Shown one piece after another: positions 1 through 64,000 of a DNA stretch of 64,000 nucleotides. The DNA comes from Candidatus Woesearchaeota archaeon (GTDB lineage Archaea; Nanobdellota; Nanobdellia; Woesearchaeales; ARS49). Within the stretch, counting starts at the first letter, position 1. Every line of letters begins with the position of its first letter. The translations under genes were made by a program, and so were the position numbers. The notes beneath the pieces are model-generated. The model did no database searches. It saw only the letters and a program-made list of their open reading frames with translations, and was not told the origin of the DNA. Where the stretch lies: contig JAWADY010000002.1 in NCBI GenBank assembly GCA_038891615.1, forward strand, positions 64,994 to 128,993, in the 5' to 3' direction.

Positions 1-2
1 CA

Positions 3-881
3 ATGTCAAAAAACGTCTTTGCGTTTAAGAAAGCACCGCCAGAATATCCCTACTCCCCATTCCCAAAACCGCCAATATTTCCTTCTGCACCAACATACGG
101 CTATTACGGTGATATAAGTATAGTGACTGAAAAAAGACTTTCTGCGGAGCTGAGCTCATACATAGAATCAAATATCCAAAGCTGCACTGATTGGTCAAGC
201 TTTGCACAGAAAGGGATTGATGTAAAAGTTGGTAAACCATCAGCGGATGTCCTTTTTGGAGACTCTGACACAACAGTCTCGCTTAGGTGGCGAATAGAGG
301 CAAAAAGCGGCCAGGCAGAAGCGGTCATAAACAAATTTGCAGCAAGCATTCCGGTTAGAATGAAGGTTGTACGTAACTATGCTCTCGAGATAGCCTCAAA
401 TGACACCCTTTACTATGACTATGAGCCTAGCAGTGCTCCAGCAGTCCAGGTTTTCAAAAGGGTTGATGGCAAAAGCGACATAATTCAAATCACAGATACG
501 CTTTCAAAAGTTGACACAAAACCGTTTATCTTCAGGTTTGCAAGAAAGAATAGGCCTCCTGTGCTTTTCGATTCTGATATTAAATTGCGATTTAATGAAA
601 TTTTTGCTTGCCCAGGCGATGTTATAAGTTTTGATGGCAAGACATTCAAAATAACTAAACAAAATGGTGACATTCGCTTTTCTTTTGCACCAAATGCAAC
701 AGATTTTGATGAAGATTCTAGTTTATCATTTAATGTTTCTGATAGAGGTGGTGAGCCCTTTCCTTTAAGCACAACTCAGCAAATGGCAAATATTGGTAAA
801 AGAGAACTAAGAATAGAAGTCAGTGATGGTCTTGAAAAAGATTGGTATGATGCAAGCCTGACTTTAAAAACAAAATGTTAA
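3..881 (+). CDS. 5'-truncated secreted/extracellular protein of unknown function; stop overlaps the start of the giant downstream gene (ATGTTAA)
   Basis: Open frame enters from the window edge, 292 aa, no TM in the visible part. The 7-nt overlap with the 875 ATG suggests translational coupling. No recognisable family. Confidence 0.45.
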   Translation: MSKNVFAFKKAPPEYPYSPFPKPPIFPSAPTYGYYGDISIVTEKRLSAELSSYIESNIQSCTDWSSFAQKGIDVKVGKPSADVLFGDSDTTVSLRWRIEAKSGQAEAVINKFAASIPVRMKVVRNYALEIASNDTLYYDYEPSSAPAVQVFKRVDGKSDIIQITDTLSKVDTKPFIFRFARKNRPPVLFDSDIKLRFNEIFACPGDVISFDGKTFKITKQNGDIRFSFAPNATDFDEDSSLSFNVSDRGGEPFPLSTTQQMANIGKRELRIEVSDGLEKDWYDASLTLKTKC

Positions 882-3800
882 GAAAAGAAGTTATTGGAAT
901 CTTTGTAGTGCTGTTCTTCGTAGTAATTGGAATCGCGGTCATTGCACAGGAAGAAAAAACAGGTTGTTGTTGTGATGAAAATGGAACTGCAATGGATTAC
1001 AGTCCTTTCCATACCCAAAATGAGTGCACTGATCCATTCACCATTCTTGTTCCACTTTCTTCAGAAAACATAAGCAAGTATACTCCTGACAACATCTCAA
1101 AAATATGTATAGACGCTTGTGGTGGTGCAGCCCCTAAGCCTTTACCATTGCCACTTGCTCCAAAAATAACTTTTTTTAAAGCAGAACCGTTGATGGGCCA
1201 AAAGAAATTTTTGCTCACCTGGGAGATAAATCAAACACCAAATGTCATCTATATAGACAGGTGCAAAGGAAATGACTGCACTAATTTTGGCAACATTGCA
1301 ACCTTTGCTGGAACCTCAAGGTCTTATGTCGATGATGATGCAAGCCTTGAGTGGCTAACAAATTACACCTACAGGTTGAGGATTGTCAATACAATTACAA
1401 GCCCACCACAAGAATCAAGCATGACAGCATCCTCAAGCCTTGGCGACATTGAGTGCTGGAATCGATTCGACAAAACTCCTTTCTGCATTTCAGAGTACTA
1501 CTATTGGAATGAGCCTATTCAGAGCTATCTCAAGAATTTTGGCTATTTTGGTTTCAGTTTCACTGATAATTTTGCAAGACAGGTGCGGACTGTTTTTGGA
1601 GTAACAAATCTTGACCACATAGGAAAGCTCGACTCAAGATGTCATGTGGTTGGCATAAACAGACTCAGTCAGTCTTCCTCAAGGTGCAAGAGCAACGAGA
1701 CTTGCCTTGTTGTGGATTCAAACACAATCTGCATAACCCCTTCACCTTGCGATACAAGCTTTAATGCAACCTCTGCTTCTTGTGAAAACACCCCTTCAGG
1801 TACTCCAAGCTATTGTTTCTCTGATAAGAGCCAAAGTGTTATTGAGCGCTGCTACAGTTGTGATAAAAGGATGAGCTGCTATGACTATCGTTCAAAAGAG
1901 GCCTGTGAGAGGGATGCATGCGGAATTGGAGATTGTATATGGAAGCCAACTTATGGAGCAATTGGAGTTGGAGTTTGCATCAATCCTTCTCAAAACAACT
2001 GTCTGCTTTGTGACAAGAAAACAGGAGACCTTCTTTCAGGCTTGGATTCAAAAAAATGGCCTAGTCTTTTGGCTTATAATGAGCTTTTTGACGCCTGCTC
2101 ACAGCTAAAGGCAGAAGCTCTTGGCAAATGCCTTGCCGTGACAGACCCTTCAACAGGAAAAACTTCTCCAAAGACTTGCGAACAAGCAACCTGCAGCGAT
2201 TATAAAACTCAGCAAGAATGTAATGCCGACACTTGTGGGTTGGGAATATGCAAATGGTTTGACTCACCCACCTTCCGCGGCTGTGCAAAGGATGCTGACA
2301 CCCCTCCTCAAGCCCCTGCAACAGATAGTGATGGTGATGGTATTCCTGATTGGTGGGAAATCAAGTATGGTTTGAATCCTAACAATCGTGATGATGCTGG
2401 TAGTGATTCTGATGGTGATGGCTTGAGCAATTTGGATGAATGGTTGCGTGGGACCCTTCCAAACAATCCTGATAGTGATGGTGATGGTGTCTCTGATCTT
2501 AATGATAATTGCCCTGGTACTCCTTCAAACACTTTTCAAGTTGATAGCAATGGGTGCCCTCTTCCTGTTAGTGATACCACTGATTCTGATGATGATGGTA
2601 TTCCTGATTGGTGGGAAAGAAAGTATGGTTTGAATCCTAACAATCCTGCTGATGCTGGTAGTGATTCTGATGGTGATGGCTTGAGCAATTTGGATGAATG
2701 GTTGCGTGGGACTCTTCCTAACAATCCTGATAGTGATGGTGATGGTGTTTCTGATCTTAATGATCAACATCCTGGTACTCCTTCAAACACTCAAGTTGAT
2801 AGCAATGGGCGCCCACCTCAAGGCAATGGCAAGCCGGATTGCATTGATCCAAACACAGGTGAAATAGATCCTGCGTGCGAAGCAGACAAGTGGTCACCTG
2901 AAACAGTCATTATCCCTGTGGGTGACAGAGGGGCTGTAAAATACCTATACATACAAATTACTGACCAGTTCAAAAGCACAGGTGAAAAATTAACTATTGC
3001 GCACTCTGGAACTGGAACAAAGGCAGAGTACTTTCCTAAAGGCTACAGCACTTTTCTTTGCGTTGGTAGCCTTTGCTCACCAAATGTTCGTGTGAACGCA
3101 ACTCCCTTGACTGTTGTAAATGGCTTCTTGACAATAAATGGTAAGCCTCTTGGACTGCAGCTTAAGGATGGTTCCAACATCTTAAGATTCTACTCACAAG
3201 ACCCTGCAAATAATAATGAACAAGTTAAGCAGCTAGAGGTGAATGCCTGCACAGGCTGTCAGGGACCTGCTCTCATTACTCCAATTGATATCGAAGGCGC
3301 AAGAATTGTAAATGGTGAGTATTATACAAAGCTAACACAGCCGCAAATAAAGCTATCCTTTGATGCAAAGGCAGAACTTGTTTTAAAGAGGCTTGTTTTT
3401 GGCAATTCTTTTACTGAGCTTAGCTCAAGCCCACAATCCGGCTTCAGCCAAAACTACACATTACTACCTCCTGAGCTAGCAGAAGCAAAGTATGTTCTGC
3501 AAATAAATGCTCGTGGAGAAAATGGAATCTCGAGCTCTAATACGCCTTACAGCTTCAATTTGACGATAGACAAAACCCCGCCACTCCTTTCATTCAATGT
3601 TGAACAAAACAGCATCTTAGAAAACCCAGACCAGTCTTTTGTGCTTAGCTTTAATGAGCCTGTCTTTGTTACTTCCATTTTTTTCGATGAAGAGCATGTT
3701 GCTCAAAATGGTCGCAAGTATGTTTTTACAAGAAATCTAACCTCTGAACTCAAGCAAGTGAATAGCAGCAAATATAACCTAACTGTTAATGGAATTCCTG

Positions 3801-6355
3801 ATGGGCATGTTGCGCTAAGAGTTACAGCAGAGGATTATGCCGGAAATACAATGGCTTCTGTGCTAAACTTTATTATTGACTCAACAGGCCCGGTCATTTC
3901 TCTGGCACAACCACTATTCGGAATTTCTGACAAGACACCATTTGACATTGTCGTTGAAACAGACCAGCCAGCTATCTGCAGATATTCAACAATTCAAAAT
4001 GTTGACACTGCGAGCATAAGCTATGATGCAATGGCAAAGTTCTACATACCTGAAAAACAAACCGCACAGCACATCATACAAGGCTTTGACGAGCTCACAG
4101 GAAAGCCAGAAAACACGCCCTGGAGGTTCTATGTTGTTTGCAAGGATGGCAAGCAACGCCAGTCTAACGAAACCTTCTGGCTGTCCGTTGATTCTGCTCC
4201 TCCAAAAATAACAGCTGCTTATGCAGAACCAAATCCAATCGTTGAGTACACAGACAGTGAGCTGCTAACAACACTGAAAGTCTCAACAGAACGCAGCTCC
4301 TTCTGCAGTTACAGCACAACAACCACGAGCTTTAGCCCTGAAAATGGTTTTGAAGGGACAGGCATAACTCCAAGGCAAGCGCACAATGCTGTGGTTAAAA
4401 TAACCACTTCTCCGACAACTTATAACATCGCTTGCATTTCACCAACCGATTATGGCAAAGCTGCGCCAAGAACAGCAACAGCAACAATAAAAATCACTGT
4501 TGACGTTGCAGCACCACTAACCATTTCCTGCAGCTATTGCCCTTCATTCTGGAATTCTACCACAAAAAACATATACCTGACCACAAACAAGCGCGCGCAA
4601 TGCTTCTGGACACTTGACAAGACAACCACTTCTTTTGGTACAGTTGGATATGAGCACAGCACCACTCTGAAAGTGCCATCTCTTGGCGAGAAAAAAGTGC
4701 TCTTTAGCTGCAATGCAGGCGCCCAAAGTGCAACCCTTGAGTATTCATTTCTTGTAGACAACAGCCCTCCTGTAATGCTCTATGTTAGTGATAACTCAAG
4801 CCTTAAAGAAGATACAGAGCATAGCTATTTCACAGATAGGTTAAGGGCAGCATGGCTCGGGCAGGATAATGAAAGTGGAATAACACGGTATTATTACTCT
4901 TTAATCGAAAAGGCAAACAACGCTGTTGTGATAAATTGTTCACCTGGCTCTCAACAAAACAATTGCCGATTCTCAACAGTACTTGATGGAAATTTCTTTG
5001 ACATTACGCAGGACCATAATGGAAAGTCGCTCAATTTAACAGACGGCTTTAGTTATTTCTTGAAGGTTTGGCCCCTAAATAGGGTTGGTCTTCTTGGAAA
5101 TCCAATGGACTCGGATGGAGTTGTAATAAACAAAAGCAAAAAGCCAGCTCACTGCAGCGATGGAATAACAAATGAAGGCGAATCAGGGCAGGACTGTGGT
5201 GGAGAGTGCGAGCCTTGTCCTGATGGTCAGCCTTGTAGGTCTGATTCGGACTGTCTCTCAAAAACCTGTATAGAAGGTTCGTGCAAGGCTCCGAGCTGTA
5301 CAGATTTAAGAAAGAATGGTAATGAAAGCTCAATCGATTGTGGTGGGAGCTGTCCAACAAAGTGCGAAGCTGGTAAAAGTTGTAACACTGACAGCGATTG
5401 CAAAACAGGACTAAGCTGTATATCTGGTGCATGCGCAGAACCAACAGCTTGCGAGAATGGTATACTTGATGGGCTTGAAACAGACATTGACTGCGGAAGG
5501 GTTTGTCCAACAAAATGCGCAGCTGGAAAGGGCTGTCTTGATAATAAAGATTGCGCTGATGGGCTATATTGTGTTAGTGGTGTTTGTTCTTCAACAACTC
5601 CAACCGCTGATTCTGATGGTGATGGTGTCACTAATGATCTTGACCAGTGCCCAAACACTCCGAAAGGTGAAAAAGTAGATAAAAACGGTTGTTCAGCAAG
5701 CCAGCGTGACACCGATGGAGATGGCATGAATGATGCTTGGGAGATACGCTATGGCTTTGATCCTGAGAATCCTGCTGATGCTTATACAGATGTCGATGCT
5801 GATGGCCTTAGTAATCTTGAGGAATTCAAGTTAGGAACTGATCCAAGAAACCCAGATACTGATGGTGATGGTTGGAGTGATGGGGCTGAGTTCAAGGCAG
5901 GAACAGACCCTCTAGACCCTGCCTCAAAGCCATCCGCCCCTATTGTGAGAGCTTTGCCATGGCTGTTGCTTGTTGCAATCCTTGCCATAGCCGGTTACGC
6001 AGCTTACAAGTACAGGAAGCAAATTGCTGCAATTTTTGTAAGGAAAAAGGTAATTCCTTTGCCAAAGCCGCCTGTGGTGTGGAGACCGCCACCAAGGCCT
6101 GTCCAAAGAGTTGTGCGTGTTCCAACAAGAGCAGAGTTAATCATTGAACAGCTTAGAAAGATTGCCCGAGCTACAAAGGCTGAAGAAGAGGAATACATTC
6201 CTGTAGAAGAGCTTGCCAGAAGGGCAGCTGCGCTAGAGCCAACAGAAGAAGTACTTAAGCATCTAAAGGCAGCAGTAAGAAAAAGCCCTGAGTTTGCAAG
6301 GGCTGCAGCTGCCCAGCCAAAGCTCAGAGCGATGCTCAAGAAAAAATCAAAATGA
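875..6355 (+). CDS. Giant (1826 aa) membrane-anchored surface protein/adhesin with thrombospondin type-3-like Ca-binding repeats (DxDxDG), Cys-rich modules, a C-terminal TM helix and a roughly 130-aa charged cytoplasmic tail
   Basis: N-terminal hydrophobic signal/anchor (IGIFVVLFFVVIGIAVIA). Repeated DSDGDG(I/L/V)xD...WE..YGLNPNN motifs. Four roughly 43-aa 6-Cys modules (CxDGxxNGxExxxDCGGxCxxCxxGxxCxxDxDC...C..GxC). TM ALPWLLLVAILAIAGYAAY near the C-terminus, followed by a Pro-rich then helical K/E-rich tail. Confidence 0.8.
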   Translation: MLRKEVIGIFVVLFFVVIGIAVIAQEEKTGCCCDENGTAMDYSPFHTQNECTDPFTILVPLSSENISKYTPDNISKICIDACGGAAPKPLPLPLAPKITFFKAEPLMGQKKFLLTWEINQTPNVIYIDRCKGNDCTNFGNIATFAGTSRSYVDDDASLEWLTNYTYRLRIVNTITSPPQESSMTASSSLGDIECWNRFDKTPFCISEYYYWNEPIQSYLKNFGYFGFSFTDNFARQVRTVFGVTNLDHIGKLDSRCHVVGINRLSQSSSRCKSNETCLVVDSNTICITPSPCDTSFNATSASCENTPSGTPSYCFSDKSQSVIERCYSCDKRMSCYDYRSKEACERDACGIGDCIWKPTYGAIGVGVCINPSQNNCLLCDKKTGDLLSGLDSKKWPSLLAYNELFDACSQLKAEALGKCLAVTDPSTGKTSPKTCEQATCSDYKTQQECNADTCGLGICKWFDSPTFRGCAKDADTPPQAPATDSDGDGIPDWWEIKYGLNPNNRDDAGSDSDGDGLSNLDEWLRGTLPNNPDSDGDGVSDLNDNCPGTPSNTFQVDSNGCPLPVSDTTDSDDDGIPDWWERKYGLNPNNPADAGSDSDGDGLSNLDEWLRGTLPNNPDSDGDGVSDLNDQHPGTPSNTQVDSNGRPPQGNGKPDCIDPNTGEIDPACEADKWSPETVIIPVGDRGAVKYLYIQITDQFKSTGEKLTIAHSGTGTKAEYFPKGYSTFLCVGSLCSPNVRVNATPLTVVNGFLTINGKPLGLQLKDGSNILRFYSQDPANNNEQVKQLEVNACTGCQGPALITPIDIEGARIVNGEYYTKLTQPQIKLSFDAKAELVLKRLVFGNSFTELSSSPQSGFSQNYTLLPPELAEAKYVLQINARGENGISSSNTPYSFNLTIDKTPPLLSFNVEQNSILENPDQSFVLSFNEPVFVTSIFFDEEHVAQNGRKYVFTRNLTSELKQVNSSKYNLTVNGIPDGHVALRVTAEDYAGNTMASVLNFIIDSTGPVISLAQPLFGISDKTPFDIVVETDQPAICRYSTIQNVDTASISYDAMAKFYIPEKQTAQHIIQGFDELTGKPENTPWRFYVVCKDGKQRQSNETFWLSVDSAPPKITAAYAEPNPIVEYTDSELLTTLKVSTERSSFCSYSTTTTSFSPENGFEGTGITPRQAHNAVVKITTSPTTYNIACISPTDYGKAAPRTATATIKITVDVAAPLTISCSYCPSFWNSTTKNIYLTTNKRAQCFWTLDKTTTSFGTVGYEHSTTLKVPSLGEKKVLFSCNAGAQSATLEYSFLVDNSPPVMLYVSDNSSLKEDTEHSYFTDRLRAAWLGQDNESGITRYYYSLIEKANNAVVINCSPGSQQNNCRFSTVLDGNFFDITQDHNGKSLNLTDGFSYFLKVWPLNRVGLLGNPMDSDGVVINKSKKPAHCSDGITNEGESGQDCGGECEPCPDGQPCRSDSDCLSKTCIEGSCKAPSCTDLRKNGNESSIDCGGSCPTKCEAGKSCNTDSDCKTGLSCISGACAEPTACENGILDGLETDIDCGRVCPTKCAAGKGCLDNKDCADGLYCVSGVCSSTTPTADSDGDGVTNDLDQCPNTPKGEKVDKNGCSASQRDTDGDGMNDAWEIRYGFDPENPADAYTDVDADGLSNLEEFKLGTDPRNPDTDGDGWSDGAEFKAGTDPLDPASKPSAPIVRALPWLLLVAILAIAGYAAYKYRKQIAAIFVRKKVIPLPKPPVVWRPPPRPVQRVVRVPTRAELIIEQLRKIARATKAEEEEYIPVEELARRAAALEPTEEVLKHLKAAVRKSPEFARAAAAQPKLRAMLKKKSK
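2324..2830 (+). repeat. Near-perfect tandem duplication (2 x 258 bp) inside the giant surface-protein gene, encoding two almost identical 86-aa TSP3-like units
   Basis: DNA units starting at about 2324 and about 2582 are nearly identical (gattctgatggtgatggcttgagcaatttggatgaatggttgcgtggga... in both). The protein units differ at only a few residues. Confidence 0.85.
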
Positions 6356-6852
6356 GACTTGGCCAAATAGTTGGGCAAATATTTCTTTTCTTGTTGGCAA
6401 CAATTGTTTTTGTTTTTATAGTTGTTTATGGCTATCGCGCAATAGGCAACCTTGTTGCAAAAGGTGAGCAAGCAGACCTAGTGCGATTCAACAGCGAGCT
6501 CAGTTCCGCAGTTAGTGCTATATCCCTTGACTATGGCAGCGTGCGTTGCCTAGAGCTCAGCCTTCCAAAAAGATATAGAACCTTTTGTTTTGTCGGGCAG
6601 GAGCCTGACATAGGCGCACTTTCCTTGGTCAGCCCATTAATTGCAAGTGCTGTCCAGTCAGGGATTAAGCAAAATGTTTTTTTAATCCCCCCTTCACCGC
6701 TTCAACTATATCTAGAAAAGGCAACGACAAAAGCAGAGGGAGGATTTTTTTGCATAAATACAAGCGGACCAACAAATCGCTTGCTACTCAGGCTTGAAGG
6801 TGGCGCAGGAGGAATTGCAGAGCTACAAAAATGGCAAGGAGCAAGCTGTTAA
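6352..6852 (+). CDS. Pilin-like protein with class III (type IV pilin-type) signal peptide
   Basis: N-terminus MRLG|QIVGQIFLFLLATIVFVFIVVYG: short basic segment, G at -1, Q at +1, then a roughly 20-aa hydrophobic helix. Lies directly downstream of the giant gene. Confidence 0.55.
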   Translation: MRLGQIVGQIFLFLLATIVFVFIVVYGYRAIGNLVAKGEQADLVRFNSELSSAVSAISLDYGSVRCLELSLPKRYRTFCFVGQEPDIGALSLVSPLIASAVQSGIKQNVFLIPPSPLQLYLEKATTKAEGGFFCINTSGPTNRLLLRLEGGAGGIAELQKWQGASC

Positions 6853-7820
6853 TTCCAAAGCACAGAAAAGGCCAGATAGAAGCGCCAGTAAGTTGGATAT
6901 TCATACTTATTGCAGGAGCTGTAATCCTTCTTTTTTTCTTTTCAACAACCATTAAGTTGCGTGACATTGCAAAACAAAAGCTTTCAATAACCCTTTTGTC
7001 AAACTTAGATGCACTCATCTCTAGCTCATCCGTTGCAAAAGGTACAAGCCAGCTGCTGCCGATTTATGACCAGCAACTTGTTTTTGAATGTACACAGGCT
7101 TGTCTTTGCGAGCTTTCAGTCCTTGGCGCAAAAAAGCCATTTAAAGACAGGCTGATTTTTGCTCAGCAAAAGGTTTTTGGAAGAAATGCGCTATTTTGGG
7201 CTCTTGACTGGAAGGAGCCATTCAGGATTGCTAATTTTCTTTACATAACAGACAGCTCAAGCAAATATTGGTTGGTTGGGGATTCGAGCAGCGAACCACT
7301 TAAGACAATAAAGTTCCTCCTTCCTAAGAATCTTAGTGCGGAGTTCGTAGACTCCACCCAAAACATCAAGCCAGGAAATTTCAAGAAAAGCAGGATTGTT
7401 CTTTTTGACAAAGCACTGGATGAAAGCCTTGCAGATAGTTTTCCCAAAGCATCTGAGCTAACATTACTTGTTGTCAACACCCAGAACAAAGAGCTTAAGT
7501 GGTACAAGAGAAAAGGTAGCAAGCTGGAAGTGCTGTCAAATGAAGGGGCGGATAACTACAAAAGCATTCCCCATCTTTTGGGAGCAATTTTTAGTGACGA
7601 GCCGCAGCTTTACGCCTGCCAACAAGCAGCTTCTGAGGACAGGAAAGCGGCCATAAAAGAAATCTATGTTGCACGTGTGCAAAAATTGATGCAAATTGTG
7701 CCAGAAGAACGTGGTTGCAGCGCGCTTTACGAAGAGACGTTCAAAAACATTAACGCTCCTGAGGCGCTTGAGGAGATTAATGAGGAATTGCTAAAAAAGA
7801 GTTGTCCAACAATATACTAA
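6831..7820 (+). CDS. Pilin-like protein with class III signal peptide (329 aa)
   Basis: N-terminus ...KHRKG|QIEAPVSWIFILIAGAVILLFFF. Overlaps the upstream gene by 22 nt. Confidence 0.55.
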   Translation: MARSKLLIPKHRKGQIEAPVSWIFILIAGAVILLFFFSTTIKLRDIAKQKLSITLLSNLDALISSSSVAKGTSQLLPIYDQQLVFECTQACLCELSVLGAKKPFKDRLIFAQQKVFGRNALFWALDWKEPFRIANFLYITDSSSKYWLVGDSSSEPLKTIKFLLPKNLSAEFVDSTQNIKPGNFKKSRIVLFDKALDESLADSFPKASELTLLVVNTQNKELKWYKRKGSKLEVLSNEGADNYKSIPHLLGAIFSDEPQLYACQQAASEDRKAAIKEIYVARVQKLMQIVPEERGCSALYEETFKNINAPEALEEINEELLKKSCPTIY

Positions 7821-7821
7821 A

Positions 7822-8352
7822 ATGGCAAACAATGCATCTCCAAGCAAAAAGGCTCAGATAAAGATGTTTGAGAATATCGCTGTCCTCGTGATATTCTTTT
7901 TTCTTCTGGCTTTTGGTACAAGCTTTTACTTTACACTTCAAAAAAGTTCCCTTCAGCGTGAAATGGAACGCATTGCGCAGCTTGGAAACATTCAGCAGGC
8001 GCTTAGGCTTACATTCTTACCAGAGCTTGACTGCTCATTTGCTGCTGTACAAACTGAAAATTGTTTTGACAGGCTTAAGTTTGATGCTCTTGCAGATCAG
8101 CTTAAACCAGGTAGCCAGCGATGGCTTGAGTACTCTGCAATCCTTGGTTTTACTAGTATAAAACTAAAGACTGTTTATTCCAGCCTCTCTCCCCCGCCTG
8201 AAGAGAAACTTCTGTACGAAAGAAAGCTGAACGCAACTGCAATTCGCACAGAGATTCCTGTCTTGATTTGTGAAAACGGTTGCGACCCGCTAAATCAAAG
8301 CTATTCCTTCGGCATCCTTGAGGTGACAAGCTATGTTAGAAGGGCAACCTGA
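7822..8352 (+). CDS. Pilin-like protein with class III signal peptide (176 aa)
   Basis: N-terminus ...SKKA|QIKMFENIAVLVIFFFLLAFG. Start lies 2 nt after the upstream stop. Confidence 0.55.
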   Translation: MANNASPSKKAQIKMFENIAVLVIFFFLLAFGTSFYFTLQKSSLQREMERIAQLGNIQQALRLTFLPELDCSFAAVQTENCFDRLKFDALADQLKPGSQRWLEYSAILGFTSIKLKTVYSSLSPPPEEKLLYERKLNATAIRTEIPVLICENGCDPLNQSYSFGILEVTSYVRRAT

Positions 8353-8854
8353 TGGCATTGCTGTGTTGAAGGGATTAAAGAGAGCAAAAGGCGGGCAAAT
8401 GGAAATAATTGGTCTAACAATCATCATTCTTCTTGTTATAATTGGGGTGCTTTTTGGAATACAGTTTGTGCTCAAGGCAAAGCCGCCCACAATTGGACGA
8501 GAGTTTAGGGAATCGCAGTACGCAGCCAACTTCCTAAGCACTCTTACAGGTACAACAAGCGCATGTAATGGTTTGAGCATCACACAACTTTTACAGAACT
8601 GCGTGACAAGGACAGGGATTGACTGTCCATCAGGAAAGGGTGCTTGTGAGGAGGTTGAGGCTCTTATAGAAACAATCCTTGATAAAACAATTGGCAAGTC
8701 GGGACAAAACAGAGCATACCAACTTATGGTAAAAGGCAGCAACATTGACATTACTAAGTCTAATCGGGGAGGATGTCCGGGCGAAAAAGAGGTTGCAGAA
8801 CACACACTTCCAACAAGAGCTGGAGTAGTTTCTATACGCCTCGAGTTGTGCTAA
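8333..8854 (+). CDS. Pilin-like protein with class III signal peptide (173 aa)
   Basis: GAGGTGA Shine-Dalgarno 8 nt upstream of the ATG. N-terminus ...KRAKGG|QMEIIGLTIIILLVIIGVLFG. C-terminal part has 4 Cys. Confidence 0.5.
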   Translation: MLEGQPDGIAVLKGLKRAKGGQMEIIGLTIIILLVIIGVLFGIQFVLKAKPPTIGREFRESQYAANFLSTLTGTTSACNGLSITQLLQNCVTRTGIDCPSGKGACEEVEALIETILDKTIGKSGQNRAYQLMVKGSNIDITKSNRGGCPGEKEVAEHTLPTRAGVVSIRLELC

Positions 8855-8856
8855 AA

Positions 8857-10827
8857 CTATTTGCTAAAAGGATTTCTCATTTGCTTTGCTACCCAGACTG
8901 GGCTAAAATCTTCATAATCATTATCAGTAAGCTGCTCGAGCTTATCCTTTTCAATGTTGTAAACAAAGATTTCGCAATCTCTGTCTTTTTGTTTCTGTCC
9001 AAAACGAAACCAAGGGCAAGCAGAAAAGGCAATGCCTTTTGAGTCTTGCGACCAAGCAATGTTGTCCTCATTTACAAAAAAATTGTTTGGAATGCTAACT
9101 TTTTTGATGCTTAGTTTTGGCCAATCCGCTATATTGACAATGGTTACAATACTGCTCCCCTTATACCTTATTGCAAAATGTTTCAAATCTGGAGAGTTAT
9201 ACATTGCTAATGCCTGGTCTGGAAGTTTTGTCACAAATTTTGGCTTGTCCACACCGTTCTTACAAGATTCTTTTCTTTTTTTCTGGCAAGAGGCTAAGTC
9301 ATAAAGGGTGGCTTTCTCGAGTGCTAGAAAGTAAAGAAGGTTTTGGCTTTCACCTTTTGGATGATAAGGACTGGCTGCGAGGCTAAAGAACAAGCCAGGC
9401 TTTGCAAAAGTCAGTGCAGTAACATAATATCCCTTTTTTTCAAAAATCTTAAGTTTGATTGGGCTTTCTGATCCAAAGATTTTATAAGCATATATCTTGC
9501 CCTTCTTCTCATTGTTGGCATAAACGAGCCAGTTAAAATCAAACCACTCAAAGGCTTCCCACTCTGATTTGTCGTCGTACCCTGTTGATAAATTCTTTAT
9601 TTTGTTCTCTTCCGTCTTTAAAAGGGGAGCGAGCCTGATAGTCTTCCAGGACTTTTCTGCAACGCATCCACATTGTGGTGAGATCTTTATTTTGTGATAA
9701 AAGGATAACCCAGAACTTTCAGCAACATCCCCAAGCTTTGGAAAGAAGTAATGTAGTTTGTTGTCTATCACCACACCAACAGTTTCTCCATCGCTGCTTT
9801 TTATTAGGTTTTTGGCTTCCTTTTTTTTAAACACAACCACATTATGCGTTTCCTTTAATGGTGACCGTGGATAAACAAAGTTTATTCCGAAGTTGTCATC
9901 TAATCGTGAAATAAAGTATATTTTCTCATCAGTGACCAATGAAGAAAGCCAGATGAAGAATGAGGCTGTTGTGACAAACGCCGACCCTAAAAACCATTTC
10001 CTGTTTTTGCGCCACCAAAGATACCTGCACGCCTTTTTAGCGCTCCATCTTTTCTTTAGATTTGTTTGAAGAAAGCCAGAAATAAGTTTGCGAAGTGGAG
10101 CTTTTTTAAGTCGTTCATATTCTCCAGAAATTATTTTTTCTCGCAACCTTTCACGCTCAGCATCCTCAAAAGGAAAGCTACCAGTTATAAGCTTGTACAG
10201 TGCAACGCCTGCCGCCCAACTATCACTTTGTTGCGATGGCATAAAGCCTTTTAGTAGTTCTGGCGCACGATAGAGCAAGCTACCATAGCAAGGGCCGTAG
10301 TGTAGCTCCTTGCTGTTCGATAGTCCGAAGTCAACAATTTTTATCTTTCCTTCAGAAAGAATGAGGTTTTCAAGGCTCAGGTCACCATGTGTAACACCTC
10401 TTGAGTGCAAAAAGTCAAGTCCTTTACAAATCTGTTCCGCGCATTCAATGAGTTGCTTTTCATCGAGTTTGCCTGCAACCTCGCTCAGCTTTCTGCCTTC
10501 CACATACTCTTCAACAATAAATGGCAGGCCAGTCTTTTCGTCTATGTTAACAAAGTAGATTTTAGCAATATGTTCATGGCCTTTGCCGCGCTCCTCACGC
10601 AACTTTGTAAGAATTTTTGCCTCGCGCTCAAATGTGCTTTCAATGCTTACATTCCTATAAGCTGGAAATGAGCGCGAATGTTTCAGAATTTTTAGTGCAA
10701 CTGTTATGCCTTGTTGAGTATCATAAGCCTTCCAAACTTCTTTAAAAGCGCCGCCACCAATCTTTTCAATGAGTCTAAACTTACCGTTATTAAAAAAAGC
10801 ATTATCCTTAAATTCTTCTTCAGCCAT
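8857..10827 (-). CDS. Eukaryotic-like Ser/Thr protein kinase fused to a TM helix and a C-terminal PD40/TolB-like beta-propeller domain
   Basis: Kinase subdomains G-x-G-x-x-F-x-V (GGGAFKEVW), VALK, HGDLSLENLIL, DFG, APE. Internal hydrophobic helix (FVTTASFFIWLSSLV). C-terminal WSQDSKGIAFSA-type PD40 repeats. Confidence 0.8.
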   Translation of the reverse strand: MAEEEFKDNAFFNNGKFRLIEKIGGGAFKEVWKAYDTQQGITVALKILKHSRSFPAYRNVSIESTFEREAKILTKLREERGKGHEHIAKIYFVNIDEKTGLPFIVEEYVEGRKLSEVAGKLDEKQLIECAEQICKGLDFLHSRGVTHGDLSLENLILSEGKIKIVDFGLSNSKELHYGPCYGSLLYRAPELLKGFMPSQQSDSWAAGVALYKLITGSFPFEDAERERLREKIISGEYERLKKAPLRKLISGFLQTNLKKRWSAKKACRYLWWRKNRKWFLGSAFVTTASFFIWLSSLVTDEKIYFISRLDDNFGINFVYPRSPLKETHNVVVFKKKEAKNLIKSSDGETVGVVIDNKLHYFFPKLGDVAESSGLSFYHKIKISPQCGCVAEKSWKTIRLAPLLKTEENKIKNLSTGYDDKSEWEAFEWFDFNWLVYANNEKKGKIYAYKIFGSESPIKLKIFEKKGYYVTALTFAKPGLFFSLAASPYHPKGESQNLLYFLALEKATLYDLASCQKKRKESCKNGVDKPKFVTKLPDQALAMYNSPDLKHFAIRYKGSSIVTIVNIADWPKLSIKKVSIPNNFFVNEDNIAWSQDSKGIAFSACPWFRFGQKQKDRDCEIFVYNIEKDKLEQLTDNDYEDFSPVWVAKQMRNPFSK

Positions 10828-10878
10828 CTCTTTTTTTTAAATTTATGCAAAAATTCTTTAAAAATTTTCCGAACAGCG

Positions 10879-11763
10879 TTATCTTGTTTTCTGGATAACA
10901 GATGGTAAAGCAAGCGCAGGAAGCTGTATGCTCAAGTCGACTATAGAAGCAAGGTGAATGTTTTTCCAGCCGTAACGACGTATTTCCTCAAAAATTCTCG
11001 AAGCTTCGGTTGCCGTTTCCTGTTTTGCATCGAAGACAAATCTGTAGCAAGCGTCAAAAAGCTTGGCAGCCTTTTCATATTGTTTTACAATCTCCTGTTC
11101 AGGAACCGCGCGCTGCTTGACTATCTCTGCAGCAAGATACTTGCACTCGTCACCAATTCTTTCCACACTCCAGACAATGACTGCCTTACGCATAGCCTCT
11201 AGGTGTTCTGATATGACATTTTTTGCAAGATACCTCATGCAGTAATGTGCAAGCCTATTCACATCAATATCGCGCTGCTCTAGATGTTCAAGAGCAGTGT
11301 AATCCCAATTTCGAATAGCTTCTACCGAATCCTCAAGCATTCCTTTTACAAGAAGAAACAACCTCCGATAAAGTGCTGGAAATTCATCTTTTATCTGACC
11401 AGCAACATCACGCAAAATGCAATAGTTGCTCCTTTGTTCAACAGTCTCAAAACCAATTAGCTCAATGAGGGCTTTTTTGACGCGCTGAGGAGTTTCTGCT
11501 TCGAAGTTTGTGATTTTTATTTCATCATAGCCATCCTCATAAAGCCTGACAATAAGCCTTGGCAAGAGGACTCCTGCCTCAGGCGCACTTATTTCTTTGC
11601 TTTTGAAGACCTTTTGAGTGCTTGTTGGAGAAAGCGAAATAAAACCTGGTTGTTCTGACATTTCAATCTCATCTCCTTTCTTTATTCCATACTTTCTTGC
11701 CCATTTCGCAGGAAGACTTACCACAAGCGTTTGCTTGGAAAGCTGAATGACCTTTCTTCTCAT
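10879..11763 (-). CDS. Archaeal-type PhoU-family regulator with N-terminal AbrB/SpoVT-like domain
   Basis: N-terminus VIQLSKQTLVVSLPAKWARKYGIKKGDEIE (AbrB swapped-hairpin signature). PhoU hallmark ERIGDECKYLAAEI plus a second helical repeat. Confidence 0.7.
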   Translation of the reverse strand: MRRKVIQLSKQTLVVSLPAKWARKYGIKKGDEIEMSEQPGFISLSPTSTQKVFKSKEISAPEAGVLLPRLIVRLYEDGYDEIKITNFEAETPQRVKKALIELIGFETVEQRSNYCILRDVAGQIKDEFPALYRRLFLLVKGMLEDSVEAIRNWDYTALEHLEQRDIDVNRLAHYCMRYLAKNVISEHLEAMRKAVIVWSVERIGDECKYLAAEIVKQRAVPEQEIVKQYEKAAKLFDACYRFVFDAKQETATEASRIFEEIRRYGWKNIHLASIVDLSIQLPALALPSVIQKTR

Positions 11764-11910
11764 AATCCTTTGAAATGGTGCTTTGTATATAAAGTTTTCT
11801 ATAGGTATATAATTAAATTTTTATTATATATTTTAAGATAACTTATATATTTTAAGCATAAAATATATACTTTTGTTAATGCACTCACCTAAAAAAAGGA
11901 GGTGAGAAAG
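11764..11910. promoter_or_regulatory. AT-rich divergent promoter region between the phoU-like and lrp-like genes, with several TATA-like elements and a 13-bp direct repeat tatatattttaag (11825-11837, 11844-11856)
   Basis: Extremely AT-rich 147-bp spacer. TATA-like tatataaag / aaaatatatac. GGAGGTGA Shine-Dalgarno at 11898-11905 ahead of ATG 11911. Confidence 0.45.
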
Positions 11911-12393
11911 ATGTCTGACTTTCAAAAAAAGGATTTGGTAATAATAGCCCATCTCAGGCAGAATGCGCGGATGAAGCTAACAGCAATGTCAAGAAAAACA
12001 GCACTCCCTGTCTCAACAATTTATGACAGGTTACAACTTCATGAAGGAAAGACAATCCTAAAGCATTCGTCTCTCATTGACTTTTCAAGACTTGGCTTTA
12101 GTGCAAGAGTGAATGTTCTCTTCAAACTTGGAAAAACTGATAAACAGGAATTTGTAGCATTCCTATCAAAACATCAGAATGTCAACAGCCTTTACAGGAT
12201 TAATAATGGTTTTGATTTCCTTGCAGAGTGCATTTTTAAGAACATACGAGAACTAGAAGACTTTTTCGAACAACTTGATGCAAGGTTTGACATAAAGCAT
12301 AAAGAGGTTTACCATGTTATTGACGAGCTAAAGCGTGAAGCCTTTTTATCAGACCCTCAATTGATTGAGCTTGCAGGAATTGAAGCAGCCTAA
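11911..12393 (+). CDS. Lrp/AsnC-family transcriptional regulator
   Basis: N-terminal HTH (KKDLVIIAHLRQNARMKLTAMSRKTALPVSTIYDRLQ) followed by a RAM/ACT-like C-terminal domain. About 160 aa, typical size. Shine-Dalgarno GGAGGTGA 5 nt upstream. Confidence 0.75.
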   Translation: MSDFQKKDLVIIAHLRQNARMKLTAMSRKTALPVSTIYDRLQLHEGKTILKHSSLIDFSRLGFSARVNVLFKLGKTDKQEFVAFLSKHQNVNSLYRINNGFDFLAECIFKNIRELEDFFEQLDARFDIKHKEVYHVIDELKREAFLSDPQLIELAGIEAA

Positions 12394-12493
12394 TCCGCCC
12401 TGAAAGGAAGCAAATGCGTAGTGAATTGCTTGCTCAAACTCAACACACAACAAAGCTTACAAAGCAAACATTTTACGATTTTCAGTAGCAAGC

Positions 12494-12501
12494 TTTAAAT
12501 A
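12494..12501 (+). promoter_or_regulatory. Candidate TATA box (tttaaata) for the pilin-like gene cluster, about 43 nt upstream of ATG 12544, with GAGGTG Shine-Dalgarno at 12533-12538
   Basis: Archaeal TATA-like octamer at an appropriate distance from a short leader carrying a Shine-Dalgarno site. Confidence 0.3.
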
Positions 12502-12543
12502 CTCTGTACTTACTTTTCTTGAAAAACAAAACGAGGTGTTGAG

Positions 12544-12798
12544 ATGTCAAAAGGTCAAGGCATTTCAATTAATGTTATCATAATAGCTGCGATTGCACTG
12601 CTTGTTCTTGTTGTTCTTTCTGTTATGTTCATAGGCAGGATAGGACTCTTTGGAGTTAAGAGTGTTTCTTGCACAGAACAGGGAGGAACATGTTCTGTTG
12701 ATGTCTGCCCAGCAGGGACAAGGGAGTACACACCTTGGAGGTGCCCTGATACTCCTGAGGGGGCAAAGCAGCGCTGCTGCGTGGCAATAGGGGTGTAA
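12544..12798 (+). CDS. Small Cys-rich pilin-like protein (84 aa), class III signal peptide
   Basis: MSKGQG|ISINVIIIAAIALLVLVVLSVMFIG. C-terminal 45 aa contain 7 Cys. Paralogous to the next two genes. Confidence 0.65.
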   Translation: MSKGQGISINVIIIAAIALLVLVVLSVMFIGRIGLFGVKSVSCTEQGGTCSVDVCPAGTREYTPWRCPDTPEGAKQRCCVAIGV

Positions 12799-12809
12799 GT
12801 GAATTTTCA

Positions 12810-13079
12810 ATGGCAAAAGCGCAAGGGCTGCCAATAAACACAATCATTATCGTTGCGCTAGCACTTGTTGTTCTTTTAGTCATTGCAGCCATTTTTACTG
12901 GTCGTATACAGCTTTTTGGAAGAGCGCTAAGCAACTGCCCAAAAGGAGAGGGGAAGTGGTGCACAGACAACCCTTCGGATTGCGCAGCTGGCAACGCAGC
13001 AGCAAGTCCGCTAAAAAATTGCAACGAAGATGCTGACCCTGAACCAGAAGGGAGCTATTGTTGCATACCATTGGCATGA
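12810..13079 (+). CDS. Small Cys-rich pilin-like protein (89 aa), paralog of 12544
   Basis: MAKAQG|LPINTIIIVALALVVLLVIAAIFTG. The N-terminal 30 aa are almost identical to the upstream gene. C-terminal Cys-rich segment. Confidence 0.65.
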   Translation: MAKAQGLPINTIIIVALALVVLLVIAAIFTGRIQLFGRALSNCPKGEGKWCTDNPSDCAAGNAAASPLKNCNEDADPEPEGSYCCIPLA

Positions 13080-13366
13080 GAATGGGCAAAATGAGCGGAA
13101 AAAAGGGTGCTGAAGCCATTTGGTACATAATCGCGCTTGTCATTGGGCTAATAGTTCTTGTTGTGCTGGTAGCATTATTTACAGGAAAGGTAAAGCTGTT
13201 TGGCAAGGCAGGAGAAGAAATCGAAAAAGGTGTTCGTGGAAATCTTTGTTTTGAGCAGGGTTTTTGTGAAGCGGGCACTGCTTGTCCTCCTGGTTCAACA
13301 GCAATCCCGCGCCCTGCTGCTGGCTGGACAGATTGCACAGGGATTTGTTGCAAGCAAGTTGGATAA
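13076..13366 (+). CDS. Small Cys-rich pilin-like protein (about 96 aa), paralog
   Basis: ATG overlaps the upstream TGA (cATGA). MRMGKMSGKKG|AEAIWYIIALVIGLIVLVVLVALFTG. C-terminal Cys-rich. Confidence 0.6.
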   Translation: MRMGKMSGKKGAEAIWYIIALVIGLIVLVVLVALFTGKVKLFGKAGEEIEKGVRGNLCFEQGFCEAGTACPPGSTAIPRPAAGWTDCTGICCKQVG

Positions 13367-13508
13367 AGTTTTTATACGCAAGAGCCACTTGATTTTTTAT
13401 GCACAAAAGAGGCGTTGAAAAAAGCACTTTGTTATACCTCATCCTAATCCTTATCTTTCTTGCGCTTGCAGCCTATATTCTTGTGAGAATTGCTGGGAGG
13501 ATTTTTGG

Positions 13509-14225
13509 ATGAGCCTGCTCATTGTCAGAAGGAAGGGAATAACAGAAACAGGATTAGTGGCAATAATCCTTGTCCTTGCCTCTGGCATTGTTCTTGGAGC
13601 TCTTGTCTATCAGTTTACTGTTAAGGGGAAGCAGGTTGGCTCTATCGAGCTTTGCAGACAGAATGTGCTAACTGCTAGCAAAGTTGTAGCGCTTGGCAAA
13701 GCAGATATTTGGCCAATCACCAACTGCTTTACAGAAGACCTTGGCAAACTTCCAGAAAAAGAAGAAGAAGCCATTACTCTGATTGCCGAGGGTATTAGGA
13801 AGTGCTGGTACATGTGGGGCGAAGGAAAGCTAACTCCATGGAGCTCTACATGGCTATCAAGAAACATCATGTGTCATGTTTGTACGATGTTTGAGCCAAG
13901 CGCAGAAGTGAGTATTGAAAAGCTTCATGGTTGGATGAGGACTCACAACATTCCTGGCAAAGAATTAACCTACTATGACTTTTTGAAAGAAGGCTACATC
14001 CCTTTCATCTATCCAGCACTTGAAGAAGAAGCCAAAGCCAAAAAAGTTGACCTCACAAAAGGAATGAAATGGGCTGTCTTTTATGCCTATGGAACGCGCG
14101 CGGATTGGCTAAGATTTCCCCTCATTGGTGGACTTGTGCTTGAAGAACCAAAACAAGGCGTTGCCTTCCTGCCGACAAATGAACTCGGAGGCATATGTAC
14201 ATATACTACGATAAAACTCAAATGA
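13509..14225 (+). CDS. Pilin-like protein (238 aa) with class III signal peptide and a Cys-containing globular domain
   Basis: MSLLIVRRKG|ITETGLVAIILVLASGIVLGALVY. Shares CW..WGEGKL...CHVC motifs with the next gene, so the two are paralogs. Confidence 0.6.
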   Translation: MSLLIVRRKGITETGLVAIILVLASGIVLGALVYQFTVKGKQVGSIELCRQNVLTASKVVALGKADIWPITNCFTEDLGKLPEKEEEAITLIAEGIRKCWYMWGEGKLTPWSSTWLSRNIMCHVCTMFEPSAEVSIEKLHGWMRTHNIPGKELTYYDFLKEGYIPFIYPALEEEAKAKKVDLTKGMKWAVFYAYGTRADWLRFPLIGGLVLEEPKQGVAFLPTNELGGICTYTTIKLK

Positions 14226-15145
14226 AAAGGGCGCAAGTAACAACACAGACACTCTTGGTAGTGCTCGTGCTTTTACTCGTAGCAGCTGTCATCTTTATTT
14301 CTTTTCAGACAAGACTCTTTGGCTTAGCAGAAGCCAAAAGTGCAAAGGATGTTTGCAAAACTTCTGTCTATGCCAATGCGCTGCTTGGAAGAAGTGTTGG
14401 AATCTTTTCTTCGGATATAAAATGTCCAACTCAGTATCTTCAGATAGACAATAGTGATGTTGCACATGCAAAGTTTGAGATTGCAAAAGCTCTGTCAGAT
14501 TGTTGGGAACAATTTGGAGAAGGCAGGCTTGAGCTTTTTTCTGGAGAAGGTGTTTTTTGTTCCGTATGTCATTTGATAACTTTTAAGCACAAAGAAAAAG
14601 CAATAAGCGGGCTTTTAGACTATCTTGCAACTAACAAAAAACCCCTTACTGACAAAAGCTATCTTGATTATCTAACAAGCTATCACACTTCAGGAAGCGA
14701 GGTTCTTAAGGCATATGCAGCTGAAAAGCTCCCGCCTGACATTCTTGACCCATCGCGAGGCAACACCTATGCAACAATCTTCTACTATGTCAAGGGTAAA
14801 GACCATGTGAAGGATGTTATTGAAAGAGCCCAAGCAGCAGCACCTGGCATTGGGCTTGAAGCACTTGGTATCGGATTGATAAAGGCAGGCAGTGCAACAG
14901 CTGGCTTGATTTCAGCAACCGGCATTGGTGCGCCTCTAGGTGTAGTTGTTGCAAAGGTCTCAACAATTGTCGGCGGAGTTTTGATTGTTGGCGGAGCAGG
15001 CTATGCCCTCCTCGCTGGTTGGTTCGGCGGAGTCCCTGTAGAATTCCTCTCACAAGTACGCCTCGAGCCTTACAACGAGCAAACGCTTAAAAACCTCGGA
15101 TGCCAAATCCTGCCTGCAGCTGAAAAAGCAGAGGTTGGAAGGTGA
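14222..15145 (+). CDS. Pilin-like protein (about 307 aa), paralog of 13509, with a C-terminal Gly/Ala-rich hydrophobic segment
   Basis: Start ATG overlaps the upstream stop (aATGA). MKRA|QVTTQTLLVVLVLLLVAAVIFISF. Motifs CWEQFGEGRL / CSVCHL match the upstream paralog. Confidence 0.6.
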   Translation: MKRAQVTTQTLLVVLVLLLVAAVIFISFQTRLFGLAEAKSAKDVCKTSVYANALLGRSVGIFSSDIKCPTQYLQIDNSDVAHAKFEIAKALSDCWEQFGEGRLELFSGEGVFCSVCHLITFKHKEKAISGLLDYLATNKKPLTDKSYLDYLTSYHTSGSEVLKAYAAEKLPPDILDPSRGNTYATIFYYVKGKDHVKDVIERAQAAAPGIGLEALGIGLIKAGSATAGLISATGIGAPLGVVVAKVSTIVGGVLIVGGAGYALLAGWFGGVPVEFLSQVRLEPYNEQTLKNLGCQILPAAEKAEVGR

Positions 15146-15279
15146 TGAAAAAAGGCATATCCCGCGAGGCATTTGTTTACATACTCTTGGCACTTATTGC
15201 AATCCTCATTGGAGTAATCTTGATAATTTTTTGGGGAGGCGGGGCAGAAAAGGTCCTTAAGTCTCTTGGTTTGGGATAG
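15145..15279 (+). CDS. Mini pilin-like protein (44 aa), essentially only a class III signal peptide plus TM helix
   Basis: Absent from the ORF track (<60 aa). TGATG overlap with the upstream stop. MKKG|ISREAFVYILLALIAILIGVILIIFWGGG. Confidence 0.4.
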   Translation: MKKGISREAFVYILLALIAILIGVILIIFWGGGAEKVLKSLGLG

Positions 15280-15284
15280 CTCAA

Positions 15285-15641
15285 ATGGACAAAAAAGCTG
15301 TTGCAATAGAAACAATAGTCATCCTTCTCCTTGCACTTGTTGCTCTCCTTTTCTTTACAGTCCTTGGAGGAAAGCAGCTTCAATTGGGCAAGAAAATAAG
15401 CTTTTTCATGCCGGGCTGCCCAAAGGGTGTTTTAATAACCACAGAATGTCCATGTGATGGCCAAAAGATAAGTTCAGGTTATTGCTGTGATTTTGGACCA
15501 AGCCAAAAGCCTTGCTTTTGCGTAGAGCGAAATGTTAATAAGTGCGAGGATTACAAAAAGCAAGAGGATTGTGTAAGCAATCCTTGCCAAGTTCAAACTG
15601 CTTGCACCTTTGAACAAGGTGTTTGCAAAAGGGCTGGTTAA
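15285..15641 (+). CDS. Pilin-like protein (118 aa) with an extremely Cys-rich C-terminal domain
   Basis: MDKKA|VAIETIVILLLALVALLFFTVLGG. 16 Cys in the last 80 aa (CPKG...CPCDG...YCCDFG...CFCVERN...). Confidence 0.6.
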   Translation: MDKKAVAIETIVILLLALVALLFFTVLGGKQLQLGKKISFFMPGCPKGVLITTECPCDGQKISSGYCCDFGPSQKPCFCVERNVNKCEDYKKQEDCVSNPCQVQTACTFEQGVCKRAG

Positions 15642-15645
15642 ATAA

Positions 15646-16071
15646 ATGGCAAAAAAAGGGGTAAGTGGAATACAGGTCGTCATAGCACTTTTGATTGGCA
15701 TCATAGTGCTCTATGTTGTTGTGGCTTTTATGCAAGCACAGTTCAAGAAGGCTGGAAAGAGTATCGAGGAAATAACTCCTTCCACAATCAGCTTTGCGCT
15801 GCAAGGCTGCAGGCTCCAAGCCGCACGAGGTTTTTCTGATGCAGATAAGGATGGATATCCCGACTTTTGTGATGTCTGCGAAGGCGGTGATGACGGAAAG
15901 CACAGCGATGCTGACTGGGTTCCAGATGATTGTGATGCGCATGAAAAAACAAAAGGGCTTCCTGCAAAGGAATGTGGTTGTGAAAAGCCAGAAATGGATT
16001 CTGAAGGCAGGCTGATAAAGAGCTGTGGGAGGCTTCTTTCAATCGAGCCATTTAAGTGCGCGAAAAAATGA
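15646..16071 (+). CDS. Pilin-like protein (141 aa) with Asp/Cys-rich (Ca-binding-like) C-terminal domain
   Basis: MAKKG|VSGIQVVIALLIGIIVLYVVVAF. C-terminus: DADKDGYPDFCDVCEGGDDGKHSDADWVPDDCD. Confidence 0.6.
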   Translation: MAKKGVSGIQVVIALLIGIIVLYVVVAFMQAQFKKAGKSIEEITPSTISFALQGCRLQAARGFSDADKDGYPDFCDVCEGGDDGKHSDADWVPDDCDAHEKTKGLPAKECGCEKPEMDSEGRLIKSCGRLLSIEPFKCAKK

Positions 16072-16088
16072 ATTTGGTAAAATGAAAA

Positions 16089-16949
16089 ATGAGCAAAAGG
16101 AAAGGCCAGGAAGAAGTTGGAAGGATGCTTTGGGAACTTGTTGCGCTGATACTGGCAGTAACTGTTATCATTGGAGGGATATTGTTTTTTGGAAGGGCAT
16201 TTGGATTTATTGGTGAGAGCAAAGAGGAACAGGACACAATCTCAAGCTTTTACAGCCTTGCAACAAAACTAAACGAACTGGCGCTGCTTTCAGAGTCATT
16301 CGTTCATGACAGGCTACCACTTTTTATTGGGGAAGGATTTGTAATTGTTGGCTTTGACAAAGCTGGAGATATTTCTGTCAATGGTTGCAGCGATGAAACA
16401 CATCTTGGAGTTCCAGCTACTGACCTCATCCCAAAGCCAGAGTTCTGTGGCGAGTTTGCTTGCATATGCCTCTATTCTGGCATTAGCGAAGAAGTCGGCG
16501 AGAAGCAGCCAATTTCTTGTGCCAAAATTTTCGCTGACAGATTGATTGGCTTGAGTAGTGCGTATCTTGAAAAAAACTATCCCTCTTTTGAGTCTTTTTG
16601 GAAAAACGCAATGGGCTCTCGTAGGGATAAGCCAGAACTACAAAGGTTCATGGTAACAGGGACAGAGCCTTTTAGCACTCTTCTCGAAAAAGACTATCCT
16701 CTTTTCCCAAGCTTTGAAAGCTACCCCTATACCTATTTTGTTCTTCATGGTGAGTGTGAAAACTGGTGGTTTGATGCCAACTTTGGCACACAAAGCCTCT
16801 ATCTTGAAAAAGTGAGGATAAAAGACAGGAACTATTTATTTATCACCGCAGACATCGAGGACTTTGTAAACAAAAGGGTTGCTGCAATAAAGGATTGGCT
16901 AGAGAAGCAAAAGAGTCAAGAGAAAGCCGAGGGAGGGCTGGTTGGTTGA
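16089..16949 (+). CDS. Pilin-like protein (286 aa)
   Basis: MSKRKG|QEEVGRMLWELVALILAVTVIIGGILFFG. Basic N-terminus, Q at +1, a single N-terminal hydrophobic helix. Confidence 0.55.
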   Translation: MSKRKGQEEVGRMLWELVALILAVTVIIGGILFFGRAFGFIGESKEEQDTISSFYSLATKLNELALLSESFVHDRLPLFIGEGFVIVGFDKAGDISVNGCSDETHLGVPATDLIPKPEFCGEFACICLYSGISEEVGEKQPISCAKIFADRLIGLSSAYLEKNYPSFESFWKNAMGSRRDKPELQRFMVTGTEPFSTLLEKDYPLFPSFESYPYTYFVLHGECENWWFDANFGTQSLYLEKVRIKDRNYLFITADIEDFVNKRVAAIKDWLEKQKSQEKAEGGLVG

Positions 16950-17784
16950 AATGGTTGTGATTGGCAAGCGAGCCGTTGTTCATCCAGTTGCTCTGACAAT
17001 TGCAGAGCTTATTTTAGCCGCAATTATTGTCCTTGCAATGTACAATTTTGCCTCAAGGGCAAGAGAGCCTGGAAGGCTTGAAAAAGAGTTTGTTGCAAAA
17101 GACCTTGGCTTGCTGCTTGACGCCGTTTCCGTTGGCCAAGGGAGTTACTATTTGGTTTACACATCACCAGCCCTTCATCAAGATTTCAAGATTTCTGCAG
17201 GCGCCCACGAGGTTGTTGTTGATGGCTCAAGGCAGCCCTACGCATCTGGGCGTATAGAAATAAAAGGAGATTCCTTTGGAACAGATAAACTTGTGATCTG
17301 GTCTGAAACTGGAATTCTTGGCACGCCTTCAGCAGTCAAAGGTCACCTGCTACAGCTTCCTTGCGAAAGCCCACTGTCTTTTTCAACTGATAGGCAGCTT
17401 GCGGTAGCTGCTGATGATGGTGCCAAACAACTTGTTGAAAGACTTTTTGTCAAGGACTTAGGGAAAAGGCTGTTGTCAAATGATGAGAAAGGCGCAAGTG
17501 CGCTATTAAAAATTTTCACAGGAACAAAAAATGGGACAGCGAAGGCATATTTTTGGAAGGATGATAAGTCAGCAAGGTCGCTTGCATGCGCCCTTTTGAA
17601 CAGCATTGTCGCTTTTGAAGGAACCAATTCAGCCCTTCTTCTTCCGCTTAATCCTGAGCTTGCACCAAAGCGTTTTGCAGAGCTTGAGAAACAAAAGCCA
17701 GCTGTCTTCCTCGAGCTAGGCCCAGACCTTATTTCAAGCCCTGAACTTGCTCAGGCACTTTATGGTGGTGTTCGAAGTGGCTGA
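16942..17784 (+). CDS. Pilin-like protein (280 aa)
   Basis: ...VIGKRA|VVHPVALTIAELILAAIIVLAMYNF. Overlaps the upstream gene by 8 nt. Confidence 0.5.
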   Translation: MVEMVVIGKRAVVHPVALTIAELILAAIIVLAMYNFASRAREPGRLEKEFVAKDLGLLLDAVSVGQGSYYLVYTSPALHQDFKISAGAHEVVVDGSRQPYASGRIEIKGDSFGTDKLVIWSETGILGTPSAVKGHLLQLPCESPLSFSTDRQLAVAADDGAKQLVERLFVKDLGKRLLSNDEKGASALLKIFTGTKNGTAKAYFWKDDKSARSLACALLNSIVAFEGTNSALLLPLNPELAPKRFAELEKQKPAVFLELGPDLISSPELAQALYGGVRSG

Positions 17785-18325
17785 AAGGCAACAAGCAAAC
17801 ATTTTTAGCAAAAAGGCTCAACTCCTTAGCCATCACACAAAATTTCTTTTCATAAGCCTTCCATTTGTTATTATCTCCGCTCTTGCGTTGTTTCTTCTCG
17901 CAAACAGGTTTCTTGAAATAAGAGTAAATACCTTTCCCCTCGAGGCAAACGCATTTGTTGAAAGCATACTCTACTCATCTGCTGGGCTGGCTTATGTTGA
18001 CAATGTAACCGGGATTACCTATTCTGGAATCATAGACATCACAAAACTTGAAGAAAAGGACATTGGAAAAAGGTTGTCTAAGGCTTTTAACTATGGTGAA
18101 GGGCAAAGTTACCTTGCAGCAAAGCTTCTGATTGGTGATAGGACAATTTTCTATAACAACGAACCAGAAGCACCTTGGTATGACCGCTGGAAACCAAAGG
18201 TTGGGCTCAAGGGTGCTGGCGGAGTGCAATCGGTTACTTTTGTTAAATATGTGCTCATCAAAAATGGAAGTATGTTAGAACCTGCAACCGTTTACATAGA
18301 GTTGCTCAAGCCTGGTGAGGGCTAA
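17747..18325 (+). CDS. Pilin-like protein (about 180-190 aa); start codon uncertain, possibly an internal GTG
   Basis: ...FSKKA|QLLSHHTKFLFISLPFVIISALALFLLAN. The single N-terminal hydrophobic helix follows a KKA|Q motif. No in-frame ATG after the upstream stop, so a non-ATG start is likely. Confidence 0.45.
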   Translation: MLRHFMVVFEVAERQQANIFSKKAQLLSHHTKFLFISLPFVIISALALFLLANRFLEIRVNTFPLEANAFVESILYSSAGLAYVDNVTGITYSGIIDITKLEEKDIGKRLSKAFNYGEGQSYLAAKLLIGDRTIFYNNEPEAPWYDRWKPKVGLKGAGGVQSVTFVKYVLIKNGSMLEPATVYIELLKPGEG

Positions 18326-18900
18326 TGGTAATAAATGGAAGAAAAGGCGTTGTTGGGGAGCTATTAGTTGCATTTCTCTCTTTTGCAGGCCTTGCTCTTA
18401 CAATCCTACTCTTCACTTTCATATTCTCTCCAGCAGACTTTCCTGGTCCTCAAACTTTGACCGTGCTTAATGAAGGAGAAACAGATGGCAAACTTAGACT
18501 GCTGACCATTCTTCGCTCACCAGTTGTTTTTGATGGGGAGAAAATAGATTTTGCAGACATGATTGCACTTTGGCAAGGAAAGCAAGAGCCGCTCGAAAGC
18601 ATTCTTCACTCAGAGCTTGAAAAGCTGCTTAATAACAAGCTAAGTTATGAGTTCGAGCATGCTGGTGTCAAATTTGTGCGCACTTATGCTTTTGCCATTT
18701 ATAGCATAAAAGACGATTTAAGTCGTGGCAAAGAACTAATGAAAGTAGAGGCAAGCGGCTATTCAGGAGGTAAAGAAATAGCCTCAACTCATGTTGCATT
18801 AAAGGATGGCAATGTGCTTGAGGTTGTGCTATTTTCAAGCGCGCAAAAAAAGCCATCCAAAACTCCTGTTTCGAGCGCTTCATCCATACCTATAAAATAA
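18325..18900 (+). CDS. Pilin-like protein (191 aa)
   Basis: MVINGRKG|VVGELLVAFLSFAGLALTILLFTFIF. Start overlaps the upstream stop. Confidence 0.5.
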   Translation: MVINGRKGVVGELLVAFLSFAGLALTILLFTFIFSPADFPGPQTLTVLNEGETDGKLRLLTILRSPVVFDGEKIDFADMIALWQGKQEPLESILHSELEKLLNNKLSYEFEHAGVKFVRTYAFAIYSIKDDLSRGKELMKVEASGYSGGKEIASTHVALKDGNVLEVVLFSSAQKKPSKTPVSSASSIPIK

Positions 18901-18901
18901 A

Positions 18902-19870
18902 ATGGTCAAATCAAACAAACGCGCAACAATCTTTTTTGAACCACTAATACTTTTGGGGTTAATCGTTGCTCTTAGCATCGCAGCTATTTCTGTTAGCCAA
19001 AAAAGGTCCTCTTTTGGAACAATTGGCAGACCAGCTGCTGACCTTCTTAATTACAATGACTTTGGTGAAGAACTTCTTTTTAAGGTTGAACAAGCAGCGA
19101 GGTTTGCAGTTCGCGATGCGCTTTATGAGTTGGGTGCAAATGGTTGGAGTGCTGAAGGTCCAAACTTAGGTTGTGATAGCCAGCCAATTGGCAAGCCTTT
19201 GCTTATCGAGAGCTTTCCTACACCACAGGAGATTGTTGAAGAACTAACAAAAATTTCTGATAGGAAGCTTAGGGCTTATTCGCTCAGGGCTTCGCAGCTC
19301 CTTGGTCTTGGGAGGTTGGGCTTCCACTTGCCAACAGGTATTGAATATGAGTGGTTTGTTGAGCACTCTGGTGGGCTGTTGAGAGTGAGTGGCATTGCTG
19401 ACAAGCCAGTTACCTTCTCATTTAGCTCATACGAGGTAGGTAAACCAACACTCTACGGCCAGCCGCTGCCACTGCCAACTGCTTCAGTTGTTTTTATTCC
19501 TCTTGAACGTCCAAAACAGCCAGAAGCCCTGCTCTTGCTTTATGGCAATTATTCGATAAGGCCGTCCTTCACAGTCTGGATAGATTACGACCTTTTCGGC
19601 GTCTATGAAAGAATAAAAGAAGGCGTTGAGCAACTCAAAACAATCATTCAGGAAAACAGGGCTCTTGGTTTTGAGGTGACAGACCTGGCGCTCAAAAACA
19701 AAGTCAAGGAGCTGAATTCTGCGCAGGGAGAGCTTGTTTGGCAAGTCCCTAAGAGGACAAGTGAAGATCCGGCTATCTACTCTTTTGTTATTTCTCATAA
19801 GAAGCAGCTTTTAGGATGCAGTCAGCCTATTCAAATAAGGTTTGCGATGAGAATTCCATTAGCTGCTTGA
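18902..19870 (+). CDS. Pilin-like protein (322 aa)
   Basis: MVKSNKRA|TIFFEPLILLGLIVALSIAAISV. Lies 1 nt after the upstream stop. Confidence 0.5.
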   Translation: MVKSNKRATIFFEPLILLGLIVALSIAAISVSQKRSSFGTIGRPAADLLNYNDFGEELLFKVEQAARFAVRDALYELGANGWSAEGPNLGCDSQPIGKPLLIESFPTPQEIVEELTKISDRKLRAYSLRASQLLGLGRLGFHLPTGIEYEWFVEHSGGLLRVSGIADKPVTFSFSSYEVGKPTLYGQPLPLPTASVVFIPLERPKQPEALLLLYGNYSIRPSFTVWIDYDLFGVYERIKEGVEQLKTIIQENRALGFEVTDLALKNKVKELNSAQGELVWQVPKRTSEDPAIYSFVISHKKQLLGCSQPIQIRFAMRIPLAA

Positions 19871-19947
19871 GGAAGAAGACTATTTGTCATTATTCTGAAT
19901 CACACAAATATTTATAAATTGCTTTCTGCTCGAGCAACTCATAAGGG

Positions 19948-21036
19948 GTGGTTGAACTGATAAGAATTCCTTATGCTGATATTGTTGAAAAGATAAAGTC
20001 AAAGACAGGCATGTCTGAAGAGGAGATAAGACACCTCGTTGAAGAGAAGCAAAGACAGCTTTCTGGCTTGATTTCAAAGGACGGAGCTGCGCACATCGTT
20101 GCAAACGAACTCGGGGTTAAGCTTTTTGAACATGGTAGCAGGTTGAAAATCAAAGAGCTATATCCAGAAATGCGAGCAATCGAGACTGTTGGCAAGGTTC
20201 TACAGGTTTTCCTGCCAAAGCAGTTTGTACGTGCGGATAACACTTTTGGAAACGTTGGAAGCTTTACGTTGGGCGATGAGACAGGCCACATAAGGGTTGT
20301 TTGTTGGGGAAAGAATGCTGAAGCAATGGCAGGGCTGAAGGTTGGGGATGTTGTTAGAATAATTTCTGGATATGTTCGCGAAAACAGAGGCCTAAGAGAG
20401 GTTCATCTTAATGACAATAGCTCACTCATTATTAATCCAGAAGGCATTGACATAACCGAGGTAAAACAACCCGCAGCCGCAATAAAAAAAGCAATTAAGG
20501 AACTTTCTGATGGGGATGAGAATATTGAAATAACAGGTACAGTTATACAGGTTTTTGATTTGAAGTTCTTTGAGTCGTGCCCTGATTGTGGTAAGAGGCT
20601 TAAGCAAGAAGGCTCTGAATGGTTTTGTAGGCTTCACAAGCGCGTGGAACCGACTTACTCTCCTGTTTTAAACTTGATCCTTGATGATGGAACAGATTCG
20701 ATACGCGTTGTTCTCTTCAGAAATCAGGTTGAAAGGCTTCTTGACAAAAGCACGCAAGATGTCCTCGCCTATAAGGGCTCTCCTGAAAGCTTTTCAGACT
20801 TCAAAACAGCTCTGCTTGGAGAAGTACTACGGCTCATCGGTCGGGTAAAACGCAATGAATTTTTTGACAGGCTTGAGTTCACTGCACAACGCGTTTTCAA
20901 AATTCAACCTGGTCAGGAAGAAGTAAAAGCCGAAGTGCAACCTGCTGAGACTGAAAGAACAGAGTTTAAGCCTGAAGAGCTTGAATTTACTAGTGCTGAG
21001 CACTGGTCACTGGACAACTCTGCGCAGAATATATAA
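19948..21036 (+). CDS. rpa: Replication protein A (archaeal ssDNA-binding protein) with OB fold and C4-type zinc ribbon
   Basis: N-terminal winged-helix-like region, OB-fold segment (GNVGSFTLGDETGHIRVVCWG), and Zn motif CPDCGKRL...CRLH typical of archaeal RPA. Confidence 0.75.
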   Translation: MVELIRIPYADIVEKIKSKTGMSEEEIRHLVEEKQRQLSGLISKDGAAHIVANELGVKLFEHGSRLKIKELYPEMRAIETVGKVLQVFLPKQFVRADNTFGNVGSFTLGDETGHIRVVCWGKNAEAMAGLKVGDVVRIISGYVRENRGLREVHLNDNSSLIINPEGIDITEVKQPAAAIKKAIKELSDGDENIEITGTVIQVFDLKFFESCPDCGKRLKQEGSEWFCRLHKRVEPTYSPVLNLILDDGTDSIRVVLFRNQVERLLDKSTQDVLAYKGSPESFSDFKTALLGEVLRLIGRVKRNEFFDRLEFTAQRVFKIQPGQEEVKAEVQPAETERTEFKPEELEFTSAEHWSLDNSAQNI

Positions 21037-21268
21037 GTTAAGCGATAAGTATTAAAGAATATGAAACAAACACTTGAAAGGTCAGCCCTGCTTTCGAGCA
21101 AGCTTTCGAATGACTCTCACTTAATGCTAAAAGATGTAAAAATGGTTAAAACAGAAGCAGAAAGGATGAAAAAAGCACGCCAATTTAGAAAGTTTTTCAA
21201 CTTTTCGTACAAAAGGCAAATAAAAACCACCTCTTGTAAAAGCAAAAAAGATTTGGAGGCGGTGAAAA

Positions 21269-21517
21269 ATGGAAAAGAAAATGCCTGAAAAGAAATTCAG
21301 GGCAGGCGCGGTTAGCGCAACGATATGGCTAAATGAAGGGTTAAGGGATGGGCAAATAGTCAACTACCCCACCGTGTGCTTTGAAAAGGTATACAAGGAC
21401 AAGTCTGGGCAGTGGAAATCGACAAATTCTTTAAACATGAGTGATATCCCCAAAGCAATAGTTGTGCTCTCAAAAGCTTTTGAGTTCCTTGCGCTCAAGT
21501 CAAAAGAAACTTCCTAA
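21269..21517 (+). CDS. Small protein (about 80 aa), possibly PC4/p15-like ssDNA-binding fold
   Basis: Pattern of beta-strands followed by a Gly-rich turn (KDKSGQWKSTNSL) and a C-terminal amphipathic helix (IPKAIVVLSKAFEFL) resembles PC4-family domains. Located between rpa and radA. Confidence 0.3.
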   Translation: MEKKMPEKKFRAGAVSATIWLNEGLRDGQIVNYPTVCFEKVYKDKSGQWKSTNSLNMSDIPKAIVVLSKAFEFLALKSKETS

Positions 21518-21538
21518 AAGCGATAAGGTGACCTCATA

Positions 21539-22525
21539 ATGCCTGGAAAGGAAGAAAGTGGAAAAAGAAAGATAACCTCTGTAGCGGACCTTCCAGGCAT
21601 AGGACCAGCAACGCTTGAAAAGCTTGAGGCTGCAGGCTTTAACGACTTGATGTCGGTTGCAGTTGCAACACCTGGCGAGCTTGTTGGAGCTGCAGAGATT
21701 TCAGAAGCAACTGCAAAGAAAATAATCTCAATTGCGCGAGCTAATCTTGAAATGGATTTTGCTTCAGGCGATGAACTTCTAAAGAGACGAGAAAATGTCA
21801 TGAGAATAACAACTGGCAGTAGCGCGCTTGACAAGCTTTTGGGCGGCGGGGTGGAGACTGCAGCCCTGACAGAAGCTTATGGGATGTATGGAAGCGGAAA
21901 AAGCCAGCTAGGCTTTGCGCTCGCAGTTAGATGTCAACTTCCGGTTGAAAAAGGTGGGCTTGGAGGATGTGCTGTTTTTATCGACACAGAAGGGACTTTC
22001 AGGCCAGAAAGGATATCTCAAATAGCCACCGCTCTTGGAATGTCTCCACAAGAAGTTCTAAAGAACATCAAAGTTGCACGAGCAATAAACGCAGACCATC
22101 AAATGCTTCTTGCTGAAAAAATTGAAGACTTGATAAAGAATCAAGGTTTGCCTGTCAAACTTGTTGTAATAGACAGTCTGACTGCTCATTTTAGGGCAGA
22201 ATTCGTTGGGCGAGGCACCCTTGCAGACAGGCAGCAGAAAATAAATAGGCACATGCACAGACTGCTGAGGCTCGCAGAACAGTACAATCTTGCGGTCTAT
22301 GTAACAAACCAGGTCATGTCAAAGCCTGATGTGTTCTTTGGAGACCCAACCGAAGCCATCGGTGGTAACATAGTTTTCCACAACAGCACCTACAGGCTCT
22401 ATCTAAGGAAAGGAAGAAAAGGCACACGTGTTGCAAAGATGGTTGATGCCCCAAACATTCCAGAATCAGAAGCCGTTTTCGTCATTGATGAGAGCGGTGT
22501 CCGTGACGCAAAAGGGCTTGATTGA
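21539..22525 (+). CDS. radA: DNA repair and recombination protein RadA
   Basis: N-terminal HhH (VADLPGIGPATLEKLEAAGF), Walker A GMYGSGKSQL, Walker B LVVIDSL, and the full RadA/Rad51 core. 328 aa. Confidence 0.9.
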   Translation: MPGKEESGKRKITSVADLPGIGPATLEKLEAAGFNDLMSVAVATPGELVGAAEISEATAKKIISIARANLEMDFASGDELLKRRENVMRITTGSSALDKLLGGGVETAALTEAYGMYGSGKSQLGFALAVRCQLPVEKGGLGGCAVFIDTEGTFRPERISQIATALGMSPQEVLKNIKVARAINADHQMLLAEKIEDLIKNQGLPVKLVVIDSLTAHFRAEFVGRGTLADRQQKINRHMHRLLRLAEQYNLAVYVTNQVMSKPDVFFGDPTEAIGGNIVFHNSTYRLYLRKGRKGTRVAKMVDAPNIPESEAVFVIDESGVRDAKGLD

Positions 22526-22754
22526 TTTTTGCTGGATAAAAAGGCATCGCAGCAATGCGACTTTGCGGCGAATTAAGATACAAAATGTTTGAGCTGGAAT
22601 TCAGAACTATGTTGCAAACCTTGAATAGGATTGAACATTTTGTGCACGGCAACGATAGGTTTAAATACGCCTAAGTCAAAGATTTTCAATGTTGTGTGTA
22701 GCTTATTCTACATGCAGCTCAATACAAAAATCGAAGAAAGGGTGAATAGATAAA

Positions 22755-23099
22755 ATGTACGGAAATTTTGGTGGGAGAGATTTCCGACCAAGAGGGGGCA
22801 TTGCTCCCATAAAGGTTGGAGAAGAGCTTGATGTAACCATCGAAGCTGTTGGAGAGAAAGGGGATGGCATAGCCAAAAAAAATGGCTTTGTCATCTTTGT
22901 GCCAAACACAAAGCAAGGCCAAAAAGTCCGCATACGAGTGACAAAAGTCCTTGCAAAGGTCGGTTTTGCAGAGGTCGTTGAAGCAGCCAAGGAAGCCCCT
23001 GCCCCAGCAGCTGAGCCAGCTGTTGAAGAGGTTGCTGAAGAAGCTCCTAGCTCTCCAGAAGACACTGAGACCTTTGGTGAAGAAGAGACAGAGGAATAG
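22755..23099 (+). CDS. TRAM-domain protein with acidic/Ala-Pro-rich C-terminal tail
   Basis: GEELDVTIEAVGEKGDGIAKKNGFVIFVPNTKQGQKVRIRVTKV matches the TRAM beta-barrel consensus. Low-complexity E/A/P tail. Confidence 0.65.
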   Translation: MYGNFGGRDFRPRGGIAPIKVGEELDVTIEAVGEKGDGIAKKNGFVIFVPNTKQGQKVRIRVTKVLAKVGFAEVVEAAKEAPAPAAEPAVEEVAEEAPSSPEDTETFGEEETEE

Positions 23100-23156
23100 T
23101 TACGTTTTGTTTTTTTTCGCAAATTTTTTATTATTCTTTTTATGCGGTCATGACTA

Positions 23157-23705
23157 ATGAGACTTTTTGTAGCAGTTGGTTTGCCGAAGGAGGTAAGTGA
23201 GCACTTGCACGAGCTCGCAGTGGCGCTTGCTTCTGAGCCTTCTGCTAAGGTTGCCCTTGCCGCTGGAAGCCATCTAACATTAAAATTTCTTGGAGAGCAA
23301 CCAGAAGAGAAGCTAGAAGAAATAAAGAGCCTGCTTTCTGAAATTAGTTTTGAGCCATTCGAGGGAGCGCTCAATGGTATTGGATGGTTTCCTGGAGGAA
23401 AAAGGATGCGTGTTATCTGGATTGGGATAAAACCAGAAGAAGCATTTTCTAAACTTCAACAAAAGGTGGAAAGCTCGCTTAAAAGCTTTGGCAAGGCAGA
23501 AGAAAGAGCCTTTTCTCCTCACATCACTTTGGCAAGAGTGAAGGCTATTTTTGACAAGGCTGCCTTTGCAAAAGCTGTTACAGAGCTCGGCAAGAGAGTG
23601 AAACAGCTTCGCTTTGTAGTTACCAGCTTTAGCCTTATGAAATCGACTCTAACCAAAAAAGGGGCTGTTTACGAGGAGTTGGCTAAATTTGTTGCAAAGG
23701 CTTGA
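23157..23705 (+). CDS. thpR: RNA 2',3'-cyclic phosphodiesterase / 2'-5' RNA ligase (LigT/ThpR, 2H phosphoesterase)
   Basis: Two H-x-T-x motifs (HLTLKFLG and HITLARV) at the expected spacing. About 180 aa. Confidence 0.7.
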   Translation: MRLFVAVGLPKEVSEHLHELAVALASEPSAKVALAAGSHLTLKFLGEQPEEKLEEIKSLLSEISFEPFEGALNGIGWFPGGKRMRVIWIGIKPEEAFSKLQQKVESSLKSFGKAEERAFSPHITLARVKAIFDKAAFAKAVTELGKRVKQLRFVVTSFSLMKSTLTKKGAVYEELAKFVAKA

Positions 23706-23814
23706 CAGAAATCTTTATAAAGGCTATTCAGTCGAATCTTGACAAAATAACCAACGCACAAAGCCTGCTTGGCTTTGCGCATCGGCTGTTGAGGTAGCCA
23801 AATTTGTTTATAAC

Positions 23815-24417
23815 ATGGCAGTCGAATCACAGTTTTTGGTCCCTCAAGAACTCTATCTTAAGTCCGGCATACACATAGGGACAAAGTTTAAGACTAGGTA
23901 TATGGCCCCCTTTATTTACAAGACAAGGCCTGACGGGCTTGCCGTGCTCAACCTGCAAAAAATAGACCAACGAATAGGTATTGCAGCAAACCTTCTCGCA
24001 CAATTTGCTCCAGAAGACATCGTTGTTGTTAGCAGGAGAGAGAATAGTTGGAAGGCTGTCAAGGCTTTTGGCAAGGTTGTTGGCTGCAGGGTGTTCGCTG
24101 GAAGATATCCCCCTGGAATAATTACAAATCCTAGGCTTGAAAGCTACATGGAGGCAAAGATTTTTCTTGTTACTGATGCCTGGCCTGATAGAAATGCAAT
24201 AAATGATGCTCTTTCGCTTGGTATCCCTGTAATTGCGCTCTGCGATACCAATAACACTGCAAACAACATCGACCTAGTCATTCCATGCAACAATAAGGGG
24301 AAGAAAAGTCTAGGTTTGCTTTTTTTCATACTAGCGAGGGAATATCTCCGAAGACGAGGTCTTCTTGGCAAGGACGAGGAGCCTAAATTTACCCTCGAAG
24401 ACTTTGTTGAGGAATAA
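23815..24417 (+). CDS. rps2: 30S ribosomal protein uS2
   Basis: N-terminal LVPQELYLKSGIHIGTKFKTRYMAPFIYKTRPDGLAVLNL matches the archaeal S2 signature (YL.AGVHIGT). About 200 aa. Confidence 0.8.
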   Translation: MAVESQFLVPQELYLKSGIHIGTKFKTRYMAPFIYKTRPDGLAVLNLQKIDQRIGIAANLLAQFAPEDIVVVSRRENSWKAVKAFGKVVGCRVFAGRYPPGIITNPRLESYMEAKIFLVTDAWPDRNAINDALSLGIPVIALCDTNNTANNIDLVIPCNNKGKKSLGLLFFILAREYLRRRGLLGKDEEPKFTLEDFVEE

Positions 24418-25162
24418 TTTTATCGACGGCAGCTTTTAGCCCTTCCGGCACAATCTCAAAAAGAAGTTCGCGTTCTCCAGCAATACTCCTGTGCTTGCGA
24501 AGGATTGCTTTTCTCAGTCCACCATGACCAATCTGAAGCTCAATAAGACACTTGCTGCCATACTTCAGAATGTCTCCTCCTACCATTGCCATCCTGCGGC
24601 CGCTGGCATGATTGCCATGCCACGCCAAAGGCTGTTCTAGCCTTTCCTCACGCTCAAATGTGCTATAAACCTGGTTTGTAAGAAGGACAGGGATTTTCTT
24701 CTTTCTCGCGATTTCAGTTAAGCCTGCAACCTGTAAGCCAAGCTCTCTATTAAAATTTCCACTACTGTTTCCTATCTTCCTTTCGAGCCTGTAGAGCATG
24801 GATATAGTATCGACAACAATCAATCCTATTTTCTGGTTTACCAGACTTTTCAGCCTTTCAATGCTTCTTTTTTGTTGTTGAAAGGTTGTTGGGTTTAGAA
24901 AAATTATTTTCTCTAAAATTGGCTTGTAGTTTTTGGCAAGCTGTTTCAGTCTTGCTACCGAGAAACCTCCTTCTGTATCAACAAATATTGTTTTTTTCCC
25001 ACGCTCTGCCGTTGCAATAGCAGCCAAAAGAGCGAGTGTTGTCTTTCCTGCCCCTGCAGGTCCATAAATTGTCGTAACAGCATCCTGCTCGTATCCACCT
25101 TCCAAAAAGGCATCAAGCAAAGAAGAGCCTGTCGGAACTCTCTGCTCGGTCAAGGTTACCAT
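24389..25162 (-). CDS. radB: RadB (RadA paralog, RecA-superfamily ATPase)
   Basis: VPTGSSLLDAFLEGGYEQDAVTTIYGPAGAGKTTLAL plus Walker B LIVVDTI. 257 aa and lacks the N-terminal HhH domain, as expected for RadB. Convergent 29-nt overlap with rps2. Confidence 0.75.
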   Translation of the reverse strand: MVTLTEQRVPTGSSLLDAFLEGGYEQDAVTTIYGPAGAGKTTLALLAAIATAERGKKTIFVDTEGGFSVARLKQLAKNYKPILEKIIFLNPTTFQQQKRSIERLKSLVNQKIGLIVVDTISMLYRLERKIGNSSGNFNRELGLQVAGLTEIARKKKIPVLLTNQVYSTFEREERLEQPLAWHGNHASGRRMAMVGGDILKYGSKCLIELQIGHGGLRKAILRKHRSIAGERELLFEIVPEGLKAAVDKIIPQQSLRG

Positions 25163-25299
25163 TTTGGATTAATTTTTTTTCAGATTTTATAACCTTTTTG
25201 TCTGTTCTGAGCGCATTCACAAAATTGAAACGAAACCATTGCCAAAGTCAGAGAAAAGTTTTTTAAGCCCTTTTCCGCACGCAACTAAAAAAGAGCACC

Positions 25300-26553
25300 A
25301 TGAACCCTATATTAAGTTTTTTTGTATGGACTGCTATATGTATTTCCCTTTACTTTTCAGTCTTTTGGCTACTTGTATTCATTGAGGGAGATGTTCAAAC
25401 AAGGCAGCGCACTACAAAGCTAAAGCGCTTTCCTTACATCTCCGTTGTAGTTCCTGCATTTAATGAGGAAACTCATATTACCGAAACCCTCCATTCCCTT
25501 CTCAATCTAGATTATCCAAAGAAAAGGCTTGAAATAATTGTAGTGGATGATGGGAGCACTGATCGCACAGCAGAGATGGTCCAAAGCATAGCCAGGAAAT
25601 TCAGCGACAGGAAGATAAAACTTATTCGCAAGGTAAATGGGGGAAAGGGAAGCGCGCTGAATGCAGGGCTCAAAAAGGCCAAAGGGGAGTTATTTGTCTG
25701 CATGGATGCGGATTCTATTGTGCTGCCTGACGCCCTCCGCAAAGCACTCATCCACTTTGAACCTGATGTGGCAGCAGTCCTGCCATTGCTGAAAGTGAAG
25801 AATCCAAAAGCTGTTGTTCAGAAAATGCAATGGTTTGAATACCTTATCAACATGTTTTACAAGAAGCTTCTTTCAAAGCTAAACTGCATTCATGTCGCAC
25901 CAGGCCCCTTCTCCGTCTACAGAACAGCCGTCCTTAAGGAGGTTGGCGGATTTGATGAGCACAATCTTACTGAAGACCTTGAGATGACCCTTCGTTTGCA
26001 ATCAAAGAACTATAGAATCGTTCAGCTTGATAACACCAGCGTGTACACAATCTCACCACATTCTTTTAAAGAGTTTTATAAACAGCGCAACAGATGGTAC
26101 AAAGGAACTCTTCTTAACCTTGCAAAATATAAACATATGATTTTTAACTCAAAGTATGGCGATTTCGGCCTATTTCAGCTTCCTTCTGTCCTGCTTACAG
26201 GGGTTGTTGCACTGATCCTTTTCTCCTCTTTTGTGTGGGACAAGCTAAAGCCTTCTTTCGATTTTCTGTACAGGCTCAAATTCGTTAACTTTGATTTTAT
26301 GACGCTACTCCGTGATTTTCATTTTGAAATAAAATTCTTAGATTTAGACATCCGATGGCTCTTCACTTTTGCGATTGTCATGACTCTCGCAATTTTCATC
26401 CTTATCAAGTCCCATCAGCTGACCAAGGAGCGCATTAAGCCAAAAAGCACCATCCCGCTTTTGATCTATCTTTTTGGTTACTATGCCCTGCTAACCATTG
26501 TTTGGATAACTGTTCTTTTTGAACTCGCAATTGGCAGAAGGCAGAGGTGGTAG
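25300..26553 (+). CDS. Family-2 processive glycosyltransferase (cellulose/chitin-synthase-like, QxxRW type), integral membrane
   Basis: VVVPAFNEE, DDGSTD, CMDADS and QRNRW motifs (the D, D, D, QxxRW signature). N- and C-terminal TM segments. Confidence 0.8.
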   Translation: MNPILSFFVWTAICISLYFSVFWLLVFIEGDVQTRQRTTKLKRFPYISVVVPAFNEETHITETLHSLLNLDYPKKRLEIIVVDDGSTDRTAEMVQSIARKFSDRKIKLIRKVNGGKGSALNAGLKKAKGELFVCMDADSIVLPDALRKALIHFEPDVAAVLPLLKVKNPKAVVQKMQWFEYLINMFYKKLLSKLNCIHVAPGPFSVYRTAVLKEVGGFDEHNLTEDLEMTLRLQSKNYRIVQLDNTSVYTISPHSFKEFYKQRNRWYKGTLLNLAKYKHMIFNSKYGDFGLFQLPSVLLTGVVALILFSSFVWDKLKPSFDFLYRLKFVNFDFMTLLRDFHFEIKFLDLDIRWLFTFAIVMTLAIFILIKSHQLTKERIKPKSTIPLLIYLFGYYALLTIVWITVLFELAIGRRQRW

Positions 26554-27249
26554 ATGGTTGAACGTACGATAAGCAAATCTAAATACATTCTTGCAGCTCT
26601 AATAACTGGCGTAATCTTTTTGCTTGGAATTGCCCTTGGCTTGGTTATTGAGGGCAAGAGGGTAACTTATGTTCAGGATTTTATGGATTCCCAACGAATT
26701 GAATTTACGAGCTCACAACTCCAATACAGCTATTTGAAGGAGCTAAACAGGAAGGATGATTGTCCTGCAATTTACGAGATATTTTATTCAAACCTGCGAA
26801 ACCTTGAGCGAACAGGAGCCCGCTTGGAAGGATACGCAGTCAACAGCAAAATAAATGACGAGGCTTTTAATCGCTTAAAGAGGGAGTACGTGCTTGAGGA
26901 ATTGCGATACTGGCTTCTTGCAAAACAAGCCAAAGAGTTGTGTGAAGACAAATTTATTACAATGCTGTATTTCTATTCGGATGATGAGCACTGTCCCCGC
27001 TGTGGCGACCAGGAATTCGTGCTGAACTATCTCAAAAAGGCTTTTGAACAGAAGCTACTTATTTTCTCACTTGATGAAAGGCTCAATGAGCCAATGATTT
27101 TGATTCTAAAAAAGCAATACAATCTAACAACTTTTCCAACCCTTATTGTTGAAGAAAAGAAATATGCTGGCTTCACTTCAAAGGATATCCTTCTTAAAGA
27201 GCTCTGCAGCAGACTTGATGCTCCACCTTGTGAGGCTTTAAGAAAGTAA
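26554..27249 (+). CDS. Membrane-anchored protein with C-terminal thioredoxin-like fold (CPRC active-site-like motif)
   Basis: N-terminal TM (ILAALITGVIFLLGIALGLVI). CPRC with a TFPTLIV (cis-Pro-like) segment about 44 aa downstream. Start overlaps the GT2 stop (GTAGATGG). Confidence 0.45.
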   Translation: MVERTISKSKYILAALITGVIFLLGIALGLVIEGKRVTYVQDFMDSQRIEFTSSQLQYSYLKELNRKDDCPAIYEIFYSNLRNLERTGARLEGYAVNSKINDEAFNRLKREYVLEELRYWLLAKQAKELCEDKFITMLYFYSDDEHCPRCGDQEFVLNYLKKAFEQKLLIFSLDERLNEPMILILKKQYNLTTFPTLIVEEKKYAGFTSKDILLKELCSRLDAPPCEALRK

Positions 27250-27255
27250 AATTTC

Positions 27256-27645
27256 CTAGCAAGGTTCGCTCATCTCTGTAAGTGGTATCCTTAAGAGCCT
27301 TTCAAGCCTTTTTGCTTCTGCCAGTTCTGGCAAAAGCTCTCCGTTCTCAAACTTGCGAAGCACTGATTCCCTCACAGCAATCCTTGATGCAAACTCCTTT
27401 TGGGTCAAGCCTGTCTTTTCCCTCGTAATCCTCAATTTTTCTCCAAAATCGCTTACAACCCGCTCTATCGCCTTTTTTTCTGCAGGAAAACTTTGAGGTT
27501 TTGCCTGACTCTTTTTGACGGCTTCAGTTGGCAAAACAGTCAAAACTTTTCCAAACCGGCTGCAGCTCTTGCAAAGCCAAAGCTCTGCACCTTCAACTAA
27601 ACACCTTGCAAAGCTTTTTGTCCGATTACATATTTCACAAAGCAT
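27256..27645 (-). CDS. mbf1: Archaeal multiprotein-bridging factor 1-type regulator (N-terminal Zn ribbon + C-terminal HTH_XRE)
   Basis: CEICN...CKSC zinc ribbon. HTH ITREKTGLTQKEFASRIAVRESVLRKFENG. Confidence 0.7.
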   Translation of the reverse strand: MLCEICNRTKSFARCLVEGAELWLCKSCSRFGKVLTVLPTEAVKKSQAKPQSFPAEKKAIERVVSDFGEKLRITREKTGLTQKEFASRIAVRESVLRKFENGELLPELAEAKRLERLLRIPLTEMSEPC

Positions 27646-27653
27646 AGGTTTAA

Positions 27654-28064
27654 CTACCCTTTCATCACCTTTACTACAAGCTTTCGCGCTCTTGGGCCAT
27701 CAAATTCACAAAGCCAGATTCTCTGCCATTCTCCAAGTGCAAGCCTTCCATCAAACACTGGTATTGCAAGCGAAGGGCCAATAAGACTTGCCTTTAGATG
27801 GGCCGTGGCGTTGTCATGAACCCTTCCATGTGCCCAACCCCCTTTCACCTTTTCAGGAGCAAACATTGAGAGCACTCTTAGAAAATCCTCCTTTATTCCT
27901 GGGTCTGCGCTTTCGTTTATCGCAAGGCAGGCTGTTGTGTGTTTTAGCCAAAGAAAAGCAACTCCAGAACTTGTGCCCAAGACGGTCTTTTCTATATCTT
28001 CAGTTATATCAACAATTTCTTCCTTTTTTGTTGTTTGAAAGCTTAACTCAATCATTCTCGACAT
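27654..28064 (-). CDS. YjbQ/UPF0047-family protein
   Basis: HTTACLAINESADPGIKEDF...HGRVHDNATAHLKASLIGPSLAIPV..G.LALGEWQRIWLCEFDGPRARK matches the YjbQ family consensus. Confidence 0.75.
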   Translation of the reverse strand: MSRMIELSFQTTKKEEIVDITEDIEKTVLGTSSGVAFLWLKHTTACLAINESADPGIKEDFLRVLSMFAPEKVKGGWAHGRVHDNATAHLKASLIGPSLAIPVFDGRLALGEWQRIWLCEFDGPRARKLVVKVMKG

Positions 28065-28133
28065 TTTAACATCTCAGCACTTTAAAAACTTTCTTCAGCA
28101 AGATTTAAAAATGTACCCACCTACTTAAAAAGA

Positions 28134-29213
28134 ATGGTTCAAAAAGAGGAGCTAAAAAAAATTATTTGTTCAGCGCTTTCTTCTGGAATATCTCGTAAGG
28201 AGCTTGAAAATTTTCTTGCAGAGTTCGGTTGGCCACAAGAGATGGTTCATGAATATATCAACATCGACTGCGACAACCTCCCAATAATTTATGTTCGTGG
28301 AGTATCAAAAAGCTTTGGGAAGCATCAGGTTCTGCAAGATGTTACTTTTCATATCAATAAAGGTGAAATACTTGGTATAATCGGCGCAAGTGGCGTCGGA
28401 AAGACAACCCTTCTTAACATCATTGTTGGTTTTGTTCAACCAGATTCTGGAGAGATTGTTTTAAATATTCCACATAAGCCTGGCTGGGGTGGTTCGCGTG
28501 ATGTCAAAAGGATGTTTGGGTTTGCAGCGCAAACCCCTAGCTTTTATCCACACCTAACTGCGCGCGAAAACATTGAACACTTTGCCGCGCTCTACGGCTT
28601 CACAAAAGCTGAGCGCAGGCTAAGGGCAGAATCACTGCTAAAGCTCGTAGGACTTTCAGATTTCGCAGAATTACTTGCTTCACAGTTGTCTGGTGGAATG
28701 CAAAAACGTCTTGATATAGCCTGCGCCCTTGTGCACAACCCTCCCATTCTAATACTAGATGAGCCTGTTGCTGACATTGATTTGCTTCTTAGGCAGCAAA
28801 TGTGGAACTTAATAAAAGCAATAAACAAGCGCGGCACAACGGTCATTATAGCTTCACACTTCCTTCTTGAGCTTGAAAGCTTGTGCACAAGAATTGCGCT
28901 CTTGCACAAAAAAAAGATTACACAAATTGGAAGTCCTCCAGAGCTCAGCTCGGCTCTTCTAAAAAAGCACAGGATGACCTTGGAGCTAGCCTCACGCAAC
29001 TATACCCAACTTTTTTCAGAACTTGCCCGCGACCCAAAGCTTAAGTGTCAGTTTTTTATTCAAGAAGGCAAAGCGGTGTTGTTGACAGAAAGTCCTGAAG
29101 AACTTCTACACGCGCTTGTGCACATACTTGAACGCTCAAAAGACACTCTGCTAGAGTTGAATATTTCAAAGCCAACATTAAAGGAGCTGTTTGAGGTAGT
29201 GGAAAAGGGATAA
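28134..29213 (+). CDS. ABC transporter ATP-binding protein with about 45-aa N-terminal extension
   Basis: Walker A GASGVGKTTLLN, signature LSGGMQKRLDIA, Walker B ILILDEP, H-loop ASH. Confidence 0.85.
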   Translation: MVQKEELKKIICSALSSGISRKELENFLAEFGWPQEMVHEYINIDCDNLPIIYVRGVSKSFGKHQVLQDVTFHINKGEILGIIGASGVGKTTLLNIIVGFVQPDSGEIVLNIPHKPGWGGSRDVKRMFGFAAQTPSFYPHLTARENIEHFAALYGFTKAERRLRAESLLKLVGLSDFAELLASQLSGGMQKRLDIACALVHNPPILILDEPVADIDLLLRQQMWNLIKAINKRGTTVIIASHFLLELESLCTRIALLHKKKITQIGSPPELSSALLKKHRMTLELASRNYTQLFSELARDPKLKCQFFIQEGKAVLLTESPEELLHALVHILERSKDTLLELNISKPTLKELFEVVEKG

Positions 29214-29217
29214 TGCG

Positions 29218-30954
29218 ATGAGCGCGCTAATTGAACTAATACGAAAGAATCTCCTTCTTCTTGTTAGGGCTAGGGCTTCAGCATCGATTGTTGTATTTGG
29301 GCCGATGCTAGTGATATTTGTGGCTGGGCTTGCATTCGACAATATCGGTACCTATAACGTGCGAGTCGGGGTCTATTCTGCACACTTTAACGAGCTCTCA
29401 GAGTCCTTTGTGCAAACGCTCTCAAAGAACAGCATGAAGATTTCGCGTTTTGATTCCGAAAACAGCTGTGTTGACGCAGTCAGAGGAGGAGCGCTTCATA
29501 CCTGTATCGTCTTTTCGCCAGATTTCACTCTTGGTAAAGATGCAGCAAATGAGCTTTCCTTTCATATAGATCCCTCTAAAATAAACCTTGTCTGGGTGAT
29601 TCTTGAATCCCTTTCCTCAGCTGTCGCTGAAAGGACAAGGGAGCTTTCACTTAATCTTACCTCTGTTGCAATCAGAGCTATTGAGATAACTGATAATGAA
29701 CTCTCTGGTAAAAAACCCGTTGTTATCCAGCTAGCAACTGAAAACGAAGAGGTTTCGCAAAAGGCATCAGAGATAAGAGAGCGTCTTGGCCGACTTGATC
29801 TCGGCATTAATAAGTCAGCATTTGGAATTGAGGTTATGTCAAAAAGGCAAGAAGACATTCAAAATCATCTAGAAGAACTCAAGGCAATCTCAAATGAACT
29901 CGTGGGCAGCGTCGCTGAAAGGTTGAACAGAGCCAAAGATCTCGTTGAAAGTAGCGAACTGAACTCCACGATAAAAGAGAACATAACCGAAGCTCTGGCA
30001 AGGGCAAGGAACAGCCTTTCTTCTTTTGTCTCAACAATAAATCTAACAATGAATGCAACAACCACAAGCTTTGCTGAAGTTAACGCTTCATTACAGAACC
30101 TTGTTTATCATGTTGAAACAACTGCCAACAAGCTTCAAGCAGTAGAAGAAACAAGAAATAGAGTCTTTGCAACTCTTGAAGCAGCAAAAGCAGAGCTGGA
30201 CAGTTCACTACTCGGAATTGCTTCTATTCAAAACTCCCTCAACAAAATTTCATCCATACTCTCAATGGTTCAAATTCGTGAACCAGAAAAGATTGTCCAA
30301 CCCATCACAACTGTAATAAAGCCAGTTGTTGCACAAAAGACTTATCTGAACTACATTTTCCCAATCCTTGTCATTCTTATTCTCATGTTCACCGCGCTTT
30401 TACTTGCTCCAACTTTGATACTCTTAGAGAAAAAATCAGCAGCCTTTTTTAGAAACTTCATGGCTCCAACTCCAGGTGTTGTACATCTTGGTTCAGTCTT
30501 TATAAGCTCTGGAATTATCCTTATCTTACAGCTTGCAGTACTCTTGGGAATCGCAGCCATAGGTTTCAAAGCTCAAATTACAACAAACATTGTCGCAACA
30601 GCAATAATCCTTTTCATTTTGCTCATCCTTTTTATAACTCTTGGAATGATTTTGGGATACCTTTTTAATTCAGAAGAAACGGCAATGCTAGCGGCTATTG
30701 CACTTGGTTCTGTTTTTCTCTTCCTGTCAGACATAATCATCCCCATAGAGACCATGCCACCGGCTATAGAAGGGATGGCAAAACTGAACCCCCTTATCCT
30801 TGGCGGCCTTGCTCTTCGAAGAGCTATCATTTTCGGTGCGACACTTCAAGAACTATGGAAGGAGGTTGCAATTTTAGGAGGATATATTCTTGTCGCAGGA
30901 CTTTTTGTTTTAGCAGCTTATTTATCAGGCAAGAGCAGGCAAAAAAATATTTAA
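29218..30954 (+). CDS. ABC-2/YhgE-Pip-like permease with large extracellular coiled-coil domain
   Basis: N-terminal TM, roughly 300-aa extracytoplasmic helical domain, then 5 C-terminal TM helices. Immediately downstream of the ABC ATPase. Confidence 0.6.
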   Translation: MSALIELIRKNLLLLVRARASASIVVFGPMLVIFVAGLAFDNIGTYNVRVGVYSAHFNELSESFVQTLSKNSMKISRFDSENSCVDAVRGGALHTCIVFSPDFTLGKDAANELSFHIDPSKINLVWVILESLSSAVAERTRELSLNLTSVAIRAIEITDNELSGKKPVVIQLATENEEVSQKASEIRERLGRLDLGINKSAFGIEVMSKRQEDIQNHLEELKAISNELVGSVAERLNRAKDLVESSELNSTIKENITEALARARNSLSSFVSTINLTMNATTTSFAEVNASLQNLVYHVETTANKLQAVEETRNRVFATLEAAKAELDSSLLGIASIQNSLNKISSILSMVQIREPEKIVQPITTVIKPVVAQKTYLNYIFPILVILILMFTALLLAPTLILLEKKSAAFFRNFMAPTPGVVHLGSVFISSGIILILQLAVLLGIAAIGFKAQITTNIVATAIILFILLILFITLGMILGYLFNSEETAMLAAIALGSVFLFLSDIIIPIETMPPAIEGMAKLNPLILGGLALRRAIIFGATLQELWKEVAILGGYILVAGLFVLAAYLSGKSRQKNI

Positions 30955-30976
30955 ATTGCCGCAATGAAAAAAGAGC

Positions 30977-32398
30977 ATGGTGCTTAAGCTCTATAACACC
31001 CTTTCAAGGCGGAAAGAGATTTTTAAGTCAATAAAACCAGGCAAGGTAGGCTTCTACACCTGTGGTCCAACGGTTTATGATTATCCTCATATTGGAAACT
31101 ATCGCGCCTTCATATTTGCAGATATCTTAAAGCGCTATCTGACCTACAAGGGATATGCAGTAAAGCATGTCATGAACATCACTGATGTTGATGACAAAAC
31201 CATAAGTCGTTCAAGGCAGGAAGGTGTAACACTAAAGCAACTGACAACCAAATACGCCAATGCCTTCTTTGAAGAACTTGCACTACTCAACATAAAGCCA
31301 GCAACTGTTTATCCACGTGCAACAGAGCACATTCCCGAAATGGTTGCAATGATAAAAGCTCTTATGGCAGCCGGACTTGCGTACACCGCATCTGATAACT
31401 GCATTTATTATTCGATATCAAAATTCAAGGACTACGGGAAGCTTGCTGGAATTCGAATGGAAAAACTCCGGCCCGGAGCTTCTGGCAGAGTGGTGAGGGA
31501 TGAGTATGAAAAGGAGCGCGTGGAGGATTTTGCGCTTTGGAAGGCATGGCGTCCTGAGGATGGTGATGTTTTCTGGGAAACTGAATTAGGAAAAGGAAGG
31601 CCTGGTTGGCATATCGAATGTTCGGCCATGTCAACAAAATACCTGGGTTGCCCATTTGACATACACTCTGGAGGCGTGGATCTCATCTTTCCACATCATC
31701 AGAATGAGATAGCACAAAGTGAAGGGGCTGGATGTAAAAAGTTTGTAAACTATTGGCTGCACAACGAATGGTTGCTTGTTGAAGGGAAAAAGATGTCAAA
31801 AAGTCTTGGCAATTTCTACACCCTCAGAGATTTGCTTGCAAAGGGTTATGACCCAAAGGCAATAAGATATATCCTTCTTGCCACACATTACAGACAAAAG
31901 TTAAATTTCACTTTCAAAGGCCTTGAGGCTGCTGAGAGGTCTCTTCAAAGGATATGGGATTTCGTGGCAAGGCTTGACAGCCAGCCTCTTTCTGTGAAGA
32001 AACCAGCAGCCATAGATGGCATTATTTCCAGGACAAAGGCAGCCTTTGAGGCAGCGATGGATGATGACCTCGATATATCAAAAGCACTGGCAGCAATCTA
32101 TGCTCTTATAACAAAGACAAACAAGCTCATCGATGACCAGAGGCTTGCAAGAGAGGACTGCCAAAAAATAAAAAAATTTTTGATAACAATTGACAGCATT
32201 CTTGGGATTCTTATACCGCCGCCACAGGACGAGCTTGCGCCAGAACTTAAAGCTCTCATTGAAAAGCGTGAGGCAGCAAGGGCGGCTGGAGACTGGGCAA
32301 AGGCTGATGCGATACGCCAGGAGCTAGCTCAAAAAGGAATTCTTCTAGAAGACACTCCACAAGGAGTGCGCTGGAAAAAGGTCAAAGCACTATCCTGA
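30977..32398 (+). CDS. cysS: Cysteinyl-tRNA synthetase
   Basis: CGPTVYDYPHIGN (HIGH region), KMSKSLGN, and Zn-binding Cys/His typical of CysRS. 473 aa. Confidence 0.9.
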   Translation: MVLKLYNTLSRRKEIFKSIKPGKVGFYTCGPTVYDYPHIGNYRAFIFADILKRYLTYKGYAVKHVMNITDVDDKTISRSRQEGVTLKQLTTKYANAFFEELALLNIKPATVYPRATEHIPEMVAMIKALMAAGLAYTASDNCIYYSISKFKDYGKLAGIRMEKLRPGASGRVVRDEYEKERVEDFALWKAWRPEDGDVFWETELGKGRPGWHIECSAMSTKYLGCPFDIHSGGVDLIFPHHQNEIAQSEGAGCKKFVNYWLHNEWLLVEGKKMSKSLGNFYTLRDLLAKGYDPKAIRYILLATHYRQKLNFTFKGLEAAERSLQRIWDFVARLDSQPLSVKKPAAIDGIISRTKAAFEAAMDDDLDISKALAAIYALITKTNKLIDDQRLAREDCQKIKKFLITIDSILGILIPPPQDELAPELKALIEKREAARAAGDWAKADAIRQELAQKGILLEDTPQGVRWKKVKALS

Positions 32399-34793
32399 GC
32401 TCTTTCCCAAACCTTATTTCTGTAATGTTGTGCGTCTGCTGGAGCTCTTTTTCAGCAGGAGCGAGGCTTTCCGGAAACACAGCCAATTTTACAGAACTTT
32501 TGAGACTTAAGCCTTTTTCCTTTTTTGCCTTCCATATCGCGCTGTTTACAGAAAGAAGATCTTTGGTCGCTAAAGCAGGTTTTGCAAGAATTTTGGCTTT
32601 TGGAAATTTTTCTGTATGTATCTCTTTTCCTGTCAGTCTCTCATAGATTGTGCTTGTTATCATTGGAATGACTGGTGCGAGGAGCTTGAGAAGCGTTTCA
32701 AGGCAGTGATTTAGTGTTTGGATTGCTCCTGCCTGCTCAGCAATGCTCCAGCTTTGATTACTATTATATGCACGACCTTTTACAAGCTCAAGGTAATTCG
32801 ACGCAAAAGTTTCCCATATGAAATGTCTGATGGCAATTACAGGTTGATGGAAATCGTAGTTTTGATAGCGCTCGTTTGCAAGCTTCACTAGCTCGTTAAG
32901 TTCAAACAAAATCCATTTATCTAACTCCCGCAACTTTGGTTTTTCTCTTTTGCTCTTAAGCTCTGGAAGCTCAAACATTGAAATAAATCTGGCAATATTC
33001 CAAAGTTTTGTCAGTGTTTTTCCAGCCGCTTCAATACGCTCAAAGTTACACCTGAAATCACCCTTTTCCAAGTTTCCTTCAACAGCAGCCCATAGTCTAA
33101 ATGGCTCTGCACCAAAACGGTCAAGTACCTCTTTAGGCTCTATGACATTTCCTGCAGACTTCGACATCTTCTTGCCGGACTCATCAACTACATGATAATT
33201 TATCCAGACATCTCTGAATATTGGTTTCCCAGTCAAGAGATAGCACTTTAGCAAAGTGTAATAAAGCCATGTGCGTACTATCTCTTTGCCTTGGGGCCTT
33301 AGTGAGCATGGTGCTGCTTTTTCAAAAAAATCTTGAGCTCTTGACCACTTTAGAATGTACAATGGGCTGTTTGAGCTGTCAAACCATGTATCTAAAACCC
33401 TTTCCTCTCCTTTGAAACTCTTGCCTTTGCACTTTGGGCAAGCGTCGATTGGTGGCCCCTCCTTCCATGGTTGATAATACCTTGGTCTTTTTTCAATCGG
33501 TGGAACAACTCTGTAACCACAGCCAGTGCATTGCCAAAGTGGAATTTCTGTTGCATAATATCTTCGACGTGATATCGGCCAATCAAGCGATACAGACTTA
33601 ATCCAATCTAAAAGAAGCTGTCTTGACTCTGGAGAAAAAAATCTCAGCGCATGAGCTATCTTTTCCATCCTCGATTTATACTCGACCTGTTTTAGGTAAA
33701 ACTCTTCCATTTCTATGAACTCAATAGGATCTTTCGAGCGCTCACAAACAGGGCTCCTGTGAAGGATCTTTCGTTGTTTCACAAGAAGCCCCTCACCTTT
33801 CAAACGCTCAATCATGGCCTTTCTCGCAACATCAACAGGGAGCCCAGCCAAAAACTGAGCGTGCTCATTCATCGTGCCATCCTTGTTTATTGCAATGACT
33901 GGCTTCAATCCCATCTCTCTAAAGAACCTGATGTCACTCAAATCTCCTGCTGAGCACATCATGACAAGGCCAGTCCCTTTTGTTGGGTCGGCAAGTGGAT
34001 GAGCCTTTATCGGAACCTCTTTATTAAAAATTGGAGTTATTGCTGTCTTGCCCTCAAGGTGGCTGTACCTCTTGTCTTCAGGATTATATATGACCATCGC
34101 ACAAGTGCATATTAATTCTGGCCTGGTTGTTCCAACAATAATTTTTTCTCCACTCTCCTTTACTGTAAAAACTATGTCGTTAAAATCAGTTTCTTTGAGC
34201 TCGTACTCTATTTCAGCATCTGCAAGAGTTGTTTGACAACCAGGACACCAGTTGCTTATCCTTTTGTCCTCATAAATAAGCCCTTTGTTCCACAGCCTAA
34301 TGAATGTCTCCTGTGTCAAAGCCCTATAGTCTGGACTGTCGGTTGAATATGCATCACCAATCTTGTCGCCTTCATTCCAGGAATTAAAGCTTATACCGCA
34401 TCTCAAAAAATAGTTGATGGATGCCGTTGATGCCTTTTCAAGAATTTTTTTGCAAAGCTCGAGTGCTTTTCCCCTTGGAATTGAGTTGAGTTTCACCTTG
34501 AATTCCTTTTCAGCAGCCATTTCAATAGGCAAACCATTCTTGTCAAGGCCAAGCGGGAAAAGTACGGCATCCCCTACCATTCTATGGTAGCGTGCGAACA
34601 TATCCATCAAGACATAAGTAGTTAGTTGGCCGATATGAATAGGGGTATTAACATATGGAGGTGGAGTGTCTATGCTGAAAACCTTTTGTCCCCTTTTTTT
34701 CTTGAAAGCATAAATTCCAGAATCCTTCCACTTATTGTACCTATCAGCTTCAAGTGCCTTGCTCCAAGCTGTTTCTTTTAGCTTAGTCGCCAT
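32382..34793 (-). CDS. valS: Class Ia aminoacyl-tRNA synthetase, most likely valyl-tRNA synthetase (LeuRS/IleRS not excluded)
   Basis: PPPYVNTPIHIGQ (HIGH-like), GKKMSKSAGNVIEP (KMSKS), DWPISRRRYYATEIPLW (class Ia DW.ISRQ motif), two Cys knuckles. 803 aa is short for this family. Confidence 0.55.
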   Translation of the reverse strand: MATKLKETAWSKALEADRYNKWKDSGIYAFKKKRGQKVFSIDTPPPYVNTPIHIGQLTTYVLMDMFARYHRMVGDAVLFPLGLDKNGLPIEMAAEKEFKVKLNSIPRGKALELCKKILEKASTASINYFLRCGISFNSWNEGDKIGDAYSTDSPDYRALTQETFIRLWNKGLIYEDKRISNWCPGCQTTLADAEIEYELKETDFNDIVFTVKESGEKIIVGTTRPELICTCAMVIYNPEDKRYSHLEGKTAITPIFNKEVPIKAHPLADPTKGTGLVMMCSAGDLSDIRFFREMGLKPVIAINKDGTMNEHAQFLAGLPVDVARKAMIERLKGEGLLVKQRKILHRSPVCERSKDPIEFIEMEEFYLKQVEYKSRMEKIAHALRFFSPESRQLLLDWIKSVSLDWPISRRRYYATEIPLWQCTGCGYRVVPPIEKRPRYYQPWKEGPPIDACPKCKGKSFKGEERVLDTWFDSSNSPLYILKWSRAQDFFEKAAPCSLRPQGKEIVRTWLYYTLLKCYLLTGKPIFRDVWINYHVVDESGKKMSKSAGNVIEPKEVLDRFGAEPFRLWAAVEGNLEKGDFRCNFERIEAAGKTLTKLWNIARFISMFELPELKSKREKPKLRELDKWILFELNELVKLANERYQNYDFHQPVIAIRHFIWETFASNYLELVKGRAYNSNQSWSIAEQAGAIQTLNHCLETLLKLLAPVIPMITSTIYERLTGKEIHTEKFPKAKILAKPALATKDLLSVNSAIWKAKKEKGLSLKSSVKLAVFPESLAPAEKELQQTHNITEIRFGKELRIVL

Positions 34794-35192
34794 TCAAAAC
34801 ACCAAAGACATTCCTTTTATACTCTTTTCAATTTCATAATAGCTAAGGCGCCCAAGCTTTGCACTCCTTGCCCTCTCACAAATGCTGGAAAAGAACCGCG
34901 TCATCTTTTCTTCAAGTTCCTCAATGTCGTTGCTTGTTCGTACGACAACAGTCCCTGCAAGAGGGCCTTCATCTTCCACAAAGCTAATTCCAGAATCAGC
35001 CTTTTTAGCCTTATTTCTTATTTCCGAAATGACCTCTTTTGTTAGGATGGCAGGCTCGATGATTTTACATCTTTTGACAAATGCCTTTTCCTTGCCTGCC
35101 GAATTGACGATGACCCTGAAACTTACCTCTTCAGTCCTTGGATCAAACTGCTCAACCTCAATTTTTTTGTAGCTTATATCGACGAACTGCAT
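34794..35192 (-). CDS. Hypothetical protein (132 aa), start/stop-coupled upstream of the class Ia aaRS
   Basis: ORF with consistent coding appearance. No recognisable motif. Confidence 0.35.
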   Translation of the reverse strand: MQFVDISYKKIEVEQFDPRTEEVSFRVIVNSAGKEKAFVKRCKIIEPAILTKEVISEIRNKAKKADSGISFVEDEGPLAGTVVVRTSNDIEELEEKMTRFFSSICERARSAKLGRLSYYEIEKSIKGMSLVF

Positions 35193-35398
35193 GAGATGGC
35201 ATTTTGGATTTTATTTTATAAGTCTTTCGCAAAAGGTTGTCATGAAGCAGGCTCAGCTTTGGACTTCAAAAGCTATTTTTCATTTACTTTAAGCCCCTTT
35301 TTGCATTTTCTCTGACAAAAATATCTGTATGATTGCGCTTAAGTTTTCAAAATTTGAATTCCGCGAGCGTTAGTTTAATAAATTCACAGCCCTAGAAT

Positions 35399-36628
35399 GT
35401 GCAAATGGCATTATTGATTGAGAGATACGCTCCTCAAAGCCTTGCACAGATACCGCAGCCAGGGATTTCAGTTTTGCGCAACTGTGTAAAAAAACAGCTT
35501 GAAGGCAAGCTCAGTGGCAAGGCAGTTTTTATTTACGGGCCAACCGGTTGTGGAAAAACAACTGCTGTCAAATGTCTTGCAAGAGAGCTTGGACTTGAGC
35601 TTTTTGAACTAAATGCCTCTGATTTCAGGTCTTCAAAAGACCTAGAAGTGACGCTGATGCCAGCAGTTAGTCAATCGAGTCTTTGGGCTGCCAGCCGGTT
35701 GATACTTCTTGATGAGCTTGATGGCCTTGACCCCTCAGAAGATGGAGGCGCGGTTGGCACAATTTTAGCAGCGATAAAGCTTTCAAAACATCCAATTGTG
35801 CTTGTTGCAAACGAGCCGTGGACAGCTCAGCTGGCTCCGCTCCGCGAAAAGGCAATTCTCATCGAGTTTCAAAAAATACCAATTAAAATTATTTTCAACA
35901 CCCTCAAGAACATTTGTCAGAAAGAAGGAACGGCTTATGATATGCAGGCACTTGCATTGCTTGCCCAAAAGTCATCGGGGGATCTTAGGTCAGCACTCGT
36001 GGATCTTGAGCTTTTGTTGCCTAGAGGCGTGGCGCTAAAAGATGTTCAAGAGCTTGCATCAAGAGATGCATCCAAACAAATGAGCGAAGCCCTTTTTACA
36101 ATCTTTAAGCAGACAGACCCAAATGCGGTTGTTGGTGCTTTTGACAAGACAGGCGAGGAACTAACTACTTCAATGCTTTGGCTGGATGAAAATCTTCCTC
36201 GAGAGTACCTTAATCCAGCAGACCTTGCGCGGGCTTATGAAGCCCTAAGCAGAGCAGATGTTCATCTTGGAAGGATAAGACGCTCCCAACATTGGAGGCT
36301 GCTTAACTATGCAGGCATCATGATGACCTCAGGCGTTGCTGTTGCCAAGTCAAGTGTCAATGCTTACGCGAACAGATACACAAAAACAAAAAGGCTTTTC
36401 AGGCATTGGCAACTCAACAGGCAAAATAGTATTGCAAAATCAATAGCCAGCAAGTTTTCTGCTTTAAGCCATCTGTCAACAAGAAGAGCATTTCAGACAT
36501 TGCCTTTTTTGAAAAGGCTGCTTTCTAGTGCTTTTGGGGATGCTGTCGCAAAAGATGTTGGTTTAACAGATGAAGAGGTTGGCTGGCTTTTAGGAAAGGC
36601 AAAGGCAAACGGGCTGTACTTACAGTAG
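35399..36628 (+). CDS. rfcL: Replication factor C large subunit
   Basis: IERYAPQSL (W/EKYRP-like), Walker A YGPTGCGKTT, ELNASD, no SRC arginine finger. 409 aa. Confidence 0.65.
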   Translation: MQMALLIERYAPQSLAQIPQPGISVLRNCVKKQLEGKLSGKAVFIYGPTGCGKTTAVKCLARELGLELFELNASDFRSSKDLEVTLMPAVSQSSLWAASRLILLDELDGLDPSEDGGAVGTILAAIKLSKHPIVLVANEPWTAQLAPLREKAILIEFQKIPIKIIFNTLKNICQKEGTAYDMQALALLAQKSSGDLRSALVDLELLLPRGVALKDVQELASRDASKQMSEALFTIFKQTDPNAVVGAFDKTGEELTTSMLWLDENLPREYLNPADLARAYEALSRADVHLGRIRRSQHWRLLNYAGIMMTSGVAVAKSSVNAYANRYTKTKRLFRHWQLNRQNSIAKSIASKFSALSHLSTRRAFQTLPFLKRLLSSAFGDAVAKDVGLTDEEVGWLLGKAKANGLYLQ

Positions 36629-36667
36629 CGTTAGTTATTTAAAGCACACCAAGCTTTTGCACATAAA

Positions 36668-38152
36668 ATGAAATACGAGGATGTCATCAATCTTGCACTT
36701 AGAAGGGGAATCTTTTTCCTCTCTTCAGAGATTTATGCAAACGCACCAGCAGGCTTTTATGATTATGGTCCTTATGGTGCTGCAATAAAGCGAAAAATCA
36801 TTGAGCTCTGGCGTAAGCAATTCGTTCAGAAAGAAGAGATGCTCGAGATTGATGGTTCTGTGCTAATGCCCGAAGAAGTTTTTATCTCTTCGGGCCATCT
36901 AAGAAGTTTTGCAGACCCTATAACAAAATGCACTAAGTGCAGTTCAACTTTCAGAGCGGATACTCTTTTAGAAGAAGAGGGCAAGCTAAAGCTAAAAGAA
37001 GGGGCAAGCGTTGAAGAGCTGACAGCCGCGCTAAAAAAGCTTGGTCTTCTCTGTAAGAAGTGTAAAGGTCAGTTGTCAGATGTCTTTCGTTCAAGTCTCA
37101 TGGTCAAGGCAGAAGTTGGAATAGCAAAAAAGTCTCCACTTTATCTTCGGCCAGAAACATGTCAAAGCATTTTTTGCGACTGGGCCAGGCTGCTAAAAAC
37201 AATGAGGATTTCACTTCCAAAAGGGATTGCACAAACAGGCAGAGCTTTCAGAAACGAGATTTCACCAAGGCAGACTCTTCTTAGACAGGTAGAATTTTCT
37301 CAGATGGAAGCAGAGATTTTCTTTGACCCAGAAAAGATAAACGAATTTGGACGTTTTGAGGAGCTTGAAAACTACGAGTTGCGTCTCTTACGCATTGGCA
37401 AGAAGACTGTTGAGAATGTCTCTTGTCGAGATGCTGTTAACAAGGGGCTTGTTTCAGGAAAGCTCATAGCATATTTCCTTGCAAGGCTTCAACAGCTGTA
37501 TACAAGCTTTGGCTTGCCACTCCATTCAATGCGCTTTCGTGAGATTGACAAAGATGAAAGACCTTTTTATTCTAAAGAGACTTGGGATTTTGAGGTTGAA
37601 ACTTCTCTTGGGTGGCTCGAGCTCGTTGCGAACAATTACCGAACGGACTACGACCTCAAAGGTCATGCAGCCGGTTCTGGTAAAGATCTCAGCTTTGTTG
37701 ACGAGAAAGGAAGAAAGTTCATTCCGCATATTTGGGAGGTTTCAGCAGGGCTTGACAGAACCTTTTATGCAATACTTGAACACGCGTACAAAAAAGAAGG
37801 CGAAAGGACACTTCTCACTCTAGCTCCAAAGATTGCTCCGCTTCACGCAGCAGTCTTTCCTCTTCTCTCAAACAAGCCAGAGCTAATAACAAAGGCTCAA
37901 ACGGTTTATAGGAAACTTCTTGAAAGCGGCTTTGAGGTTGTTTACGATGAGACAGGAAGCATAGGCAAAAGGTACGCAAGGATGGATGAAATCGGCTGTC
38001 CCGTCTGCATAACGATTGACTTTGAAAGCCTTACAGCAGAAGATGTGACAATTCGCGATCGCGATACTACAAAGCAAAAACGCATAAAGATTGCCAATCT
38101 TCCAAATGCGCTCGCGAGCATTACCTCAGGAACACCATTTGAAAAGATTTAA
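36668..38152 (+). CDS. glyS: Glycyl-tRNA synthetase (archaeal/eukaryotic alpha2 type)
   Basis: N-terminus LALRRGIFFLSSEIYANAPAGFYDYGPYGAAIKRKI is the characteristic GlyRS start. Class II motifs present. 494 aa. Confidence 0.9.
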   Translation: MKYEDVINLALRRGIFFLSSEIYANAPAGFYDYGPYGAAIKRKIIELWRKQFVQKEEMLEIDGSVLMPEEVFISSGHLRSFADPITKCTKCSSTFRADTLLEEEGKLKLKEGASVEELTAALKKLGLLCKKCKGQLSDVFRSSLMVKAEVGIAKKSPLYLRPETCQSIFCDWARLLKTMRISLPKGIAQTGRAFRNEISPRQTLLRQVEFSQMEAEIFFDPEKINEFGRFEELENYELRLLRIGKKTVENVSCRDAVNKGLVSGKLIAYFLARLQQLYTSFGLPLHSMRFREIDKDERPFYSKETWDFEVETSLGWLELVANNYRTDYDLKGHAAGSGKDLSFVDEKGRKFIPHIWEVSAGLDRTFYAILEHAYKKEGERTLLTLAPKIAPLHAAVFPLLSNKPELITKAQTVYRKLLESGFEVVYDETGSIGKRYARMDEIGCPVCITIDFESLTAEDVTIRDRDTTKQKRIKIANLPNALASITSGTPFEKI

Positions 38153-38165
38153 AAGGTCAGCGCTC

Positions 38166-38181
38166 TCGACTTTTTTTCGCC
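38166..38181 (+). terminator. T-rich tract (gactttttttcgcc) downstream of glyS, candidate archaeal terminator
   Basis: Run of 7 T immediately after the stop codon. Confidence 0.3.
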
Positions 38182-38190
38182 GGGGTTAAA

Positions 38191-38264
38191 GGGGCAGTAA
38201 CTCAGCCCGGGAGAGTGCACGGCTGAAGACCGTGGTGTCGCCGGTTCAAATCCGGCCTGCCCCA
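38191..38264 (+). tRNA. tRNA-Phe (anticodon GAA)
   Basis: Cloverleaf: acceptor GGGGCAG/CTGCCCC, D-arm ACTC..GAGT, anticodon stem CACGG/CCGTG with loop CTGAAGA, T-arm GCCGG-TTCAAAT-CCGGC, discriminator A. No encoded CCA. Confidence 0.85.
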
Positions 38265-40454
38265 TTAGCCAAATCTAAGGGTTGCTGCCATTATTCTTAG
38301 GGCAATAAAGTTGAAAAGCAGAATCACAAATAGTGCAACGATGGTGTAAAGTGCTGTGCTTCTTATAAGATTCCTTCCAAGCACATAACGCTCGCCAAGC
38401 TTGTCAGCGCCGTTTTCTATGCCGTTTGCAAGGATAGTGAGTATTGCAATAATTTCAACAACATAGATGCCAACAACGAGCTGGAAATAATAAGTCGGTA
38501 TACCATCGCCAAGCAAGCTTGCAATTGAACTAAGCTTTTCTCCAACATCAGGAGTCTGGAGCTTTGAGAATTGGTGTGACAATGCGCCAATGATTGTTGT
38601 TATCATTGATGTTATCCCAATAACTATCCCTGCGATGGTGGGTGCAAGGAAGTTTATTTGTGATTTCATGTCTGCAATTATGTCAGCCATAAGGTCCTTT
38701 AGACGCTCATTAACCCTGTGTATCTCTTTTATGTACCTAGAGACATTCATGAGTGCTTGAGCAGCTATCTTTGGACCTTTCTTTATGCTTTCAACAAGCA
38801 CCTTCATTGAACTTTCCACTACTGCGCTCGGGAAGTATGTTAGTGCACCAATCCGTGGATGAAATATTGCGTCTCTCAATCCAAGTCCAAGCTTTCTTAT
38901 GTTCGTGGAGATGACGGCAAAGAAATTTCCTGAAACAGTTTCTCCCATAACCTCCGCAACGTTACCAACTGCCATTTCGGCAGGAATTCCATCACCAAGT
39001 CTATTTCCAAGTTGGAAAAGGGCAGATGCAAACTCTTCTTCAAGCCTTTTTGTTCGTTCTCTTATTTTTATCACATTGCTGCTTCTCATCCTAAAGTATA
39101 TGCCAAACCCTAACCCAAGCGCAAGTGGGAAAAGAAGAGATATGACAGAAGCACCAAGCCCATAAGGTCCGAGCTTTTTACCTACCAACCTTATCGAATC
39201 CCTGTATTCGAGAAGGCAGATAAGTCTTTTACATGTTGTTGTTTCTGTTTCAGCACCAAAACCCATATCAAATTCTGGTGAAAAGGCGTGAATAAGTAGC
39301 GGTGACATTGCGCCGATGAAGAGAACGCCTGCTATAACTACTGCTACAATTGCGGGATTAATTGTAAGTTCTGTTCTTCCAATCTTCAAAATAATGTTTT
39401 TGTACCTTTTCAGCTCTGGATTTATTTCTGAGATGTCGACATCTCCATATCCAGTTGGCCTTGTTGAAAGAATGTTTGTGCCCAGATGATAAACTCCAAG
39501 TGGCAGCAGTATGTTGTACAGAATGGCAACGTGATACCACTTTACTCCTTCGATAAAGCTTACAAGGAGAGGGAGTATAACAAGTCCAAGAACTGGAAGG
39601 ATTATTCCTAACATATGAAGGGTTGTTATTGGGCTCTTAAGATTATGGGCATAGTGCAGCATCTTTTCATAAGTCTCCTCAAGAATAACATCGAGGCTTT
39701 TGTCAAGGAGAGCCAGTCTTGCCTCTTCAGTAGGCTCGTAAAGCGAACCTTCAATAAGATGGAATGCTTCTACAAACTCTCTGTTCCAGTTTTTCCAGCC
39801 TTCAAGATAAACATCAAGGCTTTCCTTTACTGTATCATAAATTCCTGATTCTACATTCCACAAGACTTTCTTAAGGTCTAGAGAAAGAGGAGGCGCAAGG
39901 TGTTCTGAAGCAAATTGCAATGCAAGCTCGAGGTTCGAGGTATGCCGCATGTAGGTAACAACATAGAAAATGCATAGCACCATCTGATTTGATGCACGCA
40001 TTCTCCAGGTATTCGCAATTGTATATGGAAGATTTCCGAGAAGTGGAAAAAGCAGTATGCCAACAATAGTGCTCAGCATCGCGAAGAAGAACGAACCAAG
40101 AAGTATTGATATTAAAATTCCAAAAAGCATAACTGCAAGCGGTGCAACCGTTGAAAAGGCAACAGCCTCTTCAGGCCTTATTTCAAGGTGTGCAGTCTCG
40201 ATAGCCTCTTTTAGCTTCTCAAGCCTTTCTGTTTTGAGCCTAAGTCTTATCAGCTTTCCAGAGAACCTGCAGAGCTTTTCATAAAATGTCAGAGGTCTGG
40301 GAAACATTTCCTCCTTAAATTCCCTATACTCTCTTGTGATTATCCTTCTTGGAATTTGAGGAGGGCTCTGACCTAACTCCTGCTCAAGTCTTTCTTTGTA
40401 TTTTTGAACGAGAGACTTAACTTCTTCTTTTGCTCCTGGAGAGAGGTTGTTCAC
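38265..40454 (-). CDS. Polytopic membrane protein of the FlaJ/TadC/PilC type (type IV filament assembly platform), oversized at 729 aa
   Basis: Multiple TM helix pairs separated by cytoplasmic helical domains. Immediately downstream of the FlaI/PilB-like ATPase on the same strand. Confidence 0.6.
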   Translation of the reverse strand: MNNLSPGAKEEVKSLVQKYKERLEQELGQSPPQIPRRIITREYREFKEEMFPRPLTFYEKLCRFSGKLIRLRLKTERLEKLKEAIETAHLEIRPEEAVAFSTVAPLAVMLFGILISILLGSFFFAMLSTIVGILLFPLLGNLPYTIANTWRMRASNQMVLCIFYVVTYMRHTSNLELALQFASEHLAPPLSLDLKKVLWNVESGIYDTVKESLDVYLEGWKNWNREFVEAFHLIEGSLYEPTEEARLALLDKSLDVILEETYEKMLHYAHNLKSPITTLHMLGIILPVLGLVILPLLVSFIEGVKWYHVAILYNILLPLGVYHLGTNILSTRPTGYGDVDISEINPELKRYKNIILKIGRTELTINPAIVAVVIAGVLFIGAMSPLLIHAFSPEFDMGFGAETETTTCKRLICLLEYRDSIRLVGKKLGPYGLGASVISLLFPLALGLGFGIYFRMRSSNVIKIRERTKRLEEEFASALFQLGNRLGDGIPAEMAVGNVAEVMGETVSGNFFAVISTNIRKLGLGLRDAIFHPRIGALTYFPSAVVESSMKVLVESIKKGPKIAAQALMNVSRYIKEIHRVNERLKDLMADIIADMKSQINFLAPTIAGIVIGITSMITTIIGALSHQFSKLQTPDVGEKLSSIASLLGDGIPTYYFQLVVGIYVVEIIAILTILANGIENGADKLGERYVLGRNLIRSTALYTIVALFVILLFNFIALRIMAATLRFG

Positions 40455-40482
40455 TAGTCCACCTCTTTTTGCAATTTAGCCC

Positions 40483-42780
40483 TTATCCAATCGCGAATTC
40501 CTTTTTAATACTCCTCTTGAGCCACTCATTCCATTCGAAAAATATTCTTTCTGTATCAAGCCTTCCAACTTCCTCAAGTATCTTATCCGAGATGTTGTGG
40601 AAGGCATCATTTGCAGTTATAACAAACTTTGCCTCAAGAATGTCTGGTCTTTTGAGAGCTCTGGCTGTCTCAACCAGCGTTTCTTTGATTCTTGCTCTTA
40701 AGTTTATGTTCTCCCACACTGCATCCCAGTTGCCAGCCCATTCTTTTACATTTGAAGCAATTGCCTTTAGCACATCGCTGTCGCCAGCAAGAAGGTCTTG
40801 TGTTGGCTGCAGCGTGTCTGTGCGCACATCGTATCTCATCAAATCAACGAAACCTTTCTCTGCAAGAGGGTCTTCTTCCCAAAACTTTCTTACTTCTGTG
40901 ATTTGGGTTATCCTTCTCCACCTATGCAGGCCATCTGGACTTCTTATCGGATTTGCCACAACAATGAGATCTGTCGCCTTAAAGGATGTTCTTGGAACAC
41001 CAAGGTCATTAACAACTCTATCAAAGACACCGTACGGGCTGTCGCCGTGAATCGTTCCAGCAACGACATTTGCGAGGGCACCAACTCTCATTGCTTCGTA
41101 GAGCGCGCGAGCCTCAACAGACCTTACTTCTCCTATGATAAGGCTGCTGTCTCCCAGCCTAAGTGTTGTACGCAAGCCTTCTTCTGCAGGCACTTCTGTT
41201 GTTCCACGGGTCAATGCGCTGGCTACCTTCATAGATTGAATGTTGTAGCCAAGCTCGCGCAGAGAGCTAACTGGTAACTCAAGTGTATCTTCTATGGTCA
41301 ATACTCTTATCCTGCGCATTATCTCTGTCATAAGCGATGCCAGAAAAGATGTTTTTCCTGCAGATCTTGTACCTGCGATTAGCATTGTTCGCGCGCCATC
41401 GATGCAAAAGCTCAGAATGCCTGCGCCAAGAGGGCTAATCATTCTGTTTTCTATGAAAAGTGGAAGAGTCCATGGCTTGTCGCGATGCCTCCTGAAGCTA
41501 TACGCAATACCTGTTGGGTTCAATGGAGCTGTTATTGCCGCAATCCTTGCACGCGCTCTTGGTATAATAAGTTCTGTATCAAGAATTGGATTTGCCTCAT
41601 CAAAAGGCCTATTCGAGAGAAGTCTCAGCTTTGAGGCCCAGCTTTCAGCCTCGCTTGCTGTTGGCACAATGTTTGTCATGCAGTCAGCATAATCAGCCTG
41701 TACAACAAATATTGGAATCCTGCCCATGGGACTGTTAACCGAGATATCCTGTATTTTTTCATCCTGAAGAAGAACTTCAACAAGTCCAAAGCCAACTGTG
41801 TACCTCACTAGGATGTTTGCAAGCTCCTGCAGTTCTTTTTCTCGAAGTTTCAGGCCGCGATACTCCGCAAGTTCCTCAAGAAGGTCAGAACCAATCCGCT
41901 CAAAAACCTGCCTCATACGCTCCGGGTCTACGAACTCTGAGCGTTTTGGCTTGTGTTCTACGATAATATTTCTCGCAGAATCAAGGAGCTCATACTTCTC
42001 CTCACTAAGCTTGAATTCTGGAGGAATAATATGATAAAGGTATTGTACCGTGTTCGGTAGGGAAAAGATGTTGACTTCTGTTCCATTTACAATGTAGCTC
42101 TCAAGCAGCTCTGCATCCGGCGGAAAGCTTGACATTAGTTTGGTAAACATAAAGTCTGGCTTTATTGTCGGCGAAAATATTCTTCTATAAATGTCCCTCT
42201 CGCCAACCTTGTATCCTGCTAATTGCTCTTTTGCAAGCTTGATGAGTGTTGTTTGTTGGAGTAAGCCAAGTGCGTCCTCCACTGCCTTAAGATAGCGCTG
42301 CAGGCACCTCTGGCCTTCGGGAGAGGCATGCTTAAGATATTCTCTTTCTCGTCTTGCAATGCGCTCCAGCTCAACATAAGCTCCCACAGGATCGCTTTTT
42401 AGCATTGTATGTAGGATTGACTGCAGCTCTGTGTATCTCCTTGTTAACCATTTCAAGCACGTCATATCAGATAAGAAGCCATACGCCAATCTTCTGCGTA
42501 GCAGCTCCTTGTACGCAATTGCTATCTCATTAAGTATTGCTGTTTGAGTGCCATCATATTCATAATCGCGCTTTTGCACAAAAACAATTCTTGTAACTGT
42601 GCCAACCTCTGCAAGAATGTCAATTGTCATTGACATTGTTTTTGGAGAATCTTCAATTGAGGGAAAAAATGTGCAGGCCTCTGCATCTATTCTAAGAATT
42701 ATCTCCTCACCTTCTCTTATAATCTCGTAGCTGAAACAACCTCTATCAGGCATGTGAAGTCCTCCCACCTCTTTGAGCAA
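40483..42780 (-). CDS. Type II/IV secretion-family ATPase (archaeal FlaI/PilB-like) with about 250-aa N-terminal extension
   Basis: Walker A GTRSAGKTSFL. Asp and His boxes of the GspE/VirB11 family (VLTIEDT...; GTIHGDSP). 765 aa. Confidence 0.8.
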   Translation of the reverse strand: MLKEVGGLHMPDRGCFSYEIIREGEEIILRIDAEACTFFPSIEDSPKTMSMTIDILAEVGTVTRIVFVQKRDYEYDGTQTAILNEIAIAYKELLRRRLAYGFLSDMTCLKWLTRRYTELQSILHTMLKSDPVGAYVELERIARREREYLKHASPEGQRCLQRYLKAVEDALGLLQQTTLIKLAKEQLAGYKVGERDIYRRIFSPTIKPDFMFTKLMSSFPPDAELLESYIVNGTEVNIFSLPNTVQYLYHIIPPEFKLSEEKYELLDSARNIIVEHKPKRSEFVDPERMRQVFERIGSDLLEELAEYRGLKLREKELQELANILVRYTVGFGLVEVLLQDEKIQDISVNSPMGRIPIFVVQADYADCMTNIVPTASEAESWASKLRLLSNRPFDEANPILDTELIIPRARARIAAITAPLNPTGIAYSFRRHRDKPWTLPLFIENRMISPLGAGILSFCIDGARTMLIAGTRSAGKTSFLASLMTEIMRRIRVLTIEDTLELPVSSLRELGYNIQSMKVASALTRGTTEVPAEEGLRTTLRLGDSSLIIGEVRSVEARALYEAMRVGALANVVAGTIHGDSPYGVFDRVVNDLGVPRTSFKATDLIVVANPIRSPDGLHRWRRITQITEVRKFWEEDPLAEKGFVDLMRYDVRTDTLQPTQDLLAGDSDVLKAIASNVKEWAGNWDAVWENINLRARIKETLVETARALKRPDILEAKFVITANDAFHNISDKILEEVGRLDTERIFFEWNEWLKRSIKKEFAIG

Positions 42781-42867
42781 AGGTTTTTAGCACTTTGACA
42801 TGGTTACACAATTTATTATCCTGCTAAGCAAAACCTTATTAAAGCAAATTTATAAGCTTTTGCAAAA

Positions 42868-43368
42868 ATGCCTGAAGAACTGCTGCCGCCGATAGGAACT
42901 AATATCGCGCCTGAACCCGCAAGCCAAGCTACAGAGCCATCCCAACAGCCAAAGCGCCTTTTCAAGTCAAAAATGCCAGAAACGACAGAGCTTTCATCGC
43001 TGCGTGAGGAACTTCTATCACTCAGCACCCGTCTAAGAGTGTCCGAAGAGCGCTATGTTGACTTTCGAAGAAAGCTTCAACTTCTAGAGCAAAACCTTCT
43101 TTCAAACCACAAACGGGTAATGGAAGAAATAAAGCTCCTGCTCTCAGAAACAACAGAGCTAAAAAAGAAGATTGATGAGATTGAAAACAAACTCCTTCTT
43201 ATTGTAAAGGAATTACAACTCACAGCAAAAAGAGAAGATGTGGAAGTAATGAAAAAGTATTTTGAACTTTGGAGCCCAGTTAGTTTTGCAACAATTTCTC
43301 AGGTTGAGAAAATGATTGCAGAAGCGCTACAGGAACGGCAAGGAGATGCCGAAGAAGAAAAGACATGA
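42868..43368 (+). CDS. Coiled-coil protein, divergent from the FlaI-like ATPase
   Basis: Heptad-rich sequence (LREELLSLSTRLRVSEERYVDFRRKLQLLEQNLL...). No TM. Confidence 0.45.
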   Translation: MPEELLPPIGTNIAPEPASQATEPSQQPKRLFKSKMPETTELSSLREELLSLSTRLRVSEERYVDFRRKLQLLEQNLLSNHKRVMEEIKLLLSETTELKKKIDEIENKLLLIVKELQLTAKREDVEVMKKYFELWSPVSFATISQVEKMIAEALQERQGDAEEEKT

Positions 43369-43470
43369 TGACTTGCCCTAGAGCAGCTTCTCACTCCAAT
43401 CTTCAAACCAGAAACCTTTATAAAAGCCACATTCCAAATTCGTTCAAGAGCAAGCTTAAAAGAGGAAAAG

Positions 43471-44184
43471 ATGCCTTTGTTCGGCCTTTTTGGTAAAAAA
43501 AAGGAAACCCCTCCTTCGCCTTTTGAAGGGCTTAAGCAAGAGCTTGCACCTCCCCTTGTTCAACGAGTCATTTCGCTTCAGCAACAAGGCCTTTCAAACA
43601 GCCAAATCATCGAGGCTCTCCAAAGAGAGGGCTTTGCTCTTGACAAAATTGTGGAAGCATTGAATCAAGCCGCTGCACCTCCGCCTGCTGGGCCCATTCC
43701 TACGGAGATGCCACAAGCCCCTCCACCAACTCCACCGTCAGAGCTTCCTCAAGCTCCTCAACCAGTGCCTGCACCGCCTGCAATGTATCCTGCTGAATAT
43801 CCTGAATATACCTATCCAGCTTACCCAGCCTATCCTGCTGAAGAAATACTTTCCCGAGAGAATGTTGAGGCAATTGCTGAGTCGATAGTTGAGGAGCGTT
43901 GGAAGGAGGCTACAAAAGAGCTTACAAAGTTGAGTGAATGGAAGGAAGCTTCAACAAGAAGACTTGACAAGCTTGAGCAGTCTCTTACGGACCTTAAAGC
44001 TGACATTGATAACCTTCACAAAGCACTCGTTGCAAAAATAAGCGAATACGACAAGAGTCTCATTGATGTTGGCGTAGAACTTAAGGCGATGGAAAAGGTT
44101 TTTCAGAAAGTGCTTCCAAGCCTAACAGAATCTGTTTCAGAACTATCACGAATTACGCAGCGGGTAAAAAAGGCAAAGAAGTAA
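43471..44184 (+). CDS. Protein with small N-terminal helical (HTH-like) domain, Pro-rich linker (PAYPAYPA) and C-terminal coiled coil
   Basis: GLSNSQIIEALQREGF segment. Roughly 60-aa P/A-rich low-complexity linker. C-terminal heptads. Confidence 0.45.
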   Translation: MPLFGLFGKKKETPPSPFEGLKQELAPPLVQRVISLQQQGLSNSQIIEALQREGFALDKIVEALNQAAAPPPAGPIPTEMPQAPPPTPPSELPQAPQPVPAPPAMYPAEYPEYTYPAYPAYPAEEILSRENVEAIAESIVEERWKEATKELTKLSEWKEASTRRLDKLEQSLTDLKADIDNLHKALVAKISEYDKSLIDVGVELKAMEKVFQKVLPSLTESVSELSRITQRVKKAKK

Positions 44185-44312
44185 CTTCATAGTGCATTTC
44201 GTTGGGCACTTTTGCGCCCAAATCATTGCAGCTTATCTAAATTTTTATGAGATTTTAATTTTTAAAGGCGAGAACAGTTATATTTTTAAACAGCCTCCAT
44301 CTCTTTTGTTGA

Positions 44313-45506
44313 ATGCTAATTGGTCTTGTTGGTAAGCCTTCTGCTGGCAAAAGCACTTTCTTTAAGGCACTAACTCTCGCGGAAGTTGCCATTGCACCGT
44401 ATCCTTTCACCACGATAAAACCAAATGAGGGCGTTGGTTTTGTTCGAGTTGATTGTGTTGAAAAGGAATTTGGGGTTGCCTGCAATCCTCGCGAGGGTTA
44501 TTGTAGCAATGGCATTCGTTTTGTTCCAATCAAATTGATGGATGTTGCCGGGCTTGTGCCAGGCGCGCATCTTGGGAAAGGACTTGGGCTTCAATTTCTT
44601 GACGACCTTAGGCAGGCAGAATGCCTTATACATATTGTTGATGCTTCTGGAAGCACGAATGAAAAAGGCGAGGTTGTTGCTCCAGGGAGCTACGACCCTT
44701 CATATGACATAAAATTTCTTGAGCATGAGCTTGACATGTGGTTTCTTGAAATCATAAAGCGTGGTTGGGAAAAGGTTGCCAAGCTATCTCAACAGACAAA
44801 AAAAGAAGTTTCTACAATTCTTGCAAGACAACTCTCTGGTTTGAATGTGAGTGAAGAGCTTGTCAGGGAACTTATATCAAAACTTGGTCTAGACCCTCTT
44901 TCTCCCATGTCCTGGAGCGAAGAAGTTCTTCACAGCCTTGCTATTGATCTTCGTAAAAGGACAAAACCCCTACTCATCGCAGCAAACAAGGCAGACATTC
45001 CTGAATCTGAAAAGAATATAAAGAGGATGGTTGAGCTCTTTCCAGATAAGGAAGTGGTTCCATGCTCTGCAGAAGCAGAGCTCGCGCTCAAAGAAGCAGC
45101 AAAGGCAGGTTTAATAAAATACTTGCCAGGCAGCAGTGATTTTGAAGTTGTTGGAAAGCTTAACGATAAACAGGCCGCTGCACTTGAATTTATTAGACAG
45201 AATGTGCTTAAAAAGTACGGAAGTACGGGTGTACAACAAACTCTTGATGATGCTGTATTCAAACTTCTTGGTTACATTGCAGTATTTCCTGGTGGTGTAA
45301 ACAAACTTGCAGACCAATTTGGGCGTGTTCTTCCGGATTGTTTTCTCATGCCAAAAAACAGCACAGCACTTGACTTTGCATTCAGAATTCATACAGATCT
45401 TGGAAAGGCGTTTGTAAGAGCAGTTGATGTGCGCTCGAAAAAAACAATTGGTAAAGACTATTTGCTAAAGCACAGGGATGTCATTGAGATTGTTGCAAAG
45501 GCATAG
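44313..45506 (+). CDS. ychF: Obg-family GTPase YchF/OLA1-like with C-terminal TGS domain
   Basis: G1 GLVGKPSAGKSTFF, switch I FTT, G3 DVAG, C-terminal FAFRIHTDLGKAFVRAV (TGS-like). Confidence 0.75.
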   Translation: MLIGLVGKPSAGKSTFFKALTLAEVAIAPYPFTTIKPNEGVGFVRVDCVEKEFGVACNPREGYCSNGIRFVPIKLMDVAGLVPGAHLGKGLGLQFLDDLRQAECLIHIVDASGSTNEKGEVVAPGSYDPSYDIKFLEHELDMWFLEIIKRGWEKVAKLSQQTKKEVSTILARQLSGLNVSEELVRELISKLGLDPLSPMSWSEEVLHSLAIDLRKRTKPLLIAANKADIPESEKNIKRMVELFPDKEVVPCSAEAELALKEAAKAGLIKYLPGSSDFEVVGKLNDKQAAALEFIRQNVLKKYGSTGVQQTLDDAVFKLLGYIAVFPGGVNKLADQFGRVLPDCFLMPKNSTALDFAFRIHTDLGKAFVRAVDVRSKKTIGKDYLLKHRDVIEIVAKA

Positions 45507-45550
45507 TTGCAAAACTTTCAGCCCCTTCAAAACGCATTTGTCAGACCCAT

Positions 45551-46705
45551 CTAAACTTTGAAAAGCCTTTCATGCAGCTTGCTAAAAGCTTTTAATCGCT
45601 CAAGAAATCGGTGCCATGCGCGCCTAGGAATACGCGCTCCCGCTGCCGGGATGTGGCCTCCAGCTGCTGCTTGAGCAATCCCTCGCACAGCCCGGTCAAG
45701 GAGTGCATTAACCTTTACTTTTTTGTCACTCCTTCTTCCGCTGACATCCCACCAGCCATCAGCACGCCGATAAACGATGAGCGTACGGTGAGGGTGCCTA
45801 AAGGCTGCTATTGTGCTAAGCGTAGAAGAGATTTTGAGTGGTGAACTTGCATCATAAAAAACTATTTCTCCAGGAGGAGTATTTCTCACAGCAATGTCAA
45901 ACCTTTTTAAGTGGCCCTTCAACTCATCATTCATTTTCTTTGTAATGAGTTTGAATGCGTTTATAATCTCCAAAGGGCTCTTTGCATCATAGACAACCTT
46001 CCAACATTTTTTTACACCATCTTTGCTGTACTTTATTGCTGATTGGATTGCATTGGCCGCCTTTCCAAAAGCACTCCTCCACACATCCTTTCCAATCCTA
46101 AGTCTTTTTTTGGCCGCAGCCTTTTGAACAAAGCCCTTCCAACAATTATAACCTGCATCCGCAACAATTCCTATTGCTGCAATCCAATCAAACGAAGAAA
46201 TGTCAGCAACGGTCATTCCAAAATCGTATGCAAGTTTTGAGCTGCAATAGCTCGCAGCCTCTTTTGTTGAGAAAAGCTGCGGTTTTATCAAAAGACCATT
46301 TTTAATTGTTTTTGAGTACAAAGGGTGATGGTCAAGGATAAGAAGCCTTGCAAAACTTGAGATGCTTTTTACGATATTCTTTAGTTGATCAAGCGCAAGG
46401 TCTGTTGTTATAACCATGCTAATCCTTGCTCTTTTTAGTTTTGAAATTGTTGCTTTGTTTGGTCTTCGTTCAGGTTCTGAAATAACAAGTTCTGGTGACC
46501 TTCCCCTCACCGCTTCAATGAGTTTCGAAATGATTACTGCAGAGCACAGCCCATCAGGGTCTGCATCATGAATTATTGCAACCCTTCTTCCTCGTGTTGA
46601 AGCAAGGAATCTTACAAAGCTACTCTCCAGCCTTTCACGAACCTTTTCAAGCGATTTATGCTTTCTTGTCATATCCTCTCTTGCGTTTGAACGCAAATAT
46701 GCCAA
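45551..46705 (-). CDS. DHH/DHHA1-family phosphoesterase (RecJ-like / nanoRNase-like)
   Basis: IHDADPDG (motifs I-II), LDHH (motif III), and C-terminal GGH-type DHHA1 motif (AAGGHIPAAG). Confidence 0.7.
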   Translation of the reverse strand: MAYLRSNAREDMTRKHKSLEKVRERLESSFVRFLASTRGRRVAIIHDADPDGLCSAVIISKLIEAVRGRSPELVISEPERRPNKATISKLKRARISMVITTDLALDQLKNIVKSISSFARLLILDHHPLYSKTIKNGLLIKPQLFSTKEAASYCSSKLAYDFGMTVADISSFDWIAAIGIVADAGYNCWKGFVQKAAAKKRLRIGKDVWRSAFGKAANAIQSAIKYSKDGVKKCWKVVYDAKSPLEIINAFKLITKKMNDELKGHLKRFDIAVRNTPPGEIVFYDASSPLKISSTLSTIAAFRHPHRTLIVYRRADGWWDVSGRRSDKKVKVNALLDRAVRGIAQAAAGGHIPAAGARIPRRAWHRFLERLKAFSKLHERLFKV

Positions 46706-46736
46706 AATGACAGCTTGTCAACTCTTGGCAGTGCTT

Positions 46737-47123
46737 TCAAGAATCACTGCCTTTTTTTCTCATACGCTCAAAAGTCGCAGCGATATCAATTATGTACTTC
46801 CCATCAGCAACTTTAAATATCAATGGCTCATTTTTAAAAAGCCTTACGAGGTCTAGTTCGTACTTTCCTGGCTTCAGAACATTAATGCTCTCCAAGTCAA
46901 GCACAACTGGTTTTTCTGGCTCTTCAAGTCCTATAATTTTGAAGATGTCAGATTCGATTTCTTTCTTTTCCTTTTCTGAAAGAGGGCTCGCTGGCCCTTC
47001 TGGTTGCTTCAGCTTTTCTTTCTTTATGAAAAAGAAAAGCTTCCCACCACAGGAACAACCCTTTAGTATCGCAGAAGAGCCATCATCGTAGAACGTATTG
47101 CACCGTACGCATTGGTGTGGCAT
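46737..47123 (-). CDS. Zn-ribbon protein (CxxC...CxCGG), third member of a conserved archaeal GTPase-associated trio
   Basis: MPHQCVRCNTFYDDGSSAILKGCSCGGKLFFF N-terminal zinc ribbon. Confidence 0.5.
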   Translation of the reverse strand: MPHQCVRCNTFYDDGSSAILKGCSCGGKLFFFIKKEKLKQPEGPASPLSEKEKKEIESDIFKIIGLEEPEKPVVLDLESINVLKPGKYELDLVRLFKNEPLIFKVADGKYIIDIAATFERMRKKGSDS

Positions 47124-47126
47124 TTG

Positions 47127-47507
47127 CTATCTTTTTTTCCTCTTTTCTTGTGTAAAAAGTTCAATTTTGTGAGGGTCTTTCTTTATCTTCTTGACTATGC
47201 TGGCTGGCCCGATTATGGTCATTCCCTGCCTGTTTCCCAAAAGAAAGCTAAGGACGTTTTCGCGGAATTTCTTAATTCCTGAGAAGTTGCCTTGTTGAGG
47301 ATTTATAACTGCAAGCTCTATCCCTTTGAAATCCTTATTTATCTCTTCCATTGTTGCTTTTATAAGTTCAGCCTCTTCGTCCTTCGATAATCTCCCCTGA
47401 AAAAGAACTATCTTGTCTTCTTTTGCGACATTTAACAACTTTCTTATTCTTCCAACAGAGCTAAGCTGTTCAAGCTCACTATATGGAATGAATTGCAGGG
47501 TCACCAT
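47127..47507 (-). CDS. Conserved hypothetical protein (126 aa) between the small GTPase and the Zn-ribbon protein
   Basis: Tightly packed (1-3 nt spacers) with both neighbours on the same strand. No motif recognised. Confidence 0.45.
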   Translation of the reverse strand: MVTLQFIPYSELEQLSSVGRIRKLLNVAKEDKIVLFQGRLSKDEEAELIKATMEEINKDFKGIELAVINPQQGNFSGIKKFRENVLSFLLGNRQGMTIIGPASIVKKIKKDPHKIELFTQEKRKKR

Positions 47508-47508
47508 C

Positions 47509-48147
47509 TTATTTTCTCAGAAGCTCGTATAATTTTTCATAAAACTCGTTAATGTTCTTGCCATATTTTGCAGATATGCCAATAACATCGTATTGAGGAA
47601 AGGCTGTCTGAACCCTTTTCAGCTTGGCACGCTTGAGGTCTATCTTGTTTGCAGCGATTAGCACAGGTATTTTTCGAGCAGCAAGGTTCCCAACTATTGT
47701 TATGTTAACTTGTGAATAAGGGTCCTGAGTTGCATCTAATACGAGTACAACCCCGTCAACATCATCCAGCCACTTTATTGCTTCTATCACTCCTTTTGTT
47801 GCTTCGCGCGCCCTGCGCTTCGCTTTTGATTCAGGCAGCCCACTTTTGATGAAATCCTCATAATCTATTCTTGTTGCAATCCCTGGCGTATCAACAAGAC
47901 TAAATTGCAGTTCCTTGCCCTTCTTTAGTTTTATTACAATTCGCTCTTTTACATTGACCTCTCTTGTTTCGTGCGGAACTGGACTGACCTTTCCCATTTC
48001 TTTGCCAATCCAGTCCAAGCATATCTTGTTCGCAAGAGTTGTTTTCCCTGAATTTGGAGGACCATAAAGGCCAAGTTTAAGGGACTGTCTTCTTTTGAAA
48101 AGCTCGCCAAAAAGACCTCCGAAAACGCTCTTCAACAGCTTTAACAT
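47509..48147 (-). CDS. Small GTP-binding protein (Era/EngB-like fold)
   Basis: G1 GPPNSGKTT, G3 DTPG, G4 NKID, G5 SAK. 212 aa. Confidence 0.7.
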   Translation of the reverse strand: MLKLLKSVFGGLFGELFKRRQSLKLGLYGPPNSGKTTLANKICLDWIGKEMGKVSPVPHETREVNVKERIVIKLKKGKELQFSLVDTPGIATRIDYEDFIKSGLPESKAKRRAREATKGVIEAIKWLDDVDGVVLVLDATQDPYSQVNITIVGNLAARKIPVLIAANKIDLKRAKLKRVQTAFPQYDVIGISAKYGKNINEFYEKLYELLRK

Positions 48148-48243
48148 CTCTGCACCGCTTTTGCAATAAACAAAATAGGTTTTTATTTAAAACTTTCTAA
48201 AGAGAAAAATAAAAACTCAAGGCAAGAGAAGAAGTCAAATGCT

Positions 48244-48477
48244 TTAGCGACCCCGCGCCATCTTTGCCCTTGAGATATCTCCCTTTTTGTCAATGAAATA
48301 AAGATAACCTGGCTCTTTTTTGACTCCAACTTTCGCGACAAGCTCAGGCTTTCCTCCACGCCCCTTCCTGCCCCGTGCCATCTTGACCCTACTGACATTT
48401 CCCTTTTTGTCAACAAAATAAAGATATCCTTCTGCTTTTTTGACACCAACTTTTGCAACCTTTTCAGCCATTTTCAA
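48244..48477 (-). CDS. Small K/R-rich protein (77 aa) made of two near-identical roughly 37-aa repeats
   Basis: Protein repeats VAKVGVKKAEGYLYFVDKKGNVSRVKMARGR / VAKVGVKKEPGYLYFIDKKGDISRAKMARGR. The underlying DNA is a tandem roughly 111-bp duplication. Confidence 0.5.
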   Translation of the reverse strand: MKMAEKVAKVGVKKAEGYLYFVDKKGNVSRVKMARGRKGRGGKPELVAKVGVKKEPGYLYFIDKKGDISRAKMARGR

Positions 48478-48562
48478 CCCCCTTTAATTTTCTTTTCAAA
48501 TCGACGATAAAAGCGTCTTTGAAGCAAGAAACAGTTCTAGTTTATAAAGTTTGCGTCTTTCT

Positions 48563-48787
48563 TCATCCCTTACTTTTGCGTGCTTTCATTCGTGGTTTTA
48601 GGTGGGCTATTTTGTGCCTCTCTTTTCCAAGGTACCATACAGGTCTCAAAAGCTTCTGAAGTTTTGCAGCAGTTTCGAGAGATTCTGTATACTCTCTAAA
48701 TATTTTCTTTCTACTATGTGGTATAAGTGGTTCTATCTTTTTTGCTTCTGCAAGTGCCAACTCAACGATAGACCTCTTTTTTGCCAT
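48563..48787 (-). CDS. Small basic protein (74 aa), possibly ribosome/RNA-associated; unassigned
   Basis: Lys/Arg-rich, no Cys. Plausible coding frame, no family recognised. Confidence 0.3.
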   Translation of the reverse strand: MAKKRSIVELALAEAKKIEPLIPHSRKKIFREYTESLETAAKLQKLLRPVWYLGKERHKIAHLKPRMKARKSKG

Positions 48788-48875
48788 TTCCTCAAATCTT
48801 AGCCTTGTATCTTTTGTATAAAAATGCTTCGGCGAAAGGCATTTATATCCTCCAGCCGTTCTTGAGGTGGGGAAA

Positions 48876-50066
48876 ATGAAATTTGCACATCTTGCAGACT
48901 GTCATATCGGTGGATGGCGTGAGCCTGTTCTCCGTGAACTGAACAACAGAGCATTTTCAGAAGCTGTTGCGCGATGCCTTGCAGAAAAGGTCGACTTTGT
49001 ACTCATAGCAGGAGACCTTTTTAACACCTCACTGCCTGCACTTGATAGTCTTAGGAGCGCTGTTGCTGGCCTTCGCGAACTGAAGGAAGCTGGAATTCCA
49101 GTTTATGCAGTTCCTGGTAGCCATGACTATAGCCCAAGTGGCAGGACGATTGTTGATGTGCTTGAGAGTGCAGGGTTGCTTGTCAATGTTGTAAACGAAG
49201 AAGCAAATTTTGTCGTAGATAAAAAGACTGGAGCAAAGCTCATAGGACTTCCTGGTTGGAAGGGTGGGCTTGACCAATCACTCTTCTCTTCAATTGACAA
49301 AAGTGCACTTGAGGCTGAAAAAGGTTTCAAGATCTTCCTATTCCACACGACGGTGAAGGAGCTGATAACAAAAGATTTTGAAATGATTCCATCTGTGCCA
49401 GCTTCAGCTTTTCCAGAAGGGTTTGACTATTATGCAGGTGGTCACATTCACATTGTCAGCAGGCACAGGTTTGGGAAGGGGTTTATGGTCTATCCAGGGC
49501 CGCTCTTTCCGAACAACTTTTCAGAGCTTGAGAAGCTGGGAGCGGGAGGATTTTTCGTATATGAAGATGGCAAGCTTGAGCATGTAAGACTCGAGCTCTG
49601 TCCTGTTCGGCCTTTAGTCTTGGATTGCAATCACAAACGGCCAGCTGAGATTTGCCAGGAGATTGCACACAGGATAGACCAGCTTGAGCTTAAAGGGGCC
49701 TTGCTGCTTGTCAGGCTTTATGGAAGCCTGGCTGGGAAATCTACAGAGATTCCTTTTAACGAGTTGTTTGCACGCGCATACGAGAAGGGTGCACTCTTTG
49801 TTCTCAAGAATTCTCATCAGCTCATAAACGAAGAACTTGCAAAGACCGAAACTGTTTCGGGAACTGTTGAGGAAATAGAACAGAGTGTGATTGAAAGCTT
49901 TTCAGGAAAAGGCCCTTTTACAAAGGAAAAAGAACGCCAGCTTCTTGCCGCCATTATGCAGGTGCTTTCTGCTGAAAAAGCCGAGGGTGAAACTACTGTT
50001 GATTTTGAGACAAGACTGAAAAAAGCCGTTGCAGGGGTCTTAGGCATAACACAGGAGGCACACTAA
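48876..50066 (+). CDS. mre11: Mre11/SbcD-family metallophosphoesterase
   Basis: GAGGTGG Shine-Dalgarno then MKFAHLADCHIGGW (motif I). DFVLIAGDLFN (II), GSHDY (III), GGHIH (IV/V). No rad50 adjacent. Confidence 0.6.
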   Translation: MKFAHLADCHIGGWREPVLRELNNRAFSEAVARCLAEKVDFVLIAGDLFNTSLPALDSLRSAVAGLRELKEAGIPVYAVPGSHDYSPSGRTIVDVLESAGLLVNVVNEEANFVVDKKTGAKLIGLPGWKGGLDQSLFSSIDKSALEAEKGFKIFLFHTTVKELITKDFEMIPSVPASAFPEGFDYYAGGHIHIVSRHRFGKGFMVYPGPLFPNNFSELEKLGAGGFFVYEDGKLEHVRLELCPVRPLVLDCNHKRPAEICQEIAHRIDQLELKGALLLVRLYGSLAGKSTEIPFNELFARAYEKGALFVLKNSHQLINEELAKTETVSGTVEEIEQSVIESFSGKGPFTKEKERQLLAAIMQVLSAEKAEGETTVDFETRLKKAVAGVLGITQEAH

Positions 50067-50074
50067 GAAAATTT

Positions 50075-51385
50075 CTATGGGCTTTTTCTAAGCATTGTTC
50101 GTGGAAAGGGTATTGCATCTTTTATGTTGTCAAGTCCACAAATCCACGATATGACGCGCTCGATGCCCATCCCAAATCCAGAATGTGGAACAGAGCCATA
50201 GCGTCTTGTGTCAAAATACCATTCGTAATGTTCTGGATGTTCGCCGCTCTTTTTTAGCGCTTCTTTCATTGCATTGATGTCAAGGTCTCGTTGCGAGCCT
50301 CCAATTATCTCGCCGTACCCTTCAGGCGCGAGCATGTCAAAACAGAGTGCCGTCTTAGGATCTCTTGGGTCTGCTGGCTTATAAAATGCCATTATCTCCT
50401 TTGGATAGTTCGTTACGATGAGAGGCCTGTCAAAATGCTTCATTATTTTGTTCTCTTCAATTGTCCTCAAGTCCTTGCCCCACTGCACTACCAATCCTTC
50501 TTTTTTCTTCAAAAGCTCAAGGACTTGTGTATATGTAAGCCTAGGAAAAGGTGTTTTTACCTTTTTGAGCTTCGACAGTTCTTGCCCAAGCTGTGTTAGT
50601 TCTGAGCTGTTTTCCTTTAACACAGCCTTTACAACGTGCTCAACGAGCTCTTCGGCTTGTTTAATAGCTCCGTCCAAGTCCTGCCACGCTGTTTCGACCT
50701 CTGCCATCCAGAACTCTGCAAGGTGTCTCGAGGTTTTGCTCCGTTCTGCTCTAAAGCATGGACTAATTGTGAATATCTTTTCAAGTCCAAAAATTCCTGC
50801 CTCTGCATAAAGCTGCCAACTTTGAGTAAGGTATGCAATGTCGTCAAAGTATTTTAGCTGGAAAAGGGTTGCTCCCCCTTCGCAAGCAACTGGGGTTATT
50901 ATAGGTGGAGACCATTCGTAGTAGCCTCGCTCATAGAAATAATCTCGTACCGCCTTGAGGATGGTTGAGCGAATCTTAAGGATGTTTGTTAGCTTTCTAC
51001 TTCTTAACCAAAGATGCCTCACATCGAGGAGAAACTCCTGACTAAGATCCTTTGCTATTGGGAATCTCTCTGCAATATGAACAATTTTCAGGTCTGAAAC
51101 TTTTAGCTCGTATCCTGTTGGAGCCCTTTCATCTTTTACAAGCTCGCCCTCAACAATAAGCGAGCTTTCCATTGTTACCTTTTCCGCATTACTGAATAAC
51201 TCCTTTGGCACATTTTCTTTCTTGACAACACATTGTATGATGTTGGAGCTATCTCTTAAAACAATAAACACTTTGTCCGCAAACTTCCTTTCGCGATAGC
51301 ACCAGCCTCTAAGCCTAACCTTTCCTTTACCTTTTTCAAGTGCTTCTTGTATCGAAATAATGCCGTCTTTTTCAGCTACTGCCAT
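50075..51385 (-). CDS. asnS: Asparaginyl-tRNA synthetase (class IIb)
   Basis: Motif 2 FRAERSKTSRHLAEFWMAEVE (the EFWM form is typical of AsnRS). Motif 3 GFGMGIERVI. 436 aa. Confidence 0.75.
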   Translation of the reverse strand: MAVAEKDGIISIQEALEKGKGKVRLRGWCYRERKFADKVFIVLRDSSNIIQCVVKKENVPKELFSNAEKVTMESSLIVEGELVKDERAPTGYELKVSDLKIVHIAERFPIAKDLSQEFLLDVRHLWLRSRKLTNILKIRSTILKAVRDYFYERGYYEWSPPIITPVACEGGATLFQLKYFDDIAYLTQSWQLYAEAGIFGLEKIFTISPCFRAERSKTSRHLAEFWMAEVETAWQDLDGAIKQAEELVEHVVKAVLKENSSELTQLGQELSKLKKVKTPFPRLTYTQVLELLKKKEGLVVQWGKDLRTIEENKIMKHFDRPLIVTNYPKEIMAFYKPADPRDPKTALCFDMLAPEGYGEIIGGSQRDLDINAMKEALKKSGEHPEHYEWYFDTRRYGSVPHSGFGMGIERVISWICGLDNIKDAIPFPRTMLRKSP

Positions 51386-51431
51386 TTTTCCTTTAAATTA
51401 AAGAACTCTTTTAAAGTTTTCCAGTCGTTCG

Positions 51432-52739
51432 TCAGGGCACAACTCGTTCTGGGTCCCTTGGAAATAGCACTCCTTCTCGGATGTTTCCAAGCCCAAGTAT
51501 GTTTTTTACAAGTCTGTCAATGCCAAGCCCGAAACCGCCATGTGGAGGCATGCCATAGCGGAATGCTTCTAGATAAAATGCAAAATCCTTCGGGTCTAGC
51601 CCTTTACCTTTCATCTGCTCAACAAGCTGGATGTAGCGATGTTCGCGTTGCCCTCCTGAAGCAAGCTCCTCTCCACCATACTCGAAGTCAAAGCTCCGTG
51701 ACAGTCCATTCTCTGCCATTATGTAGAAAGGTTTTATCTTGAATGGAAACTTTGTGATAAAGTACGCCTTTGTGCCGTACCTTTTTTTCACAAGTTCTCC
51801 CAAAAGCTTTTCGTCTTCTGCCCCTATGTCCTCGTCTTCTTTTATCTTTGAGCCAGCTTCCTTGAGCATGTCCAAGGCTTCGCTGTACCTTATCCTTGGA
51901 AATGGAAGCTGAGGAGGCTCCAAGTGAATATCAAAAAGGCCCAGCTCACGCGCGAATTCAGATTTTATTTTTCCAATAACAAAAACAAACAACCTTTCAA
52001 GAAGTCTTAGCACATCCTCTTCATCTTTTATGAATGCCATTTCGAGGTCAAAATGCGTGAACTCTGTGAGATGTCTCGTTGTATGCGATTTTTCTGCCCT
52101 AAAGCTTGGCCCTATCTCAAAGACCTTGTCAAAGCCCGAAGCAAGCACAGCCTGTTTGTACAGCTGCTGGCTTTGACTCAGAAAAACTTTTTTGCCATAG
52201 TAATTTACTTGGAAAAGGGTTGCTCCTCCCTCTGCCCCTGCACTTATGAGTTTTGGCGTTTGTATTTCAATAAAACCCTCTGAGTTAAGGAAAGCGCGGA
52301 TTGCAGCATTTAGTCCTGAACGTATTTTAAAAATTGCCAGGTTTTTTCGGTTTCTTAGATCAAGTAGTCTGTTGTCAAGCCTTTTGTCAAGGCCAGTAGG
52401 AATCTTCCCGGAGAAGTCGATTGGAAGCACTGGTTCGCTTTTACTTATTACCTCAAACTTTTCAAGAACAAGCTCTTTTTCTCCAGATTTGAGCTTTGAC
52501 TCAGCCATTTTCCCCTCTGCAACGATTACAGATTCCTTTGGGATCTTTTCAAGCTCAGACATTTTTTCAAAATCTGGAAGAGCTGTTAGCTGAATCTCCC
52601 CTTCCCTATCACGGAGCCTGACAAAAGCAATCTTTCCAATGCGTTTTATGTCAGCCGCCCACCCTGCTACTACAACTCGTGTTCCAGCAGCCTTTTTCAG
52701 CGCCTCGCTTGAATAAATCCTTCTTGCTAGATCTATCAT
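51432..52739 (-). CDS. aspS: Aspartyl-tRNA synthetase (archaeal type, class IIb)
   Basis: FRAEKSHTTRHLTEFTHFDLEMAF (AspRS motif 2 form), GGFGLGIDRLV, N-terminal OB anticodon-binding domain. 435 aa. Confidence 0.85.
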   Translation of the reverse strand: MIDLARRIYSSEALKKAAGTRVVVAGWAADIKRIGKIAFVRLRDREGEIQLTALPDFEKMSELEKIPKESVIVAEGKMAESKLKSGEKELVLEKFEVISKSEPVLPIDFSGKIPTGLDKRLDNRLLDLRNRKNLAIFKIRSGLNAAIRAFLNSEGFIEIQTPKLISAGAEGGATLFQVNYYGKKVFLSQSQQLYKQAVLASGFDKVFEIGPSFRAEKSHTTRHLTEFTHFDLEMAFIKDEEDVLRLLERLFVFVIGKIKSEFARELGLFDIHLEPPQLPFPRIRYSEALDMLKEAGSKIKEDEDIGAEDEKLLGELVKKRYGTKAYFITKFPFKIKPFYIMAENGLSRSFDFEYGGEELASGGQREHRYIQLVEQMKGKGLDPKDFAFYLEAFRYGMPPHGGFGLGIDRLVKNILGLGNIREGVLFPRDPERVVP

Positions 52740-53374
52740 TTTTTCCGTCCTCTGCTTCTGCCTTTGAGCCTGAGCTTCAATGCAAGGTCTTCAAGTTTTT
52801 CCAGCCCATATTTCAGGCTATCAAACTTTTTTCTTAAAGGTTGGTTTCTAAAATCAAATAGGGTCAGTTGTTCATGAATCCCTTCAACAAATGCCTTTAT
52901 CTCAAGCGCAGACCTTTCATTGCCTTTTATCACAGAATTTATGGCTTTTCGCACAAGCTCGCCCACCATATCACAAAGTCCTAGAAGATATATATCTATG
53001 TCAACGCCAAGTTCTTTGGGAGAGAAAAGTCGCTTCTCACTCGCCCAGCCATAGTAGCAGGAAGCCTCAACATACTCTTCCAGAGCCTCTGCATAAGCAC
53101 CAATCATTGCAAGATGTTTGTCACCCTTTACAAGGCTTTCTGCCTCTTTTATTCTGCTTTTTGCAACCCTTAGTGCAGCTGCTGCCGAAGCGAGGTCTTC
53201 TCTATGAAGTGCATAAATTGCCTTTTTGCTTTCCTTTAGAATATCTCTTGATTTCTTTATAAGCTCTTCGCGGGCATAATCAAAAGCCTCTAGCTTCTGC
53301 CTCATGAGCTCAAAAGTCTTTTTGTCAATCATTACTGTAGTTTGTGAGCGCAGCCCTTTTAAATCTATTGCCAC
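52736..53374 (-). CDS. Helical protein, possibly translin-family (COG2178-like)
   Basis: About 210 aa, all-helical, acidic/aromatic patch YAEALEEYVEASCYYGW. Weak assignment. Confidence 0.3.
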   Translation of the reverse strand: MAIDLKGLRSQTTVMIDKKTFELMRQKLEAFDYAREELIKKSRDILKESKKAIYALHREDLASAAAALRVAKSRIKEAESLVKGDKHLAMIGAYAEALEEYVEASCYYGWASEKRLFSPKELGVDIDIYLLGLCDMVGELVRKAINSVIKGNERSALEIKAFVEGIHEQLTLFDFRNQPLRKKFDSLKYGLEKLEDLALKLRLKGRSRGRKK

Positions 53375-53451
53375 GCACTGCTCTGAAACAAAGAAAAGGT
53401 TTATATACTCTCATTCTTCAAAAAAGCAAAAAAGAGAGGTTAAAAAACCTG

Positions 53452-54003
53452 ATGGCCGCGACTGTTCTTGGAAATGTCATTGAGTTTTTTAATAGAATAG
53501 GAATTTACGATGTCGTGCTACCCTTTCTTCTCGTTTTCACAATTGTTTTTGCAATCTTTGAGAGAACAAAGGTTCTTGGAACAGAAAAGATTGATGGGGA
53601 AGTTGTTACAAAAAAGAACCTTAATGCAATGGCTGCCTTTGTAATTGCATTTTTTGTAGTAGCTTCAGGCCAGGTTGTGGAGACAATCACAAAGGTTTCT
53701 GCAAACATGGTTGTTCTTCTCTTTCTTGTGATATTCTTCCTAATGCTTGTTGGCACACTTTACAAAGAAGGAGAATTTGTTGAAAAGGGACTTGAAGGCT
53801 GGCCAAGAAATGTCTTTATTATAGTTCTTACCCTTGGAATCATTCTTGTTTTCCTAGACGGAATAAAAGCAGCTGACGGTCGGAGTTGGTTACAGGTTGC
53901 AACAGATTACCTTCAGCTGAACTGGTCCTCACCTGCTGTTGCCTCAGTAGTGCTCATCCTTCTCGTCATATTCATAATAAACTGGCTAACAAAGGGTAAG
54001 TAG
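53452..54003 (+). CDS. Membrane protein, paralog A of a tandem triplet (unknown family)
   Basis: 4 predicted TM. Shares motif [IVT][YF]D[VA].{2}PF[LV].[VI]F[TV] with the next two genes. Confidence 0.6.
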   Translation: MAATVLGNVIEFFNRIGIYDVVLPFLLVFTIVFAIFERTKVLGTEKIDGEVVTKKNLNAMAAFVIAFFVVASGQVVETITKVSANMVVLLFLVIFFLMLVGTLYKEGEFVEKGLEGWPRNVFIIVLTLGIILVFLDGIKAADGRSWLQVATDYLQLNWSSPAVASVVLILLVIFIINWLTKGK

Positions 54004-54006
54004 GTG

Positions 54007-54579
54007 ATGCAAATGATTTTTCGGCTTCAATTTGGGCCTTATGGCATAGGTTTTAGGGACCTTTTTTATAGACTGCAGGTTTTGGGCGTGTTTGATGTTC
54101 TGATACCTTTTGTTCTAATCTTCACCATTCTTTATGCAGTCCTTCAGAAAGTAGGAGTGTTCAAAGAGAAGAAGTTCAATATTCTCATCTCGCTTGCAAT
54201 AGCTCTTCTCGTAGTTGTCCCTCATGTTGTTGGAGGCTATCCTGCTGGCTTTGATGTAGTTGAAATCATAAACCGCTCGCTCCCGCAAATAGCCTTCCTC
54301 CTCATAGCTTTTGTTCTTTTTCTCATAATGGTTGGGCTTGTCTGGAAGCCACAGAAGGGAACGGAACTTGTGTTTCAAGGGGCTCTTGTTCCAATCATTG
54401 TTGCGCTTATTCTCTTTTTCATCTTTAGCAGTGCGATTTATCAGCAAGCCATTCCGAACTGGCTTTGGTGGATTCTTGATCCAACCTTGCAGATGTTCGT
54501 TGTGATTTTGCTGATATTCGGGCTTGTTGTGTGGTTTGTGACAAGCGGAGCAAAGGAAGAAAAAGAGGGAAAAGATTAA
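54007..54579 (+). CDS. Membrane protein, paralog B of the tandem triplet
   Basis: LGVFDVLIPFVLIFTILYAVLQKVG aligns with A/C. 4 TM. Acidic C-terminal tail. Confidence 0.6.
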   Translation: MQMIFRLQFGPYGIGFRDLFYRLQVLGVFDVLIPFVLIFTILYAVLQKVGVFKEKKFNILISLAIALLVVVPHVVGGYPAGFDVVEIINRSLPQIAFLLIAFVLFLIMVGLVWKPQKGTELVFQGALVPIIVALILFFIFSSAIYQQAIPNWLWWILDPTLQMFVVILLIFGLVVWFVTSGAKEEKEGKD

Positions 54580-54594
54580 AAGAGCTAGTGAAAT

Positions 54595-55158
54595 ATGGCA
54601 ACCCTGCTTGACCTAGGCCTTGTGAGAACTTTTGACGCCCTGTTTCCTTTCCTTTTTGTCTTTGTTGTTGTTTATGGCGTCCTAAGCTACACAAAACTTC
54701 TTGGCGAGAACAAAAGTGTACATGCAATAATTGCATTTATACTTGCCATAGCCGCCCTATTCTCCCGCATTGCTCTAAAGACAATAACCCTCATGGCCCC
54801 ATGGTTCGTTATTCTTTTTGTTTTCGCGATATTTGCAATAATGACTTATCAGCTCTTTGGTGTTAAAGAGGAAGAGATATCTGGACTTTGGAAAAAGTGG
54901 ACAGCTGGTGGTAGCACCATCTTCTATTGGTTATTGGCACTCATACTTATGATAGGACTTGGCTCGTTGTTCACTGTCCTGCGCGAAGAAAGGGCACCAC
55001 CTTTTTTCATCCAAAATGCCACTGTTACTCCAGGCATTCCAGAAGCCCGGATTAGCTTTTGGTCAACAGTATTCCATCCAAAAGTTCTTGGAGCCGCACT
55101 TCTTTTCTTGATAGCATTGTTCGCCATAAAGAGCCTCACAGAGCTTCCAAAGAAATAA
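54595..55158 (+). CDS. Membrane protein, paralog C of the tandem triplet
   Basis: VRTFDALFPFLFVFVVVYGVLSYTKLLG aligns with A/B. 4 TM. Confidence 0.6.
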   Translation: MATLLDLGLVRTFDALFPFLFVFVVVYGVLSYTKLLGENKSVHAIIAFILAIAALFSRIALKTITLMAPWFVILFVFAIFAIMTYQLFGVKEEEISGLWKKWTAGGSTIFYWLLALILMIGLGSLFTVLREERAPPFFIQNATVTPGIPEARISFWSTVFHPKVLGAALLFLIALFAIKSLTELPKK

Positions 55159-55173
55159 CCTTAAATTGTGAAA

Positions 55174-55779
55174 ATGGTAGAAATAATAGATCGGTATTCT
55201 CGTTTTGGCAAAAATCTCTTAAAAATCACAAGTTTTGTATTGGGCTACAAGGATGTTTTTTCTTTAGAAAAACTAATCACTCTTATTCACGAGTGGCTCG
55301 TTGAGGAAGGCTATGCAACACGGGATGATGAGAAGTTTGGTGAGGTGTTTTATTTGCAAAAGGACAACCCTGTTGCAGGCAATGAGTACTGGATTCGTTG
55401 GAGGCTTGAGAAAACCCCCTTTCAAACAAAGCTTTGGAAATATCTTCTTGATATCGATATACACGTTCTTGGATTAAAAAAAGTTGAGCTTGTTGCCGGA
55501 GGGAAAAAGCTTGAAGCAGATAAGGGAAAGGTTGAGATTGCTGCAGACTTTGGCTTACTTCTTGACCCACAAAATTTGCTTGAGGCTCCGGTTATTAAAC
55601 CATTTAAAATGCTTGTGCTAAAGGGCTTTCTTAAGGCGCAGTTTTCAAAGCACAAAGAAGCAGTCTTCACTGATGCTCAAAGGCTTCAAGATATGTTAAA
55701 ATCCTATCTCCGTCTTGAGACCTACTTGACTGAAAAAGGGCTTCCGGAATTCCTTGGCAAAAGGCCGGAGGCAAGATAA
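55174..55779 (+). CDS. Soluble protein, paralog D of a second tandem triplet (unknown family)
   Basis: EWLVEEGY ... GKVEIAADFGLLLD aligns with E (GWLLSERY...GKILIETKGTLELD) and F (STIAELGY...GKISIVLDGILETD). Confidence 0.55.
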   Translation: MVEIIDRYSRFGKNLLKITSFVLGYKDVFSLEKLITLIHEWLVEEGYATRDDEKFGEVFYLQKDNPVAGNEYWIRWRLEKTPFQTKLWKYLLDIDIHVLGLKKVELVAGGKKLEADKGKVEIAADFGLLLDPQNLLEAPVIKPFKMLVLKGFLKAQFSKHKEAVFTDAQRLQDMLKSYLRLETYLTEKGLPEFLGKRPEAR

Positions 55780-56280
55780 ATGGTAGTGAAGATAGACATA
55801 CCAGTTTCAATTATACGCTATGCTGGGCTTTTTCAAAAGGAAAAACTGCTTAGAACAGTTCGTGGCTGGCTTCTTTCAGAGCGCTATCTCTTTAGTGAGC
55901 CAAAGCATAAGTACAGCAGCTCTCCAACTGGTGCAACATTAGAGGTGCGGTTTGAAGGCGATAGAAAGGTAACAAGCTATGTGCGCTTCAAAATTGTTGT
56001 AGATATTCTGATTAATGAAATGAAGGATGTACAAGTTGTCAAGGATGGCATTCAAACAGTCCTTCAAGAAGGAAAAATACTTATCGAAACAAAGGGCACT
56101 TTGGAATTGGATTGGCAAAATCGTTTTGGAGGTTCAAAATTTCTTCAGGGCTTACACGACTTTTATCTAAAGTACATAATAAAGAAAAAAATTGATGAAG
56201 TATGGTGGGGAGCTCTTTATTCCAAAATATTTAAATTGAACTCAGTCATTAGAGAAGCAATAGGCTTTGAAACAGTCTGA
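55780..56280 (+). CDS. Soluble protein, paralog E
   Basis: Alignment with D and F as given above. Start lies 1 nt after the D stop. Confidence 0.55.
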   Translation: MVVKIDIPVSIIRYAGLFQKEKLLRTVRGWLLSERYLFSEPKHKYSSSPTGATLEVRFEGDRKVTSYVRFKIVVDILINEMKDVQVVKDGIQTVLQEGKILIETKGTLELDWQNRFGGSKFLQGLHDFYLKYIIKKKIDEVWWGALYSKIFKLNSVIREAIGFETV

Positions 56281-56290
56281 GGTCGCTCTG

Positions 56291-56806
56291 ATGCCAGAAC
56301 GCGAGACAATTGTTGACAAAGAACGGTTAGAGTATGAAGGACCATTTGAGCTTTCTGCTTTTTATCAGCTTCTCCAGAGCACAATTGCTGAGCTTGGTTA
56401 TGGCGTAAGGGAAAGAAAGCATTCCGAAGCGGTTTCGAAGGAAGGAAAGCTAATCTATCTTGAGCTAGAGTGTAGAAAGGTGCTATCAGAGGACTATGCT
56501 AGAGCTCTTATTCTGCTAAATGTTCAGCTTATAAATGTCAAAGACATCGTTGTTGAGGGCAAAAAATATCAGACAGGAAAGATTAGCATTGTTCTTGATG
56601 GCATCCTTGAAACAGACTATGAAGGAAGATGGGAGGAAAAGCCGCTTCTTCTCTTTCTCAGGACTCTTTATGACAAATTTATTTTTAAAACAATAACTGG
56701 TGGATACGATAGAATAATCCGAGAAGATGCAAATAGGCTGAAAGACATTGTCAGTGCATTCTTTAACATTTCTGCCTTTAGGGTGCCTCAACGTGCCTCT
56801 GCCTAA
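56291..56806 (+). CDS. Soluble protein, paralog F
   Basis: Alignment with D and E. The first in-frame ATG follows the E stop; the track's 56267 start is a TTG. Confidence 0.5.
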   Translation: MPERETIVDKERLEYEGPFELSAFYQLLQSTIAELGYGVRERKHSEAVSKEGKLIYLELECRKVLSEDYARALILLNVQLINVKDIVVEGKKYQTGKISIVLDGILETDYEGRWEEKPLLLFLRTLYDKFIFKTITGGYDRIIREDANRLKDIVSAFFNISAFRVPQRASA

Positions 56807-56875
56807 ACTCTTGGAAATGTTTTTAAACAGTTGTTTTAGAAAGCTATTCTGAGATAGAGCTGCCTAAAAGCTGAC

Positions 56876-56959
56876 GCCTCCGTAGCTCAGTAGTGGAGCG
56901 ACTGCCTTGTATCTGTGCAAGAAAGCAGTAGGTCAGGGGTGCGAATCCCCTCGGAGGCT
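56876..56959 (+). tRNA. tRNA-Thr (anticodon UGU) with a 12-nt intron after position 37
   Basis: Acceptor GCCTCCG/CGGAGGC, D-arm GCTC-AGTAGTG-GAGC, anticodon stem ACTGC/GCAGT with loop CTTGTA[TCTGTGCAAGAA]A, T-arm AGGGG-TGCGAAT-CCCCT. 84 nt against 72 without the intron. Confidence 0.55.
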
Positions 56960-57058
56960 TCATTCTTATTTAACCAGCCGCAGGAAAACTTCATATTCTC
57001 TTTAAGCTTTGCTAAGCTTTCAAAATGTTTATATAACAAAAGAGGTGCTCAATATTTT

Positions 57059-57712
57059 ATGGAAACAAGCAAATGCGGCAGGTTTATTGTTCTTGATGGC
57101 ATTGATGGTTCTGGAAAGAGCATGCAAGCAAAGGCACTCGCTTGTTACCTTTTTGACAAATCAAAAGAGTACAATGTCCTTCTCACGCGCGAGCCTTTTA
57201 ATTCAGACTATTGTGCTGAAATTCGTAGGCTACTCAAGGAAGGAAAAACTCCTTATGAAAACGCCGAGAAGCTCACAGAACTTTTTGTTGCTGACAGAAA
57301 ACTTCATGCTGGCCTGATAGCAAAGTGCCTTTCTGCAGGCGTTCATGTTGTGTCGGACAGGTATAAGTATTCAACCTTTGCGTACCAACAAGCGCAAGGC
57401 TTAAACCTAGACCGCCTGATTGAAATGCACGCTTCTTTGCTTGTTCCTGACATTGCAATAATTATTGATATTCCTGCCAAAGTTGCACTCGAGCGCATCA
57501 AGGACAGCCCTAAAAGGTCATATTACGAGGTTTTTGAAGCTCTTTCCTTTCAAGAGGTCCTACGGCAGAACTTTCTATCACTTCGCAAGAGCTTACCAAA
57601 TGAGCGGATTGTGATTATTGATGGAAACAAGCCTGCAGTTGAGGTCTTTGAATCGATAAGGAAGGAAGTGGACAAGCTGTATGGCTCTTGTGGTCAAAAG
57701 AAACTTTTATAA
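57059..57712 (+). CDS. tmk: Thymidylate kinase
   Basis: FIVLDGIDGSGKS P-loop, DRY motif (SDRYKYS), lid region. Start chosen at the ATG downstream of the tRNA; the track ORF 56915 would overlap the tRNA. Confidence 0.75.
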   Translation: METSKCGRFIVLDGIDGSGKSMQAKALACYLFDKSKEYNVLLTREPFNSDYCAEIRRLLKEGKTPYENAEKLTELFVADRKLHAGLIAKCLSAGVHVVSDRYKYSTFAYQQAQGLNLDRLIEMHASLLVPDIAIIIDIPAKVALERIKDSPKRSYYEVFEALSFQEVLRQNFLSLRKSLPNERIVIIDGNKPAVEVFESIRKEVDKLYGSCGQKKLL

Positions 57713-57791
57713 AAAAGCTATTGCTTCGTTGCTTAAAAGAGGAAAATACTTTTGTTTGTCAAAAAGAACTACTGATGCGAACAGTGTCTGA

Positions 57792-58286
57792 TTGGTTGAG
57801 GTGATTGTGATGGAAATAAAAGAAGCCTATGAACGCTTGCGAAAACGTTATCCTGAACTCCCTCCATTCCAACAGCTTGATTTTGAATTTGAGCTTTCAA
57901 CGATTGAAAAGGAGAGATTTGAAGAGCCTTTCATTCTTAGGCTTATCTGCAGTAGGATAAGCGAAAAAGTAAGCCCGCTGAAGGATTTTTTTGATCAGCT
58001 CCTTCAGCCAGAAGCTACATCCTTTAGCAGCATCTACGAATCACGCTGTTTCACAGAAGCTGAGAAACATGAAATTCTCGATGTCTACAAAAAATATATG
58101 CTTTTTGTCAGAGCACTTGATGAAGCCCTTCTTATGCTCGATGATAAAAAATATGTGGAAGTCGTTAAACTCTCCTTGTCAGAGTGGCCTGATGTGAGAA
58201 AAGCAGTCCTACCTTTTCTGAAGAAGCTTCGTGAATGCTGGAAGACGCCGTTTGAAAAGAAAAGAATTCTTGAATATCTTGGTTAA
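57792..58286 (+). CDS. Hypothetical protein (about 160 aa)
   Basis: Coding-like composition, no family recognised. Confidence 0.35.
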   Translation: MVEVIVMEIKEAYERLRKRYPELPPFQQLDFEFELSTIEKERFEEPFILRLICSRISEKVSPLKDFFDQLLQPEATSFSSIYESRCFTEAEKHEILDVYKKYMLFVRALDEALLMLDDKKYVEVVKLSLSEWPDVRKAVLPFLKKLRECWKTPFEKKRILEYLG

Positions 58287-58294
58287 ACTTGCGC

Positions 58295-58930
58295 ATGAAA
58301 ATAATCTTGTTCGGTCCACAAGGCTCTGGAAAAGGAACGCAGGGCAGACTCCTTAGTCAAGCTTTTGGTATTCCACATATTGATGTTGGAGAGCTTTTGC
58401 GCAAGGAACTTGAAAAGGGAACAGAGCTTGGCATGCGGGCAAAGAAAGTTCTTGAGCATGGAGGCTTTGTAGAGGATGGTGAGATTTTCAAACTTGTGAA
58501 GTCAAAGCTGTTAAGCAGCGAGTCCGAAAAAGGGTGGATTCTTGATGGTTTTCCAAGGACGCTAGAACAGGCAGACTTTCTTGAACAGGTTGCAAAACCT
58601 GATATTGCTATACTTTTGAAGATTCCTGACCGTATTGCAATCAAAAGACTTTCCAGCAGAAGACAATGCCCAAAGTGCGGAAGGGTATACGGCTTAGATA
58701 TTCCCCCAAAAAAGCGAGGGAGGTGTGATGAGTGCGGGGAAAGACTTCTTAGGCGCAAGGATGACAGTCCTGCAGCAATAAGAAAGCGGCTTAGACTTTA
58801 TCACAAAGTTACAGAACCAATACTTAGGCGTTACAAGAAGCAAAGGCTTGTTTACGAAGTTGATGCCTCAGGGGCTATTGAAGAAGTTTTTAAGGAGCTT
58901 TGTTCTGTTGTTAGAGAGTTCTCTGAGTAA
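58295..58930 (+). CDS. adk: Adenylate kinase (long form with Zn-binding lid)
   Basis: IILFGPQGSGKGTQ P-loop, lid CPKCGRVYG...CDECG, NMP-binding region. Confidence 0.85.
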   Translation: MKIILFGPQGSGKGTQGRLLSQAFGIPHIDVGELLRKELEKGTELGMRAKKVLEHGGFVEDGEIFKLVKSKLLSSESEKGWILDGFPRTLEQADFLEQVAKPDIAILLKIPDRIAIKRLSSRRQCPKCGRVYGLDIPPKKRGRCDECGERLLRRKDDSPAAIRKRLRLYHKVTEPILRRYKKQRLVYEVDASGAIEEVFKELCSVVREFSE

Positions 58931-59895
58931 CGATAAAATTTATTATTAAAGAGTTGCCTAATAAACTCTGTTGCGTAGCTTCCTTTTGGAAGGTCAAAAT
59001 TTAGCTGTAACTTCTTTTTGCCAGGATTAAGCTCGTCTGGTTTTGGCCCTTGAACCACAAGCCCCTGCGCTTCTATCCAAACTTTCCGTGTGCTTCCTTC
59101 ACAGCTTAGCTCTGGGAATTGCTTGATTATAAAATCCTTTGTTGTCAGACTCTCCCTTTTCAAAATGTTCTTTACAAGTGGCTCTTCTGAAGTATCAAAG
59201 CCAATTATTGGAAGTACGGCTTCAGGTTCAATGTCTTGTGCCTGCCTTAAATATTCTTTTGCCATCTCATTCCACAGCCAGCTTTGGTAGCTTGCCACAA
59301 AAAACTTTAACAGCTTTAGATGCACTTGCTTGAGAGCACCAATTGGATCAGAAGGAACTTCTTTTAACCGCTGCTTAACAGCAGGGTATTTTTTAGCAGC
59401 AAGTTCAGCAGCCTTTGCCCATTCTTGATGTAGAATTGCCCTACCTATTTCGAGTCCGTCGCCCCTAAACCTTTGCTCCCCGAAAAAGTTCACAAAGTAC
59501 TTTTTTATCTCCGGCATAGAATCAATGCCGCGCACAACAATTTCAAACCGATTTCCAACATTGCTTCCAAGCGAGATTGGTTTTTTTCCCCGACCAAGAA
59601 AGGTTAGCTCGATGCCCTGGCCTAATAATCTGGCTCCAACTTTTTCCAATCTTTCTTTTCCTATTCCTTTAACAGAACAAATCTGCTCTGTGATTGCTCT
59701 TTTATCTTTATTTCCAGCCCATCCAAACATGCGAAGCCGAAGCCCTAGCTTTTCAGCAATCACCTGCAACGCCTTGAGGGTTGTCCAATTCCTCTTTTTC
59801 AACACAAAGTATGCAAATTTACCATCCTTTTTTGGCTTAAGGTTCATAAGTTCTTTTACTACAAAGTCCTCTGGAATTTGCTTTAATTTGAACAT
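58852..59895 (-). CDS. truD: tRNA pseudouridine synthase TruD/Pus7-like
   Basis: N-terminal KQIPEDFVVKE and catalytic GNKDKRAITEQ (GxKDxxA). 347 aa. Confidence 0.65.
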   Translation of the reverse strand: MFKLKQIPEDFVVKELMNLKPKKDGKFAYFVLKKRNWTTLKALQVIAEKLGLRLRMFGWAGNKDKRAITEQICSVKGIGKERLEKVGARLLGQGIELTFLGRGKKPISLGSNVGNRFEIVVRGIDSMPEIKKYFVNFFGEQRFRGDGLEIGRAILHQEWAKAAELAAKKYPAVKQRLKEVPSDPIGALKQVHLKLLKFFVASYQSWLWNEMAKEYLRQAQDIEPEAVLPIIGFDTSEEPLVKNILKRESLTTKDFIIKQFPELSCEGSTRKVWIEAQGLVVQGPKPDELNPGKKKLQLNFDLPKGSYATEFIRQLFNNKFYRYSENSLTTEQSSLKTSSIAPEASTS

Positions 59896-59927
59896 GATGC
59901 TCCCTCTCGAATGTAATTAAAGGCAAA

Positions 59928-60032
59928 CGCGCCCGGGAGGATTTGAACCCCCGATCTCCAGGTTAGGAACCTGTCGCTCTATTTGTCCGAGCAGAAAAGT
60001 GCTTTCTGCCCACCAGACTGAGCTACGGGCGC
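59928..60032 (-). tRNA. tRNA-Arg (anticodon CCU) with a roughly 31-nt non-canonical intron in the D-loop
   Basis: Reverse complement: GCGCCCG-TA-GCTC-AGTCTGGT[GGGCAGAAAGCACTTTTCTGCTCGGACAAAT]A-GAGC-G-ACAGG-TTCCTAA-CCTGG-AGATC-GGGGG-TTCAAAT-CCTCC-CGGGCGC-G. All arms pair. The insert folds as hairpin GCAGAAAG/CTTTTCTGC. Confidence 0.65.
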
Positions 60033-60112
60033 ATTGAAAGGAAAGCTCTTTTAGTGTTTTTAAATATTCTCACCAGCTGTCAGTGCCTTCTTAGCCCTTG
60101 CCAAATAGCTGC

Positions 60113-61969
60113 TCAAGATGAGCTGCCAAGCATTCTTTTCAAAAGCTCTGCAATCTTTTGGCCAGGTGCCTTTCCTCGAAGCTTTGACATAGCAATGCCC
60201 ATTACAGCATTGAAACCAAGTCCTGCCTTTTCAGCAACAAGCGCCTTTAGTTCCTTTTCCAATTCCTTTTCAGAAAGCTGCCTAAACTGGCCAAGCACTT
60301 CTTTAACAGGCTTTGCGGTTGCAAGGATTGGCAAAATGGCTTCTTTTGAAATCTCGCCCTTCTCAAGCGCAGAGAAAATGCTTTCAAAATCCTCTTCGCT
60401 AAGCCAAATCTCAAGATTGAACTCTGCTTTAACCTTCTTTTCAACCGTCATGAGCAGCTCAGCTATGTATGCTGGCTTGAGGGTTTTGAACTTATTAACA
60501 AACCTTTCAAAAATGTCTATACGGTCACTTTTTGCAACTAACTCAGCAAGGTCTTTTGAAAGTCCGAGCTTTCTATACCTTGCAATCTTTTGTTCAATGA
60601 GCTCCGGAAGGGCTATGCCGGAAAGCATCTCTTTTGTAATTGTGATAGGAGGAATGTCTGTTTCTGGATACATTCGCGCAGCCCCTGGCATAGGTCTAAG
60701 GTAGCTTGTGCTTCCATCAGCATTTGCTTTTCTAACTTCTTTCGGAACCCCTTCAAAAGCCTCAAGCGCACGTTGTCTTACAGCCTCCAGCGCAGAGAAC
60801 GCCTGTTGCCTATGACCTGCTACGACAATCACAAAGCCATCTCCTTTCCCGCATCCAAGAGCTTTTGCAACCTTTGCCTTTTCCTCACTGCTTATACCAT
60901 ATCCAGGCAATTCGTCCGAATGCAGTATTCCTCCAACCCCTGCTGCAACAGCAGCCCTTTCTGAAAGTTCTGTTCCAAAACGCCTGCCAGGTTGAAGCTC
61001 CTTGCCAAAAATTCCTTCAAACAATGGCAACTTAAGTGCAAAAGCGCTTCCATTGCTTTGAATTGTTGACTGAATGAGCTTTGATTTTGTGCCTTCCAAC
61101 AATGCTCTGACATCGACAGGTACGACCTTTTTGATTGCCTCTGCCTTTGCGCCCCTTAACTTAAGTTCATCCTTAATAGCAAGCAGACCAAGTTGGCGTC
61201 TTACTTCGTTCTCAACAAGCACAGGTATCATCCCAAGTTCCTGGCATCCTTTTATCTCTATTCTCTCACCACCAGTTATGGAAACATTTACATCCTGCCT
61301 TATTGTCCCAATCCCGCGCTTTACACTTCCTGTGCTCCTAAGTAGCAGCCCTAGTTTCTCAGCAGCCTCTTTTGCCTGTTCTGGACTTTTTATGTCAGCT
61401 GCGGTTCCTATCTCAATCAAAGGGATGCCGAGCCTGTCAAGCCTATAAATGATATGCTTGTGACCTCTTTCCTCTTTTATTATCCTCGCAGAATCCTCTT
61501 CTAAGCAAATTGTTTTTATTCCAATCCTTCCTTGGCTTGTTTCAATCTCGCCATCGAGTCCAACAAGAGCTGTTCTTTGGAAGCCTGTCGTGTTTGAGCC
61601 GTCAATAACAATCTTTCTCATCACCCTAACTTGGTCAACAGGTCTTGCCTTTAAAAGAAGGCTTACTTGCAGTGCAGTTCTAAGAGCAGTTTCATTAAAG
61701 CTTTCCGGAGGGCTCTCATCAAGTTCAACCAGGCAACTGACATCTCTATGCACTTCGTAGATAAAGCTTAACCCTTTCATTTGCTCAGCAAGTGCCGCGA
61801 GGTCAACTTCTCCAACCTCTCCTGGCAGGGCCCTAAGCTTTCGCAAAATTGTGAAGTCAGGGCTGCTTTCTTTAATTATTGTAGGGCATTTACAAAACAG
61901 TTTTTTGCCTTCGAGCTGTTGATGGACCTCAAGCCCTACCCTAAGACCAAGCTTTGAATAGTCTGCCAT
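60113..61969 (-). CDS. gatE: Glutamyl-tRNA(Gln) amidotransferase subunit E
   Basis: N-terminus MADYSKLGLRVGLEVHQQL (GatB/E family start). 618 aa with insertion domain characteristic of archaeal GatE. GatD is encoded nearby. Confidence 0.85.
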   Translation of the reverse strand: MADYSKLGLRVGLEVHQQLEGKKLFCKCPTIIKESSPDFTILRKLRALPGEVGEVDLAALAEQMKGLSFIYEVHRDVSCLVELDESPPESFNETALRTALQVSLLLKARPVDQVRVMRKIVIDGSNTTGFQRTALVGLDGEIETSQGRIGIKTICLEEDSARIIKEERGHKHIIYRLDRLGIPLIEIGTAADIKSPEQAKEAAEKLGLLLRSTGSVKRGIGTIRQDVNVSITGGERIEIKGCQELGMIPVLVENEVRRQLGLLAIKDELKLRGAKAEAIKKVVPVDVRALLEGTKSKLIQSTIQSNGSAFALKLPLFEGIFGKELQPGRRFGTELSERAAVAAGVGGILHSDELPGYGISSEEKAKVAKALGCGKGDGFVIVVAGHRQQAFSALEAVRQRALEAFEGVPKEVRKANADGSTSYLRPMPGAARMYPETDIPPITITKEMLSGIALPELIEQKIARYRKLGLSKDLAELVAKSDRIDIFERFVNKFKTLKPAYIAELLMTVEKKVKAEFNLEIWLSEEDFESIFSALEKGEISKEAILPILATAKPVKEVLGQFRQLSEKELEKELKALVAEKAGLGFNAVMGIAMSKLRGKAPGQKIAELLKRMLGSSS

Positions 61970-62085
61970 ATTAGCTAACCTTCAAACAGGGCGCTCATTC
62001 ACTTCTTGAAATTCCTTGGCTATAAAAAGCTGATGCCGCAAGCTTTTTAAGCACAGCATTTTTAGCTATTAAAAAGAGGGAAATA

Positions 62086-62475
62086 ATGGTTTTTATTTCG
62101 TCGTTTGGTGTGGCAGAGGCGCTTTGGCTAGCGTTTATGGCTCTTATTGGAACTCTGCTTCTTATGCTGACTGCAAAGGTGTTTAAGCTCAACGCGAGCT
62201 TTGAGCAGGCACTCCCTGTTTCTATTCTCTCATTTGCTATTGTTTGGGTTGCAGCACTTCTTTTTTCACAACTTGACTTACTTGGTGTTGTGCTAAGCTG
62301 GTTTACAAGTGTAGTAAGTAGCATATTACTGGTCAAGTGGAGATACAAGCTTGGCTTAGGCTGGTCTGCCGCAGTATGGCTTGTTTGGGCAATGCTAAGT
62401 TTTGTTGTTGGATTTGCGCTCGGACTTATAGCACCAATTTTCTTTCCAAAATCTTTCTTAGTGCAGCCACTTTAA
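62086..62475 (+). CDS. Hypothetical membrane protein (129 aa, 4 TM)
   Basis: Continuous hydrophobic helices. No family assigned. Confidence 0.4.
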   Translation: MVFISSFGVAEALWLAFMALIGTLLLMLTAKVFKLNASFEQALPVSILSFAIVWVAALLFSQLDLLGVVLSWFTSVVSSILLVKWRYKLGLGWSAAVWLVWAMLSFVVGFALGLIAPIFFPKSFLVQPL

Positions 62476-62822
62476 TCCTTATTCCTGCTGATAAGAGCGA
62501 TGAGTGAAGCAACAATCGTTAGCCCCAGAATCGATTCAAGAAAAGTTTTCACAACTTCTGTACTGCCATATTTGCTGTACAATATATAAGCCGCTCCAAA
62601 CCCAACAAAAAGGGGTATTGGGAGGTATTTACGAGTCAGCTTCTCAAAATATCCTCTCTTCAATCTCGCCTTGTATTGCTGAAGCTTGATTTTCTCAGCA
62701 AGCTTTGGATTCTTTTCAAGAGCTTTTTTTATTGCTGCTTCCCACTCTTGACTCATTTCGTTTTTGGAAAAAAGCAACAAATATAAAATTTTTGTGGATG
62801 TTTTTTGTCTCAACGCTTCCAA
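62472..62822 (-). CDS. Hypothetical membrane protein (116 aa, 2 C-terminal TM)
   Basis: Amphipathic basic N-terminus, then two TM helices. Confidence 0.4.
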   Translation of the reverse strand: MEALRQKTSTKILYLLLFSKNEMSQEWEAAIKKALEKNPKLAEKIKLQQYKARLKRGYFEKLTRKYLPIPLFVGFGAAYILYSKYGSTEVVKTFLESILGLTIVASLIALISRNKD

Positions 62823-63043
62823 ACAACAGCTCCCCTTTTATGGACCTCCTTCACCCTGTGCAAAGGTATTTCAGCTTCTTTGCCTTCACGCTCAATCACA
62901 ACAAAATTTCCCTCAATGCGCTTGATTGAAGTATATGGAAGCTCAACAAGCCTGCCAAGGTCGATGAAGCAAAAAGAGTACTCCTCAGGCCTTTCCTTTG
63001 GGTCCCACTTGATTTTATTAAAAAGTTCTTTTATTGTTTTCAT
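62810..63043 (-). CDS. Small conserved protein (77 aa), possibly RNA-binding/DUF504-like
   Basis: Compact beta-rich sequence (YSFCFIDLGRLVELPYTSIKRIEGNFVVIEREGKEAEIPLHRV). Start overlaps the upstream gene. Confidence 0.35.
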   Translation of the reverse strand: MKTIKELFNKIKWDPKERPEEYSFCFIDLGRLVELPYTSIKRIEGNFVVIEREGKEAEIPLHRVKEVHKRGAVVWKR

Positions 63044-63083
63044 GAGTGCTTATCTTAGCAAAATCACATAGGTGCAACGCTTT

Positions 63084-64000
63084 CTAATCTATTTTTTCAA
63101 GCCTTTCTGAGACTTCCCCAACAATGCTTTTTTGAAAAAGCTCTTCTATCATATCCTTTGGATAGTTTGAGAGCAACCATGCAAGCTTAACAAAAGCAGT
63201 CTCTGGGCTCATATCTGTGTGATTACCAATAACCCCGAGCTTCTGGAGTCTTCGTCCTGTTGAATAGACATCAAGGTCTATTCTACCATAAATTGTTTGA
63301 GAAGCCATTGCCACAACAGTACCAGAGCTCACAAGCCTTGAAATTGCCTCTGCAATCTTTGAGTGTTCTTTCGTTGCAACATCGCTCTCATTTATTGGTG
63401 CATGGCCAAGACCCGTGCCTTCAATGACAAGTCCATCATAGCCCTTGAAGGCAAGAAACTCCTCAGCAGACATGTTTGGATGAACTTTCAGCAGCCCAAC
63501 TTTTACAGCCTCGTTTATATATGTTAGCTTTGGTTCACGCTTTGACCTTCTCTCATAGTCTTCTCTCAAAAATTCAATTTTTCGTGATGAAAAATCTACC
63601 TTTGCCCACGGAATTGTTCCAATTGCCTTAAAGGCATCCCTTCTGCTTGAGTGCATCTTTCTACATTTAGTTGCTGGAAGCACAATACAACTTTTGTCTT
63701 CAATGCTTTCGTGCATGCAGACAACCACGCCTGCGAAATCCGCTCTTGCAGCAAAAAGGCAGGCAGAGAGAAGGTTTAGTGCTGCATCAGTAGATGGTCT
63801 ATCAGAGCTTCTTTGGCTGCCAACTAGAACAACAGGAATTGGTAAGTTCTGAAGCATGAATGAAAGCGCTGCAGAAGTGTAGTGCAGTGTGTCAGTGCCA
63901 TGGGTTATCACTATTCCCCGTGCACCAGCCTTTATTTCTTTTACAATTTCCTGAGCAAGAATGTTCCAGTGATGAAAACGCATGTCCTCTGAAAAGATGT
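63084..64000 (-). CDS. gatD: Glutamyl-tRNA(Gln) amidotransferase subunit D (asparaginase-like), N-terminus beyond window edge
   Basis: VITHGTDTL threonine-type asparaginase motif, HGTDTLHYTSAALSF. The visible 299 aa start inside the asparaginase domain, so the gene probably extends upstream past position 64000. Confidence 0.8.
   Translation of the reverse strand, partial: IFSEDMRFHHWNILAQEIVKEIKAGARGIVITHGTDTLHYTSAALSFMLQNLPIPVVLVGSQRSSDRPSTDAALNLLSACLFAARADFAGVVVCMHESIEDKSCIVLPATKCRKMHSSRRDAFKAIGTIPWAKVDFSSRKIEFLREDYERRSKREPKLTYINEAVKVGLLKVHPNMSAEEFLAFKGYDGLVIEGTGLGHAPINESDVATKEHSKIAEAISRLVSSGTVVAMASQTIYGRIDLDVYSTGRRLQKLGVIGNHTDMSPETAFVKLAWLLSNYPKDMIEELFQKSIVGEVSERLEKID

Follow-up and report, generated by a model that had tools for sequence, protein, structure and literature searches.

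Bacterial receptor Ser/Thr kinases, such as PknD, P0071, and P0290, have the same order of parts as the kinase described here, with an N-terminal Hanks kinase domain, one transmembrane (TM) helix, and C-terminal outer repeats. Few domains are tethered to prokaryotic Ser/Thr kinases as often as PD40, and the sensor of M. tuberculosis PknD is a six-bladed propeller (PMC2877116). In P0071 (639 aa), the kinase domain covers residues 10–263, the TM helix lies at residues ~331–354, and six PD40 repeats extend up to the C-terminus. P0290, which is from Terriglobia, carries the name "protein kinase / Tol biopolymer transport system component".

Among archaea, the eukaryotic-type kinases ArnC and ArnD of Sulfolobus acidocaldarius act in a regulator network controlling the type-IV-pilus-like archaellum, as outlined in PMC5300886. 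TK2245 of T. kodakarensis ("SpoVT/AbrB family regulator containing a PhoU domain"), which has the same two-domain architecture as the regulator described here, was recovered among chromosome-associated proteins (PMC7325993), and PhoU-family regulators are among the larger transcription-factor families of Pyrococcus furiosus (PMC6316755). The literature that we found on archaeal AbrB-PhoU regulators reported no function, ligand, or kinase partner for them. DPANN archaea are mostly uncultured. According to PMC11291902, every DPANN archaeon brought into cultivation to date is an ectosymbiont dependent on a host cell.

The stretch of DNA analyzed (the window; 64,000 nucleotides) originates from a Candidatus Woesearchaeota MAG, i.e., from a very small archaeon of symbiotic type; SRR27730022 is among the source samples. 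The features of the kinase–regulator locus are as follows.

8857..10827, minus strand: kinase gene (656 aa ORF)
8860..9930, minus strand: predicted extracellular domain, aa 300–656 (357 aa), beta-rich (position C-terminal to the TM helix; AF2/Foldseek)
8875..9063, minus strand: one canonical PD40 repeat and the first strand of the next, aa 589–651 (phmmer and PD40 profile)
9931..9996, minus strand: single predicted TM helix, aa 278–299, after a basic juxtamembrane stretch (hydrophobicity)
10015..10776, minus strand: cytoplasmic Hanks-type kinase domain, aa 18–271 (Pfam Pkinase and motifs)
10828..10878, minus strand: spacer between the kinase and regulator genes, 51 nt (read directly)
10879..11763, minus strand: AbrB-PhoU transcription regulator gene (294 aa ORF; domains by Pfam)
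11764..11901, no strand assigned: divergent promoter region common to the AbrB-PhoU and Lrp genes (repeats and box)
11902..12393, plus strand: divergent Lrp/AsnC-family regulator gene (Pfam)

The gene calls, domain assignments, strand, 51-nt spacing, and divergent Lrp-like gene given in an earlier sequence-only reading of this DNA were all borne out by the ORF list and Pfam. The window kinase was identical to P0001, named [quoted passage not shown], and was present on 11 contigs, on all of which the neighbourhood was the same.

Pfam Pkinase (PF00069) matched residues 18–271 of the window kinase (E = 6.3e-43; 147.5 bits vs. a cut-off of 31.7), and positions 2–262 of the 263 profile positions were covered, which corresponded to a full-length Hanks-type match. 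The motifs GGGAFK, VALK46, HGDLSLEN147-154, DFG166, and APE188 were read off the sequence, and the catalytic constellation was complete (K46, D149, N154, D166, and APE188). The Arg of HRD and the Lys of the catalytic loop were replaced (HGDLSLEN), and the third Gly of the G-loop was Lys. Judged by these motifs, the window kinase is a non-RD Hanks-type Ser/Thr kinase with a catalytic domain predicted to be intact. A search with the full-length protein retrieved mostly plant CIPKs and bacterial kinases at 25–35% identity. P0170, the apparent best match, was discarded because its high score arose only from its two kinase domains. Scanning metagenomes with the G-loop pattern of the window kinase returned 66 unrelated kinases, with no orthologue and no adjoining AbrB-PhoU gene among them.

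Residues 278–299 were the sole segment of the kinase whose Kyte-Doolittle mean over 19 residues came near 1.6; the 15 residues preceding them included seven K/R, and two K/R and four D/E followed on the C-side. Hydrophobicity and charge count therefore agreed with the transmembrane topology proposed earlier, i.e., one predicted TM helix with a positive-inside bias, the N-terminus inside, and the C-terminus outside. The accompanying claim that a kinase with an outer propeller is an unusual signalling arrangement in archaea was overstated, as kinases with PD40 are common in prokaryotes (PMC2877116) and P0071 has exactly the kinase–TM–PD40 layout.

The outer domain had been read as a TolB/PD40 beta-propeller; one PD40 repeat plus fragments could be recognized in it, and a whole TolB propeller goes beyond what the scores demonstrate. 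phmmer, run exhaustively on 1.84 billion proteins, matched PD40-repeat proteins only via residues ~590–654 (best E = 6e-14). A total of 260 proteins matched the ectodomain at E ≤ 1e-3; among the matches listed, all did so via the stretch at aa 589–651, and the five that were checked were all multi-repeat PD40 proteins. When a PD40 profile was made from the phmmer matches, this stretch reached 53 bits with it. Pfam PD40 did not match the whole ectodomain and remained below its threshold (15.4 vs. 20.9 bits) when the last 99 residues were scanned alone, the only setting in which it scored. Residues 296–585 (~290 aa) scored 15.8 against a PD40-propeller profile, indistinguishable from shuffled sequences (12.2 ± 1.6, maximum 16.1). 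In both the word-indexed and exhaustive searches, the only homologue covering the ectodomain was the protein itself; with no ectodomain orthologue, no honest alignment could be built, and the blade count therefore stays approximate.

PD40-like segments were found at both ends of the ectodomain: residues 301–315 (EKIYFISRLDDNFGI), directly after the TM helix, aligned to a PD40 repeat over its second half, and FSPVWVA at the C-terminus aligned to the first strand of such a repeat. AF2 run on the full-length kinase as a single sequence was useless (pLDDT 31). The ectodomain modelled with a PD40-propeller alignment reached a pLDDT of 62 and a pTM of 0.64, was confident only at both ends, and had a pLDDT below 50 at 118 of 361 residues. 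With this model, Foldseek placed TolB on top of the PDB matches (E = 2e-6, TM ~0.5); the alignment, made up of non-homologous PD40 propellers, biases this model.

It is plausible, and of moderate confidence, that the ectodomain folds as a closed PD40/TolB-like propeller with approximately 6–7 blades. The strands directly following the TM helix would complete the last blade, so that one repeat would be split between both ends. If the ectodomain instead had another beta-rich fold with just a PD40-like segment at its end, this would account for the stretch with no signal above shuffles, the many low-confidence residues, and the limited structural similarity to TolB; however, one PD40 blade on its own is not stable, ring closure would fit the half-repeat-like segments at both ends, the length of the ectodomain suits 6–7 blades, and P0071, with the same layout, has six clear repeats. 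We consider the non-propeller fold possible and the less likely of the two.

The regulator contains an AbrB/MazE domain (PF04014, aa 11–46, 30.3 vs. 24.7 bits), whose VSLP..W motif showed little or no variation among 18 homologues, and a PhoU domain (PF01895, aa 133–212, 32.7 vs. 23.5 bits) in a PhoU-like helical region spanning about aa 117–266. A profile of the 18 AbrB-PhoU family members matched the solved PhoU structures 4q25, 2i0m, and 1t72, and the E201-x3-D205 motif was conserved across the family. The PhoU equivalog level was missed, with 24.3 vs. 130.25 bits for TIGR02135 and 17.7 vs. 342 bits for PRK11115. At the loci looked up, no phosphate-transport family was present among the neighbour genes with precomputed Pfam hits. 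Phosphate signalling, at which the sequence-only reading had hinted, was rejected because PhoU was matched just at the level of the domain and these annotated neighbours include no such family.

The 51-nt spacer contains two T5 runs resembling archaeal terminators, as well as AT-rich TATA-like boxes (TTTTTAAA at −37..−30 and ATAAATTT nearer the ATG); thus, both read-through from the regulator gene and a separate start are possible for the kinase gene. A sigma-70 and intrinsic-terminator scan, being of bacterial type, was uninformative for an archaeon. In the divergent promoter region, TAAAATATATA occurs three times at 11824–11870, as two direct copies and one inverted copy, and a TTTATATA box lies ~30 nt before the AbrB-PhoU ATG. 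In 10 related loci, this box and a TATAATTATA-type palindrome were again present in the corresponding region. The Lrp gene product matched AsnC_trans_reg (PF01037, 31.7 vs. 25 bits), and its HTH_AsnC match was sub-threshold (22.4 vs. 27 bits). An Lrp gene was divergent at −1 in 12 of 65 related loci.

The survey of gene surroundings covered 64 species-level DPANN loci, each containing a homologue of the AbrB-PhoU regulator; the related loci were retrieved with 8 of the 18 family sequences. The gene immediately downstream (+1) was protein-kinase-like in 24 of the 64 loci, compared with 5 of 835 genes elsewhere (odds ~100, p = 2.6e-25); APH-type kinases were looked for at +1 only, and the +1 count without them was 21 of 64. 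For the 20 closest relatives, 12–13 had a kinase-like gene at this position, and no recognized kinase was present at +1 in 40 of the 64 loci. Three kinase types filled the slot, namely a TPR+APH-like family (with K, E, D, N, and D invariant), APH-type proteins, and Hanks-type kinases, in genomes of Woesearchaeota, Pacearchaeota, and Nanoarchaeota. As these types are unrelated, their occurrence in the same slot speaks for the pairing being under selection and against synteny by inheritance. Close kinship of the TPR-APH family with the window kinase was also considered and found no support other than the kinase fold that they have in common (E = 2e-4 over the N-lobe; hhalign 42%).

Co-transcription is not the general rule, as the +1 gene was convergent in 60 of 65 loci. 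The two closest relatives of the window locus, L074 and L076 (samples ERZ23486232 and SRR22388198), had a divergent Lrp gene and a co-directional ORF downstream of AbrB-PhoU, after gaps of 13 and 24 nt, respectively. The first 34 residues of the downstream ORF in L074 matched the window kinase (E = 1e-6). The pairing of kinase and regulator hinted at in the sequence-only reading was thus supported by both the enrichment at +1 and the layout kept in these two loci, and the AbrB-PhoU regulator and the downstream kinase probably form a signalling pair.

The flanking genes, the "pilin block" of the earlier reading, matched no Pfam family; at least 11 of them resemble class III signal peptides at the start, where a short run of basic residues and K/R-G/A are followed by a hydrophobic segment of ~20 residues. 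From adjacency alone, we infer that the pair may control these pilin-like genes.

We give slightly better than even chances to a mechanism in which the kinase and AbrB-PhoU constitute a one-step transmembrane phospho-signalling pair. A ligand, most likely a component of the cell's own envelope or of the host-cell surface, would bind the outer domain and change the activity of the kinase. The kinase would then phosphorylate the AbrB-PhoU protein, or the PhoU domain would gate the kinase. The AbrB domain, with the divergent Lrp, would alter transcription on both sides, in the pilin-like (class-III-signal-peptide) operons and in the giant adhesin-like ones.

Other explanations of the pair were weighed against this mechanism. 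In E. coli, PhoU interacts with the histidine kinase PhoR and with PstB, and the coupling may be reversed in a similar manner, with the PhoU-like domain modulating the kinase by binding and the regulator being sequestered or released instead of phosphorylated. The PhoU-like domain is conserved with its E-x3-D motif, and docking would fit partners from three kinase families, many with TPR protein-interaction modules, as well as an enzyme–substrate relation would. This reversed coupling nevertheless seems unlikely to us, considering that the PhoU similarity is at the domain level only (24.3 bits vs. the 130-bit equivalog cut-off) and that PhoR, a histidine kinase, has a PAS domain, which was found in none of the slot partners. 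Still somewhat less credible is that the two genes are mere neighbours, with the kinase being a lineage-specific insertion that has its own promoter and unrelated substrates. The ~100-fold enrichment at +1 (p = 2.6e-25), the independent recruitment of three kinase types, and the co-directional layout in the nearest relatives (gaps of 13 and 24 nt) speak against mere adjacency, whereas the orphan ectodomain, a kinase orientation unlike that of most relatives' +1 genes, the T5 runs and TATA-like boxes of the spacer, and the 40 of 64 loci with no recognized kinase at +1 speak for it.

The last reading considered was a toxin–antitoxin-like or anti-phage module, comprising an AbrB/MazE-type DNA-binding antitoxin whose effector would be the kinase, in the manner of HipBA or kinase-based defence genes. 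The AbrB domain was scored by the Pfam "MazE_antitoxin" model, and the kinase domain matched the PADLOC mad6 and PD-T4-6 models and NCBIfam MADS6; these matches, however, cover the generic kinase domain only (103.7 bits vs. the family cut-off of 460), and PADLOC did not match the AbrB-PhoU, Lrp, or TPR-APH kinase proteins. Moreover, a regulator of ~300 aa with a PhoU domain does not qualify as a small antitoxin, convergent pairs outnumber operonic ones, and the kinase is a predicted membrane receptor whose outer domain is large. The defence or toxin–antitoxin reading was rejected as highly improbable because the kinase matches are only generic and the gene sizes and orientations are wrong.

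The phospho-signalling pair may also be an instance of something broader. AbrB-PhoU and an adjacent protein-kinase-like gene would then represent an undescribed lineage-wide DPANN signalling module that replaces two-component systems in reduced genomes, with the partner swapped by signal between cytoplasmic TPR-APH and membrane receptor types, and with host-attachment pili or adhesins as the output; we put this forward tentatively, as a proposal with the odds against it. A conserved regulator–kinase pair that is flanked in some genomes by pilin-like and giant adhesin-like genes would be a concrete candidate circuit for host sensing or attachment control, and the pairing would provide the widespread archaeal AbrB-PhoU regulators with their first functional partner.

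Compared with the bacterial PD40 kinases, the window kinase has one recognizable repeat only, its kinase domain is ~30% identical to the best matches, HGDLSLEN replaces HRDxKxxN, and its host is a DPANN archaeon. The blades of PknD differ in being NHL-type and not PD40. The Arn network of Sulfolobus acidocaldarius is comparable to the mechanism proposed here in that eukaryotic-type Ser/Thr kinases act on regulators of a type-IV-pilus-like surface structure (PMC5300886). The Arn regulators are FHA, vWA, and Lrs14 proteins, while those in the window are AbrB-PhoU and Lrp; the phyla also differ, and the Arn network is not known to include a fixed kinase–regulator gene pair. With bacterial PhoU of the Pst/PhoR complex, the regulator shares the helical PhoU domain, as indicated by the match of the family profile to solved PhoU structures; it falls far below the equivalog cut-offs, adds an AbrB DNA-binding domain, and, in contrast to the Pst/PhoR complex, has no phosphate-transport family among its Pfam-annotated neighbours. 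Each part of the pair is of a known kind, and the kinase alone is an ordinary receptor kinase; its pairing with AbrB-PhoU is a stronger result than its architecture.

Two minus-strand genes separated by 51 nt, as read from the window sequence, and a divergent lrp-like gene were found as ORFs at the following positions, in agreement with the sequence-only reading:

8857..10827, minus strand, receptor-type Ser/Thr kinase ORF, 656 aa
10879..11763, minus strand, AbrB-PhoU regulator ORF, 294 aa
11902..12393, plus strand, Lrp/AsnC-family (Lrp) ORF, divergent from the regulator gene

The 656-aa kinase was 100% identical to a database entry titled 'serine/threonine-protein kinase [Candidatus Woesearchaeota archaeon]', and its neighbourhood was unchanged across 11/11 contigs carrying this protein, which places the window in a DPANN archaeon. 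Residues 18-271 formed a complete protein kinase domain (Pfam, E=6.3e-43), in which the motifs GGGAFK, VALK46, HGDLSLEN147-154, DFG166, and APE188 were read from the sequence. Of the key residues, both Asp (catalytic and metal-binding) and the Asn were retained; the HRD motif lacked its arginine and the catalytic loop its lysine. It is a non-RD kinase and is probably active. The only hydrophobic segment (residues 278-299) was preceded by a basic stretch (7 K/R in 15 residues) and had an acidic opposite flank. As there is a single TM helix with the ATP-dependent domain on its N side, the 357 C-terminal residues lie outside the cell, which contradicts a cytoplasmic placement and agrees with the outer location proposed earlier.

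The weak point of the earlier description was this ectodomain, which had been called a TolB/PD40 beta-propeller. A word-indexed search with it matched only the protein itself, and phmmer, run exhaustively against 1.84 billion representatives, gave 260 matches, all listed ones via the last ~65 residues; the five top matches scanned (5/5) were multi-repeat PD40 proteins. Alignment to a PD40 profile built from the ectodomain's own phmmer matches identified residues 589-647 (NIAWSQDSKGIAFSA...EIFVYNIEKDKLEQLTDNDYEDFSPVWVA) as one full PD40 repeat and the first strand of the next. The Pfam PD40 model remained below threshold (15.4 vs 20.9 bits, with the last 99 aa scanned alone), and residues 296-585, with the C-terminal repeat removed, did not score above shuffles against a propeller profile (15.8 vs 12.2 +/- 1.6). 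Directly after the TM helix, EKIYFISRLDDNFGI showed a weak resemblance (E about 0.1) to the latter half of a PD40 repeat. An AF2 model had a pTM of 0.64 overall, with pLDDT of 85-94 precisely in the strands at the N-terminus and the blade at the C-terminus, as would be expected if strands of both termini closed the ring, and TolB ranked first in Foldseek (E=2e-6, TM about 0.5). Together with the half-repeat after the helix, this confidence at both ends favours a closed propeller. Because the AF2 input alignment consisted of 43 PD40 propellers rather than true homologues, the model is taken to fit a propeller with some 6-7 blades, short of proof.

Pfam placed an AbrB/SpoVT domain at residues 11-46 of the regulator, together with a PhoU domain, and a profile of 18 of its homologues matched solved PhoU structures. 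The two most similar regulators (L074 and L076, 36-37% identity) were on short metagenome contigs. In L074, Lrp was divergent, and a co-directional ORF starting MHSDQFQSGDTFLDYTLEEKLGSGAFAQTWKAHD lay 13 nt past the regulator stop and ran to the contig end; its start aligned to residues 1-36 of the window kinase, the unusual G-loop among them (E=1e-6). L076 had a divergent Lrp fragment and a co-directional ORF 24 nt downstream of the regulator. Both share the window layout, so the earlier reading is not contradicted by unlinked genes in relatives.

The pairing was surveyed in 63 species-level loci with regulator homologues from GTDB genomes and in loci from an exact look-up. Nearly all survey loci were titled Woesearchaeota, Pacearchaeota, Nanoarchaeota, or Nanoarchaeia, and 11 were titled 'uncultured Methanosarcinales'. 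The gene immediately downstream of the regulator (+1) was convergent in 60/65 loci. It was a kinase in 24/64 loci, compared with 5/835 genes elsewhere in the loci (Fisher p=2.6e-25), where APH-type kinases were sought at +1 only (21/64 without them); of the 20 regulators most closely related to that of the window, 12-13 had a +1 kinase. These protein-kinase-like genes fell into three kinds. The first (n=16) combined N-terminal TM or TPR segments with a C-terminal domain in which K, E, D, N, and D were invariant or near-invariant, the two Asp being 18 residues apart; Pfam APH was reached by 5/13 members, two of them above the cut-off, and the family profile matched the N-lobe of the window kinase weakly. 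Three further +1 genes were APH-type, and five were Hanks-type kinases, of which that of L064 was slightly under the Pfam cut-off and that of L066 likewise had its kinase domain followed by a TM helix. Since other neighbours are unconserved and three kinase types occupy one slot, the gene arrangements look like selection for the pairing rather than inherited gene order. This AbrB-PhoU/kinase pairing, conserved in DPANN genomes, appears to be undescribed in the searched literature and is what merits pursuing.

In alignment A4 of the TPR/APH-like kinase family, the proteins were 420-1085 aa long, and their N-terminal TM or TPR segments were combined with an APH-like kinase fold at the C-terminus, in which the D..N was invariant and a second D stood 18 residues on; most had no Pfam match. 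Their genes were always convergent to the AbrB-PhoU gene in the loci examined, often with 3' ends overlapping by 10-55 nt. Members were found in 10 further loci and at:

L001:6927-8846
L009:8896-11826
L070:8833-10803

Non-kinase +1 genes sometimes encoded other phosphotransfer proteins (guanylate-kinase-like, PEP-utilising enzyme), and the guanylate-kinase-like protein of L045 bears a response-regulator receiver domain:

L033:1999-3291
L045:8939-10360
L030:8138-9997

In L072 and L075, the +1 gene was DUF4202, followed by a 703-904-aa protein without a family match, and a Metallophos (calcineurin-like phosphoesterase) gene lay a few genes upstream of AbrB-PhoU:

L072:2460-3170, Metallophos
L075:1874-2575, Metallophos
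L072:5168-5980, listed alongside these genes

Some genomes had two AbrB-PhoU paralogues, in tandem (L044:6595-7578 and 8001-8945) or at separate loci, including those on contigs JAFGDD (L048, L055) and JABSQY (L050, L056). Hence this is not a single-copy family, and the copies linked to a kinase may belong to a subgroup of their own.

Lrp was divergent at -1, immediately upstream of the regulator, in 12/65 loci, 8 of which also had a +1 kinase. The promoter region common to Lrp and the regulator contained three TAAAATATATA copies at window 11824-11870, two direct and one inverted. In related loci, a TTTATATA box preceded the regulator start by about 30 nt, and a TATAATTATA-type palindrome lay farther upstream (Lrp/AbrB-PhoU intergenic regions of L001, L014, L024, L041, L052, and L055). 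As a candidate operator, these elements may bind Lrp or AbrB-PhoU.

Class III signal peptide-like N-termini were encoded on both sides of the kinase and regulator genes; in at least 11 ORFs, the start was a short basic stretch followed by K/R-G/A and a hydrophobic segment of ~20 residues. The small proteins matched no Pfam family, so 'pilin' is inferred from the N-termini; neither a pilus ATPase nor a platform gene was found in the vicinity. The surrounding features were as follows:

875-6355, plus strand, 1826-aa protein with TSP3-type repeats
6352-8854 and 12544-16071, plus strand, ORFs with class III signal peptide-like starts
56876-56959, plus strand, Rfam tRNA (84 nt, 57.7 bits), absent from ARAGORN calls

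The 1826-aa protein resembles a giant adhesin, with a hydrophobic segment at the N-terminus, a TM anchor at the C-terminus, numerous Cys-rich modules, and calcium-binding repeats of the bacterial TSP3 type; its gene heads an operon ending 2 nt from the kinase stop codon. The tRNA may be an intron-containing archaeal tRNA.

The earlier observation was thus confirmed and its interpretation partly supported. Phosphate signalling is not supported, the regulator having fallen far under the thresholds of the phosphate-system PhoU equivalog models, and a defence or toxin-antitoxin role of the pair is unlikely. The kinase and regulator are best read as a pair that signals across the membrane in one step. 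In this reading, the outer domain would bind a surface or envelope ligand; the kinase would then phosphorylate the regulator, or the regulator's PhoU domain would modulate the kinase, and the regulator, together with Lrp, would adjust the flanking surface-structure operons. The data establish which domains are present, the topology, and the conserved adjacency; the fold as a propeller, the direction in which the two proteins are coupled, the genes targeted, and the ligand are inferred.

The kinase-propeller arrangement, earlier considered unusual in archaea, has known counterparts and is not generally unusual. PD40 was present in several proteins matching the window kinase domain, a Terriglobia member is annotated as a kinase and Tol-system component, and the database protein P0071 (639 aa) has the same order of kinase, TM helix, and PD40 repeats (six clear ones). 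According to a survey of prokaryotic kinases, PD40 is among the domains most commonly tethered to them, and the M. tuberculosis PknD sensor is a six-bladed propeller (PMC2877116). The receptor type of the window kinase is known, and the kinase is a new and highly diverged member of it. The regulator shares its two-domain architecture, known in further archaea, with the chromosome-associated protein TK2245 of T. kodakarensis (PMC7325993); no function or partner of archaeal AbrB-PhoU proteins was reported in the literature found. For kinase-to-regulator control of a pilus-like structure, the Sulfolobus Arn network, in which kinases act on regulators of such a structure, provides a precedent (PMC5300886).

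What the first reader, a model, noticed from the sequence alone, without database searches (positions are those of the whole stretch)
15285..16071. Pilin-like proteins with hyper-Cys-rich and Asp/Cys-rich (Ca-binding-like) heads
The 118-aa product has 16 Cys in 80 residues. The next (141 aa) has a DADKDGYPDFCDVCEGGDDGKHSDADWVPDDCD segment resembling Ca-binding loops. Together with the three small Cys-rich pilin paralogs at 12544-13366, this points to disulfide- or metal-stabilised pilus tip or minor subunits. That chemistry fits an extracellular, possibly host-interaction role.
Basis: seen in the sequence. Interest (0 to 1): 0.5.

Follow-up and report, generated by a model that had tools for sequence, protein, structure and literature searches.

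The report
Cysteine-knotted pilin-like proteins, Woesearchaeota
Two small genes of an uncultured DPANN archaeon encode pilin-like proteins whose exposed heads are tiny, probably disulfide-knotted domains (one also has a calcium-site-like acidic motif). They belong to a conserved gene cluster for a type IV pilus-like surface filament, so they are an unusual variant of a known kind of protein.

Summary
Both ORFs are real genes: the annotated frame scores best of six, they sit in a tight operon, and both have orthologs. The Cys count is 12, not 16. The 141-aa protein has 8 Cys and the quoted Asp-rich segment.

Both belong to a + strand run of 14 genes (12544-19870). Each gene starts with a short basic leader ending in [KR][GA], followed by a hydrophobic helix of at least 18 aa. 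Four more such genes lie at 6352-8854.

The same gene order occurs in six other Woesearchaeales/Nanoarchaeia loci. In one, a FlaI/TadA-like ATPase and its polytopic membrane partner lie directly upstream of the run.

The 118-aa family always has 12 Cys, and 10 of its 15 invariant columns are Cys. Its head has two modules. One recurs six times in a bacterial beta-helix protein, the other twice in the neighbouring 1826-aa surface protein.

The 141-aa family keeps its Cys scaffold. Five of seven members keep a DxDxDxxxDFCDxC motif like a thrombospondin type 3 repeat. No TSP3, pilin or other curated profile matches either protein.

Structure prediction failed for both heads. Pilus assembly, disulfides, Ca binding and a host-contact role remain inferences. 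I rate this a new variant of a known kind, of moderate interest.

The parts
15285..15641 (+). Gene for the 118-aa pilin-like protein. It has the leader MDKKA, a hydrophobic helix at about residues 6-29, and a 12-Cys head.
   Evidence: ORF; Cys positions; best coding frame of six; orthologs P0003-P0007 at 39-44% identity, E 5e-19 to 1e-12; alignment A7 with 10 invariant Cys columns; AF2 gives a confident helix at residues 3-28 only.
15417..15515 (+). Head module 1 of the 118-aa protein (C45-C77, 6 Cys, core ECPCxGxxIxSGYCCxxGPSxxPC).
   Evidence: Invariant C45, C55, C57, G65, Y66, C67, C68, S73, C77. Six tandem copies occur in the bacterial protein P0008, ahead of a Beta_helix domain (domain E 2.5e-9 to 1.3e-7).
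15519..15626 (+). Head module 2 of the 118-aa protein (C79-C114, 6 Cys, core KCxDYxxxxxCxxxxC....C).
   Evidence: C79, C87, Y90, C96 and C114 are invariant. Two similar segments occur in the neighbouring giant protein at aa 331-356 and 438-461. Only the second reaches a low domain E-value (4.5e-5); the stretch holding the first scores 0.13. tblastn also links giant aa 288-359 to the L011 ortholog, E 4e-4.
15646..16071 (+). Gene for the 141-aa pilin-like protein. It has the leader MAKKG, a hydrophobic helix, and an 8-Cys, Asp-rich head.
   Evidence: ORF; codon score 0.194, within the range of known genes; seven-member family with invariant C55, C75, C78, C96, C110, C127, C138.
15838..15936 (+). 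Acidic segment at residues 65-97: DxDxDGxxDxxDxC, then GGxD, then SDxDxxxDxCD.
   Evidence: Regex match; found in 1 of 200,000 shuffles; DxDxDxxxDFCDxC kept in 5 of 7 family members, with a 1-aa insertion in one and lost in one; BLASTP to the TSP3 region of the giant protein, E 0.003; no profile-level match.
12544..19870 (+). Run of 14 tightly packed pilin-like genes that contains the two genes of the finding. Starts and ends: 12544-12798, 12810-13079, 13091-13366, 13399-13512, 13509-14225, 14222-15145, 15145-15279, 15285-15641, 15646-16071, 16089-16949, 16951-17784, 17762-18325, 18325-18900, 18902-19870.
   Evidence: Gaps range from a 23-nt overlap to 32 nt. Every product has [KR][GA] plus a hydrophobic stretch. 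All score well for coding. The gene order is conserved in L006, L007, L011, L012, L013 and L014.
12494..12501 (+). TTTAAATA, an archaeal TATA-box-like element 43 nt before the first ATG of the run. GAGGTG lies about 6 nt before that ATG.
   Evidence: Sequence. TTTAWATA occurs 13 times in the window against 5.2 expected, and none lies inside 12544-19870 on the + strand. That it acts as a promoter is inferred.
6352..8854 (+). Second run of four pilin-like genes (166, 329, 176 and 173 aa), just downstream of the giant surface protein.
   Evidence: N-termini; orthologs in L007 and L012.
875..6355 (+). 1826-aa Cys-rich surface protein (78 Cys) with TSP3 repeats. It shares module 2 and the acidic motif type with the two pilin-like heads.
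   Evidence: Pfam TSP3_bac 8e-21, TSP_3, Big_13; NCBIfam Amuc_1099 pilus-like family 3.6e-16, above its cutoff; module 2 copies.
40483..42780 (-). FlaI/TadA-like secretion ATPase, the candidate assembly motor.
   Evidence: Pfam T2SSE 1.5e-12; NCBIfam TadA-family 1e-31 and FlaI 7e-31, both below equivalog cutoffs. The 70%-identical ortholog lies next to the pilin run in L011.
38265..40454 (-). 729-aa polytopic membrane protein paired with the ATPase, the candidate TadC/FlaJ-type platform.
   Evidence: About 7-8 hydrophobic segments. The 61%-identical ortholog lies between the ATPase and the pilin run in L011. There is no T2SSF or PDB match, so its identity rests on context only.
26554..27249 (+). 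Membrane-anchored CPRC protein, a possible thioredoxin-like oxidoreductase. No link to the run was shown.
   Evidence: N-terminal hydrophobic segment, CPRC and TFPT motifs. Hits are weak: Pfam TraF 1e-3, HyaE 3e-3, Thioredoxin_2 0.17; PDB thioredoxin 0.085. It abuts the GT2 gene 25300-26553 and is absent from L007, L011 and L012.

Best explanation
The two ORFs are genes 8 and 9 of a 14-gene operon of type IV pilin-like proteins, conserved in a clade of Woesearchaeales (DPANN) archaea. A FlaI/TadA-type ATPase and its membrane partner probably serve this operon.

Proposed mechanism:
1. Each product is inserted into the membrane by its N-terminal hydrophobic helix.
2. A prepilin peptidase trims it after the [KR][GA] dipeptide (inferred).
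3. It is incorporated through that helix into a pilus-like filament as a low-copy (minor) subunit (inferred).

In place of the usual globular pilin domain, each protein exposes a very small head held together by disulfides.
- The 118-aa protein would have six disulfides in about 70 residues, in two cystine-rich modules. These modules also occur in other extracellular proteins.
- The 141-aa protein would have four disulfides plus one thrombospondin-type-3-like acidic loop pair that probably chelates Ca2+.

The heads would give the filament rigid, protease- and heat-resistant binding surfaces. They may act together with the TSP3-repeat giant protein encoded at the head of the locus.

Shown here: the genes are real, the families and their Cys scaffolds are conserved, the N-terminal pattern is shared, and the locus synteny includes ATPase adjacency in a relative.

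Inferred: signal cleavage, filament assembly, disulfide formation, Ca binding, minor-subunit status and an adhesion role.
For: Coding:
- The annotated frame is the best of six for both genes.
- Spacing is operon-like, with one TATA-like box ahead of the run.

Families:
- The 118-aa family has 8 full-length members at 35-42% identity in alignment A7, with 10 invariant Cys columns. All seven loci have exactly 12 Cys.
- The 141-aa family has 7 members with 7 invariant Cys.

Pilin-like N-termini:
- 16 of 17 pilin-like genes pass the rule, against 1 of 49 controls. The rule holds in all related loci.
- The only PDB hits that align to the leader plus helix are an archaellin (5o4u, E 0.2) and geopilin (E 0.036-1.3). 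These are not significant.

Machinery:
- The ATPase matches T2SSE, FlaI and TadA models.
- The ATPase and membrane partner lie immediately upstream of the pilin run in L011.

Disulfides:
- Cys counts are even in 14 of 14 Cys-containing pilin-like proteins (P = 6e-5 at p = 0.5, or 0.003 at the window's own background rate).
- CxC and CC spacings dominate rather than paired CxxC with His.

Ca-like motif.

Shared modules with extracellular proteins.

Literature:
- DPANN islands of unrecognisable pilins next to FlaI/TadC have been predicted (PMC6393860).
- Cys-rich T4P components are noted in Thermoproteales (PMC4858521).
- One disulfide is seen in the solved Pyrobaculum pilin (PMC7347861).
Against: - No curated pilin, archaellin or class III signal model hits any of 69 locus proteins.
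- A profile of 63 N-termini gives only non-significant PDB hits, mixed with generic transmembrane helices.
- No prepilin peptidase gene was found among the window ORFs scanned against Pfam. That covers most but not all ORFs of at least 100 aa.
- The membrane partner of the ATPase has no T2SSF or PDB match.
- In the window itself the ATPase pair lies 18 kb away on the other strand.
- AF2 models of both heads are of low confidence (pLDDT 64 and 50). No fold or disulfide map is available.
- The acidic motif is lost in one ortholog (P0012) and fails every profile test.
- No expression data were available. All copies of the window's own locus are identical in DNA.
Confidence: 0.6

Rival explanations
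1. The proteins are signal-anchored surface proteins. The N-terminal helix is an uncleaved membrane anchor, and the Cys-rich heads decorate the cell envelope without being polymerised into a filament.
For: No pilin profile matches. No prepilin peptidase gene was found in the window. Hydrophobic stretches of 20-25 aa are also what a plain membrane anchor looks like.
Against: A [KR][GA] dipeptide sits immediately before the helix in 16 of 17 window genes and in every gene scored in the related loci. A plain anchor has no need for that. There are 14-18 such genes in an operon. The ATPase and membrane-partner pair is adjacent in L011. Two 'mini' members of 37 and 44 aa are little more than the helix, which makes sense for filament or assembly components but not for displayed domains.
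Confidence: 0.2
2. The cysteine clusters bind metal (Zn, Fe or Cu) rather than forming disulfides, as in a redox-active or metal-scavenging surface protein.
For: The 141-aa family has a conserved CxxC (FCDxC) and a CC/CGC pair. AF2 could not place any disulfides.
Against: The predicted location is extracytoplasmic. Counts are strictly even and Cys columns are invariant. The 118-aa head has CxC and CC spacings, only one CxxC, and no conserved His. The same module occurs in tandem in a secreted bacterial beta-helix protein.
Confidence: 0.1
3. The small Cys-rich products are exported effectors, such as defensin-like or toxin-like mini-proteins. A type IV filament-like machine would release or present them, acting as a secretion pseudopilus rather than an adhesive pilus.
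For: The small paralogs of the same operon have a beta-defensin-like 6-Cys spacing. Four of 69 locus proteins give weak Defensin_beta hits, with a best E of 9e-4. Heads are tiny and knotted, like many secreted effectors. DPANN archaea must interact with a host envelope (established knowledge).
Against: The Defensin_beta scores are below the Pfam cutoff and cover only part of the model. All products keep the long hydrophobic helix that would hold them in a membrane or a filament core. No toxin or immunity genes were seen in the locus.
Confidence: 0.07
4. The ORFs are not genes, and the Cys-rich stretches are frame artefacts.
For: The codon score of the 118-aa ORF is low (0.026). There are no hits in the word-indexed protein search apart from the protein itself.
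Against: The frame is still the best of six. Full-length orthologs at 35-44% identity keep the Cys columns in syntenic positions in six other loci.
Confidence: 0.01

Closest known systems
Archaeal type IV pilins with solved filament structures (Pyrobaculum arsenaticum, Saccharolobus solfataricus; PMC7347861)
   Same: A short basic leader ending in G/A, a long hydrophobic N-terminal helix, and a genomic link to a FlaI/TadA-type ATPase. The Pyrobaculum pilin is stabilised by an intramolecular disulfide.
   Different: In the solved pilins the helix carries a beta-strand globular C-terminal domain with no or one disulfide. Here the whole head is about 70-105 residues with 12 or 8 Cys. No pilin profile matches, and no fold could be predicted.
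DPANN 'dark matter' pilin islands predicted by Makarova, Wolf and Koonin (PMC6393860), and the archaeal T4P census (PMC4858521)
   Same: Islands of unrecognisable signal-peptide proteins next to FlaI/TadC-type genes and large surface proteins in DPANN genomes, interpreted as diverse pilins. Multiple conserved cysteines are noted in T4P components of Thermoproteales.
   Different: The passages I read (term searches only) do not describe these particular families, their 12-Cys and TSP3-like heads, their module sharing or their synteny. The census could not identify cognate pilins for nanoarchaeal ATPases.
Modular type IV pilins of Streptococcus sanguinis (PilB; PMC8179133)
   Same: The concept is the same: a minor pilin carries a functional module, also found in non-pilin proteins, that gives the filament an adhesive property (abstract seen).
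   Different: From my own knowledge, in S. sanguinis the module is grafted onto a complete pilin domain. Here the module(s) appear to replace the globular domain altogether. There is also no sequence relationship.
Thrombospondin type 3 / bacterial TSP3 Ca-binding repeats (Pfam TSP_3, TSP3_bac)
   Same: The 141-aa head has DxDxDGxxDxxDxC followed by a second Asp-rich stretch ending in CD. The neighbouring giant protein has bona fide TSP3_bac repeats.
   Different: There is a single unit, not an array. The Gly of the motif is Lys in most orthologs, and the second loop is shorter. No member reaches any TSP3 profile, and the score against an HMM of the neighbour's repeats is no better than shuffles.

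Membership tests
Archaeal type IV pilin-like proteins (class III signal peptide) | Short positively charged leader ending in [KR][GA], directly followed by a hydrophobic helix of about 20 aa | tested here: met
   118 aa: MDKKA|VAIETIVILLLALVALLFF. 141 aa: MAKKG|VSGIQVVIALLIGIIVLYVVV. 16 of 17 pilin-like genes pass the rule against 1 of 49 controls. It holds in every gene the scan scored in six related loci.
Archaeal type IV pilin-like proteins (class III signal peptide) | Match to a curated pilin, archaellin or class III signal profile | tested here: not met
   No such Pfam or NCBIfam family at E<=10 for the two proteins, or among the 25 most-matched of 38 families found at E<=0.1 for 69 locus proteins. 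A profile of 63 N-termini against PDB gives only non-significant hits: geopilin 0.036 and archaellin 0.75.
Archaeal type IV pilin-like proteins (class III signal peptide) | Genomic association with a FlaI/PilB/TadA-type ATPase and a TadC/FlaJ-type platform | tested here: inconclusive
   The ATPase criterion is met: T2SSE 1.5e-12, FlaI and TadA about 1e-31, and adjacency to the run in L011. The paired 729-aa polytopic protein has no T2SSF or PDB match.
Archaeal type IV pilin-like proteins (class III signal peptide) | Processing by a prepilin peptidase (PibD/FlaK/EppA type) | not testable with these tools
   No Peptidase_A24-like gene among the window ORFs scanned.
Archaeal type IV pilin-like proteins (class III signal peptide) | Polymerisation into a helical filament | not testable with these tools
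   This needs microscopy or biochemistry.
Thrombospondin type 3 / TSP3_bac Ca-binding repeat | DxDxDGxxDxxDxC acidic loop motif | tested here: met
   Residues 65-78 of the 141-aa protein match. The motif appears in 1 of 200,000 shuffles. The Asp and Cys positions are kept in 5 of 7 members, while the Gly is kept only in the window's protein.
Thrombospondin type 3 / TSP3_bac Ca-binding repeat | Significant match to the family profile | tested here: not met
   No TSP_3, TSP3_bac or other Ca-binding family at E<=10 in any of 7 members. The HMM of the giant protein's 10 repeats scores the window protein at 1.1 bits, within the shuffles. There is no thrombospondin or COMP hit in PDB.
Thrombospondin type 3 / TSP3_bac Ca-binding repeat | Ca2+ coordination by the Asp side chains | not testable with these tools
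   The AF2 model has pLDDT below 50 across residues 32-105.
Thioredoxin-fold thiol-disulfide oxidoreductase (for the proposed partner, 26554-27249) | CxxC active site, cis-Pro loop and thioredoxin-fold profile match | tested here: inconclusive
   CPRC and TFPT are present after an N-terminal membrane segment. All profile hits are below their cutoffs: TraF 1e-3, HyaE 3e-3, Thioredoxin_2 0.17, PDB thioredoxin 0.085. No linkage to the pilin run was found in L007, L011 or L012.
Beta-defensin (for the small 6-Cys paralogs the finding mentions) | Score above the Pfam Defensin_beta gathering threshold | tested here: not met
   17.4 bits against a cutoff of 21, covering 21 of the 36 model positions. 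The best E among four orthologs is 9e-4. I treat this as a resemblance in Cys spacing only.

The most novel reading that the evidence does not exclude
This Woesearchaeales locus may build a structurally new class of type IV filament. In it, the usual globular pilin domain would be replaced throughout by cystine-knotted mini-domains: 6-Cys defensin-like major subunits, a 12-Cys two-module subunit, a Ca-loop subunit, and helix-only 'mini-pilins'. The knotted heads would act directly on a host envelope, either as adhesive or as membrane-active parts, rather than merely stabilising the fibre.
Probability: 0.15. Interest if true: 0.7.

Novelty: new variant of a known kind. Interest (0 to 1): 0.4.

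Why it matters
DPANN archaea are thought to live attached to hosts, yet their surface appendages are almost uncharacterised. Their pilins also escape all standard annotation models.

This locus gives a concrete, conserved set of 14-18 candidate filament genes. It has clear sequence signatures: the [KR][GA] leader, fixed Cys scaffolds and one Ca-loop-like motif. These can be used to find related systems and to design antibodies, recombinant heads or proteomic targets.

If the heads are confirmed, they would be the most disulfide-dense pilin domains described that I know of. They would also show extracellular modules being shared between pilins and giant adhesin-like proteins.

The practical consequence is modest. 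This is an annotation and hypothesis gain, not a new principle.

Tried and rejected
1. The word-indexed homolog search with each protein found only the protein itself. The exhaustive HMMER search was needed to find relatives.

2. The copies of the window's own locus in other samples (L001-L005) are essentially identical in DNA, with one mismatch in L003. No synonymous/non-synonymous test was possible.

3. AlphaFold2 failed on both heads. The 118-aa protein as a single sequence gave pLDDT 64, with only the N-terminal helix confident. The 141-aa protein with a 5-sequence alignment gave pLDDT 50. No fold search was therefore run.

4. Pfam and NCBIfam scans of the two proteins, and Pfam scans of their orthologs and of 69 locus proteins, gave nothing relevant.

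5. PDB sequence and profile searches with both proteins, both family alignments, the N-terminal profile and the membrane partner gave nothing significant.

6. An HMM built from the giant protein's TSP3 repeats did not score the 141-aa family above shuffles. I therefore do not file the protein as a TSP3 family member.

7. The first alignment was too divergent for the locus scan. A trimmed alignment worked.

8. P0010 from the exhaustive search is a low-complexity repeat protein and was discarded.

9. I considered the antisense ORFs 15535-15942 and 15788-16051 as alternatives. I rejected them on codon score and on conservation of the + strand products.

10. The bacterial promoter/terminator scanner was not used because the organism is archaeal.
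Full report
**Observation**

ORFs 15285-15641 (118 aa) and 15646-16071 (141 aa) are on the + strand as described.

The 118-aa product has 12 cysteines, not 16. They lie at residues 45, 55, 57, 67, 68, 77, 79, 87, 96, 101, 107 and 114. The other ORFs of the window average 1.05% Cys, so 12 in 118 has a binomial tail of 5e-9.

The 141-aa product has 8 Cys. The quoted Asp-rich segment lies at residues 65-97.

**Are they genes?**

A codon-usage log-likelihood was trained on 19 Pfam-confirmed genes of the window. It ranks the annotated frame first of six for both ORFs, at 0.026 and 0.194. The training genes score 0.18-0.37. The lower value for the 118-aa ORF probably reflects its load of rare Cys codons (my inference). 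The overlapping antisense ORFs score negative.

The genes are separated from their neighbours by 4-17 nt.

NCBI calls both products hypothetical proteins of a Candidatus Woesearchaeota MAG. The same DNA occurs, essentially unchanged, in several assemblies, so within-population variation gave no information.

An exhaustive HMMER search of 1.84 billion representatives found five full-length relatives of the 118-aa protein. They are 103-113 aa long, 39-44% identical, with E-values from 5e-19 to 1e-12. It also found a fragment and one bacterial multi-repeat protein.

A profile search found four relatives of the 141-aa protein. Two more were read from related loci.

The 'frame artefact' refutation condition is therefore not met.

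**Context**

The two genes lie inside a run of 14 + strand genes, 12544-19870. Spacing ranges from a 23-nt overlap to a 32-nt gap.

Every product begins with a short basic leader ending in [KR][GA], followed within a few residues by a hydrophobic stretch of at least 18 residues. A second run of four such genes (6352-8854) follows an 1826-aa, 78-Cys surface protein with TSP3_bac repeats.

Using one explicit rule, 16 of 17 pilin-like genes pass, against 1 of 49 other ORFs of the window.

A TTTAAATA element lies 43 nt before the first ATG of the run. None lies inside the run on that strand. TTTAWATA is enriched in the window, at 13 hits against 5.2 expected. This fits a single transcription unit.

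The window also encodes a FlaI/TadA-like ATPase at 40483-42780 on the - strand. It matches T2SSE at 1.5e-12 and FlaI and TadA models at about 1e-31. Next to it is a 729-aa polytopic membrane protein with no family match.

**Synteny**

Six further loci show the same gene order.
- L007/L010 comes from a groundwater Woesearchaeota MAG.
- L011 comes from a Nanoarchaeia MAG.
- L012, L013, L014 and L006 come from metagenomes.

The tblastn table shows that the pilin-like proteins are 25-60% identical between loci, while RadA is 72-75% identical.

In L011 the ATPase (70% identical) and the membrane partner (61% identical) lie immediately upstream of the pilin run. This is the strongest evidence tying the run to a type IV filament machine.

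A scan of all loci shows the same N-terminal rule in each gene it scored, with fixed Cys numbers per family:
- 12 in the 118-aa family, in all seven loci;
- 6 in the small paralogs;
- 8 or 10 in the 141-aa family;
- 6 each in the two 230-310-aa families.

In the window, all 14 pilin-like proteins that contain Cys have an even number, against 24 of 36 other ORFs (P values).

**The 118-aa head**

In an 8-sequence alignment, 10 of the 15 invariant columns are Cys. The core reads ECPCxGxxIxSGYCCxxGPSxxPC, then KCxDYxxxxxC.

The head splits into two modules.
- Module 1 (C45-C77, 6 Cys) occurs six times in tandem ahead of a right-handed beta-helix domain. The protein carrying it is on a contig with sigma-54 activator and FHA-domain neighbours, which I read as bacterial.
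- Module 2 (C79-C114) resembles two segments of the neighbouring giant protein, SCYDYRSKEACERDACGIGDCIW and TCSDYKTQQECNADTCGLGICKW. Only the second reaches a low domain E-value, 4.5e-5.

Neither module has a Pfam, NCBIfam or PDB match.

**The 141-aa head**

Seven of its eight Cys columns are invariant in seven sequences.

Residues 65-78 match DxDxDGxxDxxDxC. That motif arises in 1 of 200,000 composition-preserving shuffles. Five of seven members keep DxDxDxxxDFCDxC, one has a 1-residue insertion, and one (P0012, L011) has lost the acidic residues while keeping the Cys scaffold.

BLASTP aligns the segment with the TSP3 region of the giant protein at E 0.003.

Profile-level tests all fail.
- No member hits TSP_3, TSP3_bac or any Ca-binding family.
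- An HMM of the giant's repeats scores the protein no better than shuffles.
- PDB profile searches find no thrombospondin.

The Ca-binding reading is therefore a motif-level inference. It is likely for most members but not universal in the family.

**Structure**

AlphaFold2 gave a confident N-terminal helix (residues 3-28) but a poor head for the 118-aa protein, with pLDDT 64. For the 141-aa protein, a 5-sequence alignment gave pLDDT 50. No fold comparison was justified.

**Interpretation**

The best-supported reading is that these are type IV pilin-like subunits of a DPANN filament system. In this reading a membrane-inserted helix is trimmed after [KR][GA] and packed into a filament core. It exposes a minimal head cross-linked by six or four disulfides, respectively. 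One head also carries a thrombospondin-type acidic loop.

I infer minor-subunit status from two points. Each gene is single-copy. The tandem small 6-Cys paralogs at the start of the operon include the best-conserved member (p84, about 60% identical), so they are better candidates for the major subunit.

Cleavage, assembly, disulfides, Ca binding and any adhesion or host role are inferred, not shown.

The main rival is uncleaved signal-anchored surface proteins. Metal-binding Cys clusters and exported effector peptides are less likely.

**Comparison with the literature**

- Makarova et al. described DPANN islands of unrecognisable signal-peptide proteins next to FlaI/TadC genes, and proposed that they are diverse pilins (PMC6393860).
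- They noted multiple conserved cysteines in T4P components of Thermoproteales, but could not find cognate pilins for nanoarchaeal ATPases (PMC4858521).
- The solved Pyrobaculum pilin has one disulfide (PMC7347861).
- My literature searches found no description of these families.

The kind of system is therefore known. The head architecture, the two families, their module sharing and the conserved 14-gene order are new details.

**The proposed oxidoreductase partner**

The CPRC protein (26554-27249) has an N-terminal membrane segment, a CPRC motif and a TFPT loop. It gives only sub-threshold thioredoxin-like hits. It directly follows a GT2 glycosyltransferase gene. It was not found in the flanks of three related loci. 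It remains a candidate without evidence of partnership.

**Verdict**

This is a new variant of a known kind, of moderate interest.

Noticed in passing
window 13399-13512 and 15145-15279 (+): Two 'mini-pilin' ORFs of 37 and 44 aa consist of little more than the [KR]G leader and the hydrophobic helix. Both are conserved in position in several related loci (the 44-aa one in all six).
   Followed up: partly
window 12544-12798, 12810-13079, 13091-13366 (+): Three small pilin-like paralogs each have exactly 6 Cys in a beta-defensin-like spacing (C-x7-C-x4-C-x10-C-x10-CC in the first). Four of 69 locus proteins give sub-threshold Pfam Defensin_beta hits, with a best E of 9e-4. A fourth copy lies between the 118- and 141-family genes in all six related loci but is missing from the window.
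   Followed up: partly
window 875-6355 (+): This 1826-aa protein has 78 Cys, TSP3_bac repeats and a Big_13 domain. It scores above cutoff for the NCBIfam 'Amuc_1099 family pilus-like system protein'. It also carries two copies of the C-x-DY Cys module found in the 118-aa head, and it heads the locus in L007 and L012 too.
   Followed up: partly
window 8857-12393: A Ser/Thr protein kinase (-), an AbrB/MazE plus PhoU-domain protein (-) and an AsnC/Lrp regulator (+) sit between the two pilin runs. They keep the same order in L007 and L012, which suggests dedicated regulation of the locus.
   Followed up: no
window 16089-16949 (+); L007 11022-13013, L011 9047-10783, L013 7091-8947: The 286-aa pilin-like protein of the window is 578-663 aa in relatives. 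The longer forms add a C-terminal part that ends in a Cys-rich stretch. Pfam TPR hits in two locus proteins probably fall in these long forms (not checked). The window's version looks like a shortened form.
   Followed up: no
window 56876-56959 (+): Rfam's tRNA model finds a tRNA here (57.7 bits) that ARAGORN does not report. It overlaps the start of the predicted thymidylate kinase ORF at 56915.
   Followed up: no
window 50075-51385 and 51432-52739 (-): Two adjacent class II aspartyl/asparaginyl/lysyl-type tRNA synthetase paralogs (tRNA-synt_2 plus an OB fold) lie in tandem.
   Followed up: no
L015 5001-7109 (P0008): A 702-aa protein has six tandem copies of the 6-Cys module 1 followed by a right-handed beta-helix domain. 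Its contig carries sigma-54 activator and FHA-domain neighbours, so it is probably bacterial. Module 1 is therefore an undescribed extracellular repeat present in both domains of life.
   Followed up: partly

Follow-up and report, generated by a model that had tools for sequence, protein, structure and literature searches.

What does a type IV filament-like ATPase drive, together with its membrane platform, when no other filament gene is encoded beside it? The question was raised by a gene pair in the window, i.e., the whole 64-kb stretch of DNA analysed here, which comes from a Candidatus Woesearchaeota archaeon. The first-pass annotation described the two products as oversized relatives of archaellum components and proposed that they might be the motor for pilin arrays encoded elsewhere in the same window. 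No experimental work on any member of this lineage was found in the literature.

The ATPase and the platform protein

The genes of the pair and their main parts are listed below.

40483..42780 (-), secretion/type IV pilus-type ATPase gene, ORF of 765 aa with a TTG start at 42780
40834..41493 (-), RecA-like catalytic domain of the ATPase, from invariant alignment columns and identity among homologues
42184..42753 (-), ATPase N-terminal extension, aa 1-190 as numbered in the 756-aa form
38265..40454 (-), polytopic platform, divergent TadC/PilC/GspF-like, 729 aa, GTG start
39615..40004 (-), platform cytoplasmic helical bundle 1, aa 151-280, from helices in the model
38655..39074 (-), platform cytoplasmic helical bundle 2, aa 461-600
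39165..39422 (-), platform insert with short beta strands, aa ~345-430 (strands 354-365 and 398-413 in the model)

The ORF lengths of 765 and 729 aa reported earlier were exact, and 765 aa is also the call of NCBI for the ATPase. The true start is more likely the ATG at 42753, giving 756 aa, because a 100%-identical database twin has this length and homologues start with 'Mxxxxx-C-G'. Pfam T2SSE (PF00437) matched aa 373-609 with 47.3 bits (gathering cut-off 24.9). In an alignment of 28 ATPase sequences, three motifs were invariant: the Walker A core (G461, T462, R463, G466, K467, T468 and S469, within GTRSAGKTS at 41347-41373 on the minus strand), GEVR (541-544) of the Walker B/catalytic Glu motif IIGEVR, and TIHG (567-570) of the His-box GTIHG. 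The RecA-like domain was 83% identical among homologues. The catalytic motifs are intact, and the protein is probably an active ATPase of the archaeal FlaI/TadA/GspE group, which may work as a hexamer. In the monomer model the catalytic region was poorly predicted (pLDDT <50 at aa 454-594). The closest solved relatives by sequence and fold were afGspE, CpaF and FlaI. Some homologues are ~1250 aa long and carry intein and LAGLIDADG Pfam domains; inteins tend to occupy conserved essential proteins.

An N-terminal extension had been noticed before, and our analysis resolved its ~190 aa into a small alpha/beta domain with conserved cysteines plus a four-helix bundle. Cysteines of the window's ATPase are located at positions 6, 27, 99 and 150; most homologues also have C24, and C6, C24 and C27 hardly vary across the family.

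The platform matched no Pfam or NCBIfam model even at E<=10, Pfam T2SSF (PF00482) included, and its family profile had no match among PDB sequences. The fold search led to PilC/GspF-like proteins, and a cytoplasmic helical-bundle domain with the PilC/EpsF fold was present. About nine transmembrane helices were counted from the model and about eight segments from a hydropathy scan. The two cytoplasmic bundles were the most conserved parts of the protein, with 78% identity among homologues in bundle 1, the most conserved segment, and 73% in bundle 2, while the insert region reached 45%. The region of bundle 2 (38616-39125) was also the best, though weak, tblastn match of the window to canonical T2SSF protein (E 0.41 and E 0.06). 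By hhalign, similarity to single canonical T2SSF proteins was weak (E 0.005 and 0.14), and so was the signal of duplication between the N- and C-terminal halves (E 7e-4, probability 26% only; two cytoplasmic bundles in the model). The extra platform segments mentioned in the first-pass annotation correspond to the insert of ~85 aa and a longer N-terminus. Its description of a divergent type IV filament-type ATPase/platform pair was borne out by the Pfam T2SSE match and the PilC/GspF-like fold.

Comparison with archaellum and Tad systems

Only in comparison with FlaI (513 aa) and afGspE (511 aa) are the two proteins oversized. About 750 and 720 aa are the norm in their own family, and similar lengths are normal for many archaeal type IV pilus systems, such as the clade-2 euryarchaeal PilB and TadC of Haloarcula hispanica (830 and 678 aa); the sizes are thus not anomalous.

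One explanation of the pair would be a degenerate archaellum motor (FlaI/FlaJ) with the remaining fla genes in an ordinary operon elsewhere. Some sources do name the homologues 'flagellar protein FlaI', and the FlaI/ArlI model (NCBIfam NF058587) was the second-best NCBIfam model for the ATPase; FlaI was a strong fold match as well. However, the ATPase obtained only 107.5 bits against a cut-off of 550, whereas the other, paralogous Woesearchaeal ATPase obtained 257.6 bits. afGspE and CpaF scored above FlaI as relatives, and the platform was not recognised as FlaJ/T2SSF by family models. Pfam scans of ~60 window ORFs detected no archaellin, FlaF/G/H/X, KaiC/FlaH, second T2SSE, T2SSF or A24 peptidase, and tblastn of canonical references against the whole 64-kb window found no such genes, in agreement with the earlier statement that fla genes do not accompany the pair. 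Among window genes conserved beside the pair in 83 related loci there were no fla genes either; FlaH, FlaF/G and archaellin were absent beside it in all 83, and FlaX/CDE was likewise not seen nearby. Furthermore, the nearest relative outside DPANN found here was a clade-4 pilus-type pair (see next). An archaellum remnant was rejected on the missed FlaI cut-off, the platform that is not FlaJ/T2SSF and the absence of fla genes nearby, and we regard it as very improbable; the earlier view that this is not a canonical archaellum motor stands.

In the comparison with the bacterial Tad pilus (CpaF/TadB/TadC), TadA (NCBIfam TIGR03819) was the top NCBIfam model for the ATPase and CpaF its second-best solved relative (E 5e-25). 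However, the TadA score of 110.5 bits is below the cut-off of 373, and the platform is one fused protein of 729 aa where Tad has two single-T2SSF proteins. The GspE-like ATPase of Archaeoglobus fulgidus (PDB 2OAP, 511 aa) has no counterpart of the ~190-aa N-terminal extension, and part of the C-terminal helical domain is missing from it too.

Haloarchaeal relatives

The closest non-DPANN relative found was a pair on plasmid pHTUR04 of Haloterrigena turkmenica. Its ATPase is 36% identical over ~430 aa (229 bits), and its platform shows homology in both halves (hhalign probability 99.6%). The pair is preceded by two pilin-like genes, DUF7311 and DUF7382. These four genes match the 4F locus of Haloarcula hispanica in content and size, except that DUF7382 is on the opposite strand, and one table block lists both the sole clade-4 ATPase of H. 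turkmenica and that 4F ATPase. The Haloterrigena pair was assigned to 4F from this gene order and table listing. Subclade 4F, which is halobacterial and type IV pilus-like, combines an arCOG01818 ATPase with an arCOG01814 TadC listed with 9 TMs; an extra N-terminal cysteine-rich domain is frequent, not universal, in its ATPases, and nanoarchaeal members likewise have no adjacent 4F-specific pilin genes (Makarova, Koonin & Albers 2016, PMC4858521). The nearest non-DPANN relatives found appear to be the halobacterial 4F systems, which are encoded with pilin-like proteins.

Both lineages share the ATPase gene followed directly by the platform gene, a platform invisible to Pfam T2SSF and an extra N-terminal ATPase region with cysteines. 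However, the N-terminal 188 aa of the Woesearchaeal ATPase could not be aligned with the Haloterrigena N-terminus (Cys at 38, 40, 56 and 66). The Woesearchaeal proteins are also ~110-125 aa longer, at both termini of the ATPase and, in the platform, at the N-terminus and the insert, which is a gap in the hhalign alignment and is largely missing from the haloarchaeal homologue. Pilin-like genes (DUF7311/DUF7382, arCOG10216, arCOG04673, arCOG02981 and others) do not adjoin the Woesearchaeal pair, which has two divergently transcribed soluble coiled-coil proteins instead and is surrounded by housekeeping synteny, not by a pilus operon.

The plasmid location of the Haloterrigena homologues, near a HerA/DUF87 ATPase, ParA and an XPB-like helicase, could suggest a machine for DNA transfer or uptake (conjugation-like or competence-like) instead of an adhesion filament, and pilus-mediated DNA uptake has been proposed for DPANN (PMC9563170). 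However, Woesearchaeota do not conserve these plasmid genes next to the pair, the Haloarcula 4F locus is chromosomal and composed of pilin genes, and no ComEC, DprA or VirB4/VirD4-type genes were located nearby within the window. A DNA machine is thus an improbable explanation.

Distribution and conserved neighbours

At least 525 species genomes encoded the platform, most of them carrying the label Woesearchaeota or Nanoarchaeia; the pair was also found in Aenigmarchaeota. Of the 71 loci with enough flank, 69 had the ATPase gene immediately upstream of the platform gene on the same strand, the median gap being ~30 nt. The pair is located among housekeeping genes. Mean identity to the window was 66% for the ATPase and 59% for the platform in the 83 related loci, which are those with platforms most like the query, a choice that inflates the platform value and affects the comparison of the ATPase with the aminoacyl-tRNA synthetases less. 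In overlapping subsets of the same loci, the values were 48% for GlyRS, 40% for RFC-L and 36.5% for ValRS. The pair is better conserved than the adjacent tRNA synthetases, and its lineage, near-universal in Woesearchaeota, is very strongly conserved there.

Three neighbouring features recur in related loci.

42868..43368 (+), soluble coiled-coil protein of 166 aa (cc166), divergent from the ATPase gene with an 87-bp spacer
43471..44184 (+), protein of 237 aa (p237) in which a Pro-rich linker connects a small helical domain at the N-terminus to a coiled coil at the C-terminus
53344..55158 (+), three orphan polytopic membrane proteins, paralogues of ~190 aa each (TM190)

cc166 kept its position and orientation in 39 of the 61 loci with enough flank and was also present in L004-L006; it had no match in Pfam, NCBIfam or PDB. 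p237, with weak coiled-coil database matches only, was kept beside cc166 in 33/56 loci. The divergent position of both genes was retained even where the remaining synteny was broken. cc166 is a candidate cytoplasmic partner of the pair and p237 a candidate partner, and the two may have a scaffold or regulatory role. TM190 had no Pfam match. In 25 of 44 related loci it was encoded directly upstream of the pair, on the same strand, whereas in this window it is displaced by ~11 kb. All source names that give an organism for its 111 homologues are Woesearchaeota. A tie between TM190 and the pair is possible but uncertain.

Pilin-like genes and a second filament system

Two arrays of pilin-like ORFs are located in the window.

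12544..19870 (+), main pilin-like ORF array, recognised by N-terminal features; candidate substrates
6352..8854 (+), second pilin-like array, with four ORFs, downstream of the gene for a surface protein of 1826 aa

A heuristic picked out 14 ORFs in which a short charged N-terminal segment, often K[G/A]Q, precedes a single hydrophobic helix. No Pfam pilin family was detected in the main-array ORFs, and their homologues did not occur near the pair in any of the 83 loci. The proposal that the pair is the motor of these arrays, 18-32 kb away, was not supported: in the 83 related genomes, the density of pilin-like ORFs up to 10 kb from the pair was 0.052 per kb, at the background of ~0.04 per kb. 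Neither the window nor the 83 related loci contained a pilin, prepilin peptidase or other filament gene linked to the pair.

The sole locus with a run of pilin-like genes was L079, where they adjoin a second, canonical set made up of an 827-aa ATPase, two single-T2SSF proteins and a KaiC/ArlH-like protein. This set is a machine of the same kind from the same lineage, and a long N-terminal extension is present in its ATPase too. However, the ATPase core is only 25% identical to that of the pair (97-101 bits), its platforms are readily matched by Pfam T2SSF, and its KaiC/FlaH-like partner and adjacent pilin-like genes were not seen with the pair studied here. The arrays of the window could equally be served by a canonical system encoded outside the window.

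These observations bear on another reading, in which the pair is a type IV pilus-derived motor that no longer makes an ordinary pilus and serves a core, possibly essential process with lineage-specific partners (the two coiled-coil proteins, perhaps TM190), the arrays being assembled by a separate canonical Tad/FlaI-like system elsewhere. Cell-cell contact, transfer of material from a host and envelope biogenesis would be candidate processes. The background density of pilin-like ORFs, the second set in L079 with three adjoining pilin-like ORFs, the persistence of cc166 and p237 despite broken synteny, and a pair that lies among housekeeping genes and is more conserved than the adjoining synthetases all favour it. 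In a published survey, flaB/H/I/J/K were annotated in most Woesearchaeota MAGs from one lake (PMC11606122), and therefore recognisable canonical components occur in the group. However, the haloarchaeal relatives are encoded with pilin-like proteins, and archaeal type IV pilus ATPase/TadC operons are often apart from pilin genes (Makarova 2016). The TM190 linkage could be plain synteny because translin and aminoacyl-tRNA synthetase genes are co-conserved too, and positive evidence for any alternative substrate was not found. We consider this reading rather unlikely.

Proposed function

Taken together, the pair probably forms the motor at the core of a type IV filament system that resembles a type IV pilus. 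The ATPase ring would hydrolyse ATP while docked on the conserved cytoplasmic bundles of the platform and thereby drive it. The platform may then extract pilin-like subunits that are anchored in the membrane and processed at class III signal peptides, adding them to a surface filament. The substrates would be encoded in trans, possibly by the arrays of the window. Attachment to other cells, or exchange with them, would be a plausible role of such a filament.

Open reading frames and the ATPase

The two genes of the pair were found exactly at the positions and with the lengths that the first-pass annotation had assigned to them:

40483..42780, minus strand: ATPase ORF, 765 aa from TTG
38265..40454, minus strand: platform ORF, 729 aa from GTG, on the same strand as the ATPase gene and 28 nt downstream of it

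The true start of the ATPase is probably the ATG at 42753, because a 100% identical database twin is 756 aa long and the family consensus starts six residues ahead of a conserved Cys. Pfam T2SSE scored above threshold, and the Walker A core (GTRSxGKTS), the GEVR Walker B/Glu motif and the TIHG His-box were invariant among 28 homologues. The NCBIfam models gave 110.5 bits for TadA (cut-off 373), 107.5 bits for FlaI (cut-off 550) and 46.4 bits for BasE (cut-off 1000); judged by such scores, the ATPase is distant from every curated family. The alignment with afGspE began at about residue 246 of the 765-aa ORF and that with a Haloterrigena ATPase at residue 189 of the 756-aa form, indicating that about 190 N-terminal residues are extra. 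The N-terminal extension proposed earlier was thus borne out, and it was confidently modelled as a small alpha/beta domain, in which C6 and C27 are conserved and C24 occurs in most homologues, followed by a four-helix bundle. Neither the N-terminal 245 aa nor the C-terminal 136 aa of the ATPase matched Pfam or NCBIfam. Four ATPase homologues (P0037, P0053, P0089 and P0119) were about 1250 aa long, some 500 aa longer, and carried intein-splicing and LAGLIDADG Pfam domains. Separate ORFs with a weak LAGLIDADG match also lay directly downstream of the platform gene in two of the fetched loci (L005 and L006).

Fold of the platform protein

No Pfam or NCBIfam match to the platform was obtained even at E<=10, and its family profile gave 0 matches to PDB sequences at E<=10. 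An identical protein was recorded in Woesearchaeota MAG GCA_038896715.1 (contig JAWACO010000001.1). The AlphaFold model of the platform was good (pLDDT 80, pTM 0.73), with about nine TM helices, a small insert with beta strands and two cytoplasmic helical bundles (aa ~150-280 and ~460-600). The leading fold-search matches were as follows, those after 4hhx being generic helical proteins.

Fold-search matches of the platform model (PDB entry, protein, score)
2whn, PilC, 11.9
2vma, EpsF, 10.6
6bs9, SpoIIIAB, 9.1
4hhx, TcpE, 8.1

A PilC-type reading is consistent with three further observations: the two bundles were the best conserved segments (78% and 73% identity), the best match of a canonical T2SSF protein in the window, though weak, fell exactly on bundle 2, and the N-terminal half aligned weakly with the C-terminal half (E 7e-4, probability 26%). 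Comparison by hhalign of the platform family with single canonical T2SSF proteins of locus L079 gave weak hints. A whole-library profile search with the platform family found only 1256 representatives, and therefore the family profile falls short of most T2SSF proteins. On the modelled fold and the gene context, and not by any sequence family model, the 729-aa protein is identified as a platform protein.

Distribution and conservation

Thousands of homologues were found for each protein. Among the best 120 of each, identities were 57-75%, lengths were about 750 aa (ATPase) and 720 aa (platform), and nearly all named entries were labelled Woesearchaeota or Nanoarchaeia. The two proteins had earlier been called oversized; their lengths are in fact the norm throughout the family, and the idea of an anomalously large pair was rejected. 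Likewise, the clade-2 PilB (830 aa) and TadC (678 aa) of Haloarcula hispanica are as large or nearly so. The platform was encoded in at least 525 genomes when one genome per species was scanned, most of them labelled Woesearchaeota or Nanoarchaeia; more distant relatives were hypothetical proteins of Aenigmarchaeota, and nearly all sources that name the platform call it a 'hypothetical protein'. Many genome records encoding a Woesearchaeota-type platform carry the title 'uncultured Methanosarcinales archaeon' and a single one is called 'Candidatus Binatia bacterium'; such names look like mislabelling or placeholder taxonomy. Two contigs of one MAG (SRP178908_co1_292; L017 and L067) each bore a platform gene copy, which represents either a duplicated gene or a bin of mixed strains.

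We fetched 83 loci, and in 69 of the 71 with enough flank the ATPase gene was immediately upstream of the platform gene on the same strand. The pair is flanked by housekeeping genes for ValRS, the RFC large subunit, GlyRS, a YchF-like GTPase and a RecJ-like protein, and it is more conserved than the adjoining aminoacyl-tRNA synthetases.

Mean identity to the window protein, over the loci where the gene was found (the loci being the best platform matches, the platform figure is inflated)
ATPase, 66%
Platform, 59%
GlyRS, 48%
RFC-L, 40%
ValRS, 36.5%

Conserved neighbours

The following genes recurred near the pair in other genomes:

42868-43368, divergent from the ATPase: cc166, a 166-aa coiled-coil protein
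43471-44184, divergent from the ATPase: p237, 237 aa, with a Pro-rich linker and a C-terminal coiled coil
53344-55158: TM190 trio, three tandem polytopic paralogues of ~190 aa, an orphan family

The same arrangement was seen for cc166 in 39 of 61 loci and for p237 in 33 of 56, and also in L004-L006. Neither protein had an informative match in Pfam, NCBIfam or PDB, and comparison by BLAST with the DUF7311 and DUF7382 proteins of Haloterrigena found nothing. The TM190 consensus reads MATxLDxGLL..F...FPFLLV ... HPKVLG; none of its 111 homologues contained a Pfam domain, and all names that included an organism were Woesearchaeota. In 25 of 44 loci the TM190 genes shared the strand of the pair and lay directly upstream of it; other genomes have three or four copies in this position, whereas in the window they are 11 kb away. 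This linkage may be plain synteny, because translin and the Asp/Asn-tRNA synthetases are co-conserved beyond the TM190 genes.

After the trio come three consecutive soluble ORFs (55168-56806; 203, 166 and 179 aa) without Pfam match, which by eye look like mutual paralogues and which lay near the pair in 1 of 83 loci. Homologues of the origin-associated proteins OapC and OapB and a small GTPase (46737-48147) adjoin a 720-bp stretch (48148-48866) without a long ORF, and this may be the region of the replication origin. The stretch holds a 102-nt direct repeat (76% identity, spacing 120) that lies inside a 77-aa ORF (48244-48477, minus strand) made of two copies of the unit KVGVKKxxGYLYFxDKKGxxSRxKMARGR.

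Pilin-like ORFs and a second system

The window also contains two runs of pilin-like ORFs, 18-32 kb from the pair, whose N-termini are short and basic, often K[G/A]Q, and precede one hydrophobic helix:

6352-8854: first pilin-like array
12544-19870: second pilin-like array

Pfam recognised no pilin family in ten of these ORFs. Our pilin heuristic, applied to 1.26 Mb surrounding the pair across 83 genomes, returned 0.052 candidates per kb, against ~0.04 per kb in the window outside the arrays, and thus there is no pilin-like enrichment near the pair. The suggestion that the pair is the motor of the distant arrays is therefore not upheld, and proximity by itself is no safe ground for matching such arrays with the nearest ATPase.

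The sole run of three pilin-like ORFs among the 83 loci was in L079 (Nanoarchaeia MAG PL25a_bin.96), beside a second set of genes at 12876-21083, ~5 kb downstream of the pair. This set comprised an 827-aa ATPase (T2SSE 8e-36, FlaI model 258 bits), two proteins of 275 and 349 aa with one Pfam T2SSF each and weak UpsF matches, a KaiC/ArlH-like protein and the three pilin-like ORFs. Canonical components are therefore recognisable in the lineage, and the pair is a distinct, far more divergent paralogue. In the main rival to a filament motor, the pair would be a T4P-derived machine serving some other, core purpose, and pilins would be left to the canonical second set. As had been noted earlier, other archaellum-type genes were absent, the 64-kb window yielding no second ATPase, T2SSF protein, KaiC-like protein or A24 peptidase. 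With both the model scores and the genomic context against it, an archaellum remnant is effectively excluded, and FlaI/FlaJ annotations in Woesearchaeota MAGs are no evidence of motility.

Immediately upstream of the first pilin-like ORF (6352), and overlapping it, a 1826-aa predicted surface protein (875-6355) has an N-terminal signal or anchor, bacterial TSP3 repeats and an Ig-like domain. Between the arrays (8857-11763, minus strand) are genes for a 656-aa Ser/Thr protein kinase and a PhoU/AbrB(MazE)-domain protein, followed by an Lrp/AsnC regulator at 11902-12393.

Haloarchaeal relatives

By tblastn against plasmids, the ATPase matched Haloterrigena turkmenica pHTUR04 (36% identity, 229 bits, E 8e-70), far above its match to the other Woesearchaeal ATPase (97 bits) or to any solved structure. 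The next Haloterrigena gene encodes a 604-aa 'secretion system protein', likewise without Pfam match, whose homology to the window platform extends through both halves (hhalign probability 99.6%, E 3e-24, 517 columns). Ahead of these are two small pilin-like genes, DUF7382 (Asp-rich) and DUF7311. In gene content and size pattern this locus matches the Haloarcula hispanica locus of the halobacterial T4P-like subclade 4F, which has an Asp-rich component (arCOG07564, 170 aa), a predicted pilin (arCOG10216, 123 aa), an ATPase (arCOG01818, 619 aa) and a TadC with 9 TM (arCOG01814, 581 aa) (Table S4; Makarova et al., 2016, PMC4858521). However, DUF7382 of Haloterrigena is on the opposite strand, unlike its Haloarcula counterpart. 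In the same source, the sole clade-4 ATPase of H. turkmenica shares a Table S2 block with the Haloarcula 4F ATPase, 4F ATPases often have an extra N-terminal Cys-rich domain, and nanoarchaeal members are likewise reported to lack adjacent pilin genes (PMC4858521). The nanoarchaeal entries in the portion of Table S2 covered here are N. equitans and Nst1 only. Membership of the pair in subclade 4F is probable.

The haloarchaeal pair (L087; pHTUR04, 9429-28586) is carried on a 172-kb plasmid, near a Cdc48-like AAA ATPase, an XPB-like helicase, ParA and a HerA/DUF87 ATPase with a coiled-coil insert. A DNA-transfer machine is suggested by these plasmid neighbours, the sole hint of it; however, they are not conserved in Woesearchaeota.

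Interpretation and significance

We favour the reading that the pair is the central motor of a 4F-type type IV filament system, whose DPANN version was enlarged, unlinked from pilins, joined by coiled-coil neighbours and very strongly constrained. The earlier proposal of a divergent type IV filament motor agrees with the T2SSE ATPase and the PilC-like platform fold. By analogy with the superfamily, the ATPase ring would dock onto the platform bundles and drive the platform by ATP hydrolysis, and the platform would pull pilin-like subunits from the membrane and add them to a filament.

DPANN archaea are believed to need physical contact with hosts, and to our knowledge the machinery of this contact is largely unknown. 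We consider it rather unlikely that the pair is the core of an essential, DPANN-wide T4P-derived machine that does not assemble ordinary pilins and that, with the coiled-coil partners and possibly TM190, mediates the obligate cell-cell interaction of ultrasmall archaea, for example as the builder or power source of a structure for contact or transfer. Such a machine would account for both the conservation above tRNA synthetases and the lack of pilin linkage. Unless this non-pilus reading is true, the interest of the pair is modest.

This kind of system was already known, and its nanoarchaeal presence was noted in 2016 (PMC4858521); in the DPANN literature we found only generic FlaI/FlaJ or Tad annotations. 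What is new is the fold-level identification, from the model, of a widespread 'hypothetical' 720-aa DPANN protein as a platform, together with the finding that the pair is nearly universal and unusually conserved, keeps conserved neighbours other than pilins and has no pilin linkage. The PilC/TadC-type identification names a very common orphan family, and the probable 4F link would give the DPANN pair an experimentally tractable relative, because an ATPase of Haloferax volcanii (GI 292654911) is in the same clade-4 listing (PMC4858521).
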